This document shows, one piece after another, positions 1-64,000 of a DNA stretch of 64,000 nt. Both the position numbers and the translations under genes were made by a program. Source of the DNA: an uncultured Spirochaetota bacterium (GTDB lineage Bacteria > Spirochaetota > Spirochaetia > SZUA-6 > CAVTHK01); the NCBI GenBank assembly GCA_963734495.1, contig CAVTHK010000005.1:128001-192000 (forward strand), in the 5' to 3' direction. Each line of letters opens with the position of its first letter. The stretch's first letter is position 1. Under the pieces are notes generated by a model. It saw only the letters and a program-made list of their open reading frames with translations. It made no database searches and was not told the DNA's origin.

Positions 1-181
1 CCCGGCGCGTGCACGCGCTTTGGCCCGGCGTACTCGCCGGGGATGCACAAGCGCCGGGCTGACGCTGCCGGCGCGGCTGCGACGCGGAGCGACGCCGCGG
101 GCCGCTGGAATCCGCGCCTGACTTCGCCTATCATCGTGAGGCAGGGACGGCGCCGCGCGCCGGGCTTCCAAGGAGGCCGCT

Positions 182-711
182 ATGCAGATCAAAGTGGACT
201 ACGAGAAGGCGGCGGCCCGCCGGTACCCCGAGCAGGTCGTGATCGCGCTGGCCCGCGACACGCGGGCCGTGTCGATCCGGTGGCGATCGGCTGGACGATG
301 ATCGCCTCGCGGCGGCCGCCGATGATCGCCATCGCCGTGGAAAAAACGCGGTACTTCCTCGAGGCCGCGCGCGCGAGCCGGGGGTTCGTGGTCGCGCTCC
401 CGTCGACGGCGATGGCGATGGAGACCCGCTTCTTCGGCACGCGAAGCGGCCGCGACACGGACAAGCTCGTCGAGTGCCCGATCCGGACTCAGCCGGCTCA
501 CGCGGTGGACGGTGTGATCGCGCGCGACGCCCTCGCCAACTTCGAGTGCACGCTCGAGCAGGAGATCGCCTCGGGCGACCACGTGATCCTGCTCGGGACG
601 GTGGCGGCCGCGCATGTGAACGAGGACGAATCGCTCGTGCGGCTCTTCAATCTCGGCCCCGGCTACCGCCTCGGTTCGGTCGCGCCGCAGCCCGCGGACG
701 GGACCGGCTGA
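182..711 (+). CDS. Flavin reductase-like (DIM6/NTAB) family protein; apparent frameshift near 263
   Basis: AGGAGG at 171-176, then ATG 182 (MQIKVDYEKAAARRYPEQVVIALARD). The gene continues in the 43..711 frame with GWTMIAS..PPMIAIAV, FGTRSGRDTDK and FEC..GDHVILLG motifs. Confidence 0.8.
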
Positions 712-722
712 ATCCGCAGACG

Positions 723-1820
723 ATGCCAGGCGACCCGCTCCCGCCGCCCCCGCAGACGACGCACCGTCTTCTCTACGGCTCGCCGATGGCGCTGACGTCT
801 CTCGCTCCCGCCAGCATCGCGCTGGTGGTCACATCTCCTCCCTACCCCATGATCGAGATGTGGGACAGCGCGTTCTCCGAGGCGGACCCCGTGATCGCGG
901 CCGCGCTCGCCTCGGGCGACGGCCGCGGCGCCTTCGACCTGATGCACCGGACGCTGGAGCCGACCTGGCGCGAAATGGAGCGCGTCCTCGTGCCGGGCGG
1001 GATCGCGTGCATCAACATCGGCGATGCGGTGCGCAGCGTCGGAGGGGATTTCCAGCTCTTCAACAACCACGCCCGAATCCTCGAGACCTGCCAGCGGCTC
1101 GGCTTTGTCTCCCTGCCCTGCCTGATCTGGCGCAAACCCACCAACGCGCCCAACAAGTTCATGGGGTCCGGGATGCTCCCGGCGGGCTCCTACGTCACCC
1201 TGGAGCACGAGTACATCCTGATCCTGCGAAAAGGCGGTCGCAGGCGATTCGACGACGAGGCGGCAGCCGCGCGCAGGCGCAGCGCCTTCTTCTGGGAGGA
1301 GCGCAATCACTGGTTCAGCGACCAGTGGGACCTCAGGGGCGCGCGGCAGAAGCTGGAGGCCGGCAGCGAGAGGGCCCGCAGCGCCGCCTTCCCTCTGCTG
1401 ATCCCCTACCGACTCGTGCTTATGTTCTCGATATACGGCGACAGCGTGCTCGATCCTTTCTGCGGCACGGGCACCACGGTGCTCGCGGCTCTTGCGGCCG
1501 CCCGGAACTCCATCGGCGTGGAAATCGAGGCCGGGCTGCTGGCCAGCGTCGAGAAAGGCATGTCCGCGATCCGGGCGCGGGCCAACGAGCTGGCTTATTC
1601 CCGCCTGCAGAGGCACCTGGAGCTCGTCGACTCCGGCGAGCAGCGCGGCCGGAAAATGCGCCACTGGAACGCGCCCCACGGTTTCCCCGTGACCACGAGC
1701 CAGGAGCGAGAGATGGAGATCCTGACTGTGAGCTCGGTCGAGCAGGTGGAGCCGGGAGTCTACCGTGCGCAGTACGAGCACGCGGACCTGACGCGGTTCG
1801 CCCAGGGCGAGCTCTTCTAG
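723..1820 (+). CDS. Site-specific DNA methyltransferase, N6_N4_Mtase family, beta-class order, probably N4-cytosine
   Basis: Catalytic VTSPPY motif precedes the SAM-binding DPFCGTGTT motif; also IWRKPTN and AAFP. Start codon uncertain (ATG 723 chosen). Confidence 0.9.
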   Translation: MPGDPLPPPPQTTHRLLYGSPMALTSLAPASIALVVTSPPYPMIEMWDSAFSEADPVIAAALASGDGRGAFDLMHRTLEPTWREMERVLVPGGIACINIGDAVRSVGGDFQLFNNHARILETCQRLGFVSLPCLIWRKPTNAPNKFMGSGMLPAGSYVTLEHEYILILRKGGRRRFDDEAAAARRRSAFFWEERNHWFSDQWDLRGARQKLEAGSERARSAAFPLLIPYRLVLMFSIYGDSVLDPFCGTGTTVLAALAAARNSIGVEIEAGLLASVEKGMSAIRARANELAYSRLQRHLELVDSGEQRGRKMRHWNAPHGFPVTTSQEREMEILTVSSVEQVEPGVYRAQYEHADLTRFAQGELF

Positions 1821-1969
1821 ATCGGGCGCGGTCCGCCGCGCCCTGACCCGCGGAAGCGGCGGGAACGGCGGTCAGCCGCAAGTCCGACAGGCTCCCAGAC
1901 GCGCGGACCGGCGAACCCGCGGGCCGCGGCATGGCGTATCGGGTGCGCGCCGGCACGCTTACAAATAGG

Positions 1970-1997
1970 TTGCATAACCGCCGCGGTCGGGTATACT
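1970..1997 (+). promoter_or_regulatory. Putative sigma70 promoter of the CBS gene
   Basis: TTGCAT-N16-TATACT upstream of the AAGGAGG RBS. Confidence 0.5.
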
Positions 1998-2032
1998 TGG
2001 GCCGTAGCGCGAGCCTGCGCAAGGAGGCCGGG

Positions 2033-2476
2033 ATGACCGTTGCCGACATCCTCAAGGAAAAAGGTTCGACCGTCTACTCGATCGACTCCGAGAGCTCGGT
2101 GATGCAGGCGGTCAAGGAGATGAACCGCCTCCGCATCGGAGCCCTGCTGGTCACGCGCGAGGACCGCACGCTCGGCGGAATCGTGACGGAGCGCGACGTG
2201 ATGATCCACCTTCCCGCGGGCATCCGCAACAAGAAGGTTCGCGACATCATGACCCCGCGCGAGAAGCTGATCATCGCAAACGGGAACGACAACCTCGACT
2301 ACGCGATGTCGGCGTTCACGGAGAGACGGGTCCGGCATCTGCCCGTGTTCGACGGCGACCGGCTGGTTGGGCTTGTCTCGATCGGGGACATTGTAAAGGC
2401 GCAGCTCAAGGACGCCGACTTCGAGAACAAGGCGCTGCGCGACTACATCCTGGGCTCGTACCCGATCGTAAGCTGA
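2033..2476 (+). CDS. CBS-domain pair protein
   Basis: MTVADILKEKG, IGALLV, GIVTERD, VRHLPV and VGLVSIGDIVK motifs; RBS AAGGAGG. Confidence 0.92.
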   Translation: MTVADILKEKGSTVYSIDSESSVMQAVKEMNRLRIGALLVTREDRTLGGIVTERDVMIHLPAGIRNKKVRDIMTPREKLIIANGNDNLDYAMSAFTERRVRHLPVFDGDRLVGLVSIGDIVKAQLKDADFENKALRDYILGSYPIVS

Positions 2477-2516
2477 TCGGGCCTCCGATCGACCCCGAGG
2501 GCGTCGACCCAGGCGG

Positions 2517-3272
2517 CTATCCGTCCAGCAGCATCGCGAGCATCTCGGGCCTGAGCACGCCCGCGAGGTCGCCCAGCGGGAGATCCGCTTCGTACGTCCC
2601 GTCGGAATAGGGCCCGACCTCGTAGGGAGCGAACAGGAACGTGAGCGCCCGAGGGGTCGCGGTGAATGCGCGAAGCTGCTCGATCGAAAACGCCTTGATC
2701 GCGCCGCTCGTCACAAGCGCGGCTCCTTTTCTGCGGAGCGCATCCAGCAGCAACTGCGACAGTCGGTCGAGAGACCCGGGCTCCGGCAGGAGCAGGTCCT
2801 GCAGCGACGCCTCCCGCCAGACGGACGCGAAACGCACGAAAAGGAAGGTGTGGTACTGCGTGTTGCCGTGCGCGCCGCCGGTAAAGAGATAGTCGGTAAA
2901 GGCCAGGCTCAGGTAGTCCCGGCCCGCGTGGGCAATCCGGTAGTCGACCTTCCGCTGCCACGCCGCGAACGACGCGCCCGCCCTGGCGTCCCCGGAGACA
3001 GGGAGAGCCTCCAGCGTGGTCACCGTCGTTTCGTGCAGAAGCGACAGTAAGAACCCGGCCAGCCACGTGCCCAGCCGGGCGTCCACTCCATCCAGCAGCA
3101 GCGTCGGGAAGCGGCCCGACAGCTTCGCGCCGCCGGCGAGATCGATCTCGATGGACGACGGCGCGATCCTGCCCGGCACGAGCTCTGGAGGTGTTTCCTG
3201 CGGGGCGACTCGCGTCGCGCCCGCGGCGAGCAGCAAGGCTGCGGCCATGCGCCCGGCGGCCCTGTTCGTCAT
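2517..3272 (-). CDS. Exported RsiV-like / DUF3298(-DUF4163) protein
   Basis: Signal-peptide-like N-terminus; FTGGAHGN and FAPYEVGPYS motifs typical of DUF3298/RsiV. Confidence 0.8.
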   Translation of the reverse strand: MTNRAAGRMAAALLLAAGATRVAPQETPPELVPGRIAPSSIEIDLAGGAKLSGRFPTLLLDGVDARLGTWLAGFLLSLLHETTVTTLEALPVSGDARAGASFAAWQRKVDYRIAHAGRDYLSLAFTDYLFTGGAHGNTQYHTFLFVRFASVWREASLQDLLLPEPGSLDRLSQLLLDALRRKGAALVTSGAIKAFSIEQLRAFTATPRALTFLFAPYEVGPYSDGTYEADLPLGDLAGVLRPEMLAMLLDG

Positions 3273-3453
3273 CGTCGACTCCTATGACCTGGCGTCTCGT
3301 AGACCGCCTCGTCCTCGGAGGCTTGCCAGGTCCCAAGTCCCGAGTCCTCGCGGGGCCCCGCTCCACAGCAGCCCCAATGTAATCCTCGGCAGTCGGTGCC
3401 GGGGGTCGCCCTGGCCATCTCCGGCGAGTACGCCGGACCAGAGCGCATGGCCC

Positions 3454-3482
3454 TTGACGGCGCGGGGCGACCCCGCTATCGT
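3454..3482 (+). promoter_or_regulatory. Putative sigma70 promoter of the HAD-larA-gnd operon
   Basis: TTGACG-N17-TATCGT, about 40 nt upstream of ATG 3522. Confidence 0.55.
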
Positions 3483-3521
3483 TCTTTCACCTCATTACTG
3501 TAATCGAAAGGAATTGAACCC

Positions 3522-4412
3522 ATGTCGGACCCGACGCGCATCCTCAAGGACATGAAGCCGGAGCACGAGTTCTTCGTCGGCATCGACTCCGACGGCTGCA
3601 TCTTCGACACGATGGAGATCAAGCACAAGGAGTGCTTCTGCCCCAACTACGTCTACCACTTCGGTCTGCAGCCGGTCTCCAAGTACGCGCGCGAGGCATG
3701 GGACTTCGTCAACCTGTACTCGAAGAGCCGCGGCTGCAACCGCTTCCACGCGGTCACGAGCGCGCTCGAGCTGCTCGAGCGCCGCGCCGAAGTCAAGGCG
3801 CGCGGAGCGAAGATCCCGCGCCTGCAGGGCGTGCGCGACTGGACCAAGCGCGAGACCAAGCTCGGCAACCCCGCGCTCAAGGCGGAGGTCGAGAGGACGG
3901 GCGACCCGGACCTCAAGATGGCGTACGCGTGGAGCGTCGACGTCAACGCCACGATCGAGAAGATCGTCAAGAACGTCCCTCCCTTCCCGCTGGTCCGGGA
4001 GAGCCTTGAGAAAATGAAGTCGAAGGCCGACATGCTGGTCGTGTCGCAGACCCCGACCGAGGCGCTGGTGCGCGAGTGGGAGGAGCACCATATCGACACG
4101 TACGCGCGCGCGATCGCCGGCCAGGAGCTCGGCACGAAGACCGAGCACATCGCCATGGCCGCGAGCGGCAAGTACCCCGTCGAGAAGATGCTGATGATCG
4201 GCGACGCGCCCGGCGACTTCCAGGCCGCGAGAAAGAACAAAGCGCTCTTCTATCCCATCACCCCGGGGCACGAGGAGGAGAGCTGGAAGCGCTTCTACGA
4301 AGAGGCGATGGACCGCTTTCTCAAGGGCACTTACGCGGGCGCGTACGAGAAGAAGCTGATCGACGAGTTCGACAGATACCTGCCCGAGCATCCCGCCTGG
4401 GAAAAGAAGTAG
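3522..4412 (+). CDS. HAD-superfamily hydrolase
   Basis: Motif I DSDGCIFDT, motif II VVS, and motif IV MIGDAPGD. Confidence 0.88.
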   Translation: MSDPTRILKDMKPEHEFFVGIDSDGCIFDTMEIKHKECFCPNYVYHFGLQPVSKYAREAWDFVNLYSKSRGCNRFHAVTSALELLERRAEVKARGAKIPRLQGVRDWTKRETKLGNPALKAEVERTGDPDLKMAYAWSVDVNATIEKIVKNVPPFPLVRESLEKMKSKADMLVVSQTPTEALVREWEEHHIDTYARAIAGQELGTKTEHIAMAASGKYPVEKMLMIGDAPGDFQAARKNKALFYPITPGHEEESWKRFYEEAMDRFLKGTYAGAYEKKLIDEFDRYLPEHPAWEKK

Positions 4413-4473
4413 CCCGGCGAGCACGCCGGGCCATGGAAGAAGGCCGCGCGCCGGGCGGCAGGGAGGCAGACCG

Positions 4474-5745
4474 ATGATGTATTTCAGCCGCGGCAGCGCC
4501 ACGGATTCGCTGGACCGGAACGCCCTGCGCGAAGGCCTCTACGCCGCGCTCGACAAGCTCGGCCCGCGGAAAAAAGTGCTCGCGATCCCCCCCGATTTCA
4601 CGCGCTTCCACTCGCAGGCCGGCGTGCTGACGGAGCTCTCGTGGGAGCGCTTCGGCGAGCGCCTCACGGACGTGCTGCCGGCCATCGGGACGCACTTTCC
4701 GGTGAGCGACCACGAGATCGCCACGATGTTCGGGCGGACGCCGAAAAGCCTCTTCCGGGTGCACGACTGGAAGAACGGCCTGGAGACCCTCGGCCGCGTG
4801 CCCGCCGATTTCGTACGGAAAGTGAGCGAAGGCAAGCTCGACTGGGACTGGCCGGCGCAGGTCGACCGGCTGCTCGTCAAGGGCGGCTTCGACCTGATCC
4901 TGTCGATCGGCCAGGTCGTGCCCCACGAAGTCATCGGCATGGCCAACTTCAACAAGAACATCTTTGTAGGCACCGGCGGCTCGGAGGGCATCAACAAGAG
5001 CCACTTTCTCGGCGCCGTCTACGGCATGGAGCGCATGATGGGGCGGGCCGACACGCCGGTGCGGCGGGTCCTCAACTACGCGTCCGAGCATTTCGCGCGC
5101 AGCCTTCCCATTGTCTATGTCCAGACGGTCGTCTCGCGCGGAGCCGATGGGAAGCTCGCGGTCCGCGGCCTGTACATCGGCGACGACGTGGAATGCTTTC
5201 ACCGCGCCGCGGAGCTGTCGCTCGAGGTCAACTTCGAGATGCTCGAGCGGCCGCTGAGGAAAGTCGTCGTGTTCCTCGATCCCGAGGAGTTCAAGAGCAC
5301 CTGGCTCGGCAACAAGAGCGTCTACCGGACCCGCATGGCGATCGCCGACGGCGGCGAGCTCATCGTGCTCGCGCCCGGCGTGCGCGAGTTCGGCGAGGAC
5401 AAGGGCATCGACAGGCTGATCCGCAAGTACGGATACGTCGGCACGCCCAAGGTGCTGGAAGCGGTCGCGCGAGAGAAGGAGCTGCAGGAAAGCCTCGGCG
5501 CGGCGGCGCACCTGATCCACGGCTCTTCCGAGGGCCGCTTCGTCATCACGTACTGCCCGGGCAAGCTCAGCAGGCAGGAGATCGAGAGCGTCAATTTCGG
5601 GTACGGCGATCTCGCCGCGATGACGAAGAAGTACGATCCGGCGAAGCTCAGGGACGGCATGAACACGGTGGGCGGCGAGGAAGTCTTCTACATCTCCAAC
5701 CCTGCGCTGGGGCTGTGGGCATACAGGGAGCGCTTTGCGTCGTAG
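4474..5745 (+). CDS. LarA-family (DUF2088) nickel-pincer-dependent racemase/epimerase, GntE-like
   Basis: PDFTR, IGTH, PHEVIGMANFNKN and NKSH motifs correspond by eye to LarA D72/R75, H108, H174/K184 and H200. Confidence 0.88.
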   Translation: MMYFSRGSATDSLDRNALREGLYAALDKLGPRKKVLAIPPDFTRFHSQAGVLTELSWERFGERLTDVLPAIGTHFPVSDHEIATMFGRTPKSLFRVHDWKNGLETLGRVPADFVRKVSEGKLDWDWPAQVDRLLVKGGFDLILSIGQVVPHEVIGMANFNKNIFVGTGGSEGINKSHFLGAVYGMERMMGRADTPVRRVLNYASEHFARSLPIVYVQTVVSRGADGKLAVRGLYIGDDVECFHRAAELSLEVNFEMLERPLRKVVVFLDPEEFKSTWLGNKSVYRTRMAIADGGELIVLAPGVREFGEDKGIDRLIRKYGYVGTPKVLEAVAREKELQESLGAAAHLIHGSSEGRFVITYCPGKLSRQEIESVNFGYGDLAAMTKKYDPAKLRDGMNTVGGEEVFYISNPALGLWAYRERFAS

Positions 5746-5837
5746 GGGCGGCCCCACGCGGCGCGGAAATAAAGAGGGCCCGCCGGGCACGGCGGGCTTG
5801 GGACGCGGCGCAGACGCCGCATCATAGGAGAAAACAG

Positions 5838-7294
<1,457 letters not shown>

Positions 7295-7298
<4 letters not shown>

Positions 7299-7350
7299 GC
7301 ACATGGATGTGCCTACCCGTGGGCGACACGGATGTCAAAGCCCACGGGTA
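7295..7350. repeat. Two adjacent inverted repeats, each centred on ACAYGGATGT
   Basis: GTAGGCACAT-GG-ATGTGCCTAC (7295-7316) and TACCCGTGGGC..GACACGGATGTC..GCCCACGGGTA (7314-7350). Confidence 0.75.
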
Positions 7351-7372
7351 CCCCCGCATTATGATGCCTCCG

Positions 7373-7401
7373 AGCCCCGGCCCGCGCCGGGGCTTTTCTT
7401 T
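7373..7401 (+). terminator. Rho-independent terminator after gnd
   Basis: AGCCCCGG-CCCGCG-CCGGGGCT stem-loop followed by TTTCTTT. Confidence 0.8.
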
Positions 7402-7472
7402 GCCTTGCGGGGGCAGCGGCGCCCGCATTGCATTCGCGTTCGAGCAGGCGTATGTTCAACGGCGGAGTCGAC

Positions 7473-8069
7473 ATGAACCAAGGGGACCCCGGCGGAGTGC
7501 GTGCCGCGCTGTCGAGGCTCTCGGATGAGGAACTGCTCTCCCGCGTGGCAGCCGGCGAAATGGCCGCGCTGCGGGAGATCTACGAACGCTACAAGCGCCT
7601 CGTCTACGGCTTCGCGGTGCGCAGCCTGGGCGATCGCGAGTCCGCGGAGGAGGTCGCCCTCGACGTCTTCACGCAGGTGTGGAAGAACGCCTCGCGGTAC
7701 ACCGCGGGCCGCGCCAAGGTCGGAACCTGGATCCTCAGCATCTGCCGTCACCGCTCGATCGACGCGTTCCGGCGCAGCTCCGCCCGGGCTCACCACCGGT
7801 CGCTCGGCTGGGACGACCTGCCGCCGGAGGCCTTTCCCGTCACGGAGGAGACACCCGAAGGAACCTTTGTCAGCAACGAAGCGCGCACGCGCGTCAGGCA
7901 GGCGGTCGGCGATCTGCCGCCGGAGCAGGCGCAGGTGCTCTCCCTGGCGTTTTTCGAGGGCATGACCCACAAGGAAATCGCGGCCTCGCTCGGTCAGCCG
8001 CTGGGCACGGTCAAGACCAGGATCCGGCTGGCACTTGCCAAACTCGCGCGGGTGCTCGACGATGGATGA
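7473..8069 (+). CDS. ECF sigma factor (SigK-like)
   Basis: Region 2 AEEVALDVFTQVW..TWILSICRHRSID; region 4 FEGMTHKEIAASLGQPLGTVKTRIRLAL. Confidence 0.93.
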   Translation: MNQGDPGGVRAALSRLSDEELLSRVAAGEMAALREIYERYKRLVYGFAVRSLGDRESAEEVALDVFTQVWKNASRYTAGRAKVGTWILSICRHRSIDAFRRSSARAHHRSLGWDDLPPEAFPVTEETPEGTFVSNEARTRVRQAVGDLPPEQAQVLSLAFFEGMTHKEIAASLGQPLGTVKTRIRLALAKLARVLDDG

Positions 8070-8121
8070 GATGCGGCAATCCAAAGACCGCGCCGGTCCG
8101 AAGAGTAGTATGGGGACCGCC

Positions 8122-8853
8122 ATGAATGATGGTGACCACGTAGGGGAGCTGGTTTCCGGATACGTCCTCGGCGCGCTCGACGACCGGGAGACTCTGCGGG
8201 TTGCCCGGCATCTCGCCTCGTGCCCCCTGTGCCGGCAGGAAATCGACGCCTGTTCCCGCGTGCTCGATGAGCTGGGGATGGCCGGGCCCGAGGTGACTCC
8301 CCCCGACGACCTGTGGGATCGCCTGCAGCAGCGCATCGCCGCCGACAAGCGGGAGGAGCCCGCCGCGGAAGAAGCCGTCGTCGAGCGGCGCCGCGGCGGC
8401 CTCTTCGGCCTCTTCTCGGGCCGGGCCTTGATCGCCGCCAGTCTCGCGGCGTCCATCCTCGTCGTCGCCGGCCTCACGGCCGTTGCGGTCGTGCTCCGCC
8501 AGCAGCGGGGCGTGGAAGCGCTTCGCAGCCTGGAGATGCCCGTCTTCAAGCTCTCGGGGACGCAGGAGATGCCGGGCGCGACCGCGCTCGTGGTCAGCAA
8601 CTCCAACGGCGAGCGCGGCACCCTCGTGGTCGACGGCCTGCCGGCGTTGAAGGGCGGCAAGGTCTACCAGCTGTGGCTGACGCGCGACGGCGAGAGCGTG
8701 GACGGGGCCAACTTTATCGTCGACGATGAAGGATATGCCACCGTCATTGTCCATGCGCCCCGGCCGTTGACCGACTACACCGGCTTCAGCGTCACGATGG
8801 AGCCCGAAGGGGGCAGCCTCGCGCCGACCGGCCCCCCTCTCCTGCGGAAGTAG
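8122..8853 (+). CDS. Zinc-binding (ZAS) anti-sigma factor with RskA domain
   Basis: YVLGAL and HLASCPLC (HxxxCxxC), a single TM helix, then LPALKGGKVYQLW and FSVTMEPEGGSLAPTGP. Start could be 8062 or 8110. Confidence 0.9.
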   Translation: MNDGDHVGELVSGYVLGALDDRETLRVARHLASCPLCRQEIDACSRVLDELGMAGPEVTPPDDLWDRLQQRIAADKREEPAAEEAVVERRRGGLFGLFSGRALIAASLAASILVVAGLTAVAVVLRQQRGVEALRSLEMPVFKLSGTQEMPGATALVVSNSNGERGTLVVDGLPALKGGKVYQLWLTRDGESVDGANFIVDDEGYATVIVHAPRPLTDYTGFSVTMEPEGGSLAPTGPPLLRK

Positions 8854-8872
8854 TCCATCCCCGCACTCCCAT

Positions 8873-8898
8873 GAATCCAACATCCCGGTCGCTGCGAA
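8873..8898 (+). promoter_or_regulatory. Candidate ECF (SigK-type) promoter
   Basis: GAATCC-N16-CGAA between the anti-sigma gene and the downstream secreted-protein genes. Confidence 0.4.
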
Positions 8899-8975
8899 GA
8901 TAGGGAGCGTATGCGATCGCAGGGCGGCTCGTCGAGCCGCGCGGGAAAATGATTCGGACTGCGGGAGGGTTTCCA

Positions 8976-9515
8976 ATGAATTTCCGATTCATGGCTACGG
9001 TGGTGATCATCGTGGCGGTCAGCCTCGGCGTTCCGGCGATTGTCGCCGCGCGCGGCGCCGCCGAGTCGCGCGACGCCACCGTGAACGTGGCAACGAGCGA
9101 TCGGTTCGGCCCGATCCTCGTCGACTCGAAAGGCATGACGCTCTACGTCTACGAGAAGGACTCCCCGGGGGTGAGCAACTGCTACGGCGGATGCGCCGGC
9201 GCATGGCCGCCGCTGACCGTCGCGGACGAAGACCAGGCGAAGGCCGGGGCGCGGGCCAAGGGCAAGGTCGCCGTGATCGACCGCACCGACGGTTCCTACC
9301 AGGTGACCTACAACGGCATGCCGCTCTACACCTTCGCCTCGGACAAGAAGCCGGGCGACGTGACCGGGCAGGACGTCGGGAAGGAAGGCGCGAAGTGGTA
9401 CGTGGTGCCGCCGAGGGCGACCAGCGTCGCCAAGGCGGAGGCGCTTTCGGAGGCGGCGGGAGAGCAGCAGAACAGCGCCGGGATGCGGGCGTCGTCTTCG
9501 AGCTCGAGCTACTGA
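8976..9515 (+). CDS. Secreted Lipoprotein_15 repeat protein (COG4315)
   Basis: Signal peptide; GMTLYVYEKD..SNCYGGCAGAWPPL and QVTYNGMPLYTFASDKKPGDVTGQ repeats. Confidence 0.9.
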   Translation: MNFRFMATVVIIVAVSLGVPAIVAARGAAESRDATVNVATSDRFGPILVDSKGMTLYVYEKDSPGVSNCYGGCAGAWPPLTVADEDQAKAGARAKGKVAVIDRTDGSYQVTYNGMPLYTFASDKKPGDVTGQDVGKEGAKWYVVPPRATSVAKAEALSEAAGEQQNSAGMRASSSSSSY

Positions 9516-9592
9516 TGCGGCTTGCCGTGACTCCCCCGGCCTCCGGGCCGCGGGAGCCGCGGCACCGCCAGATGATGGAAGAGAGGTACAAA

Positions 9593-9988
9593 ATGAGAAA
9601 GCTTTCTGGCATCCGCAGCCTGCACGTGCTGCCGCTGCTCGCCGCGCTGGCGTTTGCCGGCTGCGCCACGAGCGGCCCGGCGACCAGAGTCGCGGTCGGG
9701 AGCGGCCCGATCGCCATGCGAGCCGGGGACTTCATGTTCGAGCCTCGCGACTTGCAGGTCAAGGGTACGGGCACGCTGACCCTTCGGATTACCAACGAGT
9801 CGGGCACGCCGCACGACTTCACTCTCAAAGACCCCGCGGGCAGGGTAATCACCAAGGTCGAGCTCCCGGCGAACCAGACAACCACGGCAACCGTCGATCT
9901 TCCCGCCCCCGGGATCTACAAGTTCGACTGCACCAAGCCTCTGCATGCTGCGCTCGGGATGACGGGCCGGATCGTGGTGACCAGTTAG
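9593..9988 (+). CDS. Cupredoxin-domain lipoprotein
   Basis: Lipobox LAFAGC; type-1 copper ligand pattern PHDF ... FDCTKPLHAALGMTG. Confidence 0.88.
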   Translation: MRKLSGIRSLHVLPLLAALAFAGCATSGPATRVAVGSGPIAMRAGDFMFEPRDLQVKGTGTLTLRITNESGTPHDFTLKDPAGRVITKVELPANQTTTATVDLPAPGIYKFDCTKPLHAALGMTGRIVVTS

Positions 9989-10788
9989 GGCGCGCGAGCC
10001 GGCGCGCCCTCAGCCGTTCGACCGGAGAGCAGGATCCGGTGCGCCACCACGGCCGCTCCGAACCCGTTGTCTATGTTGACGACGCAGACGCCGGCGGCGC
10101 ACGAGTTGAGCATCGCCAGCAGCGCCGCGAGGCCGCCGAAGCTGGCCCCGTAGCCGACCCGCGTCGGCACACCGATGACGGGGCAGCGGGCGAGGCCGCC
10201 GATGACGCTGGTGAGCGCGCCTTCCATCCCCGCGACGCTGATGATGACCGATGCCCCGGCGATCGCGCTCAGGCTGCCGAGCAGCCGGTGGAGGCCTGCC
10301 ACGCCCACGTCGTACGCGCGCTCCACGCGGGAGCCGAGAAACTCGACGGTCTGCGCCGCTTCCTCGGCGACCGGCAGGTCGGCGGTCCCCGCCGCCGCGA
10401 CCAGCACGGCACGCGCGTCCCGCGGCGCCGGGTGCTCGGCGCGCGCGAGCGTAACCAGGCGGGAGACGGGGTCGTAGCGCGCCTCGGGAATCTCCTTCTG
10501 TACGGCGGCGGCCATGTCCGCGGCGGCGCGAGTCCCCATCACCCGGTCGTGGTGCTGCCACAGCCTCTTCAGGATCGCGATCGTCTGATCCGCGGTCTTG
10601 CCCTCGCAGTAGACGACCTCCGGCATCCCGGTGCGCAGCTCGCGGTGCAGGTCGAGGCGGGCGTGGCCGAGGTCCTCGAACGGAAGCAGGCGCAGCCGCT
10701 CGAGCGCCTGATCCGGCGTGACCCGGCCGCGGCCCACGTCCTCGAGCAGCCGGCGCAGTCTCTCGCTGTCCATCTCTCCGGGCTCCAT
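9985..10788 (-). CDS. larB: Nickel pincer cofactor biosynthesis protein LarB
   Basis: [50 protein letters not shown] and [11 protein letters not shown] motifs. Confidence 0.96.
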
Positions 10789-10790
10789 AG

Positions 10791-11600
10791 CTACCCCGCC
10801 GGCTCCCTCAGGGCCTCGTTCATGCTCCCGCTGCGGAAGCCGGCCAGGTCCAGGGTGACAAAGGCGTAGCCGATCGACTTGAGCCCCGCCACCACCTCCG
10901 AACGGCGCTCGAGCAGCCGGGCGAAGTCTCCGGGCTCGACTTCGATGCGGGCTACGCGGTCGTGGGCGCGCACCCGAAGCTGCCTCAGGCCGAGGCCCCG
11001 CAGCAGCGCCTCGGCGCGCTCCACCTGCGAAAGCGCCGTCAGGGTGATCGTCGTACCGTAAGGGATGCGCGACGACAGGCAGGCCGCGGCCGGCTTGTCC
11101 CAGTTGGGAAGCCCGAGCTCGCGCGCCAGCGCGCGCACGTCGGCCTTGGTCAGCCCGGCCTCCAGCAGCGGGCTGTGCACACCGTGCTGCCGCGCGGCCT
11201 GCCGGCCGGGACGGTAGTCGCCGGCGTCATCGGCGTTCGTGCCGTCGACCACCGCGGAGTAGCCGTGCTCGCGGGCGTACGCCGCCAGCCTCCCGTAGGT
11301 CTCCTTGCGGCAGAAGAAGCAGCGGTTGGGCGTGTTCGCGAGGTACAGCGGGTCCGAGGTCTCTTCGCTTTCGATCAGAACGTGCCTCGCCCCGATGCGC
11401 CTCGCGACCTGCTCCGACTCGGCGCGGTCCGCGGACGCCAGGCTGGCGGACACGGCCGTGACGGCCACGGCCTTGTCGCCCAGCGCGTCGTGCGCGACCT
11501 TGAGCACGAGCGTGCTGTCGGTCCCTCCGGAGTAGGCGACCACGACGCTGCCGAGCCGGGCGAGGATCGCCTTGAGCCGGTCGTACTCGTCACCGCTCAT
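10791..11600 (-). CDS. larE: ATP-dependent sulfur transferase LarE
   Basis: PP-loop AYSGGTDS, RCFFCR, DGTNADD..DYRPG and ACLSSRIPYG motifs. Confidence 0.95.
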   Translation of the reverse strand: MSGDEYDRLKAILARLGSVVVAYSGGTDSTLVLKVAHDALGDKAVAVTAVSASLASADRAESEQVARRIGARHVLIESEETSDPLYLANTPNRCFFCRKETYGRLAAYAREHGYSAVVDGTNADDAGDYRPGRQAARQHGVHSPLLEAGLTKADVRALARELGLPNWDKPAAACLSSRIPYGTTITLTALSQVERAEALLRGLGLRQLRVRAHDRVARIEVEPGDFARLLERRSEVVAGLKSIGYAFVTLDLAGFRSGSMNEALREPAG

Positions 11601-12868
11601 TCCGGGGCTCCCCCTCGGCCCGCAGCGACTCCACGATCCGGTCGACGGGCACGCCGTGCTCGAGCGCGAGCTTCCGCACGTCTTCGTACTCCGGCTTGGA
11701 TCTGAGGACCCGGCCCTTGAACAGCGCCTGCTTGACTCGCACCTCGCCGTACGGCGAGCTTACCTTCACCTCGTTTCTTTCGAGCATCCGCTTCCAGACG
11801 GAGGCCTCCCGGATCCCCAGCGTCGTCGTGTGCACGAACAGGATCTCGCGCACCGCCGGCAGCTCCGCGCGCCCGCAGAGCACGCCGAGGGTCACCGCGG
11901 GACGCGACTTCTTCATCACGATGGGCGTGAGGAACACGTCCATCGCCCCCGCGCGGAAGAGGAGCTCCATGGCGTGGTCGTATCGCTCAGGGCTCATGTC
12001 GTCGAGGTTGCACTCGACGAGCACCGCCTCTTCGGTCGCGGTGCCGTCGGAGCCGATCGGCGTCTCCTCTTCGTCGGTCTCGGCGAGAAAGACGCGCAGC
12101 GCGTCGGGGACGGGCCCATCCTTCCCGCCGAGGCCGTAGCCGACCTTTTCTATCTTGAAATTGAAGGAAGATACGAACCTGTCCGCGAGCGTGGCCAGGA
12201 TCGCAGCGCCCGTCGGCGTCGTCGCCTCGAAGGGAACGCCGCCGGTCCTCGCCGGGATGCCCTTGAGGATCTCGGCTGTGGCGGGGGCAGGGACCGGGAA
12301 AGTCCCGTGCGCGCATTTGACGAACCCGCTGCCGAGCTCCACCGGCCCGGCCACTACGCGGTCCACCCCGAGCGCCTCGCGGCACACGGCGGCCCCGACG
12401 ATGTCGACGATCGAGTCGACCGCCCCTACCTCGTGAAAGTGAACCCGCTCCCGCGGCACACCGTGGATCTTCGCCTCGGCGTCGGCGATCCTGGCGAAGA
12501 TCCCCAGGCTGAGATCCTTGACCGCGGGCGACAGGCTGCTCTCCTCGATCAGCCCGCGGATGTCCGCGTAGCTCCTGCTCTCCGCGTGGTGGTGCTCGTG
12601 CTCGTGGTGCTCGTGCTCGTGGCCGTGCTCGTGGCTCGTGCTCGTGGCTGCTGTGCTCGTGGCCCGCGTCGCCAGCGAGCACGACGTCGACCTTGGTGCC
12701 CTCGACGCCGCGGCGTTTGTCCCTGCGTACGCGGATCTCGTACCCGTCCAGCCTCAGCCGGCCAAGCTCCCGCCTGAGGTGGTCCGGATCGACTCCCAGG
12801 TCGATCATCGCCGCCAGGTTCATGTCGCCGCTGATGCCGGAGAAGCAGTCGTAATAGAGGATCTTCAT
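11590..12868 (-). CDS. larC: Nickel insertase LarC; apparent frameshift in the His-rich linker near 12630
   Basis: N-terminal YYDCFSGISGDMNLAAM is in one frame. HFHEVGAVDSIVDI, PVPAPAT, TPTGAA, MKKSRP and KPEYED are in the 11590..12459 frame. Confidence 0.92.
12586..12662 (-). repeat. Imperfect CACGAG tandem repeat encoding the His/Glu-rich linker of LarC
   Basis: Plus strand shows (GTGCTC/GTGGTG)n; minus-strand translation is HEHSSHEHE..HEHGHEHEHHEHEHHH. Confidence 0.85.
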
Positions 12869-13006
12869 GCGCGATCCTTCCAGGCCGGCTCGCCGCGGTC
12901 GTCTCTCGCCATCAGATGACGGCGGCCGTGCGATACGGCCCCTGTTGTCGGGAGATTTCCTTCGAGGAAGAGAACGGGAGCCTTCGAGACTCCAGCGTTA
13001 CGGAAT

Positions 13007-13035
13007 AGTTAATACGCAGCCGCGGCCATCGTCAA
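13007..13035 (-). promoter_or_regulatory. Putative sigma70 promoter of larC-larE-larB
   Basis: Minus strand TTGACG-N17-TTAACT in a locally AT-rich patch. Confidence 0.5.
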
Positions 13036-13096
13036 TGAACGGGCATCGCTCTGGCCCCCGCCTCGGCTGGCGCCCGCGCGGCCGCAACGGCGCGGT

Positions 13097-13511
13097 CTAT
13101 CCGTGCAGCCGCCGCGCGACCATCTCGGCGGCCTGCGCGATGAGCGCGCCGACCGGCCTGGGCTCGAATCCCACGAGGACGAAGTGGTGCTGAGCGATGG
13201 GGATGAGGAGCTTTTCAGCCCGGCACGCCAGGACCGCCGCCGCGATGCCGGCGCTGATCTCCCCCATCATCGCGTCCGGGAGCACGACGCCTATGCGGAG
13301 CTACGACGATGTCGGCCTGCGCCACAGACACGCGGATGGCGTTCTCGCCGGTCGCGCCCCGGGTGGCGCCCGCCCGGACCATCCGGTCGGTGGCGACGGC
13401 GTTCGACCCCAGGGCGATGATCTCGGCCCGCTCTCCCACCGCGTCCTTGAGCTGCGTGACGATCTGCGTCCCGATGCCGCCGCCCAGGCCGTCGATCACT
13501 GCTACTTGCAT
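13097..13511 (-). CDS. DUF3842 family protein; apparent frameshift near 13295
   Basis: MQVAVIDGLGGGIG..ALGSNAVAT..GATGENAI, continuing in another frame as IGVVLPDAMMGEIS..KLLIP. Confidence 0.85.
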
Positions 13512-13553
13512 CACGGCTTGAATATCCGCGCCCGATGCCCCTGCCGGCAAGGC

Positions 13554-14474
13554 TCAGCGCGGCGCGGTGCCGGCCGCGCGGGTGCGCGCGAACAGGGCCC
13601 ACGCGGCGGCGACGAACGCCAGCGCCGACGCTGCCGCAACGATGAACGGGGAGTCCACGGCGGGGTCGGTGATCCACTCGGGGAGCCACGAGGCCCGCGC
13701 GTTCGCGAGCCCGATCGCGGTCAGGTTGTAGGCGAAGTGAGCCGTCATCGACGAGTAGAGAGAGCCGGTGCGCTGGTAGACGAAGCCGAGGTAACAGCCG
13801 ACAAGGGCGAGCCCCAAGAGCGCGAAGGGGCTCCGGTGGAAGAGGGCGAACACGGTGCCGGCTATCACGATGGAAGTCGCGGGCGCCAGCCTGCGCTGGA
13901 GCGTGGCCTGGAAATAGCCGCGGAAGAGCGCCTCCTCGCAGACGGCTGGAGTGACCGCGACCGCCAGCACGACCGCCGCGAGGCGGACCGGCGTGGGGGC
14001 CTCGAGCAGGAGCGCGGCCGCCCGATCGAGCCGCCGGAGCACCGGGAAGAAGTGGTAGACCCAGCCGCTCAGAAGGGCGGCCACGGGCACGGCGGCCACA
14101 GCGCCCACGGCGGCGAGACCCAGGTCGAGGGCGCGCGGAGCGCGGAATCCGAAATACGGAGCCACCTGCCGCGTGTGCCAGCGGCGGAAGAGGGCAAGAG
14201 GCAAGGCGAGGAAGAGGGAAAACTGCGCAACCGTGAGGGACGCGAGGGTCGGGAGCTGGAACCTGCGGTAGTACGCTTCGAGGGTGGCAACAAGGTCGCC
14301 GGTCACCCCCCACGTGTCACCCAGAAGAATCGCGCCGATGGTCACGGCGACCATGGCCACGGTCGTCGCGGCGTAGTACAGGCTGCCGCAGATGAGTATC
14401 AGGGAGACGGCGGCTGCCAGGGGGCTCTTTCCCGGTCGCTCCCAGGAGCCTTCCAGCGACCCGGCGGGGATCAT
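13554..14474 (-). CDS. CPBP-family (Abi/CAAX) intramembrane metalloprotease
   Basis: EEALFRGY, FALFH and HFAYN motifs; multiple TM helices. Confidence 0.9.
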   Translation of the reverse strand: MIPAGSLEGSWERPGKSPLAAAVSLILICGSLYYAATTVAMVAVTIGAILLGDTWGVTGDLVATLEAYYRRFQLPTLASLTVAQFSLFLALPLALFRRWHTRQVAPYFGFRAPRALDLGLAAVGAVAAVPVAALLSGWVYHFFPVLRRLDRAAALLLEAPTPVRLAAVVLAVAVTPAVCEEALFRGYFQATLQRRLAPATSIVIAGTVFALFHRSPFALLGLALVGCYLGFVYQRTGSLYSSMTAHFAYNLTAIGLANARASWLPEWITDPAVDSPFIVAAASALAFVAAAWALFARTRAAGTAPR

Positions 14475-15534
14475 GCCGGCGCCGAGTTGCCCGGGTCGCC
14501 GGACTGCGGCGACTGCGGCGACTGGCCGGCGACTCCGGCGACGCCGCGGGCACCGCGGCCGGCTCCGCAGCCGCCAGCGCGGGTGCCGCGGACTCATGGG
14601 CCGCCCTCAGGTCGAGGTACATCAGGGTCATGAACCCGGGGACCGCAAAGGCGGACAGCACGCTGCTCAGGTACGAAGCCAGGGCAATCTGGCCGCTCAA
14701 GCCCGCGAGGGACTCGAGGAGGTTCGCGTATTGGTCGCCGACATCCGCCAGGCCGGCGAGAAGGGACTGGAAGAAGTCCACGTAGGTCCGCAGCAGCGAG
14801 AAAAGCAGCACCGGCGCGGTGACGATCGAGGTGGCGAACCCCACGATGAGACCGATCAGCAGCGTGCGCCAGAGCACCCGCCACCAGTTGCCCCGCACGA
14901 CGCGGACGCTCTCGTCGAGGCTCGCGTCCACGCCCAGGCCGCCGATGACCTGCGCCTCCAGCGCCAGCCCGAAGCGCACGCTCAGCCACAGCATCGCGCC
15001 GAGGCCGGCGGCCATGAAGGCGACGAACAGCGCGATGGCGAGCGCGGGAACATCGAGAACGGTGAATACGATCATGCCCACCATGGCGGGGACCATCGCC
15101 GCGGCCATCACCGCCCCGCCGATGGCCGCCAGCAGGAGCCGCTGGCCGACGAGGCGCAGCAGGCTCCGCCGCGCCGCGTCGAGGAGGATGTCGCCGAGCG
15201 CGACCGCGCGCCCGTTCGCGGCGTGCCAGGTCTGAAGCGTCACGCAGGCGCGCACGAACAGCGACACGAGCCCCAGCAGGAGGGCCGCGCCCACGCTCCA
15301 GGCGTACACGCCAAGGAGCGTGCGCACGAACAGCCACGAATCGAGGCTCTCGCCGTGCGCCGTGAGCGACGTGATCTGGGCCAGCGACCCGAACATCCGC
15401 GCGTAGGCTTCTCCGAGCGCCCAGGCAGCGGGGGCGAACAGCACGCCGCCCGCGGCGAGGGCGGTCTTCCACGTGGACCCCATCGACTTGATGGTGGCGT
15501 CCAGCAGGTCCGATAGCGACTGTCTCGCCTGCAA
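14317..15534 (-). CDS. Multi-pass membrane protein (GPDPase_memb/DUF7544-like); true stop may be near 14471 if there is a frameshift near 14520
   Basis: RBS GGGAGG then TTG; SLSDLLDATIK, about 6 TM helices, SLDESVRVVRGNWWRVL and LMYLDLR, then an Ala/Pro-rich tail. Confidence 0.7.
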   Translation of the reverse strand: MQARQSLSDLLDATIKSMGSTWKTALAAGGVLFAPAAWALGEAYARMFGSLAQITSLTAHGESLDSWLFVRTLLGVYAWSVGAALLLGLVSLFVRACVTLQTWHAANGRAVALGDILLDAARRSLLRLVGQRLLLAAIGGAVMAAAMVPAMVGMIVFTVLDVPALAIALFVAFMAAGLGAMLWLSVRFGLALEAQVIGGLGVDASLDESVRVVRGNWWRVLWRTLLIGLIVGFATSIVTAPVLLFSLLRTYVDFFQSLLAGLADVGDQYANLLESLAGLSGQIALASYLSSVLSAFAVPGFMTLMYLDLRAAHESAAPALAAAEPAAVPAASPESPASRRSRRSPATRATRRRHDPRRVAGRLLGATGKEPPGSRRLPDTHLRQPVLRRDDRGHGRRDHRRDSSG

Positions 15535-15605
15535 GTCTTCCTCCCTTTCGTGAAGGATTGTAGCGCGGTCGCCGCTTCCGGACCGGACTTCGCCCGCGCG
15601 CCGCG

Positions 15606-16937
15606 CTAAGACGGCATGGCGGCCTCGCGGTCGAGCGCGGCCCAGGCCGCGGAGTAGAGCGCGCCGGGCCGCGCGCGCGCCGGCTCGGCCGCCGCCCGGT
15701 CCGCCCACCCCCGTTCGGCCGCGTCGGCCAGGGCGAAGCACTCCCGGGAGAGCTCGAGGCGTTCGTCCGCCGGCGCGGCCGCCCGCTGCAGAGCGTCGTC
15801 GACGAAACGCCGTTCCAGCGCTTCCCGCTCCGCGCGCGACAGGCTCGCGCGCGCCTCGTAGTCGCGGAGGACCGTCCGGTGGAAACGCTCGTGCCTCCAG
15901 AACAGGGTATCGTCGCTGTAGGTCCCCGACGGCGCCGGCCCCAGGTCGGGCAGGCCCGAGTCGACCCAGACGGGCTTGAAGACGCTCAGACAGGGCGCCG
16001 CGGTCCCCGTCGCGAAGCTCACGGGGCCGCGGGCATCCAGGCGGCAAACCAGGGAGCCGGCGGTCCCGCTCGCTCGGACGGGACCGGCTGCCGCATGCAT
16101 GCACACGGTGGAGCCGACCAGCCCGCGGTCGGGCCGCCAGGATGCGCCGGGCTCGACGCCGTGGTCGCGCAGCGCGGACATCACGTCGGCGGCGCCGACG
16201 CCGCCCGCCGCGCGCTCGAGGAGCCGGCGGGAGCGCGCCTCGCGCGAACGGCAGCTGCTGAGCCGCGTGTAGAGGCGGTCGGAGTAGGAGCGCGCGAAGC
16301 TGAAGTCCGAGCCCTTGCGGCACCAGGCTCTCTTGACCGCGTAGTCCACGAGCCCGGGCGAAGCCGCGTCCCACTGCCTGCCGATCGTGAGCCCGTTGGA
16401 GATGCTGTAAACACCCTTGACCCGCCTGGCGGCCCAGACCCGCCCGGCGGTCTCGAGGACCCAGGCCTCGCTCGGGTCCGCGATCAGGAAGCTGTTGTGG
16501 TAGTACTTGCGGCCGCGGGAGGCGCAGTTGCCGCCCTGGCCGTACCTCGCGAGCAGCGACGTGATCACCTCGACCGCCGCGGGAGCGGCGGCCGCGCGCT
16601 CGAGCGCCAGTCGCAGCAGGTCCATCCCGATGAGCCCGGGGCCCCGGTCGTAAGGCATCCGCGTGAACACGGCTTCGTTGCCGATCGCGACGCCGTGCTC
16701 GTTGACTCCCATCTCGGCGCCCCAGATCCAGAAGGGCCGGGACAGGAGGGTCGCGTGGGTATGCGCCACCTGGTCGATCTTGACGTAGGTGCACATCACC
16801 CGGCTGCCAGGGTCGTGGTCCGCGGCAGGAACGTATGCCAGGTACTGGGCCTCGTTGGGGGGGCGGTCGGAGTTCTTGCCGAACAGCATCACCCGGTCGG
16901 CGGATGCTTCGGGCGTGACCACGAGTGTGTCGCACAC
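15606..16937 (-). CDS. Peptidase C69 (secernin/dipeptidase) family, Ntn-hydrolase
   Basis: N-terminal MCDT, FGKNSDRPPNE, WGAEMGVNEHGVAIGNE, GMDLLRLALER and YHNSFLIAD motifs. Confidence 0.93.
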   Translation of the reverse strand: MCDTLVVTPEASADRVMLFGKNSDRPPNEAQYLAYVPAADHDPGSRVMCTYVKIDQVAHTHATLLSRPFWIWGAEMGVNEHGVAIGNEAVFTRMPYDRGPGLIGMDLLRLALERAAAAPAAVEVITSLLARYGQGGNCASRGRKYYHNSFLIADPSEAWVLETAGRVWAARRVKGVYSISNGLTIGRQWDAASPGLVDYAVKRAWCRKGSDFSFARSYSDRLYTRLSSCRSREARSRRLLERAAGGVGAADVMSALRDHGVEPGASWRPDRGLVGSTVCMHAAAGPVRASGTAGSLVCRLDARGPVSFATGTAAPCLSVFKPVWVDSGLPDLGPAPSGTYSDDTLFWRHERFHRTVLRDYEARASLSRAEREALERRFVDDALQRAAAPADERLELSRECFALADAAERGWADRAAAEPARARPGALYSAAWAALDREAAMPS

Positions 16938-17130
16938 GGCCTGGCCTCCTTTCCATCATCGTAGCGTCGGGGCGCGCGAGGCGCAAACCGATCTCCCGGC
17001 CGCAGCAAGCGCGGCCGCGGCGACGCGGCCGCGCCCGCAGAGAGGCGCTGTCCGGCAGGGTCTCTGAACCATTACTATTGGGGCGCACGGGCTGCGGACA
17101 GTGCGGCCCGGGTGCCAGGAGGGAAATGTC

Positions 17131-17559
17131 ATGCCGAAGCGAATCTCGAGCGCGGTCTGGAACGGTGACCTCAAGAGCGGCAAGGGCACGATGCGCGTCG
17201 GCCGCACCGGTTACGAAGGGCCGTACTCGTTCGTCTCCCGTTTCGAAGAAGGGCCCGGCACCAACCCCGAGGAGCTGATCGCCGCGGCTCACGCGGGCTG
17301 CTTCTCGATGGCCCTTTCGGCCGACCTCGGCGGCGCCGGCCACTCCCCGCGCAGCGTCAGCACGCGCGCGACGGTCACCGTCGAAAAGCATGGCGCCGGC
17401 TTCAAGATCACCCTGATCGAGCTCGAGGCCGAGGCCGATGTGCCCGGGATCGACCAGGCGGCGTTTCAGAAAATAGCCGAAGGCACCAAGACAGGCTGTC
17501 CCGTTTCGCAGGCCCTGTCGGCTGTGCCGATCAGGCTCAAAGCGACGCTCAAGAGATAG
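17131..17559 (+). CDS. osmC: OsmC-family peroxiredoxin
   Basis: AVWNGDLKSGKG, GTNPEELIAAAHAGCFSMALS and CPVSQAL motifs. Confidence 0.95.
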   Translation: MPKRISSAVWNGDLKSGKGTMRVGRTGYEGPYSFVSRFEEGPGTNPEELIAAAHAGCFSMALSADLGGAGHSPRSVSTRATVTVEKHGAGFKITLIELEAEADVPGIDQAAFQKIAEGTKTGCPVSQALSAVPIRLKATLKR

Positions 17560-17705
17560 ACCGGGCGCGCCCGGAGGCCGGCCTCCGGCCTGAATCTCGA
17601 GTCCGGGACCGCAGGACCGGGCCGCCGGGCGCCGCCACCCCCTGCTCACCGCCACCCCCGCCTGCCGCGCGCGAAGCAGCGCTCGGCGGGAGGGCCGTCT
17701 TTTGT

Positions 17706-17734
17706 TTGACAACCGGGATTCCGGCGGTTAGCCT
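17706..17734 (+). promoter_or_regulatory. Putative sigma70 promoter of the acyl-CoA ligase
   Basis: TTGACA-N17-TAGCCT. Confidence 0.6.
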
Positions 17735-17807
17735 CGAGCAGCCGACGGATGGGCACGCGACCTCATGGGAGCCTCGCGTCCGACGGACGGCGTCGAAAGG
17801 GGGATCC

Positions 17808-19722
17808 ATGGACAACTCGGTAGTCAAGGTGATGCAGTCGGTTGCCCGCGCGTACCCGGACAATGCGGCCCTGATGAGCCGGGACGGCCAGGGCAAGTGG
17901 GGCTCGATCACCTTCAGCGAGTTCGCGGCCCGTTTCGAGCGCGCCGGCGCCGGCCTCCTGGACTTCGGCGTCAAGCGGGGCGACCACGTCGGCATCATCT
18001 CGGACAACCGCAGGGACTGGATCATCGTCAACCTCGGCATCCTCGGCATCGGCGCGGCCGACGTGCCTCGCGGCTCGGACACGATGCCCGACGAGGCCCG
18101 CTACATCCTCAAGCACGCGGACTGCGCGATCACCTTCGCGGAGAACGCGGACCAGGTGCGCAAGATCCTCTCGCGGAAGGCCGACCTTCCCCTTCTCAAG
18201 TCCATCATCGTCTTCGACCCGGCCTTCCGGCCCGAGGCCTTCACGGAGCCGACGCTCGGCGTCAAGCTCTTCACGTTCGAGAGCATCATGGAGCGCGGAA
18301 AGGCGCTGCTCGCTCGCGACCCCGCGGCCTACCAGCGCGAGGTGGACAAGGGCCGGCCCGAGGACCTCGCCACGATCATCTACACCTCCGGCACCACGGG
18401 CGAGCCCAAGGGCGTCATGCTGACCCACGGCAACTTCCTCCACAACCTCCGCACGATCCCGAAGGCGATCCACGTCGGCCCGGGCGACGTCTTCCTCTCC
18501 GTTCTGCCGGTCTGGCACTCCTTCGAGCGCATCATCGAGAACTTCGAGCTGTCGCGGGGATGCACGCTGGCCTACTCCAAGCCCATCGGCAAGATCATGC
18601 TGGCCGACATGGCCGAGGTCAGGCCGACGATCATGGCCTCGGTGCCCCGGATCTGGGAAGGCGTCCGCTCCGCGATCTACCGCAACGTCAACGAAGAGGG
18701 CGGCATCAAGAAGGCCCTCTTCAATTTCTTCGTGTGGGTCGGCGGAGCGCACGCCACGGCGACGACCCTCGTGCGAGGCCTGTATCCGCAGTTCAGCCGC
18801 AGGTTCGCCGCGGTCGACTTTGCCCTCGGCATCCTCCCCTTCCTGCTGCTCTACCCGCTGCGGCTGCTGGGGAACCTGCTGGTCTTCAGCAAGATCAAGG
18901 CCCGCCTCGGCGGGAGGTTCCGGTTCACGGTCTCGGGCGGCGGCGCGCTGCCGGCTTACGTCGACCGTTTCTTCCAGGCGGTCGGCGTCCTGCTGCTCGA
19001 GGGCTACGGCCTGACCGAGACGACCCCCGTCGTGTCGGTGCGGCTCCAGGACCGTCCCGTTCCCGGGACCATCGGCCCCGCCCTCGACGAGCTGGAGGTC
19101 AAGCTCCTCGACCCGGAGACCGGCGCGCCCGTGCCTCCCGGCCGCAAGGGCGTCATCCACATCAAGGGACCCAACGTGATGAAGGGCTACTACAAGCGGC
19201 CCGACAAGACCGCCGAGGTGCTCACGCCCGACGGGTGGCTCAACACCGGCGACCTGGCGATGATGACGCACAAGGGCGAGATCAAGATCATCGGCCGCGT
19301 CAAGGAGACGATCGTGCTCCTCGGCGGCGAGAACGTGGAGCCCGTGCCCATCGAGGACACGATCCTGGAGAGCGATTACATCGACCAGGTCATGGTCGTC
19401 GGCCAGGACCAGAAGTTCCTCGCGGCCCTCGTCGTCGCCAACGACGAGGCGCTGGAGAAGTACGCCGCAGGCGAACGGGATCGCGTACCTGGGCATGGAC
19501 GACCTGCTGGACAACCCGCAGATCCAGGAGCTCATCTCCGACGAGATCAACTCGCGCGTCTGCGCAAAGCGGGGCTTCCGCGAGTTCGAGCGCGTGTTCC
19601 GCTTCAGGCTGCTGCGCAAGCGCTTCGAGCCGGGGGTCGAGCTCAGCGCCAAACAGTCCATCAAGCGCGACGTGATCGCCCGCATCTACGAGAAGGAGAT
19701 CGCAGCGCTCTTTGCCAGGTGA
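17808..19722 (+). CDS. fadD: Long-chain fatty acid--CoA ligase; apparent frameshift near 19468
   Basis: IIYTSGTTGEPKGVMLTH, EGYGLTET, GWLNTGD and GENVEP motifs. The C-terminus (..ELSAKQSIKRDVI) is in the 19495..19722 frame. Confidence 0.9.
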
Positions 19723-19778
19723 AGGCGGGGGCCGGGGGCGCCGGCTCCGGCGCCGCCGGCCCGGCGGCCGCGGCGGCG

Positions 19779-22492
19779 CTACGTCGCCGCGGCGCGGAGC
19801 TCGGCCTCGATCCGCGCCACCCGCGACGCATCGACGGGGCCGCGGGCCTCGGCCTCGAAACGGTCCCTCACGTACCATCCCGTCGTGTCGATCACCGCGC
19901 CGCGCACGTCGCAGTCGAGCGAGGCGAGGCGCTTGGTGACGTCGTAGAGCAGCGCCGGCCTGTCCGTGCAGGACAGGTCGATCCGCAGGCCCCGCTCGCC
20001 GCTGCGCGCGACCGAGACGCTCGTCTCGCGGGCAAACGCGGCCGGGGGCCGGCGGCCGGGCTCTCTGAGGCTTCGCTCGATCTCGGTGACGACCCGGTCG
20101 AGCTCGGCCGGCCGAGCGATGTAGGCCTCGAAGGAGCGCCTGAGGTCGTCGATCCACTGCGACAGCTCCTTCTCCATGCGGCGCTCCAGGATGTCGTAGC
20201 CGTGCACGCCGGTGATCACGAACTCGTCGATCGCGGTGTCGCGGTAGGTGTGGATGTCGGCCCTGACGATGTCGGCGCCGCTCAGCAGGAGGATGCCGCT
20301 CATCAGGGCAAAGAGCCCGATCCGGTCGGGTGCGAGGATCTTCACCTTGAGGTGGTCGTTGAAGACGATGACTCTCAGGGCGAACCCCGGGCCGGACGAC
20401 CCGGCCGCGACGAGATCCGTGAAGCCCTGGTAATCGTCGACGATCTCCCTGGGCGCGTTGGTGGCGCAGTAGCGCGGCCCCAGGGCCCTGACGAAGTCGC
20501 CGACGCCGTCGTGCTGACCGGAGAGGGACGCGACAAGCTCCTCGACCCTGGCCCGCGCGTCGGCCGGGTCGGTCGGCCGGCGCGCCGCCCCGCCCCCGGC
20601 GCCCACGCCCGCGCCGCGGCCGACCGCCCTGGCCGCGCGCAGGAAGAGCGCCGCGAGCATCGTCGCCGCGTAGCCCGAGTAGGCGCGGGGGTTGGTGGCC
20701 GAGACGTCGGCGCAGGTCATCAGGTACAGGAACTCGAGGCTCTCTTCGGGGAACGGCGACAGTATGAACTCGCCCGCCAGGTGATCGATCACGCTCTGGT
20801 CGTCGGCGCCGCCCCGCCGGGCGAGATTGGAGAGCAGCAGGTGGTTCTCCACGAGGAAGACGATCATGTCCTTGAAGAGGCTTTCGGTAGGCAGGGAGCG
20901 CAGGAACCCCCTCGCCAGCTCCGCGCCGTTCTTCGCGTGGTCGCCGGGGTAGGCCTTGCCGGCATCGTGCAGCAGCAGGGCCAGCTTGACGACCCAGAGG
21001 TTGTCCCGGTACCTGGCGCACAGCTCCCCGGCGAGGCGGTGCTTCCCGGGATCGCTTTGCGGCCAGCGCGGGGAAGGCCTCGAGCGCCCGCACCGCCTCG
21101 ATGGAGTGCTGGTCCACGGTGTACTGGTGGAACGAGTTGTGGACGATCCGGTGCCTCACGAGGCGCAGGGGCCCGACATACACGTAGAGGAACCCCGAGA
21201 GCTCGAGGGCGTCCAGCGCGGCCGACGAATCGGGAAGCGAGAGGATCTCGCGGAACCTGAGGAACAGCTCCCGCGAGTCGGCGGGCAGCGCGCCGCCGGC
21301 CACGCCCGCGGCTAGCGCCCGCCGGCGGCGCCCCGGGGCGCTGCCCGCGCCGGGCGAGCTCGCGCGCCGCGCGCGCCAGCAGCGAGAGCAGCGAGCTGGA
21401 AGGCTCGGCCCGCTCCCGCGCGCACTCGAGCAGCGCGTCGAGCGCGCCGGACGACCGGGTCCGCCGCGTCGGCGGCACGCGACACGTGCAGCTTGCCATC
21501 GGCGATGAAGCAGCCCGGCGTTGCCGCCGGGCGGCGGCGCGGCGCCAGGTGCTCGAGCGTCAGGCGGTCGACCGCCTGGAGGAGCAGGACCAGGATGTCG
21601 GTGGCCTTCTCGTAGTAGCGTCGCATCAGCCGCGTCGCCTTCTCCTGGTCGTCCCCGCGGATGCCGAACGCGTCCGCCGCCAGGGGCTGGTAGCCGATGT
21701 GCAGGACGTCCTCGCGGCGGCCGGTGTGGAAGTGCAGCCGGTTCCTGTTGAACAGGACAAAGTCGTAGGCCCCGATGAGCCGCCTGAGCTCGGGGGGCTC
21801 GAAGAGCCGCGCGAGGCCGGCGCGGCCGCTCTCGCCCGCGAACGCGTAGGCGAGCCACATGAGCAGGTGGACGCTGCGCAGGCCGCCGGGGTTCGTCTTG
21901 AGGTTCGGCTCCTTGACGAGCACCTCGCCCGCGCGGTTGCGCATCACCGCGCGCAGCTCCGCGGCCCGCTCCCGCAGGAACCGCCGCCGGCTCCGCGCCA
22001 CGTCGCGCGCGAGCGCCGCGGTCATGCGCTCCGGCCGTCTCCGCGCCGCCGATGACGAGGCGGGCCGTAAAGAGCGAAGTGAGGAGATGGACGTCCTCAC
22101 GTGCGTCGGCGATGACCTCGCGGACGCTCCTCACGCTCGAGCCCAGCCGGTACCCGAGGTCCCACAAGCGTGTAGAGCAGGCCGGATATCAGCGCTGCCG
22201 TCTTCGCGTCGGGGGAGCGGGAGCCCAGCATCATCAGGTCGACGTCGGAAAACGGCGAGAGCTCGCCCCTCCCGTAGCCGCCGACCGCCATGACCGCCAG
22301 GTCCCCCGACGCGGCGAGGCCGCCCAGGCGGCCGATCACGGCGCGGATGACGGCATCCTTCCAGTCGGAAAGCCAGGTCGAGACGGCGAGCCCGCCGCCT
22401 GGCTGCCACTTCCCCAGGCTCTCGGTTGCGAGCCGCGCCGCGGCCTCCCGCTCGAGGGAGCGCACCGCGTCGACAAAACCGCCCCGCGGCAT
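19779..22492 (-). CDS. glnD: [Protein-PII] nucleotidyltransferase/removase GlnD; about 5 apparent frameshifts
   Basis: AVGGYGRGELSPFSDVDL (nucleotidyltransferase), EPNLKTNPGGLR, HQYTVDQHS, LLHDAGK (HD) and two ACT domains (DRIGLF, DRPALL) occur in the correct order across frames. Shifts are near 22167, 22040, 21455, 21330 and 21055. Confidence 0.88.
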
Positions 22493-22561
22493 CTCCCGGG
22501 GGAGAGCCGCGAGGCGATCGATGTGTTCCCGCAGCGGAAGGGCCGACGGCCGGCGCGCGGC

Positions 22562-22901
22562 CTAGATGGCCAGGTCGCCGCGCTCGCCCGTGCGCACGCG
22601 GATCGCATCCGTCCACGTCGCTGATAAAGATCTTGCCGTCGCCGATCTGGCCGGTCTTCGCGATCGAGATGATGGTCGCCGCCGCCTTCTCGATGAGGTC
22701 GTCCTTGAGGACGATCTCGACCTTGACCTTGGGGATAAAGCGGACCTCGTACTCGCGGCCGCGGAAGAGCTCCTTCATCCCCTTCTGCCGCCCGTGGCCG
22801 CGGACGTCGGTGACGTTCATGCCCGCGTGACCGATCGCCTCCAGCGCCTCGACGACGGGCTCGAGCTTCTCGGGCCTGATGATCGCTTCGATTCTCTTCA
22901 C
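22562..22901 (-). CDS. glnK: P-II nitrogen regulatory protein; apparent frameshift near 22610
   Basis: MKRIEAIIRPEKL, GHGRQKG, T-loop FRGREY (Tyr51 equivalent) and TGQIGDGKIF; the end AIRVRTGERG is in a shifted frame. Adjacent to amtB. Confidence 0.93.
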
Positions 22902-22917
22902 GGTATCCTCCCCTCCC

Positions 22918-24288
22918 TCACGCGTTCGACTCGAGCTGCTCGCCGTGCTGGCTGAGGTCGAGGCCCGAGCTCTGTTCGTCGTCGAGCGCCTTGACGCGGT
23001 TGCCCGTGATCACCTTTGTGAGAAGGTAGCAGACCACGGTGCCCACGACGGCGATCGCGACCGCGGCCACCACCGAGAGCAGCTGGATGCCGAGCTGCGC
23101 CCAGTTGCCGTACCACGCCCCCACGACGCTGTTCGCCACGGTCCCGGTCGCGAAGATGCCGGTGGCGATCGCGCCCCACATCCCGCCGAGGCCGTGAACG
23201 CTGAACACGTCGAGCGCGTCGTCGTATCTCATCCTCGACCTCACGAAGGCCATGAACGAGAACGATATGATGCTCACGACCGCGCCGATCGCAAGCGCCC
23301 CGCCGATCCCGACGTACCCGGAAGCCGGGGTGATCGCGACGAGCCCCGCCACGACTCCGGTCGAAGCCCCGACGACCGTCGGCTTCCCGTGCGAGATCCA
23401 CTCCAGGAACATCCAGGTGAGCGCGGCAAAGGCGGCCGCCGTGTTGGTGACGAGGAACGCGCTCCCCGCCACGCCGTTGGCTGCCACCGCGCTGCCGGCG
23501 TTAAAGCCGAACCAGCCGACCCACAGCAGCGCGGCGCCCACGAACACGAAGCCGATGTTGGCCGGCGGCTTGATCGGCTCCTTGCGGAACCCGAGCCTCG
23601 GGCCGAGGAGCAGGACCAGCACGAGAGCCGAGACTCCGGACGAGGTGTGGACCACCAGGCCTCCGGCAAAGTCGAGGGCGCCTTTGTTCCAGAGCCACCC
23701 TTCGGGGTTCCAGACCCAGTGCGCCAGCGGCGTGTACACGAGCAGCGACCAGAGGATGGAGAACACGAACCAGCCCCCGAAGGTCATCCGCTCGACGATC
23801 GCCCCCGAGATCAGCGCGACGGTGATGACGGCGAACATCATCTGGAACATGGAGTACACGCTTTCAGGGACGGTCGCCGCGTTGGGGTGCACGGAGGAGA
23901 CCCCGATCCCGTTGAGCATGGCGTATGTGAGGTCTCCGATCCAGGCCCGCACCCCGGCCTCGTGCGCCGGGTCGGGCGACGTCACGCCGAAGATCAGGCT
24001 GTACATTCCGATCACCCACAGGAGGCTCACGATGATGGCCGAGGCGAAGCTGTAGTAGATCGTCGAGAGCACGTTCTTCTTTCGCACGAGGCCGCCGTAG
24101 AACAGCGCCAGGGCCGGCACCGTCATCAGGAGCACGAGCGCCGCGGAGGTGAGGACCCAGGCCGTGTCCCCCGCGTTGATCGCCGCGGGAGCGGCTGCCT
24201 GGGCGGACGCTCCCATGGGGAGGAAGGCCAGGAACAGAGCCACGACCGGCAGGGCCGCGGCCCGCCGCAGATGGGACGGTCGTTTCAT
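22918..24288 (-). CDS. amtB: Ammonium transporter
   Basis: GDTAWVL, FYGGLVRKKNVL, FQMMFA, DFAGGLVVH, WFGFNAGS and DDALDVFSVHG motifs. Confidence 0.97.
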   Translation of the reverse strand: MKRPSHLRRAAALPVVALFLAFLPMGASAQAAAPAAINAGDTAWVLTSAALVLLMTVPALALFYGGLVRKKNVLSTIYYSFASAIIVSLLWVIGMYSLIFGVTSPDPAHEAGVRAWIGDLTYAMLNGIGVSSVHPNAATVPESVYSMFQMMFAVITVALISGAIVERMTFGGWFVFSILWSLLVYTPLAHWVWNPEGWLWNKGALDFAGGLVVHTSSGVSALVLVLLLGPRLGFRKEPIKPPANIGFVFVGAALLWVGWFGFNAGSAVAANGVAGSAFLVTNTAAAFAALTWMFLEWISHGKPTVVGASTGVVAGLVAITPASGYVGIGGALAIGAVVSIISFSFMAFVRSRMRYDDALDVFSVHGLGGMWGAIATGIFATGTVANSVVGAWYGNWAQLGIQLLSVVAAVAIAVVGTVVCYLLTKVITGNRVKALDDEQSSGLDLSQHGEQLESNA

Positions 24289-24323
24289 GACTACTCCTTG
24301 GTTCATGTGATGCGTCCTTGAAT

Positions 24324-24339
24324 AGCAGGAATTGTGCCA
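24324..24339 (-). promoter_or_regulatory. Sigma54 (-24/-12) promoter of amtB-glnK-glnD
   Basis: Minus strand TGGCAC-AATTC-CTGCT versus consensus TGGCAC-N5-TTGCW, 35 nt upstream of the amtB ATG. Confidence 0.8.
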
Positions 24340-24511
24340 TTCATGGGAAGGGCAAAATTGAAGGGGCCCGTATCGCCGTTATCTGTCTTTCCCGGAGACG
24401 ATTAGCAGAATCGGAGCAGCGACGGCGCCCGGCCGCCGGGAAGATCGCCGCGAGCAGCGAGCCCACCGCCGCGTGGGAAGCAAAAGGGCGAGCTACGTCT
24501 TTGTAGCCTCT

Positions 24512-25810
24512 TCAGGCGCGCGGGTGAGCCATCGCCCGGCTCATGCGGTGCTCGCGGACGGTAGGCGACGCGAAGAAGACGATCACCGCGATCGCCGCGG
24601 CCGCGCTGCAGAGGACGAGCGTGACGGCGCGCGGGCCCGCGAGGTCGGCGCCCGCCCCCGCGATCACCGCGCCGACCGGCGACAGGCCCGCGTTCAGGGT
24701 CACGATGCCCATCACGCGGCCGCGCATCTCGTCGGGGATCGAGAGCTGCAGCAGCGTCTGGTTCGTCGTGAGGTAGATCATCTCGAAAAAGCCCGCGAGC
24801 GCGAGCAGCGGCAGCGCGGCGACGAGCTCCGTGGCGAACGAGAACGCGATGAGGGAGAGGCTCACCAGCAGGAGCGCCGCGAGCTGGATCATGCCGCGGC
24901 GCTCGAACCGGTCGAGCGACGCGCTGACGAGACCGCCGACGATCCCGCCGACCCCCACCGCCGACATCAGCACCCCGAGCACCTCGGGGCCGCCGTCGAA
25001 GACCACCTTGGCGTAGATCGGGGGGAGCGCCGAAAAGTTCGGGATGATGAAGAGGGGGAGGATCCATCCCATCAGGACAAAGGCCCGCGTGCCGCGGTGC
25101 GCCACCACGTGGCGCAGCCCGTCGCGGAGGCCGCCGCGCACGGCGGCCGCGCGCGCGTCGCCCGCCGACCGCGGCGGAAAGCTGATCCGCACGATCGTCG
25201 CCGCGATCAGCGCGTAGGCCGCGGCCTGCACGAGAAAGTTGCCGCCGGGCCCGAACCAGAGGATGAGGAAGCCGCCGAGGCCCGGCCCGAGCGAGCGCAT
25301 CACGGCCCACCCCGTCTGCACCAGCGCCACGGCGTTAGGCGCCAGGGCGCGCGGCACGAGCGAGAACACCATGGTCTGCCGCAGCGGCATGTCCACGGCC
25401 TGCGCGAGCCCGCCGAGGAACGAGAAGGCGAACAGCCACCAGATGTCGATCCGCCCGCGGAGGATGAGGAGCCCGAAGCCCAGGCTGAGCGCGAGGAGCC
25501 AGCCGTTGACGGCGACCATCAGGGGACGGCGCGAGACGCGGTCGATGGCGAGGCCCGCCGCGGGCGCGAGGCCGACCGTCGCGGCGGAGCGGACCAGGTT
25601 GACCGAGCCGAGCATCGTCCCCGAAGCGGTGATGTCATAGACGAGCCAGCTGAGCGTGACCTGCTGGATCCACTGGGCCGCGTTGGAGAGCGTCGTGCCG
25701 GTGAGGAGCAGGCGGAAATCGCGCAGGCCGAGGGACGCGAACGTCCGGCCCCGTTCGGCCGGCGCCGTGGCCGCCGAGCCCTCCGCTGCCTCCCGCGTCG
25801 TGATGCGCAC
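24512..25810 (-). CDS. MFS transporter (MFS_3/DHA3-like)
   Basis: TFASLGLRDFRLL, AGLAIDRVSRR, MPLRQTM and IPDEMRGRVMG motifs; about 12 TM helices. Confidence 0.9.
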   Translation of the reverse strand: MRITTREAAEGSAATAPAERGRTFASLGLRDFRLLLTGTTLSNAAQWIQQVTLSWLVYDITASGTMLGSVNLVRSAATVGLAPAAGLAIDRVSRRPLMVAVNGWLLALSLGFGLLILRGRIDIWWLFAFSFLGGLAQAVDMPLRQTMVFSLVPRALAPNAVALVQTGWAVMRSLGPGLGGFLILWFGPGGNFLVQAAAYALIAATIVRISFPPRSAGDARAAAVRGGLRDGLRHVVAHRGTRAFVLMGWILPLFIIPNFSALPPIYAKVVFDGGPEVLGVLMSAVGVGGIVGGLVSASLDRFERRGMIQLAALLLVSLSLIAFSFATELVAALPLLALAGFFEMIYLTTNQTLLQLSIPDEMRGRVMGIVTLNAGLSPVGAVIAGAGADLAGPRAVTLVLCSAAAAIAVIVFFASPTVREHRMSRAMAHPRA

Positions 25811-25959
25811 GCTAGTTGCCTTTCGGACCTCAGCGCGAAGCCTATACCGGACCGCCGGCACGCTCAAGGCACGCCGGGGCGATCGCGGCCGGGGATGCAC
25901 GAACGCCTTCAACTGGTTTATGCTCACGAACAACCGGCGCCGCCGGGGAAAGGAAACTC

Positions 25960-26700
25960 ATGATCGTCACTCCGGACATCGAACGACCCGCCAGGGACCT
26001 GGTGGAGGGCCTCTCGCACGTCGGCAGCGCGACCACGAGCGGCGAGCTGAGCCGGCTCGGGATCAGGGACCCGCACCTGCGCGGCCTCGTGGCGTGGACG
26101 CCGGGCAAGGCGGTGGTCGGACCCGCGCTGACGCTGCAGTTCATGCCGAAGCGGGAGGACCAGTACGGGCAGGACGAGTACGCGGACCCCGAGAGGCAGC
26201 TCCACCGTCACGCCCTCTACCACACGCAGCCCGGCGACATCATCGTCGTCGACGCGAGGGGCCACATGGGCAGCGGCGTCTTCGGCGACATGATGCTCAC
26301 CTACTTCAAGGGCCGCGGGGGGATCGCCGCGGTCGTCGACGGCTGCATCCGGGACTACCCGCGCGTCAAGAGGCTCGGGCTCGGGCTCTGGCTGCGCGGC
26401 GTGACCCCGAACTTCCACACGCAGACGGACCTCATGCCTTTTGCCGTGAACGTGCCCATCGCTTGCGGCGACACCCTCGTCATGCCCGGCGACCTCATCG
26501 TCGCGGACGAGGACGGCGCGGTGGTGGTCCCCATCAAGCTCGCTCCCCAGATCCTGGAGAAGGCGAGCACGCACGCGGAGTGGGAGGAGTTCTCGCGCAT
26601 GAGGCTCGGCGAGGGCGGCGACCTGCGCAGGTACTACCCGCTCTCCGACGCGGCGCGGCCGGAATACGAGGAGTGGAAAAAGAAGGCTCAGGGCCGGTAG
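25960..26700 (+). CDS. RraA-like / HMG-CHA aldolase family protein
   Basis: VVGPALTLQF, PGDIIVVDARG, GVFGDMM, DGCIRD and PGDLIVADEDG motifs. Confidence 0.88.
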   Translation: MIVTPDIERPARDLVEGLSHVGSATTSGELSRLGIRDPHLRGLVAWTPGKAVVGPALTLQFMPKREDQYGQDEYADPERQLHRHALYHTQPGDIIVVDARGHMGSGVFGDMMLTYFKGRGGIAAVVDGCIRDYPRVKRLGLGLWLRGVTPNFHTQTDLMPFAVNVPIACGDTLVMPGDLIVADEDGAVVVPIKLAPQILEKASTHAEWEEFSRMRLGEGGDLRRYYPLSDAARPEYEEWKKKAQGR

Positions 26701-26705
26701 AGCGC

Positions 26706-28346
26706 TCACTCACCCAGGCGGACCACGCGGTCCGCGACGGCGAGGTCCCGGCTGCGGTGGCTGATGACGACGAGCGTGCGGCCCCGCAGCCGTCTTTCGA
26801 CCGCGGCGAGGAGCCTGTCCGCCGCCCCGTCGTCAAGCCCCTCGGTCGGCTCGTCGAGGATGCAGATCGGCGCGTTCCTGAGCAGCGCGCGGGCCACGGC
26901 GATGCGCCGGACCTGGCCCGCCGACATCTCGGCGCCGCGCTCGCCCACGAGCGTGGCGAGGCCTTCGGGAAGCCCCCGCGCGAAATCAGCGAGCTGCGCG
27001 GTCTCCAGCGCGGACCAGAGCTCCTCGTCGGGCGCTGGGGCCGCGATCAGCAGGTTGTCCCGTATGCTCGCGTGGAACAGCCAGGGCGTCTGCGGCACGA
27101 CCGAGAAATGCCCGCGCGCGTCGTCGGAGAGCAACGAGCGAAGCTCGCGCCCGCCGATCCTGATGCTGCCCCGCTGGTAGTCCCAGAAGCGCAGCAGGAC
27201 TCCGACGAGCGAGCTCTTCCCCGCTCCCGTCGGTCCGACCACGGCGAGGCGGCTTGCCGCCGGCGCGTCGAGCGACAGGCCGCGGAGGACCCAGGGCAGC
27301 TCAGGGGCGTAGCGGAACCACAGGTCCCGGATCTCGAGTCCCGCGGCCGGCGCGACTCGCCCTCCGCCCCGCGGCTCCGCGACGGCGGGCTCCCGGTCGA
27401 TGATCTCGAACAGCCGCCGGGCCGCTGCGGCCGTTTCCCCCGACCTCTGGATGACGGACGGGAGCGGCATGATCGTCTCGAAGCTCGCCAGCACGAACAC
27501 CGTGAGCATCGCCATCGCGGCGGGCTCAAGCCCGCGCTCGACCGCGCCCGCCAGCAGCAGGGCCGCGGCCCACGCCGCGAGAGAGCCCGCAGCGACGATC
27601 CCCGCGTCGCCGGCGCCCTGCAGCGACGCGAGGCGGCGCTGCGCGCCGTCCAGGTCCCGGCCGGCGGCAGCGAGGAGGCCTTCGTGGGCGTCCGCGGCGC
27701 CGAGCGCGGTCAGCTCCGCCATCCCCTGGACCCCCTCGACGATCGAGGCGCGCAGGTCCGCGGCGCATGCGACCCGCCGCGCTCCCGGCCGCGCCGCGAG
27801 GCGCTGCAGGACGGCCGGCAGCAGGACCCCGCTCGCCGCGAGCGCGGCGAGATCGATCGCCGCGAGCCGGGCATCGAAGCGCAGGAGGAAGGCCGCGATG
27901 CACGCCGCGGCGAGCAGCGCGACCGCCGAGGGGACGACCCCGCGCACGTAGAAGTCGTCCAGCGTGTCGACGTCGGCGCGGAGGCGGCTCAGCAGGTCGC
28001 CCGCGCGGTGCCGCGAGAGCGCGGCCGGGGCGAGCGGCACCAGGCGCTCGTAGAACCAGGCTTTCAGATCGGAGAGGATCCTGAGCGTGGTCTCGTGGTT
28101 GACGAGACGCTCGGCGTACCGGCCCGCCGCGCGCGCGAGAGCGAGGGCGCGCACCCCGGCCGCGGGCAGCGCGTAAGCCACGACGATCCCCGTGGATCCC
28201 GCGATCGCCATGGTCGCGATGAACCAGCTCGAAAGCGCGAGCAGCCCGATGTTCGCGAGCAGCGTGAGCAGCGACAGGGCGACGCCCAGGAGCACCCAGC
28301 GCCAGCGGGCGAGGACGAGGAGCGCGAGGCGAAGGAGGTCCTTCAC
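26706..28346 (-). CDS. cydC: Thiol-reductant/heme ABC exporter subunit CydC
   Basis: GLLALSSWFI, RYAERLVNHE and GDLLSRLRADVDTLD motifs; Walker A GPTGAGKS; LDEPTEGLD. Confidence 0.95.
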   Translation of the reverse strand: MKDLLRLALLVLARWRWVLLGVALSLLTLLANIGLLALSSWFIATMAIAGSTGIVVAYALPAAGVRALALARAAGRYAERLVNHETTLRILSDLKAWFYERLVPLAPAALSRHRAGDLLSRLRADVDTLDDFYVRGVVPSAVALLAAACIAAFLLRFDARLAAIDLAALAASGVLLPAVLQRLAARPGARRVACAADLRASIVEGVQGMAELTALGAADAHEGLLAAAGRDLDGAQRRLASLQGAGDAGIVAAGSLAAWAAALLLAGAVERGLEPAAMAMLTVFVLASFETIMPLPSVIQRSGETAAAARRLFEIIDREPAVAEPRGGGRVAPAAGLEIRDLWFRYAPELPWVLRGLSLDAPAASRLAVVGPTGAGKSSLVGVLLRFWDYQRGSIRIGGRELRSLLSDDARGHFSVVPQTPWLFHASIRDNLLIAAPAPDEELWSALETAQLADFARGLPEGLATLVGERGAEMSAGQVRRIAVARALLRNAPICILDEPTEGLDDGAADRLLAAVERRLRGRTLVVISHRSRDLAVADRVVRLGE

Positions 28347-30004
28347 GTCGCCTCCCTCACCCGGCCGCCTTCCAGCAGCAGGATCCGGTCCGCCGCCTCC
28401 GCGGTGGCGGACCGGTGCGTCGCGACGATCACCGTGCGGCCCTCGGAGAGCCTGCGGATGCCGCGGCCGACCAGGCGCGCGCTCTCGGCGTCCAGATGCG
28501 CCGTCGGCTCATCGAGCAGCACCAGGTCGGGCGACCGCAGGAACAGCCTTGCCAGCGCCACGCGCTGGACCTGGCCCGCCGACAGTCCCTGTCCGCCCTC
28601 GCCGACGCGCGTCTCGAGGCGCGAGGGCAGCCCTGCGGCGATCTCGTCGACGCCTGCCAGGCGCGCCGCCTCCTCGACCTCGCGATCGCTCGCGGAGAGG
28701 CGGCCGAGGCGGATGTTCTCGCGGAGCGTGCCGTGGAAGAGGGTCGGCGCCTGCGGGAGCCACGCCACCCGCTCGAGCCACCGGGCGCGGTCGAGGGCCG
28801 CCAGCGGGAGAGCGTCGATCATGACCGCGCCCTCCTGAGGGGACACGAAGCCGAGCAGCAGGCTCAAGATCGTCGACTTGCCGGCCCCGCTCGGGCCGCA
28901 CAAGGCGACGTGCTCGCCCGCGTCCACGGCGAACGCGGCCCCGTCGAGCACCGTTCCCCTCGCGGTGGAGAACGACACGCGGTCGAACACAACCCTGGGC
29001 GCGCCCGGCGGCTGCGGCCGGCCCGCCGGCGCGACCGCGTGAACGGGCCGCGGAGCCGCGCCGCCGGCTTCGAGCAGGTTCCGGATGTGCTCGGCCGCGC
29101 TCGCCGCCTCCATGCGCGAATGGTAAAGAGCGCCCAGCGAGCGGAGCGTCAGGAAGTACTCCGGCGCGGCCAGCAGGACGAAGTAGCCCGGCGCGAACCG
29201 CATGGAGCCGGCGAGCAGGCGCAGCCCGCACGCCACGGCGACGACGGCGATGCTGACCGTGGAGATCAGCTCGAGCATGAACGAGGAGACAAAGGCGATC
29301 CTGAGGGCGGACATCGCGGTCCTCCGGTACTCGTCGGAGCTCCGCGCGATCTCCGCGGCCTCGCGCCTGGCCGCGCCGAACATTTTGAGGGTTGGCAGGC
29401 CCTGAAGGGCGTCGAGAAAGCGGCCGCTCATGTCCGCGAGCCTGGCCCAGACGCGCCGGTAGCGCGCGTGCGATTCCTCGCCGACGACGATCATGCTGAG
29501 CGGCAGGAAGACCGCCGTGAGCACCAGCACGAGCCCGGACAGCCAGTCGAGGGGAAACACGACCGCGAGGATGGTAAAGGGAAGCAGCGTCGCGATGGCC
29601 CGCTGGGGCAGGTACTTCGCGTAGTAGGGCTCGAGCGCCTCGACCCCGTCGACGACGGTATTGGCGATCTCGCCCGCGTGCATGGCCGACAGCGCGACGG
29701 GGCCCAGGTCCCGAAGGTGCGCCGCCAGCTCGGCGCGCAGCGCGCGCTTCGCGCCCGACGCGCACTCGAAGGCCGCCCGCCGCGAGCCCCACGTGACCGC
29801 CGCGCGGGCGGCGACCACCGCGACGAAGGCGGCAAAGAACGGCGTCAGGACGGAGAGGCTGTCGCCCGCGAACATCACGCCGTCGCCGATGCGCACCAGG
29901 AGCCCCGTCTGCAGGATCATGAGGATCCCCGACGCCTCGCCGAGGGCGACGGCGGACACGAGCGTTCCGCGCCCGGCTCGCCGCCGAAGCCACGTGTCTT
30001 TCAT
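28343..30004 (-). CDS. cydD: Thiol-reductant/heme ABC exporter subunit CydD
   Basis: VEALEPYYAKYLPQ, FLDALQGLPTLK, LRIAFVSSFMLE and APEYF..LR.LG..YH motifs; LSAGQ signature. Confidence 0.95.
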   Translation of the reverse strand: MKDTWLRRRAGRGTLVSAVALGEASGILMILQTGLLVRIGDGVMFAGDSLSVLTPFFAAFVAVVAARAAVTWGSRRAAFECASGAKRALRAELAAHLRDLGPVALSAMHAGEIANTVVDGVEALEPYYAKYLPQRAIATLLPFTILAVVFPLDWLSGLVLVLTAVFLPLSMIVVGEESHARYRRVWARLADMSGRFLDALQGLPTLKMFGAARREAAEIARSSDEYRRTAMSALRIAFVSSFMLELISTVSIAVVAVACGLRLLAGSMRFAPGYFVLLAAPEYFLTLRSLGALYHSRMEAASAAEHIRNLLEAGGAAPRPVHAVAPAGRPQPPGAPRVVFDRVSFSTARGTVLDGAAFAVDAGEHVALCGPSGAGKSTILSLLLGFVSPQEGAVMIDALPLAALDRARWLERVAWLPQAPTLFHGTLRENIRLGRLSASDREVEEAARLAGVDEIAAGLPSRLETRVGEGGQGLSAGQVQRVALARLFLRSPDLVLLDEPTAHLDAESARLVGRGIRRLSEGRTVIVATHRSATAEAADRILLLEGGRVREAT

Positions 30005-30084
30005 CCCGGTGAACGAGTCTATCGCCGTTGGTTGACAACGGGAAGCCTGGCGTGCTACCGGAATCGAAAAACGGGGAGGCAACA

Positions 30085-31392
30085 ATGAACGTGGCCGCGC
30101 TCTCCCGCATCCAGTTCGCGACCGTTGCCCTCTTTCATTTCCTCTTCGTGCCCCTCACCCTCGGACTCACGGTCATGGTCGCCTTTATGGAGACGCGATT
30201 CGCGCGCACGGGCGATGAGACCTGGGCCCGGATGGCCTCGTACTGGGGCAGGCTGCTCCTCGTGAATTTCGCCGTGGGCGTCGTGACGGGGATCACGCTG
30301 GAGTTCCAGTTCGGCATGAACTGGGCGGAGTACTCCAAATTCGTGGGCGACATCTTCGGCGCCCCCCTCGCGATCGAAGCCGTCGTCGCCTTCTTCCTCG
30401 AGTCGACCTTTATCGGGCTGTGGATGTTCAGCCGCAGCCGGGTGTCCAAGGGGGTGCACGCCGCGATCATGTGGGTGGTGGCCACGGCGAGCTCACTCTC
30501 CGCGGTCTGGATCCTGGTCGCCAACGGCTGGATGCAGAACCCGCGCGGGTACGTCATCGCCGGAGGCAGGGCGCAGCTCGCGAGCTTCGGCGCGCTCCTC
30601 GCCAGCCCCTACTCGTGGATCAAGGTCTTCCACGTGCTCTCGGCCGCCTACACGCTCACGGGCTTCTTCATCATGGGGATCTCCTCGATCAATATCCTGC
30701 GCCGCCGGGGGCCGGAGCTCTTTCGCAGGTCCTTCAAGATCGGCGCCACGTTCGCCCTGGGCTTCTCGGTTCTCACGGTCTTCTCGGGCGACCTGTCGGG
30801 GCGGCAGGTCGCGAAGTACCAGCCGACCAAGCTCGCCGCGATCGAATCGCAGTGGAAGACCGAGGCCCGCGCCCCGTTCCACATCGTGCAGTGGCCGGAC
30901 GTAAAGCGGGAGCGCAACGCGGTCGAGGCGCTCGCGATCCCCGGAGCGCTCAGCTGGCTCGCCTACGGCAACGTGAACGCGACGGTCAAGGGGCTCTCGG
31001 ACTTCCCGCCCGACGAGCGGCCGCCCATCATCGCGCCGTTCCTCGCTTTCAGGGCCATGGTGGCGCTCGGCTTCCTCTTCGCGCTGCTCGCCCTCGTCGC
31101 CGCGTTCCTCGCGTGGCGCGGGGACCTCGCGCCCCATCGCTGGTTCCTGCGGATCATGACGGTTGCCATGGCGCTGCCGTACCTCAGCTGCGAGATCGGC
31201 TGGGTCGTGGCCGAGCTCGGCAGGCAGCCCTGGATCGTCTACGGGCTCCTGCGCACGCAGGATGCCGTGTCCCGCTCCCTCACCCCCGCGGATCTGCTGA
31301 TCTCGCTCATCGGCTTCCTTGTCGTCTACGGAACGCTCGCGGCCGTGGACGTCTTTCTGCTCGCCAGGTACGCCCGGCGAACCGAGGAGTAG
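30085..31392 (+). CDS. cydA: Cytochrome bd ubiquinol oxidase subunit I
   Basis: SRIQFA..FHFLFVPLTLG, GVVTGITLEFQFGMNW, QPTKLAAIE and GWVVAELGRQPW motifs. Confidence 0.97.
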   Translation: MNVAALSRIQFATVALFHFLFVPLTLGLTVMVAFMETRFARTGDETWARMASYWGRLLLVNFAVGVVTGITLEFQFGMNWAEYSKFVGDIFGAPLAIEAVVAFFLESTFIGLWMFSRSRVSKGVHAAIMWVVATASSLSAVWILVANGWMQNPRGYVIAGGRAQLASFGALLASPYSWIKVFHVLSAAYTLTGFFIMGISSINILRRRGPELFRRSFKIGATFALGFSVLTVFSGDLSGRQVAKYQPTKLAAIESQWKTEARAPFHIVQWPDVKRERNAVEALAIPGALSWLAYGNVNATVKGLSDFPPDERPPIIAPFLAFRAMVALGFLFALLALVAAFLAWRGDLAPHRWFLRIMTVAMALPYLSCEIGWVVAELGRQPWIVYGLLRTQDAVSRSLTPADLLISLIGFLVVYGTLAAVDVFLLARYARRTEE

Positions 31393-31404
31393 GAGGCGGT
31401 TGCC

Positions 31405-32415
31405 ATGACCCTGCAGGTGCTGTGGTTCGTGCTCTGGGCGCTCCTCTGGGCCGTCTACTTCACGCTCGACGGCTTCGACTTCGGCGTCTCGATGCTGCGC
31501 AACTTCGTGGCGAGGGACGAGAGGGAGCGCGGCATCGCCTTGAACGCGATCGGCCCCGTCTGGAACGGCAACGAGGTCTGGCTGATCACCGCCGGCGGCG
31601 CGACGTTCGCGGCGTTCCCGGCGGCCTACGCCTCGATGTTCAGCTTTCTCTACCTCCCGATGCTGCTCATCCTGTTCTCCCTCATCGCGCGCGGGGTCGC
31701 GATGGAGTTCCGCGGAAAGCACGACGCGCCGCGATGGCGGGCGGTCTGGGACCGGGTGCTCGCCGTCTCCAGCCTGGGGGCGCCGCTCGTCCTCGGCCTG
31801 GGCTTCGGCAACATATTCCAGGGGCTGCCGTTCGACAGCTCCGGCTACCGCGGCGGCTTCTGGATGCTGTTCAACCCCTACGGCCTCCTCACGGCCGCGC
31901 TCTTCGTGCTGCTGTTCCTGCAGCACGGCGCGCTGTGGCTCGCTCTCAAGAGCGAAGGCGATCTGTCCGCGCGCTGCCGCAGGGTCGCCGCGGTCCTGTG
32001 GGTCCTCGTGCTCGCTGCCGCCGCCGCGTTCCTGGCCCTCACGGCATCGGCGACCCGGCTGTACGAGAACTACGGCTCCCACCCCGGCTGGATCGCCGTT
32101 CCCGCGCTCGCCGTGTGCGCCCTCGCGGCGGTCAGGGTCGCGCTCGCCCGCTCGCGCCTCGCCGCCTCGTTCCTCTGCTCCTGCGCCGCGATCGTGCTCG
32201 TCGTCGCCACCGCGCTCGTCGGGCTCTTCCCGCTCCTGATACCGTCGAGCCTCGACCCCGCCGCGAGCCTCACGATCTACAACGCCTCGTCGAGCCCCTA
32301 CACCCTGCGGGTCATGAGCATCGTGGCCGCGATCTTCTTCCCGATCGTGGTGGTCTACCAGCTGCTGGTCTACCGGTTCTTCGCTTCGACCCCCGCGGAG
32401 GGCGAAGGGTACTGA
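31405..32415 (+). CDS. cydB: Cytochrome bd ubiquinol oxidase subunit II
   Basis: LDGFDFG, IGPVWNGNEVWLITAGGATFAAFP, RGVAMEFR and SLTIYNASSSPYTL motifs. Confidence 0.97.
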   Translation: MTLQVLWFVLWALLWAVYFTLDGFDFGVSMLRNFVARDERERGIALNAIGPVWNGNEVWLITAGGATFAAFPAAYASMFSFLYLPMLLILFSLIARGVAMEFRGKHDAPRWRAVWDRVLAVSSLGAPLVLGLGFGNIFQGLPFDSSGYRGGFWMLFNPYGLLTAALFVLLFLQHGALWLALKSEGDLSARCRRVAAVLWVLVLAAAAAFLALTASATRLYENYGSHPGWIAVPALAVCALAAVRVALARSRLAASFLCSCAAIVLVVATALVGLFPLLIPSSLDPAASLTIYNASSSPYTLRVMSIVAAIFFPIVVVYQLLVYRFFASTPAEGEGY

Positions 32416-32449
32416 GCCGGCCGGGCAGTCGTTGACACCCTGCGAGCCG

Positions 32450-33736
32450 ATGCCCTACGTTTCCGCCGGCATGCGCGGGCGGGCGGGTCGCAACATCGTC
32501 TTCAACGCGGTCGGCGAGGGCCTGTGGGGCCTGCTCAGCGGCCTGGTGGCCTCGTCGACCGTCCTCGTGGTGCTCCTCCGGCAGTACGGCGCGTCGACCG
32601 TCATGATCGGAGCGGTCACCGCCATAGAGATCGCCTCGACGCTCGCTCCGCAGGTCGTGGGGAGCCTCCTGTTCGCCTCGCCCCGGGGACGCCAGCGCCG
32701 CCTCATCGTGTGGCACTTGATCGCGATCATCCCCTTCCTGCTGGCGATCGGCGTGATCGCATACCTCGCGCCGCGCTGGCAGCCGGGCCTGGTCCGATGG
32801 CTCGTGCTCGTCGCCTACGGCTGCTACATGTGCGGCATCGGCGTCGTGCTCGCGGCCTGGTTCGACTGGCTCTCCGGCGTCTTCCCGAGGACGACGCGGG
32901 GGCGCGCCCTCGGGCTCGGCTTCGGCTCATCGGCCCTGCTGAACCTCGCGGGCGGGCTCGCAGCCGGCCGGCTGCTCGCGCTGCAGGACCGCCTGCCCGC
33001 CTTCGCCCTTCTCTACTTCCTCGCGTCCCTGGCCGGCACGGCTTCGATCCTCACGTTCGGGCTCCTGATCGACGACCCCGCCAGCCGGCGCCCGGACGAC
33101 CGGCCCGAGATGCGACTCGCGGAGATGGCGGTGTGGTTCAGACGCAGCCTCGCCGACGGGAACTTCCGCCGTTACCTCGCGGGCCGGCTCCTCGCCACCG
33201 CGGGGTTCTGCATCGTGCCGTTCCTGGCCGTCTACTACACCTCGGCGGACGGCGGCTCGCTCGCCCCCGCGGCGGTCGTGACGTACGGGGTCTTCATGCC
33301 CATGGGCGCGGCGCTCGCCAATTTCGCCTTCGGGTGGGTCGGCGACAGGCACGGGCACCGCATCGGCGTGATGGCGGGCGTGCTGCTTCAGATGGCCGCG
33401 ATCACCGTGGCGCTGCTGGGGCGCGGCGCGGCCGGGTGCGCGGCTGCGTACTTCGCCGCGGGCCTCTGCGGCGGCGCGGCCGCGGTGTCGCAGCTCAACA
33501 TGGTCTTCGAGACCTGCCCCCACGATCACCGGCTGCCGCACATCACGATCGCCAACCTCGTGCTGAGCGCGGGCCTCGTGTTTCCGCTCCTCTCGGGCTT
33601 CGTCGTGGAGCGCCTCGGCCTGGCCGCCCTGCTGCGGGCGTCGCTCGTCGTGAGCGGCGCGGCGTTCGTCTGGTACCTGGCGGCAGTGCGCGAGCCGCGG
33701 GCTGCGGCTCGTGCCGTCGTCAGCCCCCGTAGGTGA
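32450..33736 (+). CDS. MFS transporter
   Basis: About 12 hydrophobic segments; FPRTTRGR and GWVGDRHGHR loop motifs. Confidence 0.82.
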   Translation: MPYVSAGMRGRAGRNIVFNAVGEGLWGLLSGLVASSTVLVVLLRQYGASTVMIGAVTAIEIASTLAPQVVGSLLFASPRGRQRRLIVWHLIAIIPFLLAIGVIAYLAPRWQPGLVRWLVLVAYGCYMCGIGVVLAAWFDWLSGVFPRTTRGRALGLGFGSSALLNLAGGLAAGRLLALQDRLPAFALLYFLASLAGTASILTFGLLIDDPASRRPDDRPEMRLAEMAVWFRRSLADGNFRRYLAGRLLATAGFCIVPFLAVYYTSADGGSLAPAAVVTYGVFMPMGAALANFAFGWVGDRHGHRIGVMAGVLLQMAAITVALLGRGAAGCAAAYFAAGLCGGAAAVSQLNMVFETCPHDHRLPHITIANLVLSAGLVFPLLSGFVVERLGLAALLRASLVVSGAAFVWYLAAVREPRAAARAVVSPRR

Positions 33737-34808
33737 TCCGGTAGATGACCCCGGCCCGGTCGTCGGAGACCAAGAGCGAGCCGTCAGGGAGCTCCATCAG
33801 GTCCACGGGCCTCCCCCACGCGCGGCCCCCTTCGAGCCACCCGTCGGCGAACCTCTCGTAGGTCGGAGCGCCCGGGCCTTGGAGCCGGACGACGGAGATC
33901 CGGTAGCCGATCGGCACCGTCCGGTTCCAGGACCCGTGCTCGGCGATAAAGATCGCGCCCTTGTACTCCTCCGGGAAGAGCCGGCCGCGGTAGAAGCGCA
34001 TGCCCAGGGCGGCGACGTGCGGCCCGAGCTCCCTCGCGGGCGGCGTGAACTCGGAGGGGCTGCGGCCCCGGCCGTAATCGGGGTCGAGGATGGCCCTGCC
34101 GTGCACGAAGGGGAATCCGAAGCTCTCCCCCGGCCTCGTCGCGTGGTTGAGCTCGTCGGGCGGCGCGTCGTCGCCCAGGTAGTCGCGGCCGTTGTCCGTG
34201 AACCACAGGTCGCGGGTGGCCGGGTCCCAGTCGAAGCCGACCGAGTTGCGAACTCCGTGGGCGTACACCTCGAGCCCGCCGCCGTCGGGCCGCATCCGCA
34301 TGATGGAGGCGTAGCGCTCGTCCGGGCGCAGGCAGACGTTGCACGGAGCGCCGACGTTGAGGTACAGCATCCCGTCGGGCCCGAAGGCGATGAACTTCCA
34401 CCCGTGATGCGCGTCGCTCGGGAGCCTGTCGGTCACGACGACCGGGGCAGGCGGCCTGTCCAGCCGGTCCTCGATCCCGTCGAAGCGCAGCACGCGGCTG
34501 ATCTCGGCAACGTAGAGGGCGCCGTCGCGGAACGCGACGCCGTTGGGCGTCCTGAGGCCCGACGCGATCACGGTGCTGCGATCCGCGCGGCCGTCGCCGT
34601 TGGAGTCCACCAGCGCGTACACGCGGCCCTCGGCCTGCGTCCCGACGAAGACGGTGCCCCGCGCGCCGAGCGCGAGGGACCGCGCGCCCGGGATGCCGGC
34701 GGCGAAGAGGCTGATGCGGAAGCCCGGCGGGAGGCGGATGGAATCGAGCGGCAGATCGGCCTCGGCGCGCGCGGCCAGCAGCAGGAGGGCGAGCGGGACC
34801 CATTTCAT
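33720..34808 (-). CDS. PQQ-dependent sugar (glucose/sorbosone) dehydrogenase, exported
   Basis: Signal peptide MKWVPLALLLLAARAEA; LPPGFRI, HHGWKFIAFGPDG, GVRNSVGFDW, WFTDNGRD and AEHGSWNR motifs. Confidence 0.93.
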   Translation of the reverse strand: MKWVPLALLLLAARAEADLPLDSIRLPPGFRISLFAAGIPGARSLALGARGTVFVGTQAEGRVYALVDSNGDGRADRSTVIASGLRTPNGVAFRDGALYVAEISRVLRFDGIEDRLDRPPAPVVVTDRLPSDAHHGWKFIAFGPDGMLYLNVGAPCNVCLRPDERYASIMRMRPDGGGLEVYAHGVRNSVGFDWDPATRDLWFTDNGRDYLGDDAPPDELNHATRPGESFGFPFVHGRAILDPDYGRGRSPSEFTPPARELGPHVAALGMRFYRGRLFPEEYKGAIFIAEHGSWNRTVPIGYRISVVRLQGPGAPTYERFADGWLEGGRAWGRPVDLMELPDGSLLVSDDRAGVIYRITYGG

Positions 34809-34870
34809 GGCGGCAATGTACTCGGCGAGCGCCCGCGGCGGCGAGCGCGCGCCGGCGCGCCGGCGCGCCG

Positions 34871-36361
34871 CTATCCGAGCTTCGCGTGGACGCCGTCCTG
34901 GTCGGCGGTGTACATCTTGCGGCGCGTGTGCCGGTTCTCCACTTCGACCGTCTCGAGGTGCACCGGCCTTCCCCAGAGGAAGTACACGTGCTGCAGGGTC
35001 TTGCGGGCGTACTCGTCGTCGAGGGGCAGCCCTTCGAAGACGTGCTGCAGGTAGAGCCGGCGGCTGCCCTGGTAGTCGCCGTCGACGACGAGGATGCGCG
35101 GCACGCCCCAGTTCATCAGGCTGTGGACGAGCAGGTGCTTGACCTTGCGCCAGTCGGTCTCCTCGACCACGGCCTCGACCTGCTCCTCGCCTTCCTTCTC
35201 GACGTACAGGTAGAGCTGCAGCGCCTCGACCACTTCGCGGTCCAGGAACTCGTCGACGAAGAACCAGTCCATGTGGGTGCGGCGCACGTCGAAGACCTTG
35301 GCGAGCCCCTGCATCGCGCCGGTGTCCCAGCTCGCGCGCTGCTGCTCGTCGACGCACTCCTCGTATTCGCGGCCGAAGCGGCCCTTGTCCCAGCGCTGCG
35401 CGATGCTGGCAAAGAGCGCCGAGCCGAGGAGGTACGGGTTGATCGATCGGGGGTGATGCGCCTTGACGCGGGCGTTGTACAGGTTGTAGTAGCCGTGCTC
35501 CTCGGCGGTGAGGAACCCTTCGCGGAACAGCCTCTGCATGATCCGCTGGTGCCAGAACGTCGCCCACCCCTCGTTCATGATCTTCGTGCGGCGGTAGGGC
35601 ATGAAGTACTGGGCCTGCTGCCTGATGACGGACAGCACGTCCTTTTCCCACTCCCCCAGCGGCCGCGGCGAGTGCTCGAGGACGTAGCCCAGCAGGTCGA
35701 CGGTCGGCTCCGGCGGCGTCCGCTTGCGCAGCTCCCGCTTCTGCTCCGCCGGCATGGGCTCGCGCCCCTGCAGCAGGTCGTCGTAGGGGCCGCTCTGCCG
35801 CGGCGCGCTGGCCCAGCCGTAGAGCCGCTCGCGGGCCTCGGCCTCGGTCTCCTCGTGGTACGGGTCGCCCGGCTCGATGTTCCACTGGATCGAGAGCCCC
35901 GCGTCGATCACTTCCTCCACCTCGTCGAGGCCGTAGTCCTCCTCGTAGCCGCGCATGCGCCCGGCCGCCTCGGAGGCCGAGGTGATCATGTCGCGCCGCG
36001 TGCCCTGGAAGTGCCGGCTCGCCTTCATGAAATCGTTGTGCGCGTAGACGTGCGCCATCACGAGCACCTGGATGGGGAAGGGGTTGGTGTCCATCAGGTA
36101 GGCCCGGCAGGGGTCCGAGTTGAAGACGACCTCGTACGGCACTGCCATGCCGTGCTCGTAGCGCGTGCGCTCGCTTTCGTAGTCGCGGCCGAAGCTCCAG
36201 TGCGAGAAGTTGACGGGCAGGTGGTACGCCATGATCTCCAGCATCTTCTGCGCCGGCACGACGTCGAACTCCTGGCTCATGAAGTCGAGGCCGATCTCCC
36301 GCGCGATCTTCTGGATGAGAGCATCGGCGTCGACGAGGCGGGCCAGGTCGGTGTCCTTCAC
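34871..36361 (-). CDS. spoVR: SpoVR/YcgB family protein
   Basis: HWSFG, YEVVFNSDP, AHVYAHNDF, TKIMNEGWATFWH and NPYLLG motifs; GTG start overlaps the upstream stop. Confidence 0.94.
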   Translation of the reverse strand: MKDTDLARLVDADALIQKIAREIGLDFMSQEFDVVPAQKMLEIMAYHLPVNFSHWSFGRDYESERTRYEHGMAVPYEVVFNSDPCRAYLMDTNPFPIQVLVMAHVYAHNDFMKASRHFQGTRRDMITSASEAAGRMRGYEEDYGLDEVEEVIDAGLSIQWNIEPGDPYHEETEAEARERLYGWASAPRQSGPYDDLLQGREPMPAEQKRELRKRTPPEPTVDLLGYVLEHSPRPLGEWEKDVLSVIRQQAQYFMPYRRTKIMNEGWATFWHQRIMQRLFREGFLTAEEHGYYNLYNARVKAHHPRSINPYLLGSALFASIAQRWDKGRFGREYEECVDEQQRASWDTGAMQGLAKVFDVRRTHMDWFFVDEFLDREVVEALQLYLYVEKEGEEQVEAVVEETDWRKVKHLLVHSLMNWGVPRILVVDGDYQGSRRLYLQHVFEGLPLDDEYARKTLQHVYFLWGRPVHLETVEVENRHTRRKMYTADQDGVHAKLG

Positions 36362-37671
36362 CGCGGGGCTCCCCTTTCGCGGCTGAGGAACACCTGCAGC
36401 GCCGGGTAGATGTCCTCCTTGGCGCGCAGGACCACGCCGAGGAGCGGCGACTCGCGCCAGGTGCCCTCGTAGTACCGCAAGCCCCTGCGGACGCCCTCGG
36501 TCATCCCCAGGTCCCGGGCAAAGGTCTGCATGAGCACCGAGGAGGTGTAGTCCGTCTGGATCTCCCCGTAGCCGAAGGCCGACGGGCCCCGGCCGAGGAG
36601 CGCCTCGAGCGACTTGACCGCCCGGTCGGGCTCCCAGTCCTCGCCGTCGGAGAAGTGGAAGGGGTAGATGTTCCAGCGGCTCGGCGAATACTCCGCGTCG
36701 ACGAGCTCTGCGGCCAGGTCGTAGGCCGAGAAGCAGTTGGTGCCGCCCGACTCTCCCTTGTGGAAGAACTCGTGCTCGTCGACGAGCTTCGCCTCGGTCG
36801 TGTGAGCGATGAATCGGATCTCGACGTTGCGGTAGATGGTCCGCAGAAAGGACAGCATCCAGAAGTAGAACGAGCGCGCGAAGTACTTCTTGATGCGGTC
36901 CATGCTCCCGGAGACGTCCATCATCGCGATCACGACGGCGTTCGAATGGTACTCGATGTCCTCGGTGAGCGTGCGGTAGCGCAGGTCCTCGCTTTCGAGC
37001 ACCACGACGGGCGCCTCGGCGCCGCCCTCGAGCGCCGCGCCCGTGGCGAGCAGCCGGAGCGCGGCGGCCGCGTCGCCCCCGCTCCGCTCGAGCGCGATCC
37101 GGCACTCCTCTTCGGTGCGGCCCGACTCGCTCATCAGCGCGCTCACGAGCACCTCGGTGCGCTTGATGGCTTCCTTGATGGTGCGCTTCTTGTCGAGCCT
37201 CGGCTGGATGCCCGTCTTCTCGATGCTGTCGAACGTCCAGCCGCGCGGGACCACGGCCTCGCGGACCTCTTTCTCCCGCAGGTTCGGCAGGCCGAGGTCC
37301 TCGAGCATCATCCGGATGAGCTCCTCGATCTCGATCTCGGTCTCCAGGTAGTCGACGCCGGGCTCGCCGCCCGGCTGCCCCGGCTGGCCGCGGCCGGGCC
37401 TGGGCCGCCGCCCGACGACCTTGCCGCGGCGGCCCTCGCCGCTGCCGAGGCCGCCGGCTGCGCCCCCGGCGTGGCCGTGGATGAACTGGTAGCTCTTGAC
37501 CCCGCGGATCGGCACCTTGACCAGGCGGCTCTCCCGGCGGGTGATGATCGACTCTTCGGCGATCACGTCCGGCAGATGCTGCCGCAGCACCTCGCGGATC
37601 TTCTCGCGGTGGCGCACGGCGTCGCGGCGGCCGCGGGGCGCGGAATCGTAGTCCGGCCTGACGATGGCCAT
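36358..37671 (-). CDS. yeaH: YeaH/YhbH (DUF444) vWA-like protein
   Basis: DAVRHREKI, Gly-rich linker, LPNLREK, AMMDVSGSM, ESGGT and YPFHFSDGE motifs. Confidence 0.93.
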   Translation of the reverse strand: MAIVRPDYDSAPRGRRDAVRHREKIREVLRQHLPDVIAEESIITRRESRLVKVPIRGVKSYQFIHGHAGGAAGGLGSGEGRRGKVVGRRPRPGRGQPGQPGGEPGVDYLETEIEIEELIRMMLEDLGLPNLREKEVREAVVPRGWTFDSIEKTGIQPRLDKKRTIKEAIKRTEVLVSALMSESGRTEEECRIALERSGGDAAAALRLLATGAALEGGAEAPVVVLESEDLRYRTLTEDIEYHSNAVVIAMMDVSGSMDRIKKYFARSFYFWMLSFLRTIYRNVEIRFIAHTTEAKLVDEHEFFHKGESGGTNCFSAYDLAAELVDAEYSPSRWNIYPFHFSDGEDWEPDRAVKSLEALLGRGPSAFGYGEIQTDYTSSVLMQTFARDLGMTEGVRRGLRYYEGTWRESPLLGVVLRAKEDIYPALQVFLSRERGAPR

Positions 37672-37674
37672 CGG

Positions 37675-39651
37675 CTACTCCTCCTTGCGCAGCATCTCTC
37701 CGACGAACTCCAGCAGGGCCTCGGCGCACACGGGGCAGTAGCCTTTTTCCTGCAGCTTCGCGACGGCCTCGCTCTTGCGATCCGTGGTCTTGGGGTCGCG
37801 GCGCGTCTTGTCCGTGAGCGTGAGGCTCACGATGTTCTTGAGGTCCGCGATGAGCTTCTTCTCGATCGCCTCCTGCAGCGGCGGGTAGCTCTTGAAGTCG
37901 AAGGACTCGTTGCGGTCGGCGGCGTCCGACTTGAACACGAACAGCCCCTGGCGGAACTCGCTCTTGCTTCCCTCGGAGACGCCGATCATCTCCTCGATCG
38001 AACGCATCAGCTTCTCGTCCGGCTCGCCTTCCTCCCGCGTGACCGGGTCCACCATCTTGCGCTTGAGGCAGTAGGCCGTCGCGTTCTTCATGTAGTTGTC
38101 GAAGAGGGCCTGGGCCTGGTCCTCGTAGGCGTAGAGGAAGGCGCGGTTGACTTCCTTCTTGGCCCGCTCGCGGTAGTCGGACACGACGCTGCCCTTCTCG
38201 TCGAGCAGGAGCGACATGTAGCGCGCGCGCTCCTCGTCCGTGAAGCCGATGTGATGCTCGAACTGGTGCCGCAGGGCGCGCATGACGTCGACGGGGTTGA
38301 TGCAGGCGCGCTTGTCCGTTGCGGACCCCAGCGCGATGTTCAGCGCGTTCATGATGAAGCGCGGGCTGATCCCGCTCATGCCCTCGCCCTTCTCCTTGCC
38401 CTCGATCCAGAGCTTCTTGACGTCGACCGGGTCCTTCTCCTTTTCCAGGATCGCCTCGCCGTTGTAGTACCTCGCCTTCTTGAGCAGGTCCGGCCCCGCG
38501 GCCGTCGGCACGAGCCGCGTCAGCACGGCGAACAGGGCCGCCGTCTCCAGCGTGAACGGGGCGATGTGGATGCGGTCCTGGAACTCGCTGTGGCGGATGA
38601 GCTTCTTGTAGATCGCCACCTCGTCCCGGAGCCTCAGGTTGTACGGCACGTAGATCGGGTACATCCGGTCGTGCAGCGCCTCGTTCTCCTTGTTGGCCTT
38701 GAACTTGTCGAACTCCGTCTGGTTGGTGTGGCTCAGGATCACCGTGTCGATGTACATCTGCGGAAAGCCCGGCGCCTTGATCAGCTGCTCCTGCGCGACG
38801 GTGATCAGGACGTAGTGGAACTTGATGTCGCACTTGAGGATCTCGATGTACTCGATGAGCCCGCGGTTGGCCACCTGAAGCTCGCCGTCGAACTTGTAGC
38901 CCAGGGGATGCCCCTCGCCGTACCGGGTGATCTTGCCGAGATCGACGTGCCCGATGAGCTCCGAGATGTCCTGGTTCTTCGGGTCCGATGGCTGGAACGT
39001 CCCGATGCCGACGCGGGACCTCTCGCTCAGGTGGACCTGGGCGACCGGCACATCTTCCCACTTGTAGCTGCCGCTGGCGTTCTTGTACTGCTCGTCGCTG
39101 GTGAGCCGGTGCTTGCACACCGGGCACAGGTCTCCCTCGATCTTGACGCCCAGGAGCTGCTCGAACTGCGGGCGCAGCGAGCGCGGCACCAGGTGGAGGG
39201 GCTCCTCGTGGATCGGGCAGTCCTTGATCGCGAACAGCGGCGTCTCCGCGAGCTCCAGCCCCCGCCGCAGCAGCGACGCGATGGTGCTCTTGCCCGAAGA
39301 GACCGGGCCTACCAGGATCAGGATGCGCTTGCCGGTCTCGGTCCTGTTGGCGCCCGCGCGGAAGAAGCGCACCAGGTCGTGCAGCACTTCCTCGATGCCG
39401 AAGATTTCGTCGGCGAAGAAGTTGTACCGCACCAGGTCCTCGTAGTGCGGCAGCTTGACATGCTCCGGGAGCTCCATGACCCCCTTCTGCATGATCATCT
39501 CGTAGATGCGCCCCGGCGCGGTCTGCGCCAGCGGAGGGTTGTCGTGCAGGAGGGCCATGTAGTCCTTCATGGTCCCCTCCCAGCGCGTGTCCCCCTTGCG
39601 CCGGGACTCCTGGATGAGGTCGTCGAGTTCGTTCGAGAACTTCTCGCTCAT
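37675..39651 (-). CDS. prkA: PrkA/YeaG family AAA+ serine protein kinase
   Basis: Walker A GPVSSGKS, CPIHEEPL, GIGTFQPSDPKNQDISEL, ANRGLIEYIEILK, NEALHDR and GMSGISPRF motifs. Confidence 0.95.
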   Translation of the reverse strand: MSEKFSNELDDLIQESRRKGDTRWEGTMKDYMALLHDNPPLAQTAPGRIYEMIMQKGVMELPEHVKLPHYEDLVRYNFFADEIFGIEEVLHDLVRFFRAGANRTETGKRILILVGPVSSGKSTIASLLRRGLELAETPLFAIKDCPIHEEPLHLVPRSLRPQFEQLLGVKIEGDLCPVCKHRLTSDEQYKNASGSYKWEDVPVAQVHLSERSRVGIGTFQPSDPKNQDISELIGHVDLGKITRYGEGHPLGYKFDGELQVANRGLIEYIEILKCDIKFHYVLITVAQEQLIKAPGFPQMYIDTVILSHTNQTEFDKFKANKENEALHDRMYPIYVPYNLRLRDEVAIYKKLIRHSEFQDRIHIAPFTLETAALFAVLTRLVPTAAGPDLLKKARYYNGEAILEKEKDPVDVKKLWIEGKEKGEGMSGISPRFIMNALNIALGSATDKRACINPVDVMRALRHQFEHHIGFTDEERARYMSLLLDEKGSVVSDYRERAKKEVNRAFLYAYEDQAQALFDNYMKNATAYCLKRKMVDPVTREEGEPDEKLMRSIEEMIGVSEGSKSEFRQGLFVFKSDAADRNESFDFKSYPPLQEAIEKKLIADLKNIVSLTLTDKTRRDPKTTDRKSEAVAKLQEKGYCPVCAEALLEFVGEMLRKEE

Positions 39652-39816
39652 GCTCCTTCCTTTCCGGGGCCCCCGAACGATCGGTGGAGGCCGGGCGAGC
39701 GCAACGCGACGACCCGGCCGGTCGCCGGTCAGTATCGGTCAGGATTCTGTTGAGCTTGTCGCGGTCGCCTGCGACGCGGCGCCGCCCGCCTGCGCCCGCA
39801 CGTTTGGTTGATATGA

Positions 39817-39836
39817 CGGCATGATAGCTCATGCCG
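39817..39836. promoter_or_regulatory. Palindrome upstream of prkA (candidate operator)
   Basis: CGGCATGA-TAGC-TCATGCCG, just downstream (minus strand) of a TATATT -10-like hexamer. Confidence 0.45.
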
Positions 39837-40010
39837 ATCCCAATATACACATACCGGCTGCCCCGGGGGCACTCGGCTGCGAGGCGTCCGCGGCCCTGCG
39901 GCGAGAGCCGAGGGCCGGGCGGGGGAGGGGGGTCGGAACGGGCCGGTTCGCCGCCGCAGTCCGGGCGTTCGTGAGACCGCGGACCGACGACAGGGGAGGC
40001 CCGGGCGGGC

Positions 40011-41261
40011 CTACGCCTTCGTGACCTCGATCGCCGTCATCGCTTCGCGCGCAAGCCGGCTCGCGGCCACCGCGTGGCCCCCGCACCAGACCGTGATCTC
40101 CTCGCGCGTGTTGTACCCGCGGCCCGCGTGGAGCTTCGCCTTCATCAAGTGCTCGTAGGCCTCGTCGATCAGGGCGCGCGACCTCCGAACGTTCCCGCCC
40201 AGCTTCTCCGCGAGGAGCACGATGCTCTCGGCGTTGTGGATGTCCTCGGTGGCGCGGTCGCACTGGATGTTCAGCGGAAGCGCCTGCTCATAGTTGCCTT
40301 CGTGCCAGGTGTTCCAGCCCTTCCCCGGGCTGAACAGCGAGACGCTCGGGCGGATGTAGCAGGACGAGCGGGCGGGGAAATTCTTCAGATATTCGCTCAC
40401 CGTGACGAACTCGATGTACGGGATGCCCTCCATGATCTCCATGACGGCCTCGTAGCGCGCTTCCATCTCCTCGCGGGTGAGCCCCGTCCGGCCCGTGAAG
40501 GGGCTGCGCCAGAACATCTCCGAGTCGCCAAAGAACAGCGCCATCATGTCGCCGTCGCGGTTGAGGTGCTGGATCTTCTCGATGTCGCCCTTGAATCGGT
40601 CAACCGGCCTCTCGCCGTGGATCGTTTTGAGGAACGCGACCGGGGAGAGGTCGTCGGGGATCCCGTCCGCCCCCTTCTCGAACGAGACGAAGGCGCACTC
40701 GATCTCGGCGTCCTCGATCGTCCTCACGCGGGCCGCGCGCCAGATGTCCTGAATCTCGGTGATGGCGGGATACGACAGGCGGTAGCGCTGGTAGTTGGTG
40801 AGCAGCTGCCACTTGACCCCGAGGTCCACGAGCATCTTCCCGGTGACCGGGTCCCACGGAAACTCGGCGTGGTGCGCCCCCACCGGGCGTTGGCCCCAGA
40901 TCTCCTCGTTGATGTCGAGGCTCTTCCTGATCTGCATCACCGCCTCGTCGTACGGGACCATCGAGGCGATCGCGTGGAAGTAGGGCCGGTTCGTGATCTC
41001 GTACTGCCCGCGGCTCACTCCGGCCCTGATCATGTCGGCGACGTCGCGGTGGTTCTCCTGGATGTGGCGCGAGACCCATCCCCCGATGCTCAGGTTCGAC
41101 CTGACCCGCGGGTGCTTCTCGAACAGCTCGAGCATGCGCTTCGTCGAGTTCTCGACCGTCATCAGCCACTCGTCGGGGCTGTTGGCGCTCCCCGTCATGT
41201 AGATCACCCAGTTGAAGGCAACGTGCAGCCTGGGCTGCCGCGCGACCGATTTCTCCGCCAT
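40011..41261 (-). CDS. Divergent glycoside hydrolase family 57-like protein
   Basis: GQYEITNRPYFHAI..QI..IWGQRPVGAHHAE resembles the GH57 GQVE..YYHPI..FG.EP.G.W.PE region; FFGDSEMF resembles the DGE acid/base region. Confidence 0.65.
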   Translation of the reverse strand: MAEKSVARQPRLHVAFNWVIYMTGSANSPDEWLMTVENSTKRMLELFEKHPRVRSNLSIGGWVSRHIQENHRDVADMIRAGVSRGQYEITNRPYFHAIASMVPYDEAVMQIRKSLDINEEIWGQRPVGAHHAEFPWDPVTGKMLVDLGVKWQLLTNYQRYRLSYPAITEIQDIWRAARVRTIEDAEIECAFVSFEKGADGIPDDLSPVAFLKTIHGERPVDRFKGDIEKIQHLNRDGDMMALFFGDSEMFWRSPFTGRTGLTREEMEARYEAVMEIMEGIPYIEFVTVSEYLKNFPARSSCYIRPSVSLFSPGKGWNTWHEGNYEQALPLNIQCDRATEDIHNAESIVLLAEKLGGNVRRSRALIDEAYEHLMKAKLHAGRGYNTREEITVWCGGHAVAASRLAREAMTAIEVTKA

Positions 41262-41469
41262 GGCCCGTCCCTCCCTCGCCGCGGATTCCGGATGCGTCCT
41301 GTCGCGTCGGAGACGCGCCACGGCGATCCTGGCTCCATAGGGACGGGTCCGGCGCGCGTTGTCAACCGGCGCCGGACCAGCCTCGCGTCGCCGTCCTCCG
41401 CGCGGGGCGGCAGTTGTGGCGCCCGTTGCGGAATCCGCGGTATTCTCCGGGTGCCGGGAGGATGACAGG

Positions 41470-44009
41470 TTGAAGGATGCCGCGCCGCAAGGCCCGCCCG
41501 CGACCGGACCCGGCTCCGCCTGGCGCGAGAGCCTCCTGCGTCAGGCCCTGCCCGTCGTGCCGTGGCTCGAGCGCATCGAGGCGGCGCTCGACAGCGACGG
41601 CGCCCTGGTGCTCCAGGCGGAGCCGGGCGCCGGCAAGACCACCATCGTACCGCCCGCGCTCCTCGGCGCGCGCTTTCTCGAGGGCAGGCGCATCGTCATG
41701 CTCGAGCCGCGGCGAATCGCGGCGGCGGCCGCCGCCGCGCGCATGGCGGAGCTGCTCGGCGAGCGGGTCGGCGAAACGGCCGGATACGCGGTGCGGCACG
41801 AGCGGCGCGCGAGCCGCGCAACGCGCATCGAGGTCGTCACCGAAGGCCTCCTCGACCGCCGTCTTCTCGACGACCCCGGCCCTCTCGGGCGTCGGCCTCG
41901 TGATCCTGGACGAGTTCCACGAGCGCTCCGTGCACGCCGACCTGGCGCTCGCGCTGCTGCTCGACGTGCGCGAGCTGCGGCCCGGATCTCCGGATCCTGG
42001 TGATGTCCGCCACGCTCGACGCGCGGCGCATCGCCGGGTTCGTCGGCTGCCCGAGCCTCGCCGTCCCGGGGCGCGTCGCACCCGGTGGAGACCCGCCACG
42101 AGGCGCGCGCGGCGGCCTGCTGTCGGGTCCGCGCCGCGGGCTTCGACGCAGCCGCGGTGGCGCGCGCCTCGCTCGCGGCGCTCGAGGAGACCGGCGGCGA
42201 CGTGCTCGTGTTCCTCGCTGGCGCGCGGGAGATCCGCCGCGTGCAGGCCCATCTCGAGCGCGGCGCGCCAGGCGCGGAGATCGCGCGCCTGCACGGGATG
42301 ATGCCGCTTGCGGAGCAGCGCGCCGTGACGCGCCCCCGCGAAGGCGGGCCGCCGCGCATCGTGCTCGCGACGAACGTCGCCGAGACGAGCCTTACCGTGC
42401 CGGGCGTCCGTGCGGTGGTCGACTCCGGCTGGGCGCGCATCGCGCGCTTCCACCCCCGAAGCGGCATGAACAGGCTCATCACGGAGCGGGTGAGCGCCGC
42501 GGCCGCGGACCAGAGGCGCGGCCGGGCCGGCCGCCTCGGGCCCGGGCTCTGCATCCGGTGCTGGGACCCGAGGGAGCCGCTTGCACCCGAGACGCCGCCG
42601 GAGATCATGCGCTCGGAGCTCTCGGCGACCGTGCTCGCGGCGTCGCTCTGGGGCGCCCGCGAGCGCTCGCAGCTGCGCTTCCTCGATCCGCCGCCGACGC
42701 CCCTGTGGGAGGCGGCGCGGGACATCCTCCGCGGCCTCGGCGCGATCGACCCGGGCGGCGCCCCCACCCGCCGTGGAGCTGCCCTCGCGCGCATCGGCCT
42801 CGAGCCGCGGCTGGGGGCGCTGGTGGAGCGGGGCCGCGAGTCGGGCCGCTTCGAGCTCGCCTGCGCGTGCGCGGCGCTTCTCGCGGCGCGCGACGAGCGG
42901 GGGGCCGTCGAAGACGCCGATTTCAGGCTGCGCCTGAGCGGGCTGCGCGACGCGCTCGCCGCGGGCTCGGGGGAGCCGGGCGCCCGCCGGGGCGCCTACG
43001 CGCGCGCCGTACGCGAATACGCCCACCTGGTCGGGGGCGCGCCGGATTCCTGGGGCGACGACGACTGCGGCCCCCTCCTGCTGGCCGCGTTTCCCGATCG
43101 CCTCGCGCAGCGCGTGGAGAGAGGCCTCTTCCGCCTGCCTTCGGGGAGGGCCGCGCGCCTGCAGGGCACGCTCGCCGACGAACCGCTCGTCGTCGCCGCG
43201 GAGGCGGACGCGGGCGAAGCGTCCGGGACCATCTACTTAGCCGCCCCCGTCTCCCGGCAAGCCGTCGAGACCTCGCTCGGCCACCTCATCGAGGAAGACG
43301 AGGACATTTCCTGGGAAGGCTGGACCCCCCGCGCCCGCGGCGTGCGCAGGGTCGGCCGCGTCGTGCTGCGCGAGCGCGTGCTCGCGCGGCCCGACCGCGC
43401 GGTTGTCGAGCGCGCGACGGTCCGGCGCCTGCGCGAGCAGGGCCTGCGGGTCCTGCCGTGGTCGGAGCGCTGCCTGCAGCTGCTGGAGCGTCTGCGTCAC
43501 GCGGAGCGCAGCAAAAGGGTCGCGGGCCTCCCCGGCTGGTCCGAAGAGGAGCTGGCCGCCGGCGTCGAGCAGTGGCTCGTGCCGTTCCTGCGCCACGGCG
43601 GCGGGCCGCTGCTCGATGAGGGCGCGGTGGAGCGTGCCCTCCGCGCGCGCATCCCGGGGCCCGCCGCGGCCGCGCTCGCCCGCGAGGCGCCGGACGGGCT
43701 CGTCCTGCCGTCCGGCTCCCGGCGCGCCATCCGCTACGGCGAGGGCGACCCGCACGTCGACGCCCGCATCCAGGAGCTCTTCGGCATGGCGGCCTCGCCG
43801 GTCGTCTGCGGCGCTCCCCTGGTCTTCCGGCTGCTGTCGCCCGCAGGGCGGCCGCTTCAGATCACGAGCGACCTGGCGAGCTTCTGGCGCTCCGCCTACC
43901 CCGCGCTGCGCGGGTCCATGCGGGCCCGCTACCCGAAGCACGCGTGGCCGGAGGACCCGCTTGCCGCGCGGCCTGTCTCCGGCCCGCGCCGGCGCCGCGC
44001 GCCGGTTAG
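41470..44009 (+). CDS. hrpB: ATP-dependent RNA helicase HrpB; 3-4 apparent frameshifts, 3' end approximate
   Basis: AEPGAGKTT, EPRRIAA, DEFHERS, MSAT, LATNVAETSLT, QRRGRAGR, LLSPAGRPLQITSDL and RYPKHAWPEDP motifs. Shifts are near 41878, 41985, 42082 and probably 44000. Confidence 0.92.
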
Positions 44010-44155
44010 CCGGCCGGTTGGCCGGGGTTGGCCGCGGTTAACCGGGGCGGCCGTCTGGACCGAAGAGAGACACCTGTGGAATAATGCCCGGCGCTTTTCT
44101 CCGCGCCGGCGAGGAGGCTGCCGCACTGAGCACGCACGAATCAAATCGCGAGACC

Positions 44156-45409
44156 ATGCGGCGCGACGGGGAGGGCGCGACGCTCGGTTCGCTGGTGCTC
44201 CCCGTATACATGCCCGCCATGCTCCTCTCGACCGGAAGCGCGGCCATGACCACGTTCCTGCCGCTGTTCCTGCAGGAGCTGGGCGCGAGCGTGGGCCTCG
44301 CCGCCGTCGTGATCGGGATCGGCAGCGCGGGGGTCCTGGTGTTCGACCTGCCCAGCGGCTTCGTCACGGCGCGCTACGGCGAACGCCTGACCCTCGCCGT
44401 GAGCGGCATCGTGATGGTCCTGGGCGCGCTCCTCACCGCCGCGAGCCGCAGCCTGGTGGTCGCGGGCCTCGGCATCTTTCTCGCGTACGCCTCCGCCAGC
44501 TTCTGGTTCCTGGGCCGGCTGTCGTTCCTCAGGAACGCGCTGCGGGTGGACCAGCGCGGCCGTGGCCTGGCGACCGCGGGAGGCGTCATGCGGGTCGGCC
44601 AGCTCGCCGGACCGGTCGCGGGAGGCTACCTGGCGCAGGCGGCCGGGTTCCGCTGGGTCTTCTACGCCACCGCGGCGCTGGCCTTCGCCTCGCTGCTCTT
44701 CTTCATCCTCTTCGAGCGCGGCGTCGCCCAGGCGCACGCTTCCGCGAGGCCGGCCGGCGCGCCTCGCGGCTTCGCCCGCTCGTTCCTGGACGTGGCGGCG
44801 TCGCTCAGGGTGTTCCGCGCGAAAAGGCGCATCTTCATGACCGCGGGCGTGTCCATGGTGATCCTCAGCCTGGTCCGCGCGGGCCGGGGGCTCATCTTCC
44901 CCCTGTGGGGACAGCAGATCGGGCTCGACACCCCGGCCATCGGGCTGGCCGTCGGCCTCTCGTCCGCGATCGACACCGCGCTGTTCTACCCCGCCGGAGC
45001 GCTGAGCGACCGCCTGGGCAGACGCTGGTCCGCGGTGAGCTGCCTGATCGTGCTCTCGGTGAGCCTCGCCTTCGTGCCGCTCACGCACGACTTCACCTGG
45101 TTCCTCATCGTGGGGCTCGCCGTCGGCTTCGGCAACGGGCTCGGCAGCGGAATCAACATGACCCTCGCCGCCGACTTCGCCAGCGGGACGGAGCCCGAGA
45201 TCTTTATCGGACTCTGGCGCCTCGTCACCGACATCGGCACCGCCGGCGCGCCGCTGCTGATCGGGGCGATCGCGGGGACCCTGGCGATGGGACCCGCGGT
45301 CCTCGTGATCGCGGCGCTCGGCCTGGGCGGGGCCTGGTTTCACGCGCGCAGCGTGCAGGAGACGCTGCTGCGCAGGCCCCGCGCGAGCGGTTCACAAGGC
45401 ACCTCGTGA
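44156..45409 (+). CDS. MFS transporter
   Basis: LPVYMPAML, DLPSG, QRGRGLA and GALSDRLGRR motifs; about 12 TM helices. Confidence 0.88.
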   Translation: MRRDGEGATLGSLVLPVYMPAMLLSTGSAAMTTFLPLFLQELGASVGLAAVVIGIGSAGVLVFDLPSGFVTARYGERLTLAVSGIVMVLGALLTAASRSLVVAGLGIFLAYASASFWFLGRLSFLRNALRVDQRGRGLATAGGVMRVGQLAGPVAGGYLAQAAGFRWVFYATAALAFASLLFFILFERGVAQAHASARPAGAPRGFARSFLDVAASLRVFRAKRRIFMTAGVSMVILSLVRAGRGLIFPLWGQQIGLDTPAIGLAVGLSSAIDTALFYPAGALSDRLGRRWSAVSCLIVLSVSLAFVPLTHDFTWFLIVGLAVGFGNGLGSGINMTLAADFASGTEPEIFIGLWRLVTDIGTAGAPLLIGAIAGTLAMGPAVLVIAALGLGGAWFHARSVQETLLRRPRASGSQGTS

Positions 45410-45539
45410 CCTCGACCTCGGCGTCCTTGAGCGTCTTGCGTCCGGCTTTCCCGTGGCATAGACTCTGTCGATCCAACAAAGTGGGCACGACAGGGCGCGG
45501 GTCGCTGTTCGACGTCCCACCGGATCGGGGGAGGGCGCG

Positions 45540-46553
45540 ATGAGCACGACCAGGACAGGTTCCCGCGGCGCGGCAATGTGCCTCGCGCTCGCGCTGCTCG
45601 CAATCCTCTGCGCCCCCCCGTCGCCCGCGCAGACCATCAAGATCGGCAGCCTCGCGCCGGCCGGCTCCCCCTGGGACGACATGCTCAAGAAGATCGCCGC
45701 CGACTGGGCGCGCGCGTCGAACGGGAGAGTCCGCCTCGCGATCTATCCCGGCGGGATCGTCGGCGACGAGCCCGACATGATCCGCAAGATGCGCATCGGC
45801 CAGCTCCAGGGCGCCGCCATGACCGCGGTCGGGATCGGGCGCATCCACAAGGCGGTGCTGAGCGTGGGCTTCCCGATGCTGGTCCGCTCCGACCGGGAGC
45901 TGAACCTGCTGCTCGAGCGCATGAGCCCCGACTTCGAGGCGGGCCTCGAGGACAAGGGGTACCAGCTCGTGGCGTGGTCGACGTCCGGCTGGATCTACTT
46001 CTACTCGCGCAGGCCCATCGTCCGGCCCGACGACCTGCGCGCCCAGAAGCTCTGGATGTGGGAAGGCGACCCCGACGAGCTCGCCACCTGGACCTCCCTC
46101 GGCTTCCATGTGGTCCCGCTCAAGGCCACCGACGTGATGGTCGCCCTGCAGGGCGGCATGATCGACGCCTGCTGCGTCAGCCCGATCGCCGCAGCCGTGT
46201 ACCAGTGGTTCGCCATCGCGCCGAACATGCTGGACCTCAAGTGGATCCCGCTCTACGGCGGGCTGGTCATCACGAAGGCGATCTGGGACCGGATCCCGGC
46301 CGATCTCAGGCCTGTGCTCCTCGAGTCGGCGCGCTCGACGGCCCGCGAGATGAACGCCGCCAACCTCGAAGGGGACCGCCGCGCCATGGACCTCATGAAC
46401 GCGCACGGCCTCACCGTCACGGTGCCCTCGGAGGCGGACCGCGCCCTCTGGGAGGAGGTAGCGCGGAACGCGGCCGGCAGGCTGGTCGGCCGGATGTTCG
46501 ACAAGGGTTCGTACGAGAAGGCGGTGCTCGAGCTCCAGGCGATCCGCCGGTAG
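45540..46553 (+). CDS. dctP: TRAP transporter substrate-binding protein DctP (TatP-like subtype)
   Basis: Signal peptide; IKIGSLAPAGSPW, YPGGIVGDEPDMIRKMRIGQLQ and LQGGMID motifs. Confidence 0.9.
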   Translation: MSTTRTGSRGAAMCLALALLAILCAPPSPAQTIKIGSLAPAGSPWDDMLKKIAADWARASNGRVRLAIYPGGIVGDEPDMIRKMRIGQLQGAAMTAVGIGRIHKAVLSVGFPMLVRSDRELNLLLERMSPDFEAGLEDKGYQLVAWSTSGWIYFYSRRPIVRPDDLRAQKLWMWEGDPDELATWTSLGFHVVPLKATDVMVALQGGMIDACCVSPIAAAVYQWFAIAPNMLDLKWIPLYGGLVITKAIWDRIPADLRPVLLESARSTAREMNAANLEGDRRAMDLMNAHGLTVTVPSEADRALWEEVARNAAGRLVGRMFDKGSYEKAVLELQAIRR

Positions 46554-46590
46554 GCCGGCCGCGGTCCGCCGCGCGCCCATGGGAGGCCTC

Positions 46591-47758
46591 ATGACACGAC
46601 TGCGCGTCGTCCTCGCGGCGTACGTCGCCGCGCTCCTGCTCACGGACGTCGCTTTCTCCATCCGGCTCGCCGCCCCCGCCGGGATCCGCATGCACGATCC
46701 GGTGAGCGGCCTCCCCTACCCGCGGCTCGTGACGGTCGAAGGGGATGCCTGGTCGCGCGGCGGCGTCGACCGGCTCGAGGTCGTCGCCTCGAACGACGGC
46801 GGCCTCACGGCCGCGGCGGCCGCGACCCGTGCGGCCGTCCGCTACCGGGGCGCCGCGATCCGGCCCCTGGCCGCCTGGTCCGCGCTCCTCGAGCTGCCGG
46901 CCGACGGGGCGTGGAGCATCGAGGCCCGCGCGACGCTGGCGGACGGGCGCGCCCTGGAGACCGGGCCGCGCCGCATTCGGGTCTCCGCCTCGACGCCGAG
47001 CCACGCGTTCGTGCACTTCAGCGCGCAGCACCTGGGCGGCGCTGGCGCTCGTCGCCGCCGCCTGCATCGCCGTCGGGCTGCGCTTCCGCGCCCCCCGCGG
47101 GAGCGCGGAGACCACGGCCGTCGCGGTCGCCATCGCGGCGGTGTTGTGGATCAACGAATACGCGTATCACTGGTACTGGTTCGCCGTCGGGGCGTTCACG
47201 ATCACCAACTGCCTCATGCTGCACATGTGCGGCCTTGCCATCCTTCTCATTCCTTTCCTCTTCACCATGGACCCGGGACGCGGACGGCAGGTGCTCTTCG
47301 AGCTTCTCTACTTCTGGGGCCTCGGGGGCGCGGTCCAGGCCCTTCTCGCTCCCGACATAGGCCAGCACGGCTTCCCCGAGTTCAAGGCGTTCGCGTTCTT
47401 CGTCTCGCACGGGCTCATCTGCTCGGCCGCGGTCTACATGATCGCGGCGAAAAAGATGACCCTGACGCTCGCCTCGCTCCTCCGAGGCCTGCTTCTGACC
47501 AACGCCGCCGTGCTGATCGTCTATCTCGCCGACCTCGCGATCGCCGCCCTGCCGCCCTACGACGTGGCGAACTACTTCATGCTCGGCTACCCTCCCCCGA
47601 CCGGCTCGATCGTCGACCAGCTGTCCGACTTCTTCGGGCCTTCCCCCCGGTACATCGTCGGGCTGGAGGGGATCGCAATCGTGGTGTTCTCGCTGATCTA
47701 CCTGCCGTTCCCCCTCGCGCGGGCGTTCAGGCGGGGGGCAGCCGCGGCCCGCGCCTGA
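46591..47758 (+). CDS. TIGR02206/YwaF (TMEM164-like) membrane protein with an N-terminal beta-rich domain; apparent frameshift near 47038
   Basis: FSAQHL, LMLHMCG, LYFWGLGGAVQALLAPD, FFVSHG and NYFML..PP..S motifs; the N-terminal part is in the 46579 frame. Confidence 0.8.
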
Positions 47759-47862
47759 GGGGCTGCGGGGGGCACGGAAGGGCGCCTGCCGGGCGCCGCC
47801 TCGGGGCGGTCAGGCGCCTCCCGGCGGCGGCCCCGCGGGGGGGACAATCCCCGCGGGGGGTG

Positions 47863-47892
47863 TTGACATTCGCCTAGAAATCTGCGTATGCT
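47863..47892 (+). promoter_or_regulatory. Sigma70 promoter of the RRM gene
   Basis: TTGACA-N18-TATGCT. Confidence 0.65.
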
Positions 47893-48080
47893 CCCTCAGC
47901 ATTTTGGTGCGTCGGCTTATCGGGGCCGAATACTAACGTCGGAAAGAACCGCTGTCACTCTTTACTTGGCGCCCACCGAAGGAATCACCGATCAGACCGC
48001 AGCAGCCGGGACCCGCGTTCTGCTCCTTGGTCGAAGTGTGTCAATAACGCAGTGATGAAGGACTCCATGAGGAGGAGAAC

Positions 48081-48389
48081 ATGAACAAGAAACTGTACGT
48101 CGGTGGTCTGTCCTTTTCGGTGACGGACGATCAGCTGCGCGAGCTCTTCACGGCCCACGGGACCGTGGAGTCCGCGACTGTCATCAAGGACAAGTTCACC
48201 GACCAGTCGCGGGGCTTCGGCTTCGTCGAGATGGGCACCCAGCAGGAAGCCGAGAACGCCATTGCGGCGCTCAACGGCACCCAGCACCAGGGCCGGACGA
48301 TCACCGTCAACATGAGCAAGCCGCGCGAAGAGCGTTCGGGCGGCGGCGGCGGCGGTCGCAGAAGCGGCGGCGGCGGGAATCGCTGGTAG
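48081..48389 (+). CDS. RRM RNA-binding protein with Gly/Arg-rich tail
   Basis: RNP2 LYVGGL and RNP1 RGFGFVEM; RBS GAGGAGG. Confidence 0.97.
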   Translation: MNKKLYVGGLSFSVTDDQLRELFTAHGTVESATVIKDKFTDQSRGFGFVEMGTQQEAENAIAALNGTQHQGRTITVNMSKPREERSGGGGGGRRSGGGGNRW

Positions 48390-48569
48390 GACGCTTCGGG
48401 CTGCCGCTCTCGCAGGGCAGGCAGCCCGGGCGTGAGGGTTCCCCCCCCGGCGGGACCCTCCCCTTTCCTTGTCTCGAGCGCGCTTCCGGCCGCGATCGCG
48501 GCCGGAGGCGCCTTCATTTCTTCCCTTTTCCACCCGGAAGCAGAGGGCGCGCGTGAGCGCGGGCCGCGG

Positions 48570-49379
48570 TCACCGGCTGTGCGGCTTGCCGTGCCACAAT
48601 ACCACCGGAATCCCGTCCACGCGGGCCACCCTCACGGGCGTGCCGTAGGTCTCCGAGAGAGCATCTGCCGTGAGCAGGTCGTCGACAGGCCCCGAGCGGA
48701 TGATCCGCCCGCGGCCCATCAGGGCGACGTGGGTGGCGGCCGCGGCGGCCACGTCCGGCTCATGGGTCGTAAAGACCCAGGTGACCCCCTGCCCCAGGAG
48801 ATCGGTCAGCATCCCGCACACCCTGCTCTTGTTCGCGAGGTCCAGGTGCGAGGTAGGCTCGTCCAGCACCAGCAGGCGCGGCGCTTGGGCGAGCGCCCGC
48901 GCGATCATCAGGAGCTGGCGCTCGCCCGCGCTCAGCTCGTTGATCGACCGCTCCTCGAAGCCCGCGAGCCCCGCGCGGGCAAGAGCCGCCGAGGCGATGC
49001 CGCAGTCGCGCGCCCCGGGCATCTCCAGCGGCCCGAGGTACGGCGCGCGCCCGTGAAGGGCGTATTCGAGGCAGGTGTAGTCGAAGGGCAGGTGCTCGCT
49101 CTCCGGCACGAACGCGAGCACCCGCGCGGCCTCCGCGCGCGAGTATGTGGCGAGCGGCCGGCCCTCCAGCCGCACCGTCCCGGCCCCGGGCCGGCGGGTG
49201 CCCGTCAACAGCGAGAGCAGCGTCGACTTTCCGATGCCGTTGGGCCCGAGCACGGCCAGCCCTGTCCCCGGCGCCACGGCGAGCGAGACCGCTTCGAGCA
49301 CTGGATTCCCGGCGCGGTAGGCAAAATCGACCGCCTCGAGCTCGACGATCGGCGCGGCAGCGGCGCGCGAGGCGCTCAC
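48570..49379 (-). CDS. Type II ABC importer ATPase (FecE/BtuD-like)
   Basis: GPNGIGKS, LSAGERQL, LDEPTSHLD and TTHEP motifs. Confidence 0.93.
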   Translation of the reverse strand: MSASRAAAAPIVELEAVDFAYRAGNPVLEAVSLAVAPGTGLAVLGPNGIGKSTLLSLLTGTRRPGAGTVRLEGRPLATYSRAEAARVLAFVPESEHLPFDYTCLEYALHGRAPYLGPLEMPGARDCGIASAALARAGLAGFEERSINELSAGERQLLMIARALAQAPRLLVLDEPTSHLDLANKSRVCGMLTDLLGQGVTWVFTTHEPDVAAAAATHVALMGRGRIIRSGPVDDLLTADALSETYGTPVRVARVDGIPVVLWHGKPHSR

Positions 49380-50404
49380 GCTTCCCGCCTATGGTACCAG
49401 CGCCGCGAGAGGACCAGCACGAAGAACACGGCGCCGAACAGGGAGGTGACGATCCCGAGCGGGATCTCGCCGGGCAGGAGCGTGCGCGCGAAGTCGTCGC
49501 AGCCGACCGCGAAGACGGCGCCGAGGAGCATGGCCGCCGGCAGGCTTCGCCTCGCGTCCGCGCCGTAGAGGCGCCGGCCGATGTGGGGCACGATCAGCCC
49601 GATCCAGCCCACGGCACCGCTCACCGAGATGACGGCGGCCACCGCGCAGGTCGCCGCCACGAGCAGCGTGAGCCGCTCGCGAGTGACCGCGGCGCCGAGC
49701 GAGCGCGCGACGCGGTCGTCGAGGGCGAGGATGTTGACGCGCCAGCGCATCAGGAGCGTCACGGCGAGCCCGCACGCCACGAGCGGCAGCACGGTGCGCA
49801 CGTCGGTCCACGACGCGCCCGAGAGCCCGCCCATCATCCAGAACGTGATGTCGGGAAGCTGGCTGAGGGGGTCGGCGACGTACTTGAGAATCCCGACGCC
49901 GGACGAGAGCAGCGCGGCGACCGCAATACCGGCGAGCACGAGCCGCAGGACCCAGCCGCCGAAGCGCAGCGCGCGCGCGACGACGAGCGACAGCAGCAGG
50001 CCCCCAAGGGCAAAGGCGGCCGAGAGGACCTGCACCGCCCAGCCGGCGCCGCCCAGCAGGATGATGGCCAGCGCGGCGCCGAACGCGGCGCCCTGCGTGA
50101 CGCCCATGATCCCCGGCTCGACCAGCGGGTTCGAGAACAGCAGCTGGAACACCGTCCCCGCCGCGCCGAGCGAAAGCCCGAGGAGGAGCCCCAGGAGGAC
50201 CCGCGGCAGCCGCAGCCCGAACACCAGCCGGCGGGCCAGCGGGTCGGCCGCGAGCCTCGCCGGATCGATCAGCCCCGGACTCGGGTACCTGCCCAGAAGC
50301 AGCGACACCGCGAGCAGCAGGAGCAGCGCCGCGCAGAGGACAAAGGCTCTCAGCGCGGGCGGGCGCGGTTGCGCCGCCGGACCGGAGGCCTGTTCGACCT
50401 GCAT
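49376..50404 (-). CDS. FecCD/BtuC-family ABC permease
   Basis: LRLPR, FSNPLVEP, FWMMGGL, GWIGLIVPH and EIPLG motifs. Confidence 0.93.
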   Translation of the reverse strand: MQVEQASGPAAQPRPPALRAFVLCAALLLLLAVSLLLGRYPSPGLIDPARLAADPLARRLVFGLRLPRVLLGLLLGLSLGAAGTVFQLLFSNPLVEPGIMGVTQGAAFGAALAIILLGGAGWAVQVLSAAFALGGLLLSLVVARALRFGGWVLRLVLAGIAVAALLSSGVGILKYVADPLSQLPDITFWMMGGLSGASWTDVRTVLPLVACGLAVTLLMRWRVNILALDDRVARSLGAAVTRERLTLLVAATCAVAAVISVSGAVGWIGLIVPHIGRRLYGADARRSLPAAMLLGAVFAVGCDDFARTLLPGEIPLGIVTSLFGAVFFVLVLSRRWYHRREA

Positions 50405-50486
50405 GGCCGTCACTCGCGCCCTCCCTACAGGTGCGGCCCGGCCGCGGCAGAACGCGCCGGCAGGGCCGCGGGGAACCGCGGGCGGT

Positions 50487-51617
50487 TCAGCGGAGGCCGC
50501 CGCGGACGTTGGCGATGACGGTGGCACGCACGGCCGCTTCGCTCATGCCGTAGAGGAACGAGAACAGGCGCACCGCGTCGCGCTCCACGTCGAGGTCCGC
50601 AAAGAGCTCGGGGTGCAGGCGCGAAGCGAGCCACTCGAGGCCGAGGACCCATCTCACGTCGGGCTGGTCCCAGCTGTAGTAGTCCGCGGGAAAAGCGGCG
50701 AGACGGCCGGCCCGGACCGACGCGAGCGAGCGCCACGCGGGGTCCCCGCCGAGCGCGGTCGCGAGCCGGTCCACGCCTGCCCGGTAGGACGCGACGAAGA
50801 CCCAGTCCGGGTTCCAGGCCGCGATCTGCTCGAAGCTCACGCGGTTCCAACCCTGCCCCGTGTTCGCCTTCTTCCAGACCGGCCTTCCCCCCGCCATCTC
50901 GACCAGCCCCGTCTGGATCCAGCCGGCCGGCGGAACGTTCAAGGACTGCTCGCCTCCCCTGACCGCGTCGTAGACGAAGAGCACGCTCGGCCTGCGGTCG
51001 TCGCCCAGCGCCGCGGTGCGCGCAGTCACGCCGCTCATCCGCGCCTCGAGCGCGCGCCAGATCTCGTCCGCCCTGCCCTGATCGCGCAGAAGCTGCCCGA
51101 AGACCGCGAGGTCCCTGCGGTACTGTTCGGGCGTCTCGAAGTCCACGTACAGCACGGGGATGCCGATGGCCTCGAGGGGCCGGCCCAGGGTTTCGGCCAT
51201 GAAGCTCTTGAGGATCACGGCGTCGGGCTTGAGCGCGGCGATCTGCTCGGCGCCCGCGGTTCCCGGGAGCGTCGCCTTCTCGCCATAGCGCGGGTCGATC
51301 GCCGCCAGAAAGTTGCCGAGCCCCTGGTCGATCTCGGTCGTGGCGAGGAGCCGTCCCCAGGCGCCCGGGAACGCGTAGAGCGCGTCGGCGACCATGAAGA
51401 CCGACCGGCCGGCGAGCACGATCCTCGAGGGAATACTGTTGAAGGTCACCGCGCGGCCGCTCGCGTCGGTCACCGTCCACGGCGCCTGCGCGGGGGGAGG
51501 CGGCTCGCGGGCGGCCTCGGGCGCGGGCGACGCGGCCGCCGCCGGGGCCGACAGGAGCGCCGCGATCGCGGCCGCTGCGAGCGCGCCGCGCGCGGCCCTG
51601 GGTCGGCGGAAGGCCAT
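50487..51617 (-). CDS. Peripla_BP_2 (FecB/BtuF-type) substrate-binding protein
   Basis: Signal peptide; VTDASGRAV, EQIAALKPD and VSFEQIAAWNPD motifs. Confidence 0.9.
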   Translation of the reverse strand: MAFRRPRAARGALAAAAIAALLSAPAAAASPAPEAAREPPPPAQAPWTVTDASGRAVTFNSIPSRIVLAGRSVFMVADALYAFPGAWGRLLATTEIDQGLGNFLAAIDPRYGEKATLPGTAGAEQIAALKPDAVILKSFMAETLGRPLEAIGIPVLYVDFETPEQYRRDLAVFGQLLRDQGRADEIWRALEARMSGVTARTAALGDDRRPSVLFVYDAVRGGEQSLNVPPAGWIQTGLVEMAGGRPVWKKANTGQGWNRVSFEQIAAWNPDWVFVASYRAGVDRLATALGGDPAWRSLASVRAGRLAAFPADYYSWDQPDVRWVLGLEWLASRLHPELFADLDVERDAVRLFSFLYGMSEAAVRATVIANVRGGLR

Positions 51618-51648
51618 GCGCCACCTTAGGAGCGCCGGCGGAGCGCTG

Positions 51649-52449
51649 TCAAGCTCCGTCAGCGTCGGCGCCGGCGCGGGCGTTGCGCACCTGCACGAGC
51701 TGGGCCGCGACGCCCACCGCGATCTCGGCGGGCGAGGCGCCGCCGATCGCGAGGCCGATGGGCGCGGCCAGCCTCGCGATCTTCCCGCGGTCGAAGCCCT
51801 CCGCTTCCAGCTCGCGCCTCAGCACGGACGCCTTGGCCCTGCTGGCGATGACGCCGAGGTACTTCCACTCCCGTTTCATGAAGAAGCGGGCGAGCCTGAA
51901 GTCCGTGGGATGGTCGCGGCTGACGATGACAATGTAGGAGTCCGGCGACGGGGGCAGGTCCCGCTCGAGCACGGCCTCGTCGAAGGAGTTGATGATCCGG
52001 GCCGCGCCGGGAAAGCGCTCCGCGTTCGCGTACTCCTGCAAGGAGTCCACGACCGTCACCGAGAAGTCGAGCTCCCTGACCACGGCGAACAGCGACCTGC
52101 CGACGTGTCCCCCGCCGCAGATGACGAGCTGTGGCGGAACGGCCACCGGCTCGACGAAGTAGGACACGCGGCCGCCGCATGCCATCCCCAGGTCGCTTCC
52201 GAGATCCTTCTTGAAGAGGCGTGGGCCGCCCGCGGCCCTGAGGATCTCCAGCGCTTCCCGCTGGGCCGTGTGCTCGAGGTTGCCGCCGCCTATGGTCCCG
52301 TAGCTCAGATCCCGCTCGCCGACGTCCACCACGAGCATCTTGGCGCCGGGGACCTGCGGAGCGCTCCCGGCGACCGAGACGATCGTGACGAACGCGCACC
52401 GGCGGCCTTCGGCGTTGTGCCGCGCGGCCTGCGCGAGCAGCGTGATCAT
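51649..52449 (-). CDS. xdhC: XdhC/CoxI family molybdoenzyme accessory protein
   Basis: GSAPQVPGAKM, GTIGGGNLE, GMACGG, GGGHVG and APIGLAIGGASPAEIA motifs. Confidence 0.92.
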   Translation of the reverse strand: MITLLAQAARHNAEGRRCAFVTIVSVAGSAPQVPGAKMLVVDVGERDLSYGTIGGGNLEHTAQREALEILRAAGGPRLFKKDLGSDLGMACGGRVSYFVEPVAVPPQLVICGGGHVGRSLFAVVRELDFSVTVVDSLQEYANAERFPGAARIINSFDEAVLERDLPPSPDSYIVIVSRDHPTDFRLARFFMKREWKYLGVIASRAKASVLRRELEAEGFDRGKIARLAAPIGLAIGGASPAEIAVGVAAQLVQVRNARAGADADGA

Positions 52450-52576
52450 GACGCCATCGTAGTGCCGCGTGGTTTCCCCTGTCCAGCGCGCACCGTCGCG
52501 GCTTCTCTCTGGCGGTGCCAATCCGTTATAATGCGGGAAAAGATGGAGACCCTCGCCGGGCAGGCGAACATACGAC

Positions 52577-53923
52577 ATGACCAATAACCATCAGGGGCGC
52601 CGCGGCCGCATCGCGCGCGCCGCGCGGTCGCTCGCGGCCGCGGCTGTCCTCACGCTCGCGTTCGCCGGCTGCACGTCGATGTCGGACACCGTGTTCCTCG
52701 TGCGCAAGGTCGACGGCGCGGCCAAGAGCCGGGCCGTGACCGAACAGGGCATCTCGATCTACGAGGTGCGGGTGCTCGGACGCCAGGACTACGCGGCGAT
52801 CGAGGAGGCGCGCCGCTACTTCGAGGTCGCGCTGCGCTTCGATCCCGACAATACCCGCGCCCGCCAGTACCTGGAGACCGTGGACAGGTTCCGCGCGTCC
52901 GAGCTGCGGGCCAGGACCGAGCGGGCCGCCGACCTGCTGAAAAGGACCGGCCGCAGCGAGCAGGAGAGCTGGGCGATGCTCCTCCTCGTCCGCCAGGCGG
53001 CGGCCCTGTCGCCCGCCGACGCGCGGGTGGTCTCGCTGATGGCCGATACCGAGCAGGTCAGGGCCGCGATGGTCAAACAGCTCATGGAGCGGGCCCGCGC
53101 CGCCCACGAGCAGATCAGGCAGGACGATCCGCAGCGGGAGCAGAAGCTCCTCGACGTCAAGGACCAGTACGATCGCATCCATGCCATACAGCCCGACTAC
53201 GTCGATCTGCAGGTCAGGCGCTCCGCGGTCAGCGGCGAGCTCGACCGCATCTTCAAGGACGGCTCCCTGCGGGCCTCCCGGCGCATCGATGCCGCGCAGT
53301 TCGTCGAGGCGCGCGAAGAGATCGACCGGCTCGACGGGCTGAACCGCAGGCTCGACTACGCTCACGACGAGGAGGTCCGCGGCCTCTCCTACCGGCTGAA
53401 CTACCACTGGGCGAAGGATGCCTACGGCCGCAAGCAGCTCGGCCTCGCGGGCGCCAGAGTCGACGCCGCGCTCCGCGCCCGGCGGACCGACGAGGCGGCC
53501 GCGCTCAAGGCCTCCATCGAAGACGACCTGCAGCGCGCAGCCCGCGCTGCCGCGGCCGCCCCCCCGGTGGGCGCGCCCGGCGGGTCGGCGGCGGGCCAGG
53601 CGGCGCTGCAGGAGGTGCAGGACCTCGTCCGAAGGGGAGAGCTCGCGGCCGCCAACCGCAGGATCAACGCCCTGCTCGGGACGACCGGCGACCGCGAGAT
53701 CGTCGCGGGCCTCAGGGAGCAGCAGGCCGCCGTCAGGGCGCGCCTCCCCGACCTCTACGCCCGGGGCGTCGAGGCGTACCGGCAGGAGGACTTCAAGCGG
53801 GCTGTCGACCTCCTCTCGGTCGTCGTCGAGATCGACGTCGGCTACGAGCAGGCCGGCGACTACCTCGACAAGGCGCGGGCCAAGCAGAAGCTGCTCGAGA
53901 GCCTGCAGGGGAGCAGAGGGTGA
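52577..53923 (+). CDS. All-helical TPR-like lipoprotein
   Basis: Lipobox LAFAGC; TPR-like segments ARRYFEVALRFDPDNTRARQYL and YARGVEAYRQEDFKRAV..YEQAGDYLDKA. Confidence 0.78.
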   Translation: MTNNHQGRRGRIARAARSLAAAAVLTLAFAGCTSMSDTVFLVRKVDGAAKSRAVTEQGISIYEVRVLGRQDYAAIEEARRYFEVALRFDPDNTRARQYLETVDRFRASELRARTERAADLLKRTGRSEQESWAMLLLVRQAAALSPADARVVSLMADTEQVRAAMVKQLMERARAAHEQIRQDDPQREQKLLDVKDQYDRIHAIQPDYVDLQVRRSAVSGELDRIFKDGSLRASRRIDAAQFVEAREEIDRLDGLNRRLDYAHDEEVRGLSYRLNYHWAKDAYGRKQLGLAGARVDAALRARRTDEAAALKASIEDDLQRAARAAAAAPPVGAPGGSAAGQAALQEVQDLVRRGELAAANRRINALLGTTGDREIVAGLREQQAAVRARLPDLYARGVEAYRQEDFKRAVDLLSVVVEIDVGYEQAGDYLDKARAKQKLLESLQGSRG

Positions 53924-56041
53924 ACGGCGGCGCGACCGGCCTCGCGGCGAGGCCTGCTGCCCCACGCGGCGGAGATGGTCTGGGGCGTGCTCGTTCTCGC
54001 GTGGATGGGGGTGGGGATCCTCACGAGCTCCGGCGTCGACCCCGTCCACATGGCGACGTCGCTCCCGCGTCCGGGGCTGTCTTTCCTGCTGATGACGGCC
54101 TGCGTCTGGGCGCTTGCCGGGGCGTGCGTGTTCAAGATCGCGGCGCCGCTCCTCGGCGGCCCGCTCGCGTGGGCGGCCGCGCCGGACCGCGCGGGCGCCG
54201 CGCTGCTGGCCGCCCTCGCCTCGGCCGCGGCGATGACGCTGATCGCCCTGCACCTGTCCTCCCGCGCCGCGAGCGCCGCGTACTTCATCGGCCTGACGCC
54301 CCTCGACTACGCCGTCGCCGCCGCGTCGCTCGCCCTGAACGCCTGGTCGCTCGCGCGGCTGATCGTCCTGGCCAATCTCCGCGACGCGACCTACCGCGAG
54401 TACCTGGAGTTCCGCAGGGGCAGGCCGACGGGAGCGACGGGGACCTGCTGCGGGCCAGCATCCAGAAGAGGCTGACCCTTTCGTTCGTCGGCTTCATCCT
54501 CGTCGTCATCGTCGTCCTCGCGACGGTGCTGATGACCGGGTTCAGCCGCACGATCCTCAAGGCGGTGATCGACAACGGCAGCTCGCTCGCCGACCGCGCC
54601 GCGAGCGTCATCAAGGCCAACCTCGGCGACGACATCGCCATCGCCGACTACTTCGACATCGAGCAGAAGAAGAACGCGGCCGCGGGGTTCCCGTTTCGCA
54701 GCCTCTCCTTCTACGGCCGCAGGCCCGGCGGCGACTCGTACTTCGTGAGCCACAGCACGGACGAGACGCTGCGCGGGCAAGGAGCTCCCGCCGGCGTACC
54801 GCGGCGCGACGCAGGCGGGCAACCTCTACAGCGAGGGCGGCAGGACCTTCGAGTTCCTCGCCCCCGTCGTCCTGAGCGACGTGCGGGTCGGCTACGTGCT
54901 CGCCGACTACGACCGCGACGTGATCTACCAGCCCTATTTCCGGACCCAGGTGCGGGTCGTGCTCGTCGCCGCGCTCTTTGTCTACGTCTCGGTGTTCGGG
55001 GTCTACGTCTTCGGCACCAACATCGTCTTCCCGATCCTGTTCCTGCGCATGAGCGTCAAGCGGATGAGCGGGACGCTGGACGACATGATCCGCGGCCGCG
55101 TGCGCGTCTCGGCCGAGCTGCTGCGCTACGAGGACAGGGTCCCGACCCGCGACGAGATCAAGATGCTGTCGGCCGAGATCGGCAACATGACCACGGTCAT
55201 CAAGGGAATCATCCCCTACATCTCCGCGTCCACGCTCAAGCAGGCCGAGCGGGCGACGCCGACTTCGGAGGCCAGGCACCAGGCCGTTCTCTTTACCGAC
55301 ATCCGCGGATTCACCACCATCAGCGAAGGCATGGCGCCGGCCGAGGTGGTCGAGATCCTCAACCACTACCTCGGGCTGCAGCAGAGCATCATCTACCAGC
55401 ACCACGGCGACGTCGACAAGTTCATCGGCGACGCGGTGATGGGCGTCTTCGAAGGCCCCACGCGCGAGCTCAACGCGTGCCGGGCGGCCATGGCGATCCG
55501 CACGGCGATGGCGAAGGACAGGGAGCTCAAGCAGAGCGAGAAGCGGAACCTGATCTCCATCGGGATCGGGATCAACACGGGGCCGGTGGTGTTCGGCAGC
55601 GTGGGGGCGGGGGACCGCTTGGCCTACACGAGCATCGGCGACACCGTCAACCTCGCCGCGCGCCTCGAAAGCGCCAACAAGGAGTACGGCACCAAGAGCC
55701 TGGTTTCCGAAGAGGTCTACAAGAAGGTCCGCGACGCGTTCGTCTGCCGGGAGATCGACCTGCTCACCGTCAAGGGCAAGAGCCGGCCGGTGCGCATCTA
55801 CGAGATCCTGCAGGAGAGAAGCAAGGCCGCCGTGAAGATCACGGCGCTCGCTCAGAGCTTCGAGAAGGGGCTGGCCCTGTATCGCGCGCGGAGGTGGGAC
55901 TCCGCGGCGACGGTCTTCGAGGTCCTGGGCAAGCGGCTCGACGACAAGCCGAGCCGCGTGTTCGTCGAGCGCATCGGGGCCTTCCGCGCGAGCCCCCCGC
56001 CGCGGGGCTGGGACGGCGTCTACACCCTCTCCTTCAAGTAG
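53920..56041 (+). CDS. Membrane-bound class III adenylate cyclase; about 3 apparent frameshifts
   Basis: VLFTDIRGFT, DKFIGDAVM, IGIGINTG and YTSIGDTVNLAARLES motifs, with TM segments upstream. Shifts are near 53955, 54440 and 54790. Confidence 0.88.
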
Positions 56042-56795
56042 CCGCTGGGGCGCCGCGGGGCTCGGCGGCGGCCTCGAAGAAACGCTGCACCGCGGCCGGC
56101 GCGCGGGCGCTCCCCGCCAGCGGGCCGTCGTAGATCACGCGGCCCTCGTCCAGGAAGACGATGCGATCGGCGAGCCTGCGGATGCTCGGGGGCTCGTGGG
56201 TCACGATGATCAGGCTCATGCCGAGCCGCGCCCGCAGGCTCAGGATGAGGCGGTCGAGGCTCGCCGAGGTCACCGGGTCCAGCCCGGCGGACGGCTCGTC
56301 GAAGAACAGGAGCTCGGGGTCCAGCGCCAGGGCGCGGGCCAGGGCCGCCCGCTTGCGCATGCCGCCGGAGAGCTCGGACGGCAGCCGGTCCTCGGAGCCG
56401 TCGAGGCCGACGAGGGCGAGCTTGCTGCGCGCGATCCTGGCGACGAGGCCGGCAGGCAGCGCCGTGTGCTGCTGCAGCGGGATGGACACGTTTTCCAGCA
56501 CGGTCATCGAGTTGAGCAGGGCACCGGCCTGGAAGAGCATGCCGGTCCTGCGCCGCACGCGCTGCCAGCCCTCCTCGTCGAGGCGGCCGGTGTCCTCTCC
56601 GAGGACGATCACCTCGCCCGAGTCGGGCCGCAGCAGTCCCACGATGGCCTTGAGCAGCGTCGTCTTGCCGCACCCGCTGGGGCCGAGGACGACGGTGATC
56701 TCGCCGCGCCGCATGTCGGTGCTCACGCCCGCGAGCACCGTTCGCTCGCCGTAGCTCACCACGAGGTCGCGCACCGTGACCACGGCTTCGCTCAC
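56034..56795 (-). CDS. mlaF: MlaF/Mkl-family ABC ATPase
   Basis: GPSGCGKT, GMLFQAGALLNSMTV, LSGGMRKRAALARA and DEPSAGLDP motifs. Confidence 0.93.
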   Translation of the reverse strand: MSEAVVTVRDLVVSYGERTVLAGVSTDMRRGEITVVLGPSGCGKTTLLKAIVGLLRPDSGEVIVLGEDTGRLDEEGWQRVRRRTGMLFQAGALLNSMTVLENVSIPLQQHTALPAGLVARIARSKLALVGLDGSEDRLPSELSGGMRKRAALARALALDPELLFFDEPSAGLDPVTSASLDRLILSLRARLGMSLIIVTHEPPSIRRLADRIVFLDEGRVIYDGPLAGSARAPAAVQRFFEAAAEPRGAPAAT

Positions 56796-57877
56796 GGCAG
56801 GTACACCAGGCTGAAGAGGACGTCGGCGACGATCACGGCAAAGATCGAGGCCACCACCGAGCGGGTCGTCTCGCGGCCGACGCCCTCGGCCCCGCCGGTC
56901 GCGTGCAGGCCGCAGTGGCTGGAGATCACGGCGATCAGCCACGCGAACACCACGCTCTTGGCGAGGCCGCTCAGGATGTCCTGGGCTCGCAGCACGCTGA
57001 TGGACTCGTTCACGTAGGCGATCACGGGGATGTGCAGGTAGCTCACCGCCACCAGGAGGCCGCCGAAGATGCCGATCAGGGTGGAGAGCGTCACGAGGAG
57101 CGGCGTGCAGAGCGTGATAGCGAGGAGCTTGGGAACCACCACGTAGCGGACGGGGTCGATCGCCATGGTGCGCAGCGCGTCGATCTCCTCGCTCACCTTC
57201 ATCGTGGCGATCTCGGCGGCCATGGCCGACCCGCTGCGGCCGGCGATCAGGATCGCCGTCATCATCGGCCCCATCTCGCGGACCATCGACACCGCGACCA
57301 GGTCGGCGACAAAGATGTTCGCGCCGACGAGACGGAGCTGCGCCGCGGCCTGCAGCGAGAGGATCAGGCCGATGATGAACGACAGCAGCCCCACCACCCC
57401 GACCGCGTCGAGGCCGATCAGCACCGCCTGCTCGACGACGGCCCCGCGCCGGTGGCCGCTGCGGTCGGCGAGGGCGCGGGCCGCGGCGGCGAACACGTCC
57501 GCGGCGAGCTGCGCGACCTCGCGGACCGCGGTCATGCCGCCGTAGAGGCGGCCCCCCAGCCGGGCGAGCGCCGGCTCGCGGCGCGCGGCCTCGAGGGGGC
57601 GCAGCTCGGGCGTGAGCGCGGCCAGCACCGCCGCGACCTCCGTGCCGGCGGACACCAGGGTCAGGCCGGGGAACCGCGCGCGCAGCTCGGCGACAAACGC
57701 GGCCCCCGCGCTGTCGGCGCGCGTCACGCGCGCGAGGTCGAGGACGCGCACGTGCTCCGCAGGCAGCCGGAGCACGCGTGCCCAGAGACCCGGCACCGAC
57801 TCCGCATCGAGAGGCCCGATCAGGGCGAGCGTATTCTCCTGCAGAGCGACCGCGGCCGAGTCGCTATCGGACGACAT
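56792..57877 (-). CDS. mlaE: MlaE-family permease with N-terminal STAS (MlaB-like) domain
   Basis: DLARVTRADSAG (STAS); REMGPMMTAILIAGRSGSAMAAEIATMKVSEEIDAL and GGAEGVG motifs. Confidence 0.94.
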   Translation of the reverse strand: MSSDSDSAAVALQENTLALIGPLDAESVPGLWARVLRLPAEHVRVLDLARVTRADSAGAAFVAELRARFPGLTLVSAGTEVAAVLAALTPELRPLEAARREPALARLGGRLYGGMTAVREVAQLAADVFAAAARALADRSGHRRGAVVEQAVLIGLDAVGVVGLLSFIIGLILSLQAAAQLRLVGANIFVADLVAVSMVREMGPMMTAILIAGRSGSAMAAEIATMKVSEEIDALRTMAIDPVRYVVVPKLLAITLCTPLLVTLSTLIGIFGGLLVAVSYLHIPVIAYVNESISVLRAQDILSGLAKSVVFAWLIAVISSHCGLHATGGAEGVGRETTRSVVASIFAVIVADVLFSLVYLP

Positions 57878-59975
57878 ACGTGAGCCTCAGCACGAGCCGG
57901 TGATCGACGACAAAGTAGTGCCCGGGCACAACGGGGACCCGGTTGTTGAGATTGAGCCGATACTCGAGCAGGAGGTACCTGAAGAGGCTCAGGTCGAAGA
58001 TGTTCTCCCAGTCCAGCGAGACCTGGCTGCCTCGCTCGAAGGGGAACAGCACCTCCGAAGACAGCGTGTACGTCAGGCCGAACGGCAGGTTCACCGTGCC
58101 CAGCGCGGAAACCTCGATCCCGGTCTGGTACTGCGAGGGAACCTCCTCGTACACCTGGAAGACGTCGGGTCCAACCGTTTCCGTGCCCGTAACCGTGTAC
58201 ACGTCACCGTTGAAGTCCTGGCGGAGGCCCAGGCCCGCGCGCACGCTGAGCTCGGCGCGGGAGAGGTTGATCACACGGAAGTTCAGCCCCGCGCCTTCCT
58301 GAAGGATCAGCGGGAGAAAGCTCGGCTTGACCTGCGTCTGGAGCACGTTCGTTTCGCTCGACAGGAGCGTCCCGTCCGTCGCGCGCTTGTGCACGTTCTG
58401 CGCGGTCGCGAAGTAGACGTATTCCGGGAAGAAATGGGTCGCGACGTCGAAGCGGCTGTAGAGCCCCACGTCCTTGAGAAAGAAATAGATGAGCGTGTTG
58501 TTGAGGATGAGGTCGTCGGAAGAGATGCGGAAGTCGGTGTCCGGCGATTTGGTGACGCCCGTATCGAGGAGCATCCGCATGGTGTACAGCAGCGGCGAAA
58601 GGTCGACGACCAGGCGCGTGTCGACCTCGCCGGTGACCGTCGTCTGCGTCTCGAAGCTCTGGGGATCGATCTCGTTGCTGCTCGAGAAATCCGTCGTGCC
58701 GGAAATGGTCGAGGTCACGCGCACGGGCTGCTTGGCCTGCCCGCCCGGCCCTTCTTCGAGGACGCCGGCGCCCACGAGGTCGGTCGGGTTCCCGGTCTGG
58801 TCGACGCCCACCACGATCGTGAGGCGTTTCGTGTCGCCCGCGCCGAGGGTGAGGGTGGTAAAGTCTTTGTAGGTGACGAACGGCTGGTTCCTGATCGTGA
58901 TCTTCCACAAGCCGGGGTGCAGGATCCAGGCCCGGCTCTGCTCGCCGAGCGTCTCGTTGGCGGAGATATCGGTTCCGTAACTGTCTCCCGTCGCGGCGTC
59001 GAAGACCTCGTAGCCGATCTTCACGAAATCCCGGTCCTCCGTGACGATGGAAACGGTGAGCGCTCCCCAGGTCGGTTCGATGACGCGCTTGTAGCGGGGG
59101 ACGACCAGCACGTTGCTGATCTCCTGGAGCTGATTCTCGCGCCCCGAGCCGTACTCGATGCGGTAGCGGCCCTCAGGCAGGACCACCGGCACTCCCATCT
59201 TCGCCGAGGCCACCTCGGTGCGCGACGGCCCGAACACGTGGTAAAAGGGTTCCTGCTCGGTGCCCGTGAGGGCCGGCATCAGGATCACGCCCGCGTTCGG
59301 GCTCTCCCCGGTGAGCGGCTCCAGCCGCCCCTCGGTAGGCGCGGGGAAAAGCTCGCTCCGCTGCCCCGTCTGCAGATAGAGAACGATCTTCGAGATGAAG
59401 CGGTCGGTCTCCTCGAGCAGCATGTCGTTGGCGGCGATCACGAACGACTCCACGCTGGAGTCCGCAAGCGCCTGCTCGCGCGCGACCCTGTGGTGGACGG
59501 GGCTGTCGCCCGAGGAGCGGGCGGTCAGGACAAAGTCCATCTCCAGGTGCGCCTGCCCCTTCGTGTCGACGCGCACCAGCTCGAAGGCGTCGACGTTCGT
59601 CGCGACTTCGAAGTCCACGCTCTCCGTGGAGTATTCCCGCCTGACCTCTGAGAACACGCGGTAGCGCTGCAGCCTCGTCGCCACGAGGTCGGCGATCTTC
59701 GGCGGGAGGCTGACTCCCCAGAGATCGGTCGTGGAGTAGGAGAAGCGCGGCCCGATGTCCCGCACCACGATCTGCTTCCGGTCGTAGGTGCGCGAGATGC
59801 GGGTGTCGGTCACCTGCGCCGTCGAAGGAAACGGCTGCTGGCGGATCATGTCGCTGTTCTCGAGCTGCGGGTAGTACTCGAGCATGTAGTAATTGGTCGA
59901 GGGAATCACCTGACTGACGCAGCCGGCCAGCGCAAGGAGCCCGGCGGCGACCGCGGCGTATCGAAGGTGGCTCAT
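57864..59975 (-). CDS. 703-aa lipoprotein: PqiC/ABC_trans_aux-like domain, two small beta-sandwich domains and a putative C-terminal outer-membrane beta-barrel (DUF3078-like)
   Basis: Lipobox LAGC, then YYML, IVVR and YS..DLW (PqiC pattern); LPEGRYRIEY and LHPGLWKITI; the last ~290 aa are alternating amphipathic strands ending LVLRLTYVVR. Uninterrupted ORF overlapping both neighbours. Confidence 0.75.
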   Translation of the reverse strand: MSHLRYAAVAAGLLALAGCVSQVIPSTNYYMLEYYPQLENSDMIRQQPFPSTAQVTDTRISRTYDRKQIVVRDIGPRFSYSTTDLWGVSLPPKIADLVATRLQRYRVFSEVRREYSTESVDFEVATNVDAFELVRVDTKGQAHLEMDFVLTARSSGDSPVHHRVAREQALADSSVESFVIAANDMLLEETDRFISKIVLYLQTGQRSELFPAPTEGRLEPLTGESPNAGVILMPALTGTEQEPFYHVFGPSRTEVASAKMGVPVVLPEGRYRIEYGSGRENQLQEISNVLVVPRYKRVIEPTWGALTVSIVTEDRDFVKIGYEVFDAATGDSYGTDISANETLGEQSRAWILHPGLWKITIRNQPFVTYKDFTTLTLGAGDTKRLTIVVGVDQTGNPTDLVGAGVLEEGPGGQAKQPVRVTSTISGTTDFSSSNEIDPQSFETQTTVTGEVDTRLVVDLSPLLYTMRMLLDTGVTKSPDTDFRISSDDLILNNTLIYFFLKDVGLYSRFDVATHFFPEYVYFATAQNVHKRATDGTLLSSETNVLQTQVKPSFLPLILQEGAGLNFRVINLSRAELSVRAGLGLRQDFNGDVYTVTGTETVGPDVFQVYEEVPSQYQTGIEVSALGTVNLPFGLTYTLSSEVLFPFERGSQVSLDWENIFDLSLFRYLLLEYRLNLNNRVPVVPGHYFVVDHRLVLRLTYVVR

Positions 59976-60856
59976 GGCTGCTCCCGGCCCCTCTGGCGGA
60001 GCAGCAGAGACGGATTCTCGCTGATGAGCAGCGCGAAGTCGCTCAGGGATTGCACCGTCTCGCGCAGCGCCGACACGGTGTCGACCAGGTCCCGGCGCGT
60101 GCGCAGCACCGTCACGTCTATGTTCGCGATCGCGTCGCGCGCCTGCGTGATCGTCCGGTTGAGGTTCGTGCTGACGTCCGCCACGTCGGCATCCGTGACC
60201 GTGCGGTCCACGTGCCCGATCAACTGGTTGAAAGAGCCCATCGCGGCTCTCAAGCTCGTGGTGGTCGCCGCGAGGTCCGCGATGAGACCCGCGAGCGGTT
60301 CCCGGCTCTCGGCGACGAACGAGTCGACGTTGCGGACGATGTTGTTGAAGTGCGCCTGGTTCTCCGCGCTCATCAGCTGGGAGATATTGCCCAGAATCGT
60401 GTCGAGCTTGGTCGCGATCGTCTCCGCCGGGGCCAGGATCCTTTCCAGGACCGACTGGCCGCCCTCGATGGTAAAGCCGGGAGGCGCGGGCGGCGTATCG
60501 TTGCTGCCGCCGCTCAGCTCGATCTGCATGAGCCCCGTGATCCCCACCGGGATGAGCATCGCCTTAACGTCGGTGCGCACGGGCGTCCCTTCGCGCACGC
60601 TGATGGAAACCAGGACGGTCCGGATGTCCGTCGTCGAGAAGCGGATGTCCTCGACGGTCCCCACGTCGACCCCCTGGTAGCGGACCGTCCCCCCGATCTG
60701 CAGTCCGCTGATCGAGGTGCCCCGATAGGCGACGACGTACGGCGTGCGCCGCTCGAGGAGCCTGCGGCCGCCGACGATGCCGAGAAAGGCCGCAAGGAGG
60801 GCCACAATGACGATCAGAAAGACCGCAAGCCTGACTCGCTGTCCCCGGGTTATCAT
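59972..60856 (-). CDS. mlaD: MCE/MlaD-family protein with C-terminal helical extension
   Basis: Single N-terminal TM helix; SGLQIGGTVRYQGVDVGTV and GITGLMQIELSGG motifs, a long heptad-rich region, and ENPSLLLR at the end. Confidence 0.94.
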   Translation of the reverse strand: MITRGQRVRLAVFLIVIVALLAAFLGIVGGRRLLERRTPYVVAYRGTSISGLQIGGTVRYQGVDVGTVEDIRFSTTDIRTVLVSISVREGTPVRTDVKAMLIPVGITGLMQIELSGGSNDTPPAPPGFTIEGGQSVLERILAPAETIATKLDTILGNISQLMSAENQAHFNNIVRNVDSFVAESREPLAGLIADLAATTTSLRAAMGSFNQLIGHVDRTVTDADVADVSTNLNRTITQARDAIANIDVTVLRTRRDLVDTVSALRETVQSLSDFALLISENPSLLLRQRGREQP

Positions 60857-61059
60857 TGCGACCCATTATACGCCATGCGGGGCCTCCTTTGCGGCACCTT
60901 TGTGCCGTTTTGCGTGCCTTTCCGCGCGGCGCTTTCAGAGCGCCTAACGGCGCTCCGCGGGCCGGGCAACAGCTTTCAAGGGACCTCGCGCCGGCTCGCC
61001 CGCCCCCTGCCGCGCCCGCGCGCGCCCGGCGCGGCCTGCTTGCGCGGCCCTCACTTGCC

Positions 61060-61089
61060 TTGACGCGTTTGCAGAGCCCATATTACGCT
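61060..61089 (+). promoter_or_regulatory. Putative sigma70 promoter of rny
   Basis: TTGACG-N18-TACGCT ending 9 nt before ATG 61099. Confidence 0.45.
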
Positions 61090-61098
61090 CGATCGACC

Positions 61099-62652
61099 AT
61101 GGGTCCTCTGCTGGCCGGAAGGCTCACTCATATCCTCCTTCTCCTCGCGGCGACGGGCGCCGCGTTCGCCCTGGGATGGGCGATCAAGTGGGCGTCCGCG
61201 CACATCGCCCTCGCGTCGTCCCGCGCCACTGCTGACCGCGCCGCGCGCGACGGGGCGCGGGCCACCGACGAGGCGCGCGTCCGCATGACGGAAGAGGGCA
61301 AGGCGGACCTCGCGCTCGAGCGCAAGTCGCTCGAAGAGGAGCTCGGCGAGCTCAAGCGCACCGTCACCGAGCTCGACGAGCAGATGCAGCAGAGGGAGGC
61401 CGGCGCCGCCGCGAGACAGGGCGAGGTCGACCAGGCGCGGCAGGCGCTCGAGGCGCGGGACGCCGCGCTCGACGCACGCGCGGCCGCGACGGCCGATCTG
61501 CGGCGCGAGGTCCACGCGCGGCTCGAGCGCATCTCCGGCACCACCCGCGAGCAGATCAAGGAGCAGATCGTCCAGTCGATCCTCAATGAGGAGCGCCGGG
61601 ACGCGCAGCACGTCCTGCAGCGGGCCGAGGCCGAGATGGAGCGGACGGCCGACGTCAAGGCCCGGGAGATCGTCACCGCCGCGATGCAGAGCCTGCCCGT
61701 GACCGAGGCGCTCGACACGGGGCCCGCGGGCCTGGAGACGCCGAGCGCCGACGCGATGATGCGCCTGCTCTCGCGCGAGGGCCGCAACGTGCGCATCCTC
61801 GAGCACCTCCTCGGCGTCGAGATCCTCATCGACGACCCGCGGGAGGGGCTCGCGCTCTCGGCGAACGACCCTGTGGCCCGCGAGCTCGCCAAGGTGACGC
61901 TGCACCTGCTGTTCAAGGAGAACAGGATCCATCCCTCGCTCATCGAGATGACGGTCAAGAAGGCGCGGAGGGAGATCGAGGACAACATGCGCCAGGAGGC
62001 GACCAGCGTCCTGCGCGACCTGGGCATCCGTGACCTCAAGCGCGAAGCGGTGGAGACCGTGGGGCGGCTCCTGTACCGCTACAGCTACGGCCAGAACCAG
62101 CTCTACCACTCCAAGGAGGTGGCGGTCCTCGCCGCTCACCTGGCCCAGGCGCTCGGCTGCGACCCGGCTGTCGCGCGCCGCGCCGGGCTGCTGCACGACA
62201 TCGGCAAGGCCATCACCGAGGACGGGCGCCCGCACACGGAGATCGGGGTGGAGCTCGCGAGGCGCTGGGGCGAGGACGAGCGCGTCGTGAACGCCATCGC
62301 CTCGCACCACGACGACGTGGAGCAGACCTGCGTCGAGTCGCACCTCGTCAAGATCGCGGACGCCATCTCGGGGTCCAGGCCGGGGGCGAGGCAGGAGACG
62401 ATCACCAACTACCTGGAGCGCGTGGAACGCCTCGAGAAGATCGCGGAGAGCTTCGAGGGAGTCGAAAAGGCGTTCGCGATCTACGCCGGCCGCGAGCTGC
62501 GCATCCAGGTCGACAGCGAGAAGGTCTCGGACGAGCAGGCGGCGACCCTCGCCTCCGAAGTCGCCCGGCGCGTCGAGAAAGAGCTGACCTATCCGGGCAA
62601 GATCACCATCACGGTGATCCGCGAGATGAAGGCCAGCGTGTACACGCGGTAG
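61099..62652 (+). CDS. rny: Ribonuclease Y
   Basis: N-terminal TM helix, coiled coil, KH-like REGRNVR, YRYSYGQN, HD motif GLLHDIGK, ADAISGSRPGAR and YPGKITITVIRE. Confidence 0.93.
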   Translation: MGPLLAGRLTHILLLLAATGAAFALGWAIKWASAHIALASSRATADRAARDGARATDEARVRMTEEGKADLALERKSLEEELGELKRTVTELDEQMQQREAGAAARQGEVDQARQALEARDAALDARAAATADLRREVHARLERISGTTREQIKEQIVQSILNEERRDAQHVLQRAEAEMERTADVKAREIVTAAMQSLPVTEALDTGPAGLETPSADAMMRLLSREGRNVRILEHLLGVEILIDDPREGLALSANDPVARELAKVTLHLLFKENRIHPSLIEMTVKKARREIEDNMRQEATSVLRDLGIRDLKREAVETVGRLLYRYSYGQNQLYHSKEVAVLAAHLAQALGCDPAVARRAGLLHDIGKAITEDGRPHTEIGVELARRWGEDERVVNAIASHHDDVEQTCVESHLVKIADAISGSRPGARQETITNYLERVERLEKIAESFEGVEKAFAIYAGRELRIQVDSEKVSDEQAATLASEVARRVEKELTYPGKITITVIREMKASVYTR

Positions 62653-62714
62653 CTCCGCCGCGGTCCCCCGCGCCCCGGACAGACCGCTGCGCTCCGTCAT
62701 GAGGTGAAGTCGCG

Positions 62715-63812
62715 ATGAAGATCCGCGTCGGGGTGCTCTTCGGCGGCAAGAGTGCCGAGCACGAGGTCTCACTCCAGTCGGCGAAGAACGTGATCGACGC
62801 GATGGACCCCGCGAAGTACGAGGTCGTGCTGATCGGGATCGACAAGAGCGGCCGCTGGCACTGGCACGGCGAAGCGCAGAAGCTCCTCGAGCAGGGGCGG
62901 CTCGGGAGGCTGGAGTCCCCGCGGCCTGAGGCGACGCAGGTGGCGCTGCTGCCGGGCAGCGAGCGGACGGAGCTCGTCGACTGGTCGTCGCGCAGGAGCT
63001 TCGGCCCCGTGGACGTGATCTTCCCCGTGCTCCACGGCCCGTTCGGCGAGGACGGCACGGTCCAGGGCCTGCTCAAGCTCGCGGACATCCCCTTCGTCGG
63101 GGCGGGCGTGCTCGGCTCCGCGGTGGGCATGGACAAGGACGCGATGAAGCGCCTCCTCTCGCAGGCCGGCATCCCGAACGCCCGCGGCATCGTCGCGCGG
63201 CAGTCCGAGCTCCCGGTCGACGCCGCGGCGGTGGCCGCGGAGCTCGGCCTTCCCCTGTTCGTCAAGCCTGCCAACCTCGGCTCGTCTGTCGGGATCACCA
63301 AGGTCAAGTCGGTCGCCGACCTCGCCCCGGCGATCGATCTCGCGCTCCGCTTCGACCGCAAGGTCGTCGTCGAGGAGTACGTGAGCGGCCGGGAGCTGGA
63401 GTGCTCGGTGCTCGGGAACGACGACCCGATCGCCTCGCTTCCCGGCGAGGTGATCCCGAGGGGCGAATGGTACTCCTACGAAGCCAAGTACATCGACGAG
63501 AACGGCGCCGCTCTGCAGATCCCCGCGAGGCTGGACCGCGAGACCGTGGAGCGCGTGCAGCGCATGGCGGTGCAGGCCTTCAAGGCGCTGTGCTGCGAAG
63601 GCATGGCGAGGGTCGACTTCTTCCTGAGGCCCGACGGACGCCTCTACGTGAACGAGATCAACACGATCCCCGGCTTCACGCGCATCAGCATGTACCCCAA
63701 GCTGTGGGAAGCCTCCGGGATCGGCTACGGGGAGCTGGTCGACCGGCTGATCGCGCTGGCGCTCGAGCGCGCGCGGGCGGAGCGCTCGCTCAAGACCTCG
63801 TACCGGGAGTAG
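62715..63812 (+). CDS. ddl: D-alanine--D-alanine ligase
   Basis: GGKSAEHEVSLQSA, LHGPFGEDG, VKPANLGSSVGI, YSYEAKY and NEINTIPGFT motifs. Confidence 0.97.
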   Translation: MKIRVGVLFGGKSAEHEVSLQSAKNVIDAMDPAKYEVVLIGIDKSGRWHWHGEAQKLLEQGRLGRLESPRPEATQVALLPGSERTELVDWSSRRSFGPVDVIFPVLHGPFGEDGTVQGLLKLADIPFVGAGVLGSAVGMDKDAMKRLLSQAGIPNARGIVARQSELPVDAAAVAAELGLPLFVKPANLGSSVGITKVKSVADLAPAIDLALRFDRKVVVEEYVSGRELECSVLGNDDPIASLPGEVIPRGEWYSYEAKYIDENGAALQIPARLDRETVERVQRMAVQAFKALCCEGMARVDFFLRPDGRLYVNEINTIPGFTRISMYPKLWEASGIGYGELVDRLIALALERARAERSLKTSYRE

Positions 63813-63817
63813 GTGCC

Positions 63818-64000
63818 GTGGCGCGCTCGGTGAAGCTGCAGTTCGGGGCGGGAGCCGCCTTCTGCGAGCTCCCCTCGCCGGTCGCCGGGGTGCGCTGTCT
63901 CCTCAGCCTCAAGCAGGCGGGCAACATGAGCCTCGGCGAGCGGGAGCGCCGCGCCGCCTTCTTCCGGTCGCTCGGCATCGCGCCCGGCAGGGTGCGGGCC
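63818..64000 (+). CDS. Partial CDS running off the window, possibly a PgeF/YfiH (laccase-like) family N-terminus
   Basis: GTG start after ddl; open frame MARSVKLQ..LSLKQAGNMSLGERERRAAFFRSLGI..; the diagnostic QVH motif is not reached. Confidence 0.45.
   Translation, partial: MARSVKLQFGAGAAFCELPSPVAGVRCLLSLKQAGNMSLGERERRAAFFRSLGIAPGRVRA

Follow-up and report, generated by a model that had tools for sequence, protein, structure and literature searches.

A four-gene operon on the minus strand of the stretch analysed here (the window, 64,000 nucleotides) probably specifies an MCE lipid transporter that is powered by ATP and belongs to the PA3211-PA3214/Mpc type, and in which a lipoprotein continued into a beta-barrel supplies the outer-membrane end. 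The pqiC-barrel fusion is real, since the gene order mlaD-fusion-STASmlaE-mlaF is the same in 40 of 40 reference-genome loci as far as the contigs allow. The new finding lies in the many relatives where pqiC and the barrel are separate, neighbouring genes of the same operon; barrel-bearing MCE systems and lipidated barrel-forming proteins are already known. The four genes of the window overlap one another:

59972..60856, minus strand, mlaD-type MCE gene (294 aa; PF02470, E 6.3e-12)
57864..59975, minus strand, 703-aa lipoprotein-barrel fusion gene (whole open reading frame, stop included; a single frame)
56792..57877, minus strand, STAS(MlaB-like)-MlaE fusion permease gene (361 aa; PF02405, E 3.6e-74)
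56034..56795, minus strand, mlaF ATPase gene (253 aa; likely start GTG at 56795)

A preliminary description of this DNA had reported four overlapping co-oriented genes, with the lipoprotein as one clean reading frame. The reading-frame map agrees, with 57864-59975 uninterrupted, and the overlaps are visible in the nucleotides: 4 nt between mlaD and the lipoprotein gene (ATGA), 14 nt between the lipoprotein gene and mlaE, and a GTGA that the mlaE stop shares with the GTG at 56795. This GTG is likely the true mlaF start, giving a product of 253 aa; the longest reading frame of the gene runs from 56034 to 56942, and its self-match in tblastn begins at residue 44. The mlaF product has MlaF as its top NCBIfam match (E 2.9e-62), and the permease matches both STAS_2 of Pfam (E 4.6e-8) and the MlaB-like mlaB_1 of NCBIfam (E 1.3e-6). 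The neighbouring genes encode a cyclase, XdhC, RNase Y and Ddl.

The MlaD protein is the best guide to the type of transporter. A single MCE domain follows the N-terminal membrane anchor, and beyond a long helical extension lies a C-terminal tail (ISENPSLLLR...) that is conserved in the 38 orthologues listed. A profile of 23 orthologues aligns to Pseudomonas aeruginosa PA3213 (PDB 13hr_I) over chain residues 1-304 of 312 with an E-value of 2.7e-36, and because of this full-length alignment the operon is taken as an MCE system of the PA3211-PA3214/Mpc type with a barrel added. The marks of that type are present together, namely an ATPase and a permease of the MlaF and MlaE types, plus a protein that has one MCE domain and a C-terminal helical needle and is homologous to PA3213. 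This type is closer than the Mla and Pqi systems that had been used as reference, and neither MlaC (PF05494) nor MlaA (PF04333) turned up in the genome (83% complete), where a single PqiC-like gene, four matches to the Omp85 family, Lgt and TamB are present.

PA3211-PA3214 and the Xanthomonas campestris XCC0632 operon likewise encode an ABC ATPase with a MlaE-type permease. Shared as well are a needle-bearing protein of some 300 aa with one MCE domain, its needle being helical, and a PqiC-like lipoprotein from the same operon (the window domain superimposes on XCC0632 with a TM score of 0.72). There are differences from the window: the window lipoprotein extends into two beta-sandwiches and an outer-membrane barrel, the window permease has a fused STAS domain, and the lipoprotein gene of the window lies between mlaD and mlaE. 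PDB entry 13HR is the closed ring of PA3214, and the paper behind it describes an octamer in which the PA3213 needle is seated, with a groove that binds the C-terminal peptide and with the ring's C-termini facing the inner membrane; according to the authors, in the available part of their paper, PA3214 has no known porin partner (PMC13631591). The chimeric Mla-Pqi system of Brucella abortus, Mpc (MpcEFDA), has like the window a MlaFE-like ABC unit, a MlaD-like protein with a PqiB-like needle, a PqiC-like lipoprotein and no MlaC, whereas in MpcA the lipoprotein stands alone, its gene being the last of the operon, and the available part of the article reports no barrel component (PMC12436622). 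Escherichia coli PqiABC also places a PqiC-family lipoprotein, as an octameric ring, at the outer-membrane end of an MCE needle (PMC10897342), but PqiA does not belong to the ABC transporters, PqiB contains three MCE domains, and PqiC is only about 190 aa long and has no barrel.

The preliminary description had noted that neither Mla nor Pqi has a barrel covalently attached, but MCE systems that bring their own barrel are on record. Veillonella parvula MlaEFD works without MlaA or MlaC and ends at the outer membrane in a covalently attached beta-barrel, the C-terminus of its MlaD (PMC10665443), and chloroplast TGD4 is cited as a porin-like partner (PMC13631591). The Veillonella system has no lipoprotein in the accessible portion of its description, whereas the window has its barrel on the PqiC-like lipoprotein. 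A barrel-bearing MlaD of the Veillonella type was rejected for the window, where MlaD is 294 aa long and ends in the helical region and a short tail.

The lipoprotein itself divides into five parts:

59919..59975, minus strand, signal peptide and lipobox (residues 1-19, L-A-G-C19, from the translation)
59361..59918, minus strand, PqiC-like (ABC_trans_aux) domain (residues 20-205; PF03886 match and fold)
59295..59360, minus strand, variable linker (residues about 206-227; pLDDT low at 209-216)
58761..59294, minus strand, two periplasmic beta-sandwich domains (residues about 228-405; model pLDDT mostly above 90)
57867..58724, minus strand, C-terminal beta-barrel (residues 418-703; 16 antiparallel strands, loops of 2-11 aa)

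The signal peptide with its lipobox cysteine predicts a lipoprotein, and the LAGC motif pointed out earlier holds up, Cys19 being retained in at least 90% of 14 aligned full-length homologues (alignment A1). The PqiC/ABC_trans_aux pattern was likewise read correctly. PF03886 matches residues 54-188 above its cut-off (E 1.3e-10, 41.5 bits against 26) and is found in 37 of 78 family members, and Foldseek places the domain on the ring-forming XCC0632 (2iqi_F) as its top fold match, with E 2.4e-6, a TM score of 0.72 on the target and an rmsd of 4.3 A over 168 columns. The domain is only moderately confident in the whole-lipoprotein model (pLDDT 70, below 50 at residues 63-88), and its top PDB sequence match, PA3214 (13hr_A), is weak (E 0.066). 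The segment aligned to window residues 200-228 varies from 28 to 115 aa, with a median of 38, in 37 fused homologues. Beyond it, two beta-modules had been described as PEGA-like; the two beta-sandwiches are confirmed by fold, while the PEGA label is rejected, as no Pfam family matches residues 215-410 even at E <= 10 and the second sandwich is transthyretin-like (VIA: YedX, Z 9.1, rmsd 2.4 A; PucM, Z 8.6). PEGA and the transthyretin-like sandwich belong to the same Pfam clan. An invariant GAGVLEE motif closes the pair of sandwiches.

This layout bears on an arrangement like that of LptD-LptE, in which a PqiC-like monomer would sit inside or under its own barrel, with no octameric ring. The fusion fixes a 1:1 ratio, natural for a plug and its barrel, and LptE shares its core fold with the PqiC-like domain, LptE, CsgG and PelC being assigned to one fold group with PqiC-like proteins (PMC13631591). 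We nevertheless hold this arrangement to be highly improbable. Sixteen short-looped strands look too small for a domain of about 185 aa; the LptD barrel has 26. The linker of 28-115 aa and two sandwiches stand between the domain and the barrel, the top fold match of the domain is a ring former, and MlaD is homologous along its full length to PA3213, the needle of which traverses a ring (PMC13631591). PelB-PelC, CsgG and LptD-LptE do resemble the window in combining a PqiC-like or LptE-like alpha/beta lipoprotein domain with an outer-membrane barrel, but the cargo they export is polysaccharide, curli or LPS, and they lack an MCE needle. Their architectures differ as well: one barrel over a 12-mer ring in PelBC, a barrel built from the ring subunits in CsgG, and a monomeric plug in LptE (PMC13631591). 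The fusion entails one barrel per ring subunit, which makes a single central barrel as in PelBC a poor fit. For a protein both lipidated and barrel-forming, of which the preliminary description knew no characterised example, there are precedents in CsgG (PMC13631591) and TamL (PMC12045153).

The C-terminal barrel was also part of the original reading, and structural comparison supports it. The model of residues 418-703 (pLDDT 91.9, pTM 0.72) has 16 strands by DSSP, and Foldseek gives 245 matches at E <= 1e-3, outer-membrane barrels throughout among the matches listed. With VIA (48,161 chains) the top match is Tsx (Z 14.2, rmsd 3.8 A, 209 aligned), and NanC (13.0), KdgM (12.7), OmpG (11.8), OMPLA (11.1) and the PelB barrel (10.8; 9h80_M) are also matched; a few soluble barrel-like folds come lower, with a phycobiliprotein lyase reaching Z 10.1 and LolB-like proteins about 9. 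As modelled, the region is a closed antiparallel barrel of outer-membrane type, its closure being read from the fold matches. A test of alternating hydrophobicity does not discriminate, the hydrophobic face of the soluble sandwiches scoring +1.56 and that of the barrel +1.54. DUF3078-like motifs had been noted in this region, and 32 of 78 family members do match DUF3078 (best E 2.4e-9), with 15 matching DUF481 (best E 2e-8). The window protein itself stays below the DUF3078 (PF11276) threshold at residues 458-519 (E 0.028, 15.3 bits against 25; 19.2 bits in the genome scan) and has no match to DUF481 (PF04338), so that it is best called related to these families and not a member. An aromatic C-terminal beta-signal is absent from the window protein, which ends in R, as its clade ends in ...LRLTYVVR or ...TYILR; distant homologues close with ...LRFSYxLF, the kind of C-terminal signal usual for outer-membrane barrels, or with ...LSWIIY or ...LTIISF.

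FadL, TodX and CymD channels also appear among the Foldseek and VIA matches, and would suit an uptake system in which the barrel is a FadL-like entry port and an external hydrophobic nutrient is carried inward via the needle and ABC unit. The mycobacterial Mce systems are a parallel for such inward carriage, and MlaD residues 10-273 match TIGR00996, the NCBIfam model "Mtu_fam_mce". In addition, LpxC and LptD were not found in this genome (83% complete), which makes upkeep of LPS asymmetry unlikely as the task. Even so, uptake seems to us very unlikely: Tsx, at Z 14.2, outranks the FadL-type matches (Z 8.6-10), an N-terminal hatch domain is missing because the barrel comes directly after the sandwiches, and nothing among the neighbours (cyclase, XdhC, RNase Y, Ddl) hints at a catabolic pathway.

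The polar strand face of the barrel (Kyte-Doolittle mean -1.2) is taken to face the lumen, so no hydrophobic channel through the barrel is evident. This would fit a barrel that serves only as anchor or scaffold, fixing the PqiC-like ring in the outer membrane with no part in substrate movement, in the way that OmpC/F supports MlaA. The barrel, whose loops span 2-11 aa, is compact and bears no additional domain, and the ring itself may deform the membrane (PMC13631591). We think a pure anchor rather unlikely. The lipid anchor is retained beside the barrel (as Cys19, in at least 90% of the sequences of alignment A1), so a second one seems redundant, and the presumed lumen-facing residues D487, Y506, R508, N565, R579, E621 and R697 are strongly conserved across 78 divergent members. 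The pairing of lipoprotein and barrel has, moreover, survived at least three fusion or fission events and several gene orders.

This last point comes from a wide survey of homologues. Thirteen further full-length lipoproteins share 40-64% identity with that of the window, and a search of 1.84 billion representatives gives 526 matches at E <= 1e-3, so that the gene is no product of chance. At the reference-genome loci mlaD lies directly upstream of the fusion gene in 37 of 40, the other three being at a contig edge or N run, and all four genes are visible in 28 of 40, each gap coinciding with a contig end or N run. The preliminary description had suggested looking for split pqiC and barrel genes beside mce genes, and they exist. 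At all 12 short-form loci examined, a barrel gene with its own signal peptide is directly preceded by a separate pqiC that bears a lipobox, in the same operon position as the fusion, and all five genes are visible at 10 of them. In a set of 80 metagenome loci, the fused form occurs at 21 and both genes of the split form are visible at 43, and at least one of mlaD, mlaE and mlaF is present at 66. On a tree of 110 rows, after blanking the seven cut by contig ends, the fused and split states change at least three times. That separate pqiC and barrel genes keep the same operon position strongly supports the view, from comparative sequence data, that PqiC-like lipoprotein and barrel are a functional pair. 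The operon family occurs under the lineage labels Cloacimonadota, Spirochaetota, Marinimicrobia, Desulfobacterales, Myxococcales and Bradymonadia; the gene is found in 137 of 151 sampled genomes of the Cloacimonadota-labelled phylum and in only 2 of 201 of the window's own phylum. One family member (L117) has an RND pump gene as its neighbour, and MCE genes are absent from the 4-5 kb around it.

In the transporter we favour, MlaF and STAS-MlaE would form the inner-membrane ABC unit, and MlaD the MCE ring and a helical needle spanning the periplasm. The outer-membrane end would be a single polypeptide made up of lipid anchor, PqiC-like domain, linker with two beta-sandwich struts, and barrel. 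Its PqiC-like domains may form a ring round the needle tip that grips the conserved C-terminal tail of MlaD, and from the side of this ring facing the inner membrane the linker and struts would lead the chain back to the outer membrane. There a 16-strand barrel of the DUF3078/DUF481 kind would be inserted, and it is proposed as the site where substrate leaves or enters the outer-membrane bilayer. Ring formation, docking, insertion and a lipid-gating role are inferred from these comparisons, and the whole would amount to a continuous trans-envelope conduit. Several observations weigh against this reading: the terminal R and the sub-threshold DUF3078 match of the window protein, the moderate model and weak PA3214 match of its PqiC-like domain, the polar lumen face, the hydrophobicity test that does not discriminate, the soluble folds lower in the VIA list, the one barrel per ring subunit, the L117 locus, and the scarcity of the gene in the window's own phylum.

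According to the available text of a 2026 paper, what PqiC-like rings work with in the outer membrane has yet to be identified (PMC13631591). This operon family bears on how MCE lipid transporters pass their cargo to or from that membrane, and offers a candidate from comparative genomics, a specific barrel family fused to or adjoining the PqiC-like lipoprotein. In the literature found, DUF3078 and DUF481 are neither assigned a function nor connected with MCE systems, and the pairing of a PqiC-like lipoprotein with a barrel in an MCE operon was not found described. It is conceivable, if distinctly unlikely, that PqiC-like rings in general, E. coli PqiC and P. aeruginosa PA3214 included, are adaptors between an MCE needle and barrels of the DUF3078/DUF481 kind (in E. 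coli YdiY, a DUF481 protein), and that the fused form builds an eight-barrel crown round the ring, enclosing a patch of outer membrane for lipid insertion or removal. If this were true, the fusion would be a Rosetta stone for the whole PqiC family. The pqiC-barrel pairing points to a candidate for the long-sought outer-membrane partner of PqiC-type MCE transporters; as a split pair or as a fusion it makes the partner question directly testable, and it gives reason to look in model organisms for a barrel partner of equivalent kind.

The locus, where G+C runs at ~66-74% in the window, holds the four co-oriented, overlapping genes claimed in the preliminary description, all of them on the minus strand and with product families matched in Pfam/NCBIfam.

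Genes of the MCE operon (window positions)
59972-60856, minus strand, mlaD, 294 aa
57864-59975, minus strand, 703-aa open reading frame, the lipoprotein-barrel fusion
56792-57877, minus strand, STAS-mlaE, 361 aa
56034-56942, minus strand, mlaF, longest open reading frame

Read directly, the junctions show an ATGA common to the end of mlaD and the start of the lipoprotein gene, a 14-nt overlap between the lipoprotein gene and mlaE, and a GTG at 56795 that overlaps the mlaE stop and fits the start of homology in mlaF. The products match the MlaD family (E 6.3e-12), the MlaE permease family (E 3.6e-74, with STAS_2 at E 4.6e-8 and an MlaB-like match at E 1.3e-6) and the MlaF ATPase (E 2.9e-62). 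The MlaB-like STAS domain is N-terminal in the MlaE reading frame (56792-57877, minus strand), while MlaB is separate in E. coli; a STAS match within the MlaE frame also occurs in several metagenome loci. Convergent with mlaF lies a class III adenylate/guanylate cyclase gene (54881-56041, plus strand; PF00211, E 1.9e-22), the two reading frames overlapping at their ends by 8 nt (56034-56041). A 448-aa frame at 52577-53923 (plus strand) has a lipoprotein-like N-terminal signal (...LTLAFAGC) and yields no Pfam match at E <= 1e-5. Other neighbours, at 61096-63812 (plus strand) and 51649-52584 (minus strand), encode RNase Y (HD and RNase_Y_N domains), a D-Ala-D-Ala ligase and an XdhC-family protein, with no evident link to lipid transport.

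The 703-aa protein begins MSHLRYAAVAAGLLALAGC, which includes the lipobox, and across an alignment of 14 full-length homologues the lipobox Cys is retained in at least 90%. Residues 54-188 match ABC_trans_aux/PqiC over the Pfam cut-off (E 1.3e-10), so that both the lipobox and the PqiC pattern first read in this protein are borne out. The best PDB sequence match of the N-terminal domain is PA3214, a weak one (E 0.066), and a PDB search with the full-length profile of the 14 homologues gives a chance-level match only (E 0.19). An AlphaFold2 model of the whole protein, built from the same number of sequences, is of moderate quality (pLDDT 70, pTM 0.39); its N-terminal part matches the PqiC-like XCC0632 (2iqi_F, TM 0.72 on target, rmsd 4.3 A), and its C-terminal part already matches outer-membrane barrels. 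The linker that follows the PqiC-like domain is variable, at 28-115 aa in 37 fused members (segment aligned to residues 200-228 of the window's protein).

Modelling residues 215-703 with a 110-sequence alignment (pLDDT 91.9, pTM 0.72) yields a pair of beta-sandwiches and then 16 long antiparallel strands, with inter-strand loops of 2-11 residues. Foldseek on this barrel model returns 245 matches at E <= 1e-3, and those listed are all outer-membrane barrels: FapF, EstA, NalP, FadL, TodX, OmpG, NanC, porins and one TonB-dependent transporter. The C-terminal beta-barrel proposed from the sequence is thereby supported. An independent all-against-representatives structural search of 48,161 chains has Tsx as its best match (Z 14.2, rmsd 3.8 A, 209 aligned), with NanC (Z 13.0), KdgM (Z 12.7), OmpG (Z 11.8), OMPLA (Z 11.1) and the PelB barrel (Z 10.8) among further matches; a few soluble barrel-like folds rank lower (phycobiliprotein lyase, Z 10.1; LolB-like proteins, Z ~9). 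The same search likens the second sandwich to transthyretin-like proteins (YedX, Z 9.1, rmsd 2.4 A). Sequence does not support the "PEGA-like" label once given to these modules, as Pfam gives nothing for the middle region even at E <= 10. Hydrophobicity alternates along the strands in a way that would fit a membrane barrel, but the protein's own soluble sandwiches score alike, so the pattern is given no weight. The C-terminus of the window's clade is ...TYVVR, and that of more distant homologues is ...LRFSYxLF, the usual outer-membrane barrel signature.

The DUF3078 resemblance noted earlier falls under the Pfam threshold in the window's protein itself (residues 458-519, E 0.028). A scan of 78 family members finds ABC_trans_aux in 37 of them, DUF3078 in 32 (best E 2.4e-9) and DUF481 in 15 (best E 2e-8). 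Seven residues (D487, Y506, R508, N565, R579, E621 and R697) reach at least 80% conservation over the 78 divergent members; all are placed on the polar strand face, which we take to be lumen-facing. YdiY is the DUF481 protein of E. coli. A passage of a coarse-grained simulation preprint (10.1101/2024.12.09.627556) reports many phospholipid flips at one surface of YdiY, a protein of unknown function, which we treat as a lead only.

A search of 1.84 billion representatives yields 526 matches at E <= 1e-3, and 13 other full-length proteins are found at 40-64% identity. In reference genomes labelled Cloacimonadota (most), Spirochaetales/Spirochaetota, Armatimonadota and Marinimicrobia, the order mlaD-fusion-STASmlaE-mlaF is seen in 40 of 40 loci recovered. 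All four genes are present in 28 of these loci (mlaD in 37, mlaE in 33, mlaF in 30), and wherever a gene is absent there is a contig end or, in locus L008, a run of N; the same N run causes an apparent MlaD-lipoprotein read-through there. More distant fused proteins (724-813 aa), whose sources are named as Desulfobacterales, Myxococcales and Bradymonadia, bear no annotation beyond PqiC or ABC-type transport auxiliary lipoprotein. An assembly artefact as the source of the fusion is rejected, because the fusion is conserved in 53 loci from two distant clades. Public reads (wetland, soil and sediment runs) give short low-depth contigs at ~95-97% identity, none of which spans the boundary between domains at 59340-59426. 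One soil metatranscriptome library contributes two short contigs that match the lipoprotein gene (57922-58169 and 59432-59604, ~97% identity); DNA carry-over is possible, and they are no proof of transcription.

Separate pqiC and barrel genes beside mce genes, which the preliminary description had suggested looking for, do exist, in 12 of 12 short-form loci and in 43 of 80 metagenome loci. A sample of 151 genomes from the phylum of one Cloacimonadota-labelled genome has the gene in 137, essentially in single copy (two genomes with two matches have fragments on separate contigs), and in about 17 of the 137 carriers its open frame is short, at 518-558 aa. Directly upstream of the barrel gene in all 12 short-form loci fetched is a separate lipobox-bearing pqiC gene (202-217 aa from the first Met) that matches the PqiC-like domain, and in all 12 the barrel gene carries a signal peptide of its own. 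The order mlaD-pqiC-barrel-STASmlaE-mlaF is complete in 10; of the other two, one ends at a contig edge and one has no mlaD detected by the query used. In the window's own phylum the gene occurs in 2 of 201 sampled genomes, the window's included, the other being of the split form. This patchy distribution (2/201 vs 137/151 sampled genomes) could result from loss or from transfer between phyla.

Scanning metagenomes with the distant fused clade as seed leaves 80 loci, of which 21 are fused, 43 are split with both genes seen, and 16 show the barrel only, many of the last truncated at contig ends. At least one of mlaD, mlaE and mlaF is seen in 66 of the 80, and gene orders vary, one being barrel-mlaE-mlaF-mlaD-pqiC with the partners at opposite operon ends. 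One clear exception is locus L117, where a sandwich+barrel gene (4848-6470) precedes the gene of an AcrB-family RND pump (8113-10530) and no MCE gene is found within 4-5 kb; because of this neighbourhood, the sandwich+barrel family may also serve other envelope systems. On a FastTree tree of the sandwich+barrel module (110 unique rows of 115, excluding 5 duplicates and rows with <90% model coverage), the fused or split state changes at least six times, or at least three times once seven "split" rows with a frame that continues past the edge of the locus are treated as unknown. As the tree is unrooted and without bootstrap, we assign these changes no direction.

In the 5.38-Mb genome (18 contigs, 83% complete) the PqiC-like gene is single, tblastn finds no paralogue of the fusion, MlaD or MlaE, and no MlaA or MlaC matches are found. 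Four Omp85-family matches, Lgt and TamB are present. An outer membrane without LPS is possible, since LpxC and LptD matches are not found in this genome, only 83% complete. The only other MCE-domain gene (239 aa; locus L002, G000:C10:123671-126811 in the window's own genome) adjoins an ABC ATPase that is broken into two frames (184 and 147 aa), suggestive of a frameshift or sequencing error.

Among solved structures, a profile of 23 MlaD orthologues matches best the 312-aa chain of PDB 13HR (E 2.7e-36), an entry that the data-availability passage of PMC13631591 gives as the closed ring of PA3214 from the study of PA3213 and PA3214. The alignment covers residues 1-304 of that chain and takes in the ...E-(N/D)-P... 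region close to the C-terminus, and the MlaD tail ISE(N/D)PS(L/I)L(L/I)R is conserved in the orthologues listed (n = 38). Because of this match, and because PA3214 is the best PDB match, though a weak one, of the N-terminal domain, the operon is grouped, by sequence, with PA3211-PA3214 of P. aeruginosa, XCC0632 of X. campestris and Mpc of Brucella (PMC12436622). Such systems join an ABC unit to a needle protein with one MCE domain and a ring of the PqiC type. Passages of PMC13631591 place the PA3213 needle within an octameric PA3214 ring, 48 A high and ~95 A wide, with subunit N-termini toward the outer membrane and C-termini toward the inner membrane, the C-terminal peptide of the MCE protein binding a groove on the outer-membrane-facing side.

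The results establish which parts the system has and how they fold, its homology to the PA3213/PA3214 pair, and that the PqiC-like lipoprotein and the barrel have been coupled in evolution. The PqiC-like domain would ring the needle tip, the two sandwiches would act as struts carrying the polypeptide from the side of the ring that faces the inner membrane up to the outer membrane, and the barrel, in the outer membrane, would be the site where cargo meets the bilayer. A barrel that is a mere anchor is unlikely, one that is an uptake port distinctly more so, and an LptDE-like plug and barrel the least probable of these. A puzzle is that the fusion fixes the ratio at one barrel per ring subunit, which excludes a PelBC-like single central barrel and suggests that barrels are arranged around the ring; by simple arithmetic, a 95 A ring would have room for eight of this size at its periphery.

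No description of a PqiC-like lipoprotein paired with a barrel was found in literature on PqiC, DUF3078, DUF481/YdiY and MCE topics, where the papers' supplements could bear on novelty. Outer-membrane partners yet to be found are one possibility raised for the PqiC-like ring in a passage of PMC13631591. According to a passage of PMC10665443, V. parvula MlaD bears its own barrel, whereas here the barrel is on the PqiC-like lipoprotein; Cloacimonetes and Spirochaetes genomes are mentioned in one of that paper's supplementary tables (file 1 of 4), and the term PqiC is not found in its four supplementary files. A protein both lipidated and barrel-inserted, for which the preliminary description knew no characterised example, has precedents in CsgG (passage in PMC13631591) and TamL (PMC12045153). 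Barrel-bearing MCE systems of another form and lipidated barrel proteins are thus already known, and it is the pairing of a PqiC-like lipoprotein with a barrel that appears to be new here. The architecture, an MCE transporter of the PA3211-14/Mpc type with its PqiC-like lipoprotein fused to a dedicated outer-membrane barrel or, in relatives, encoded beside one, is well supported.
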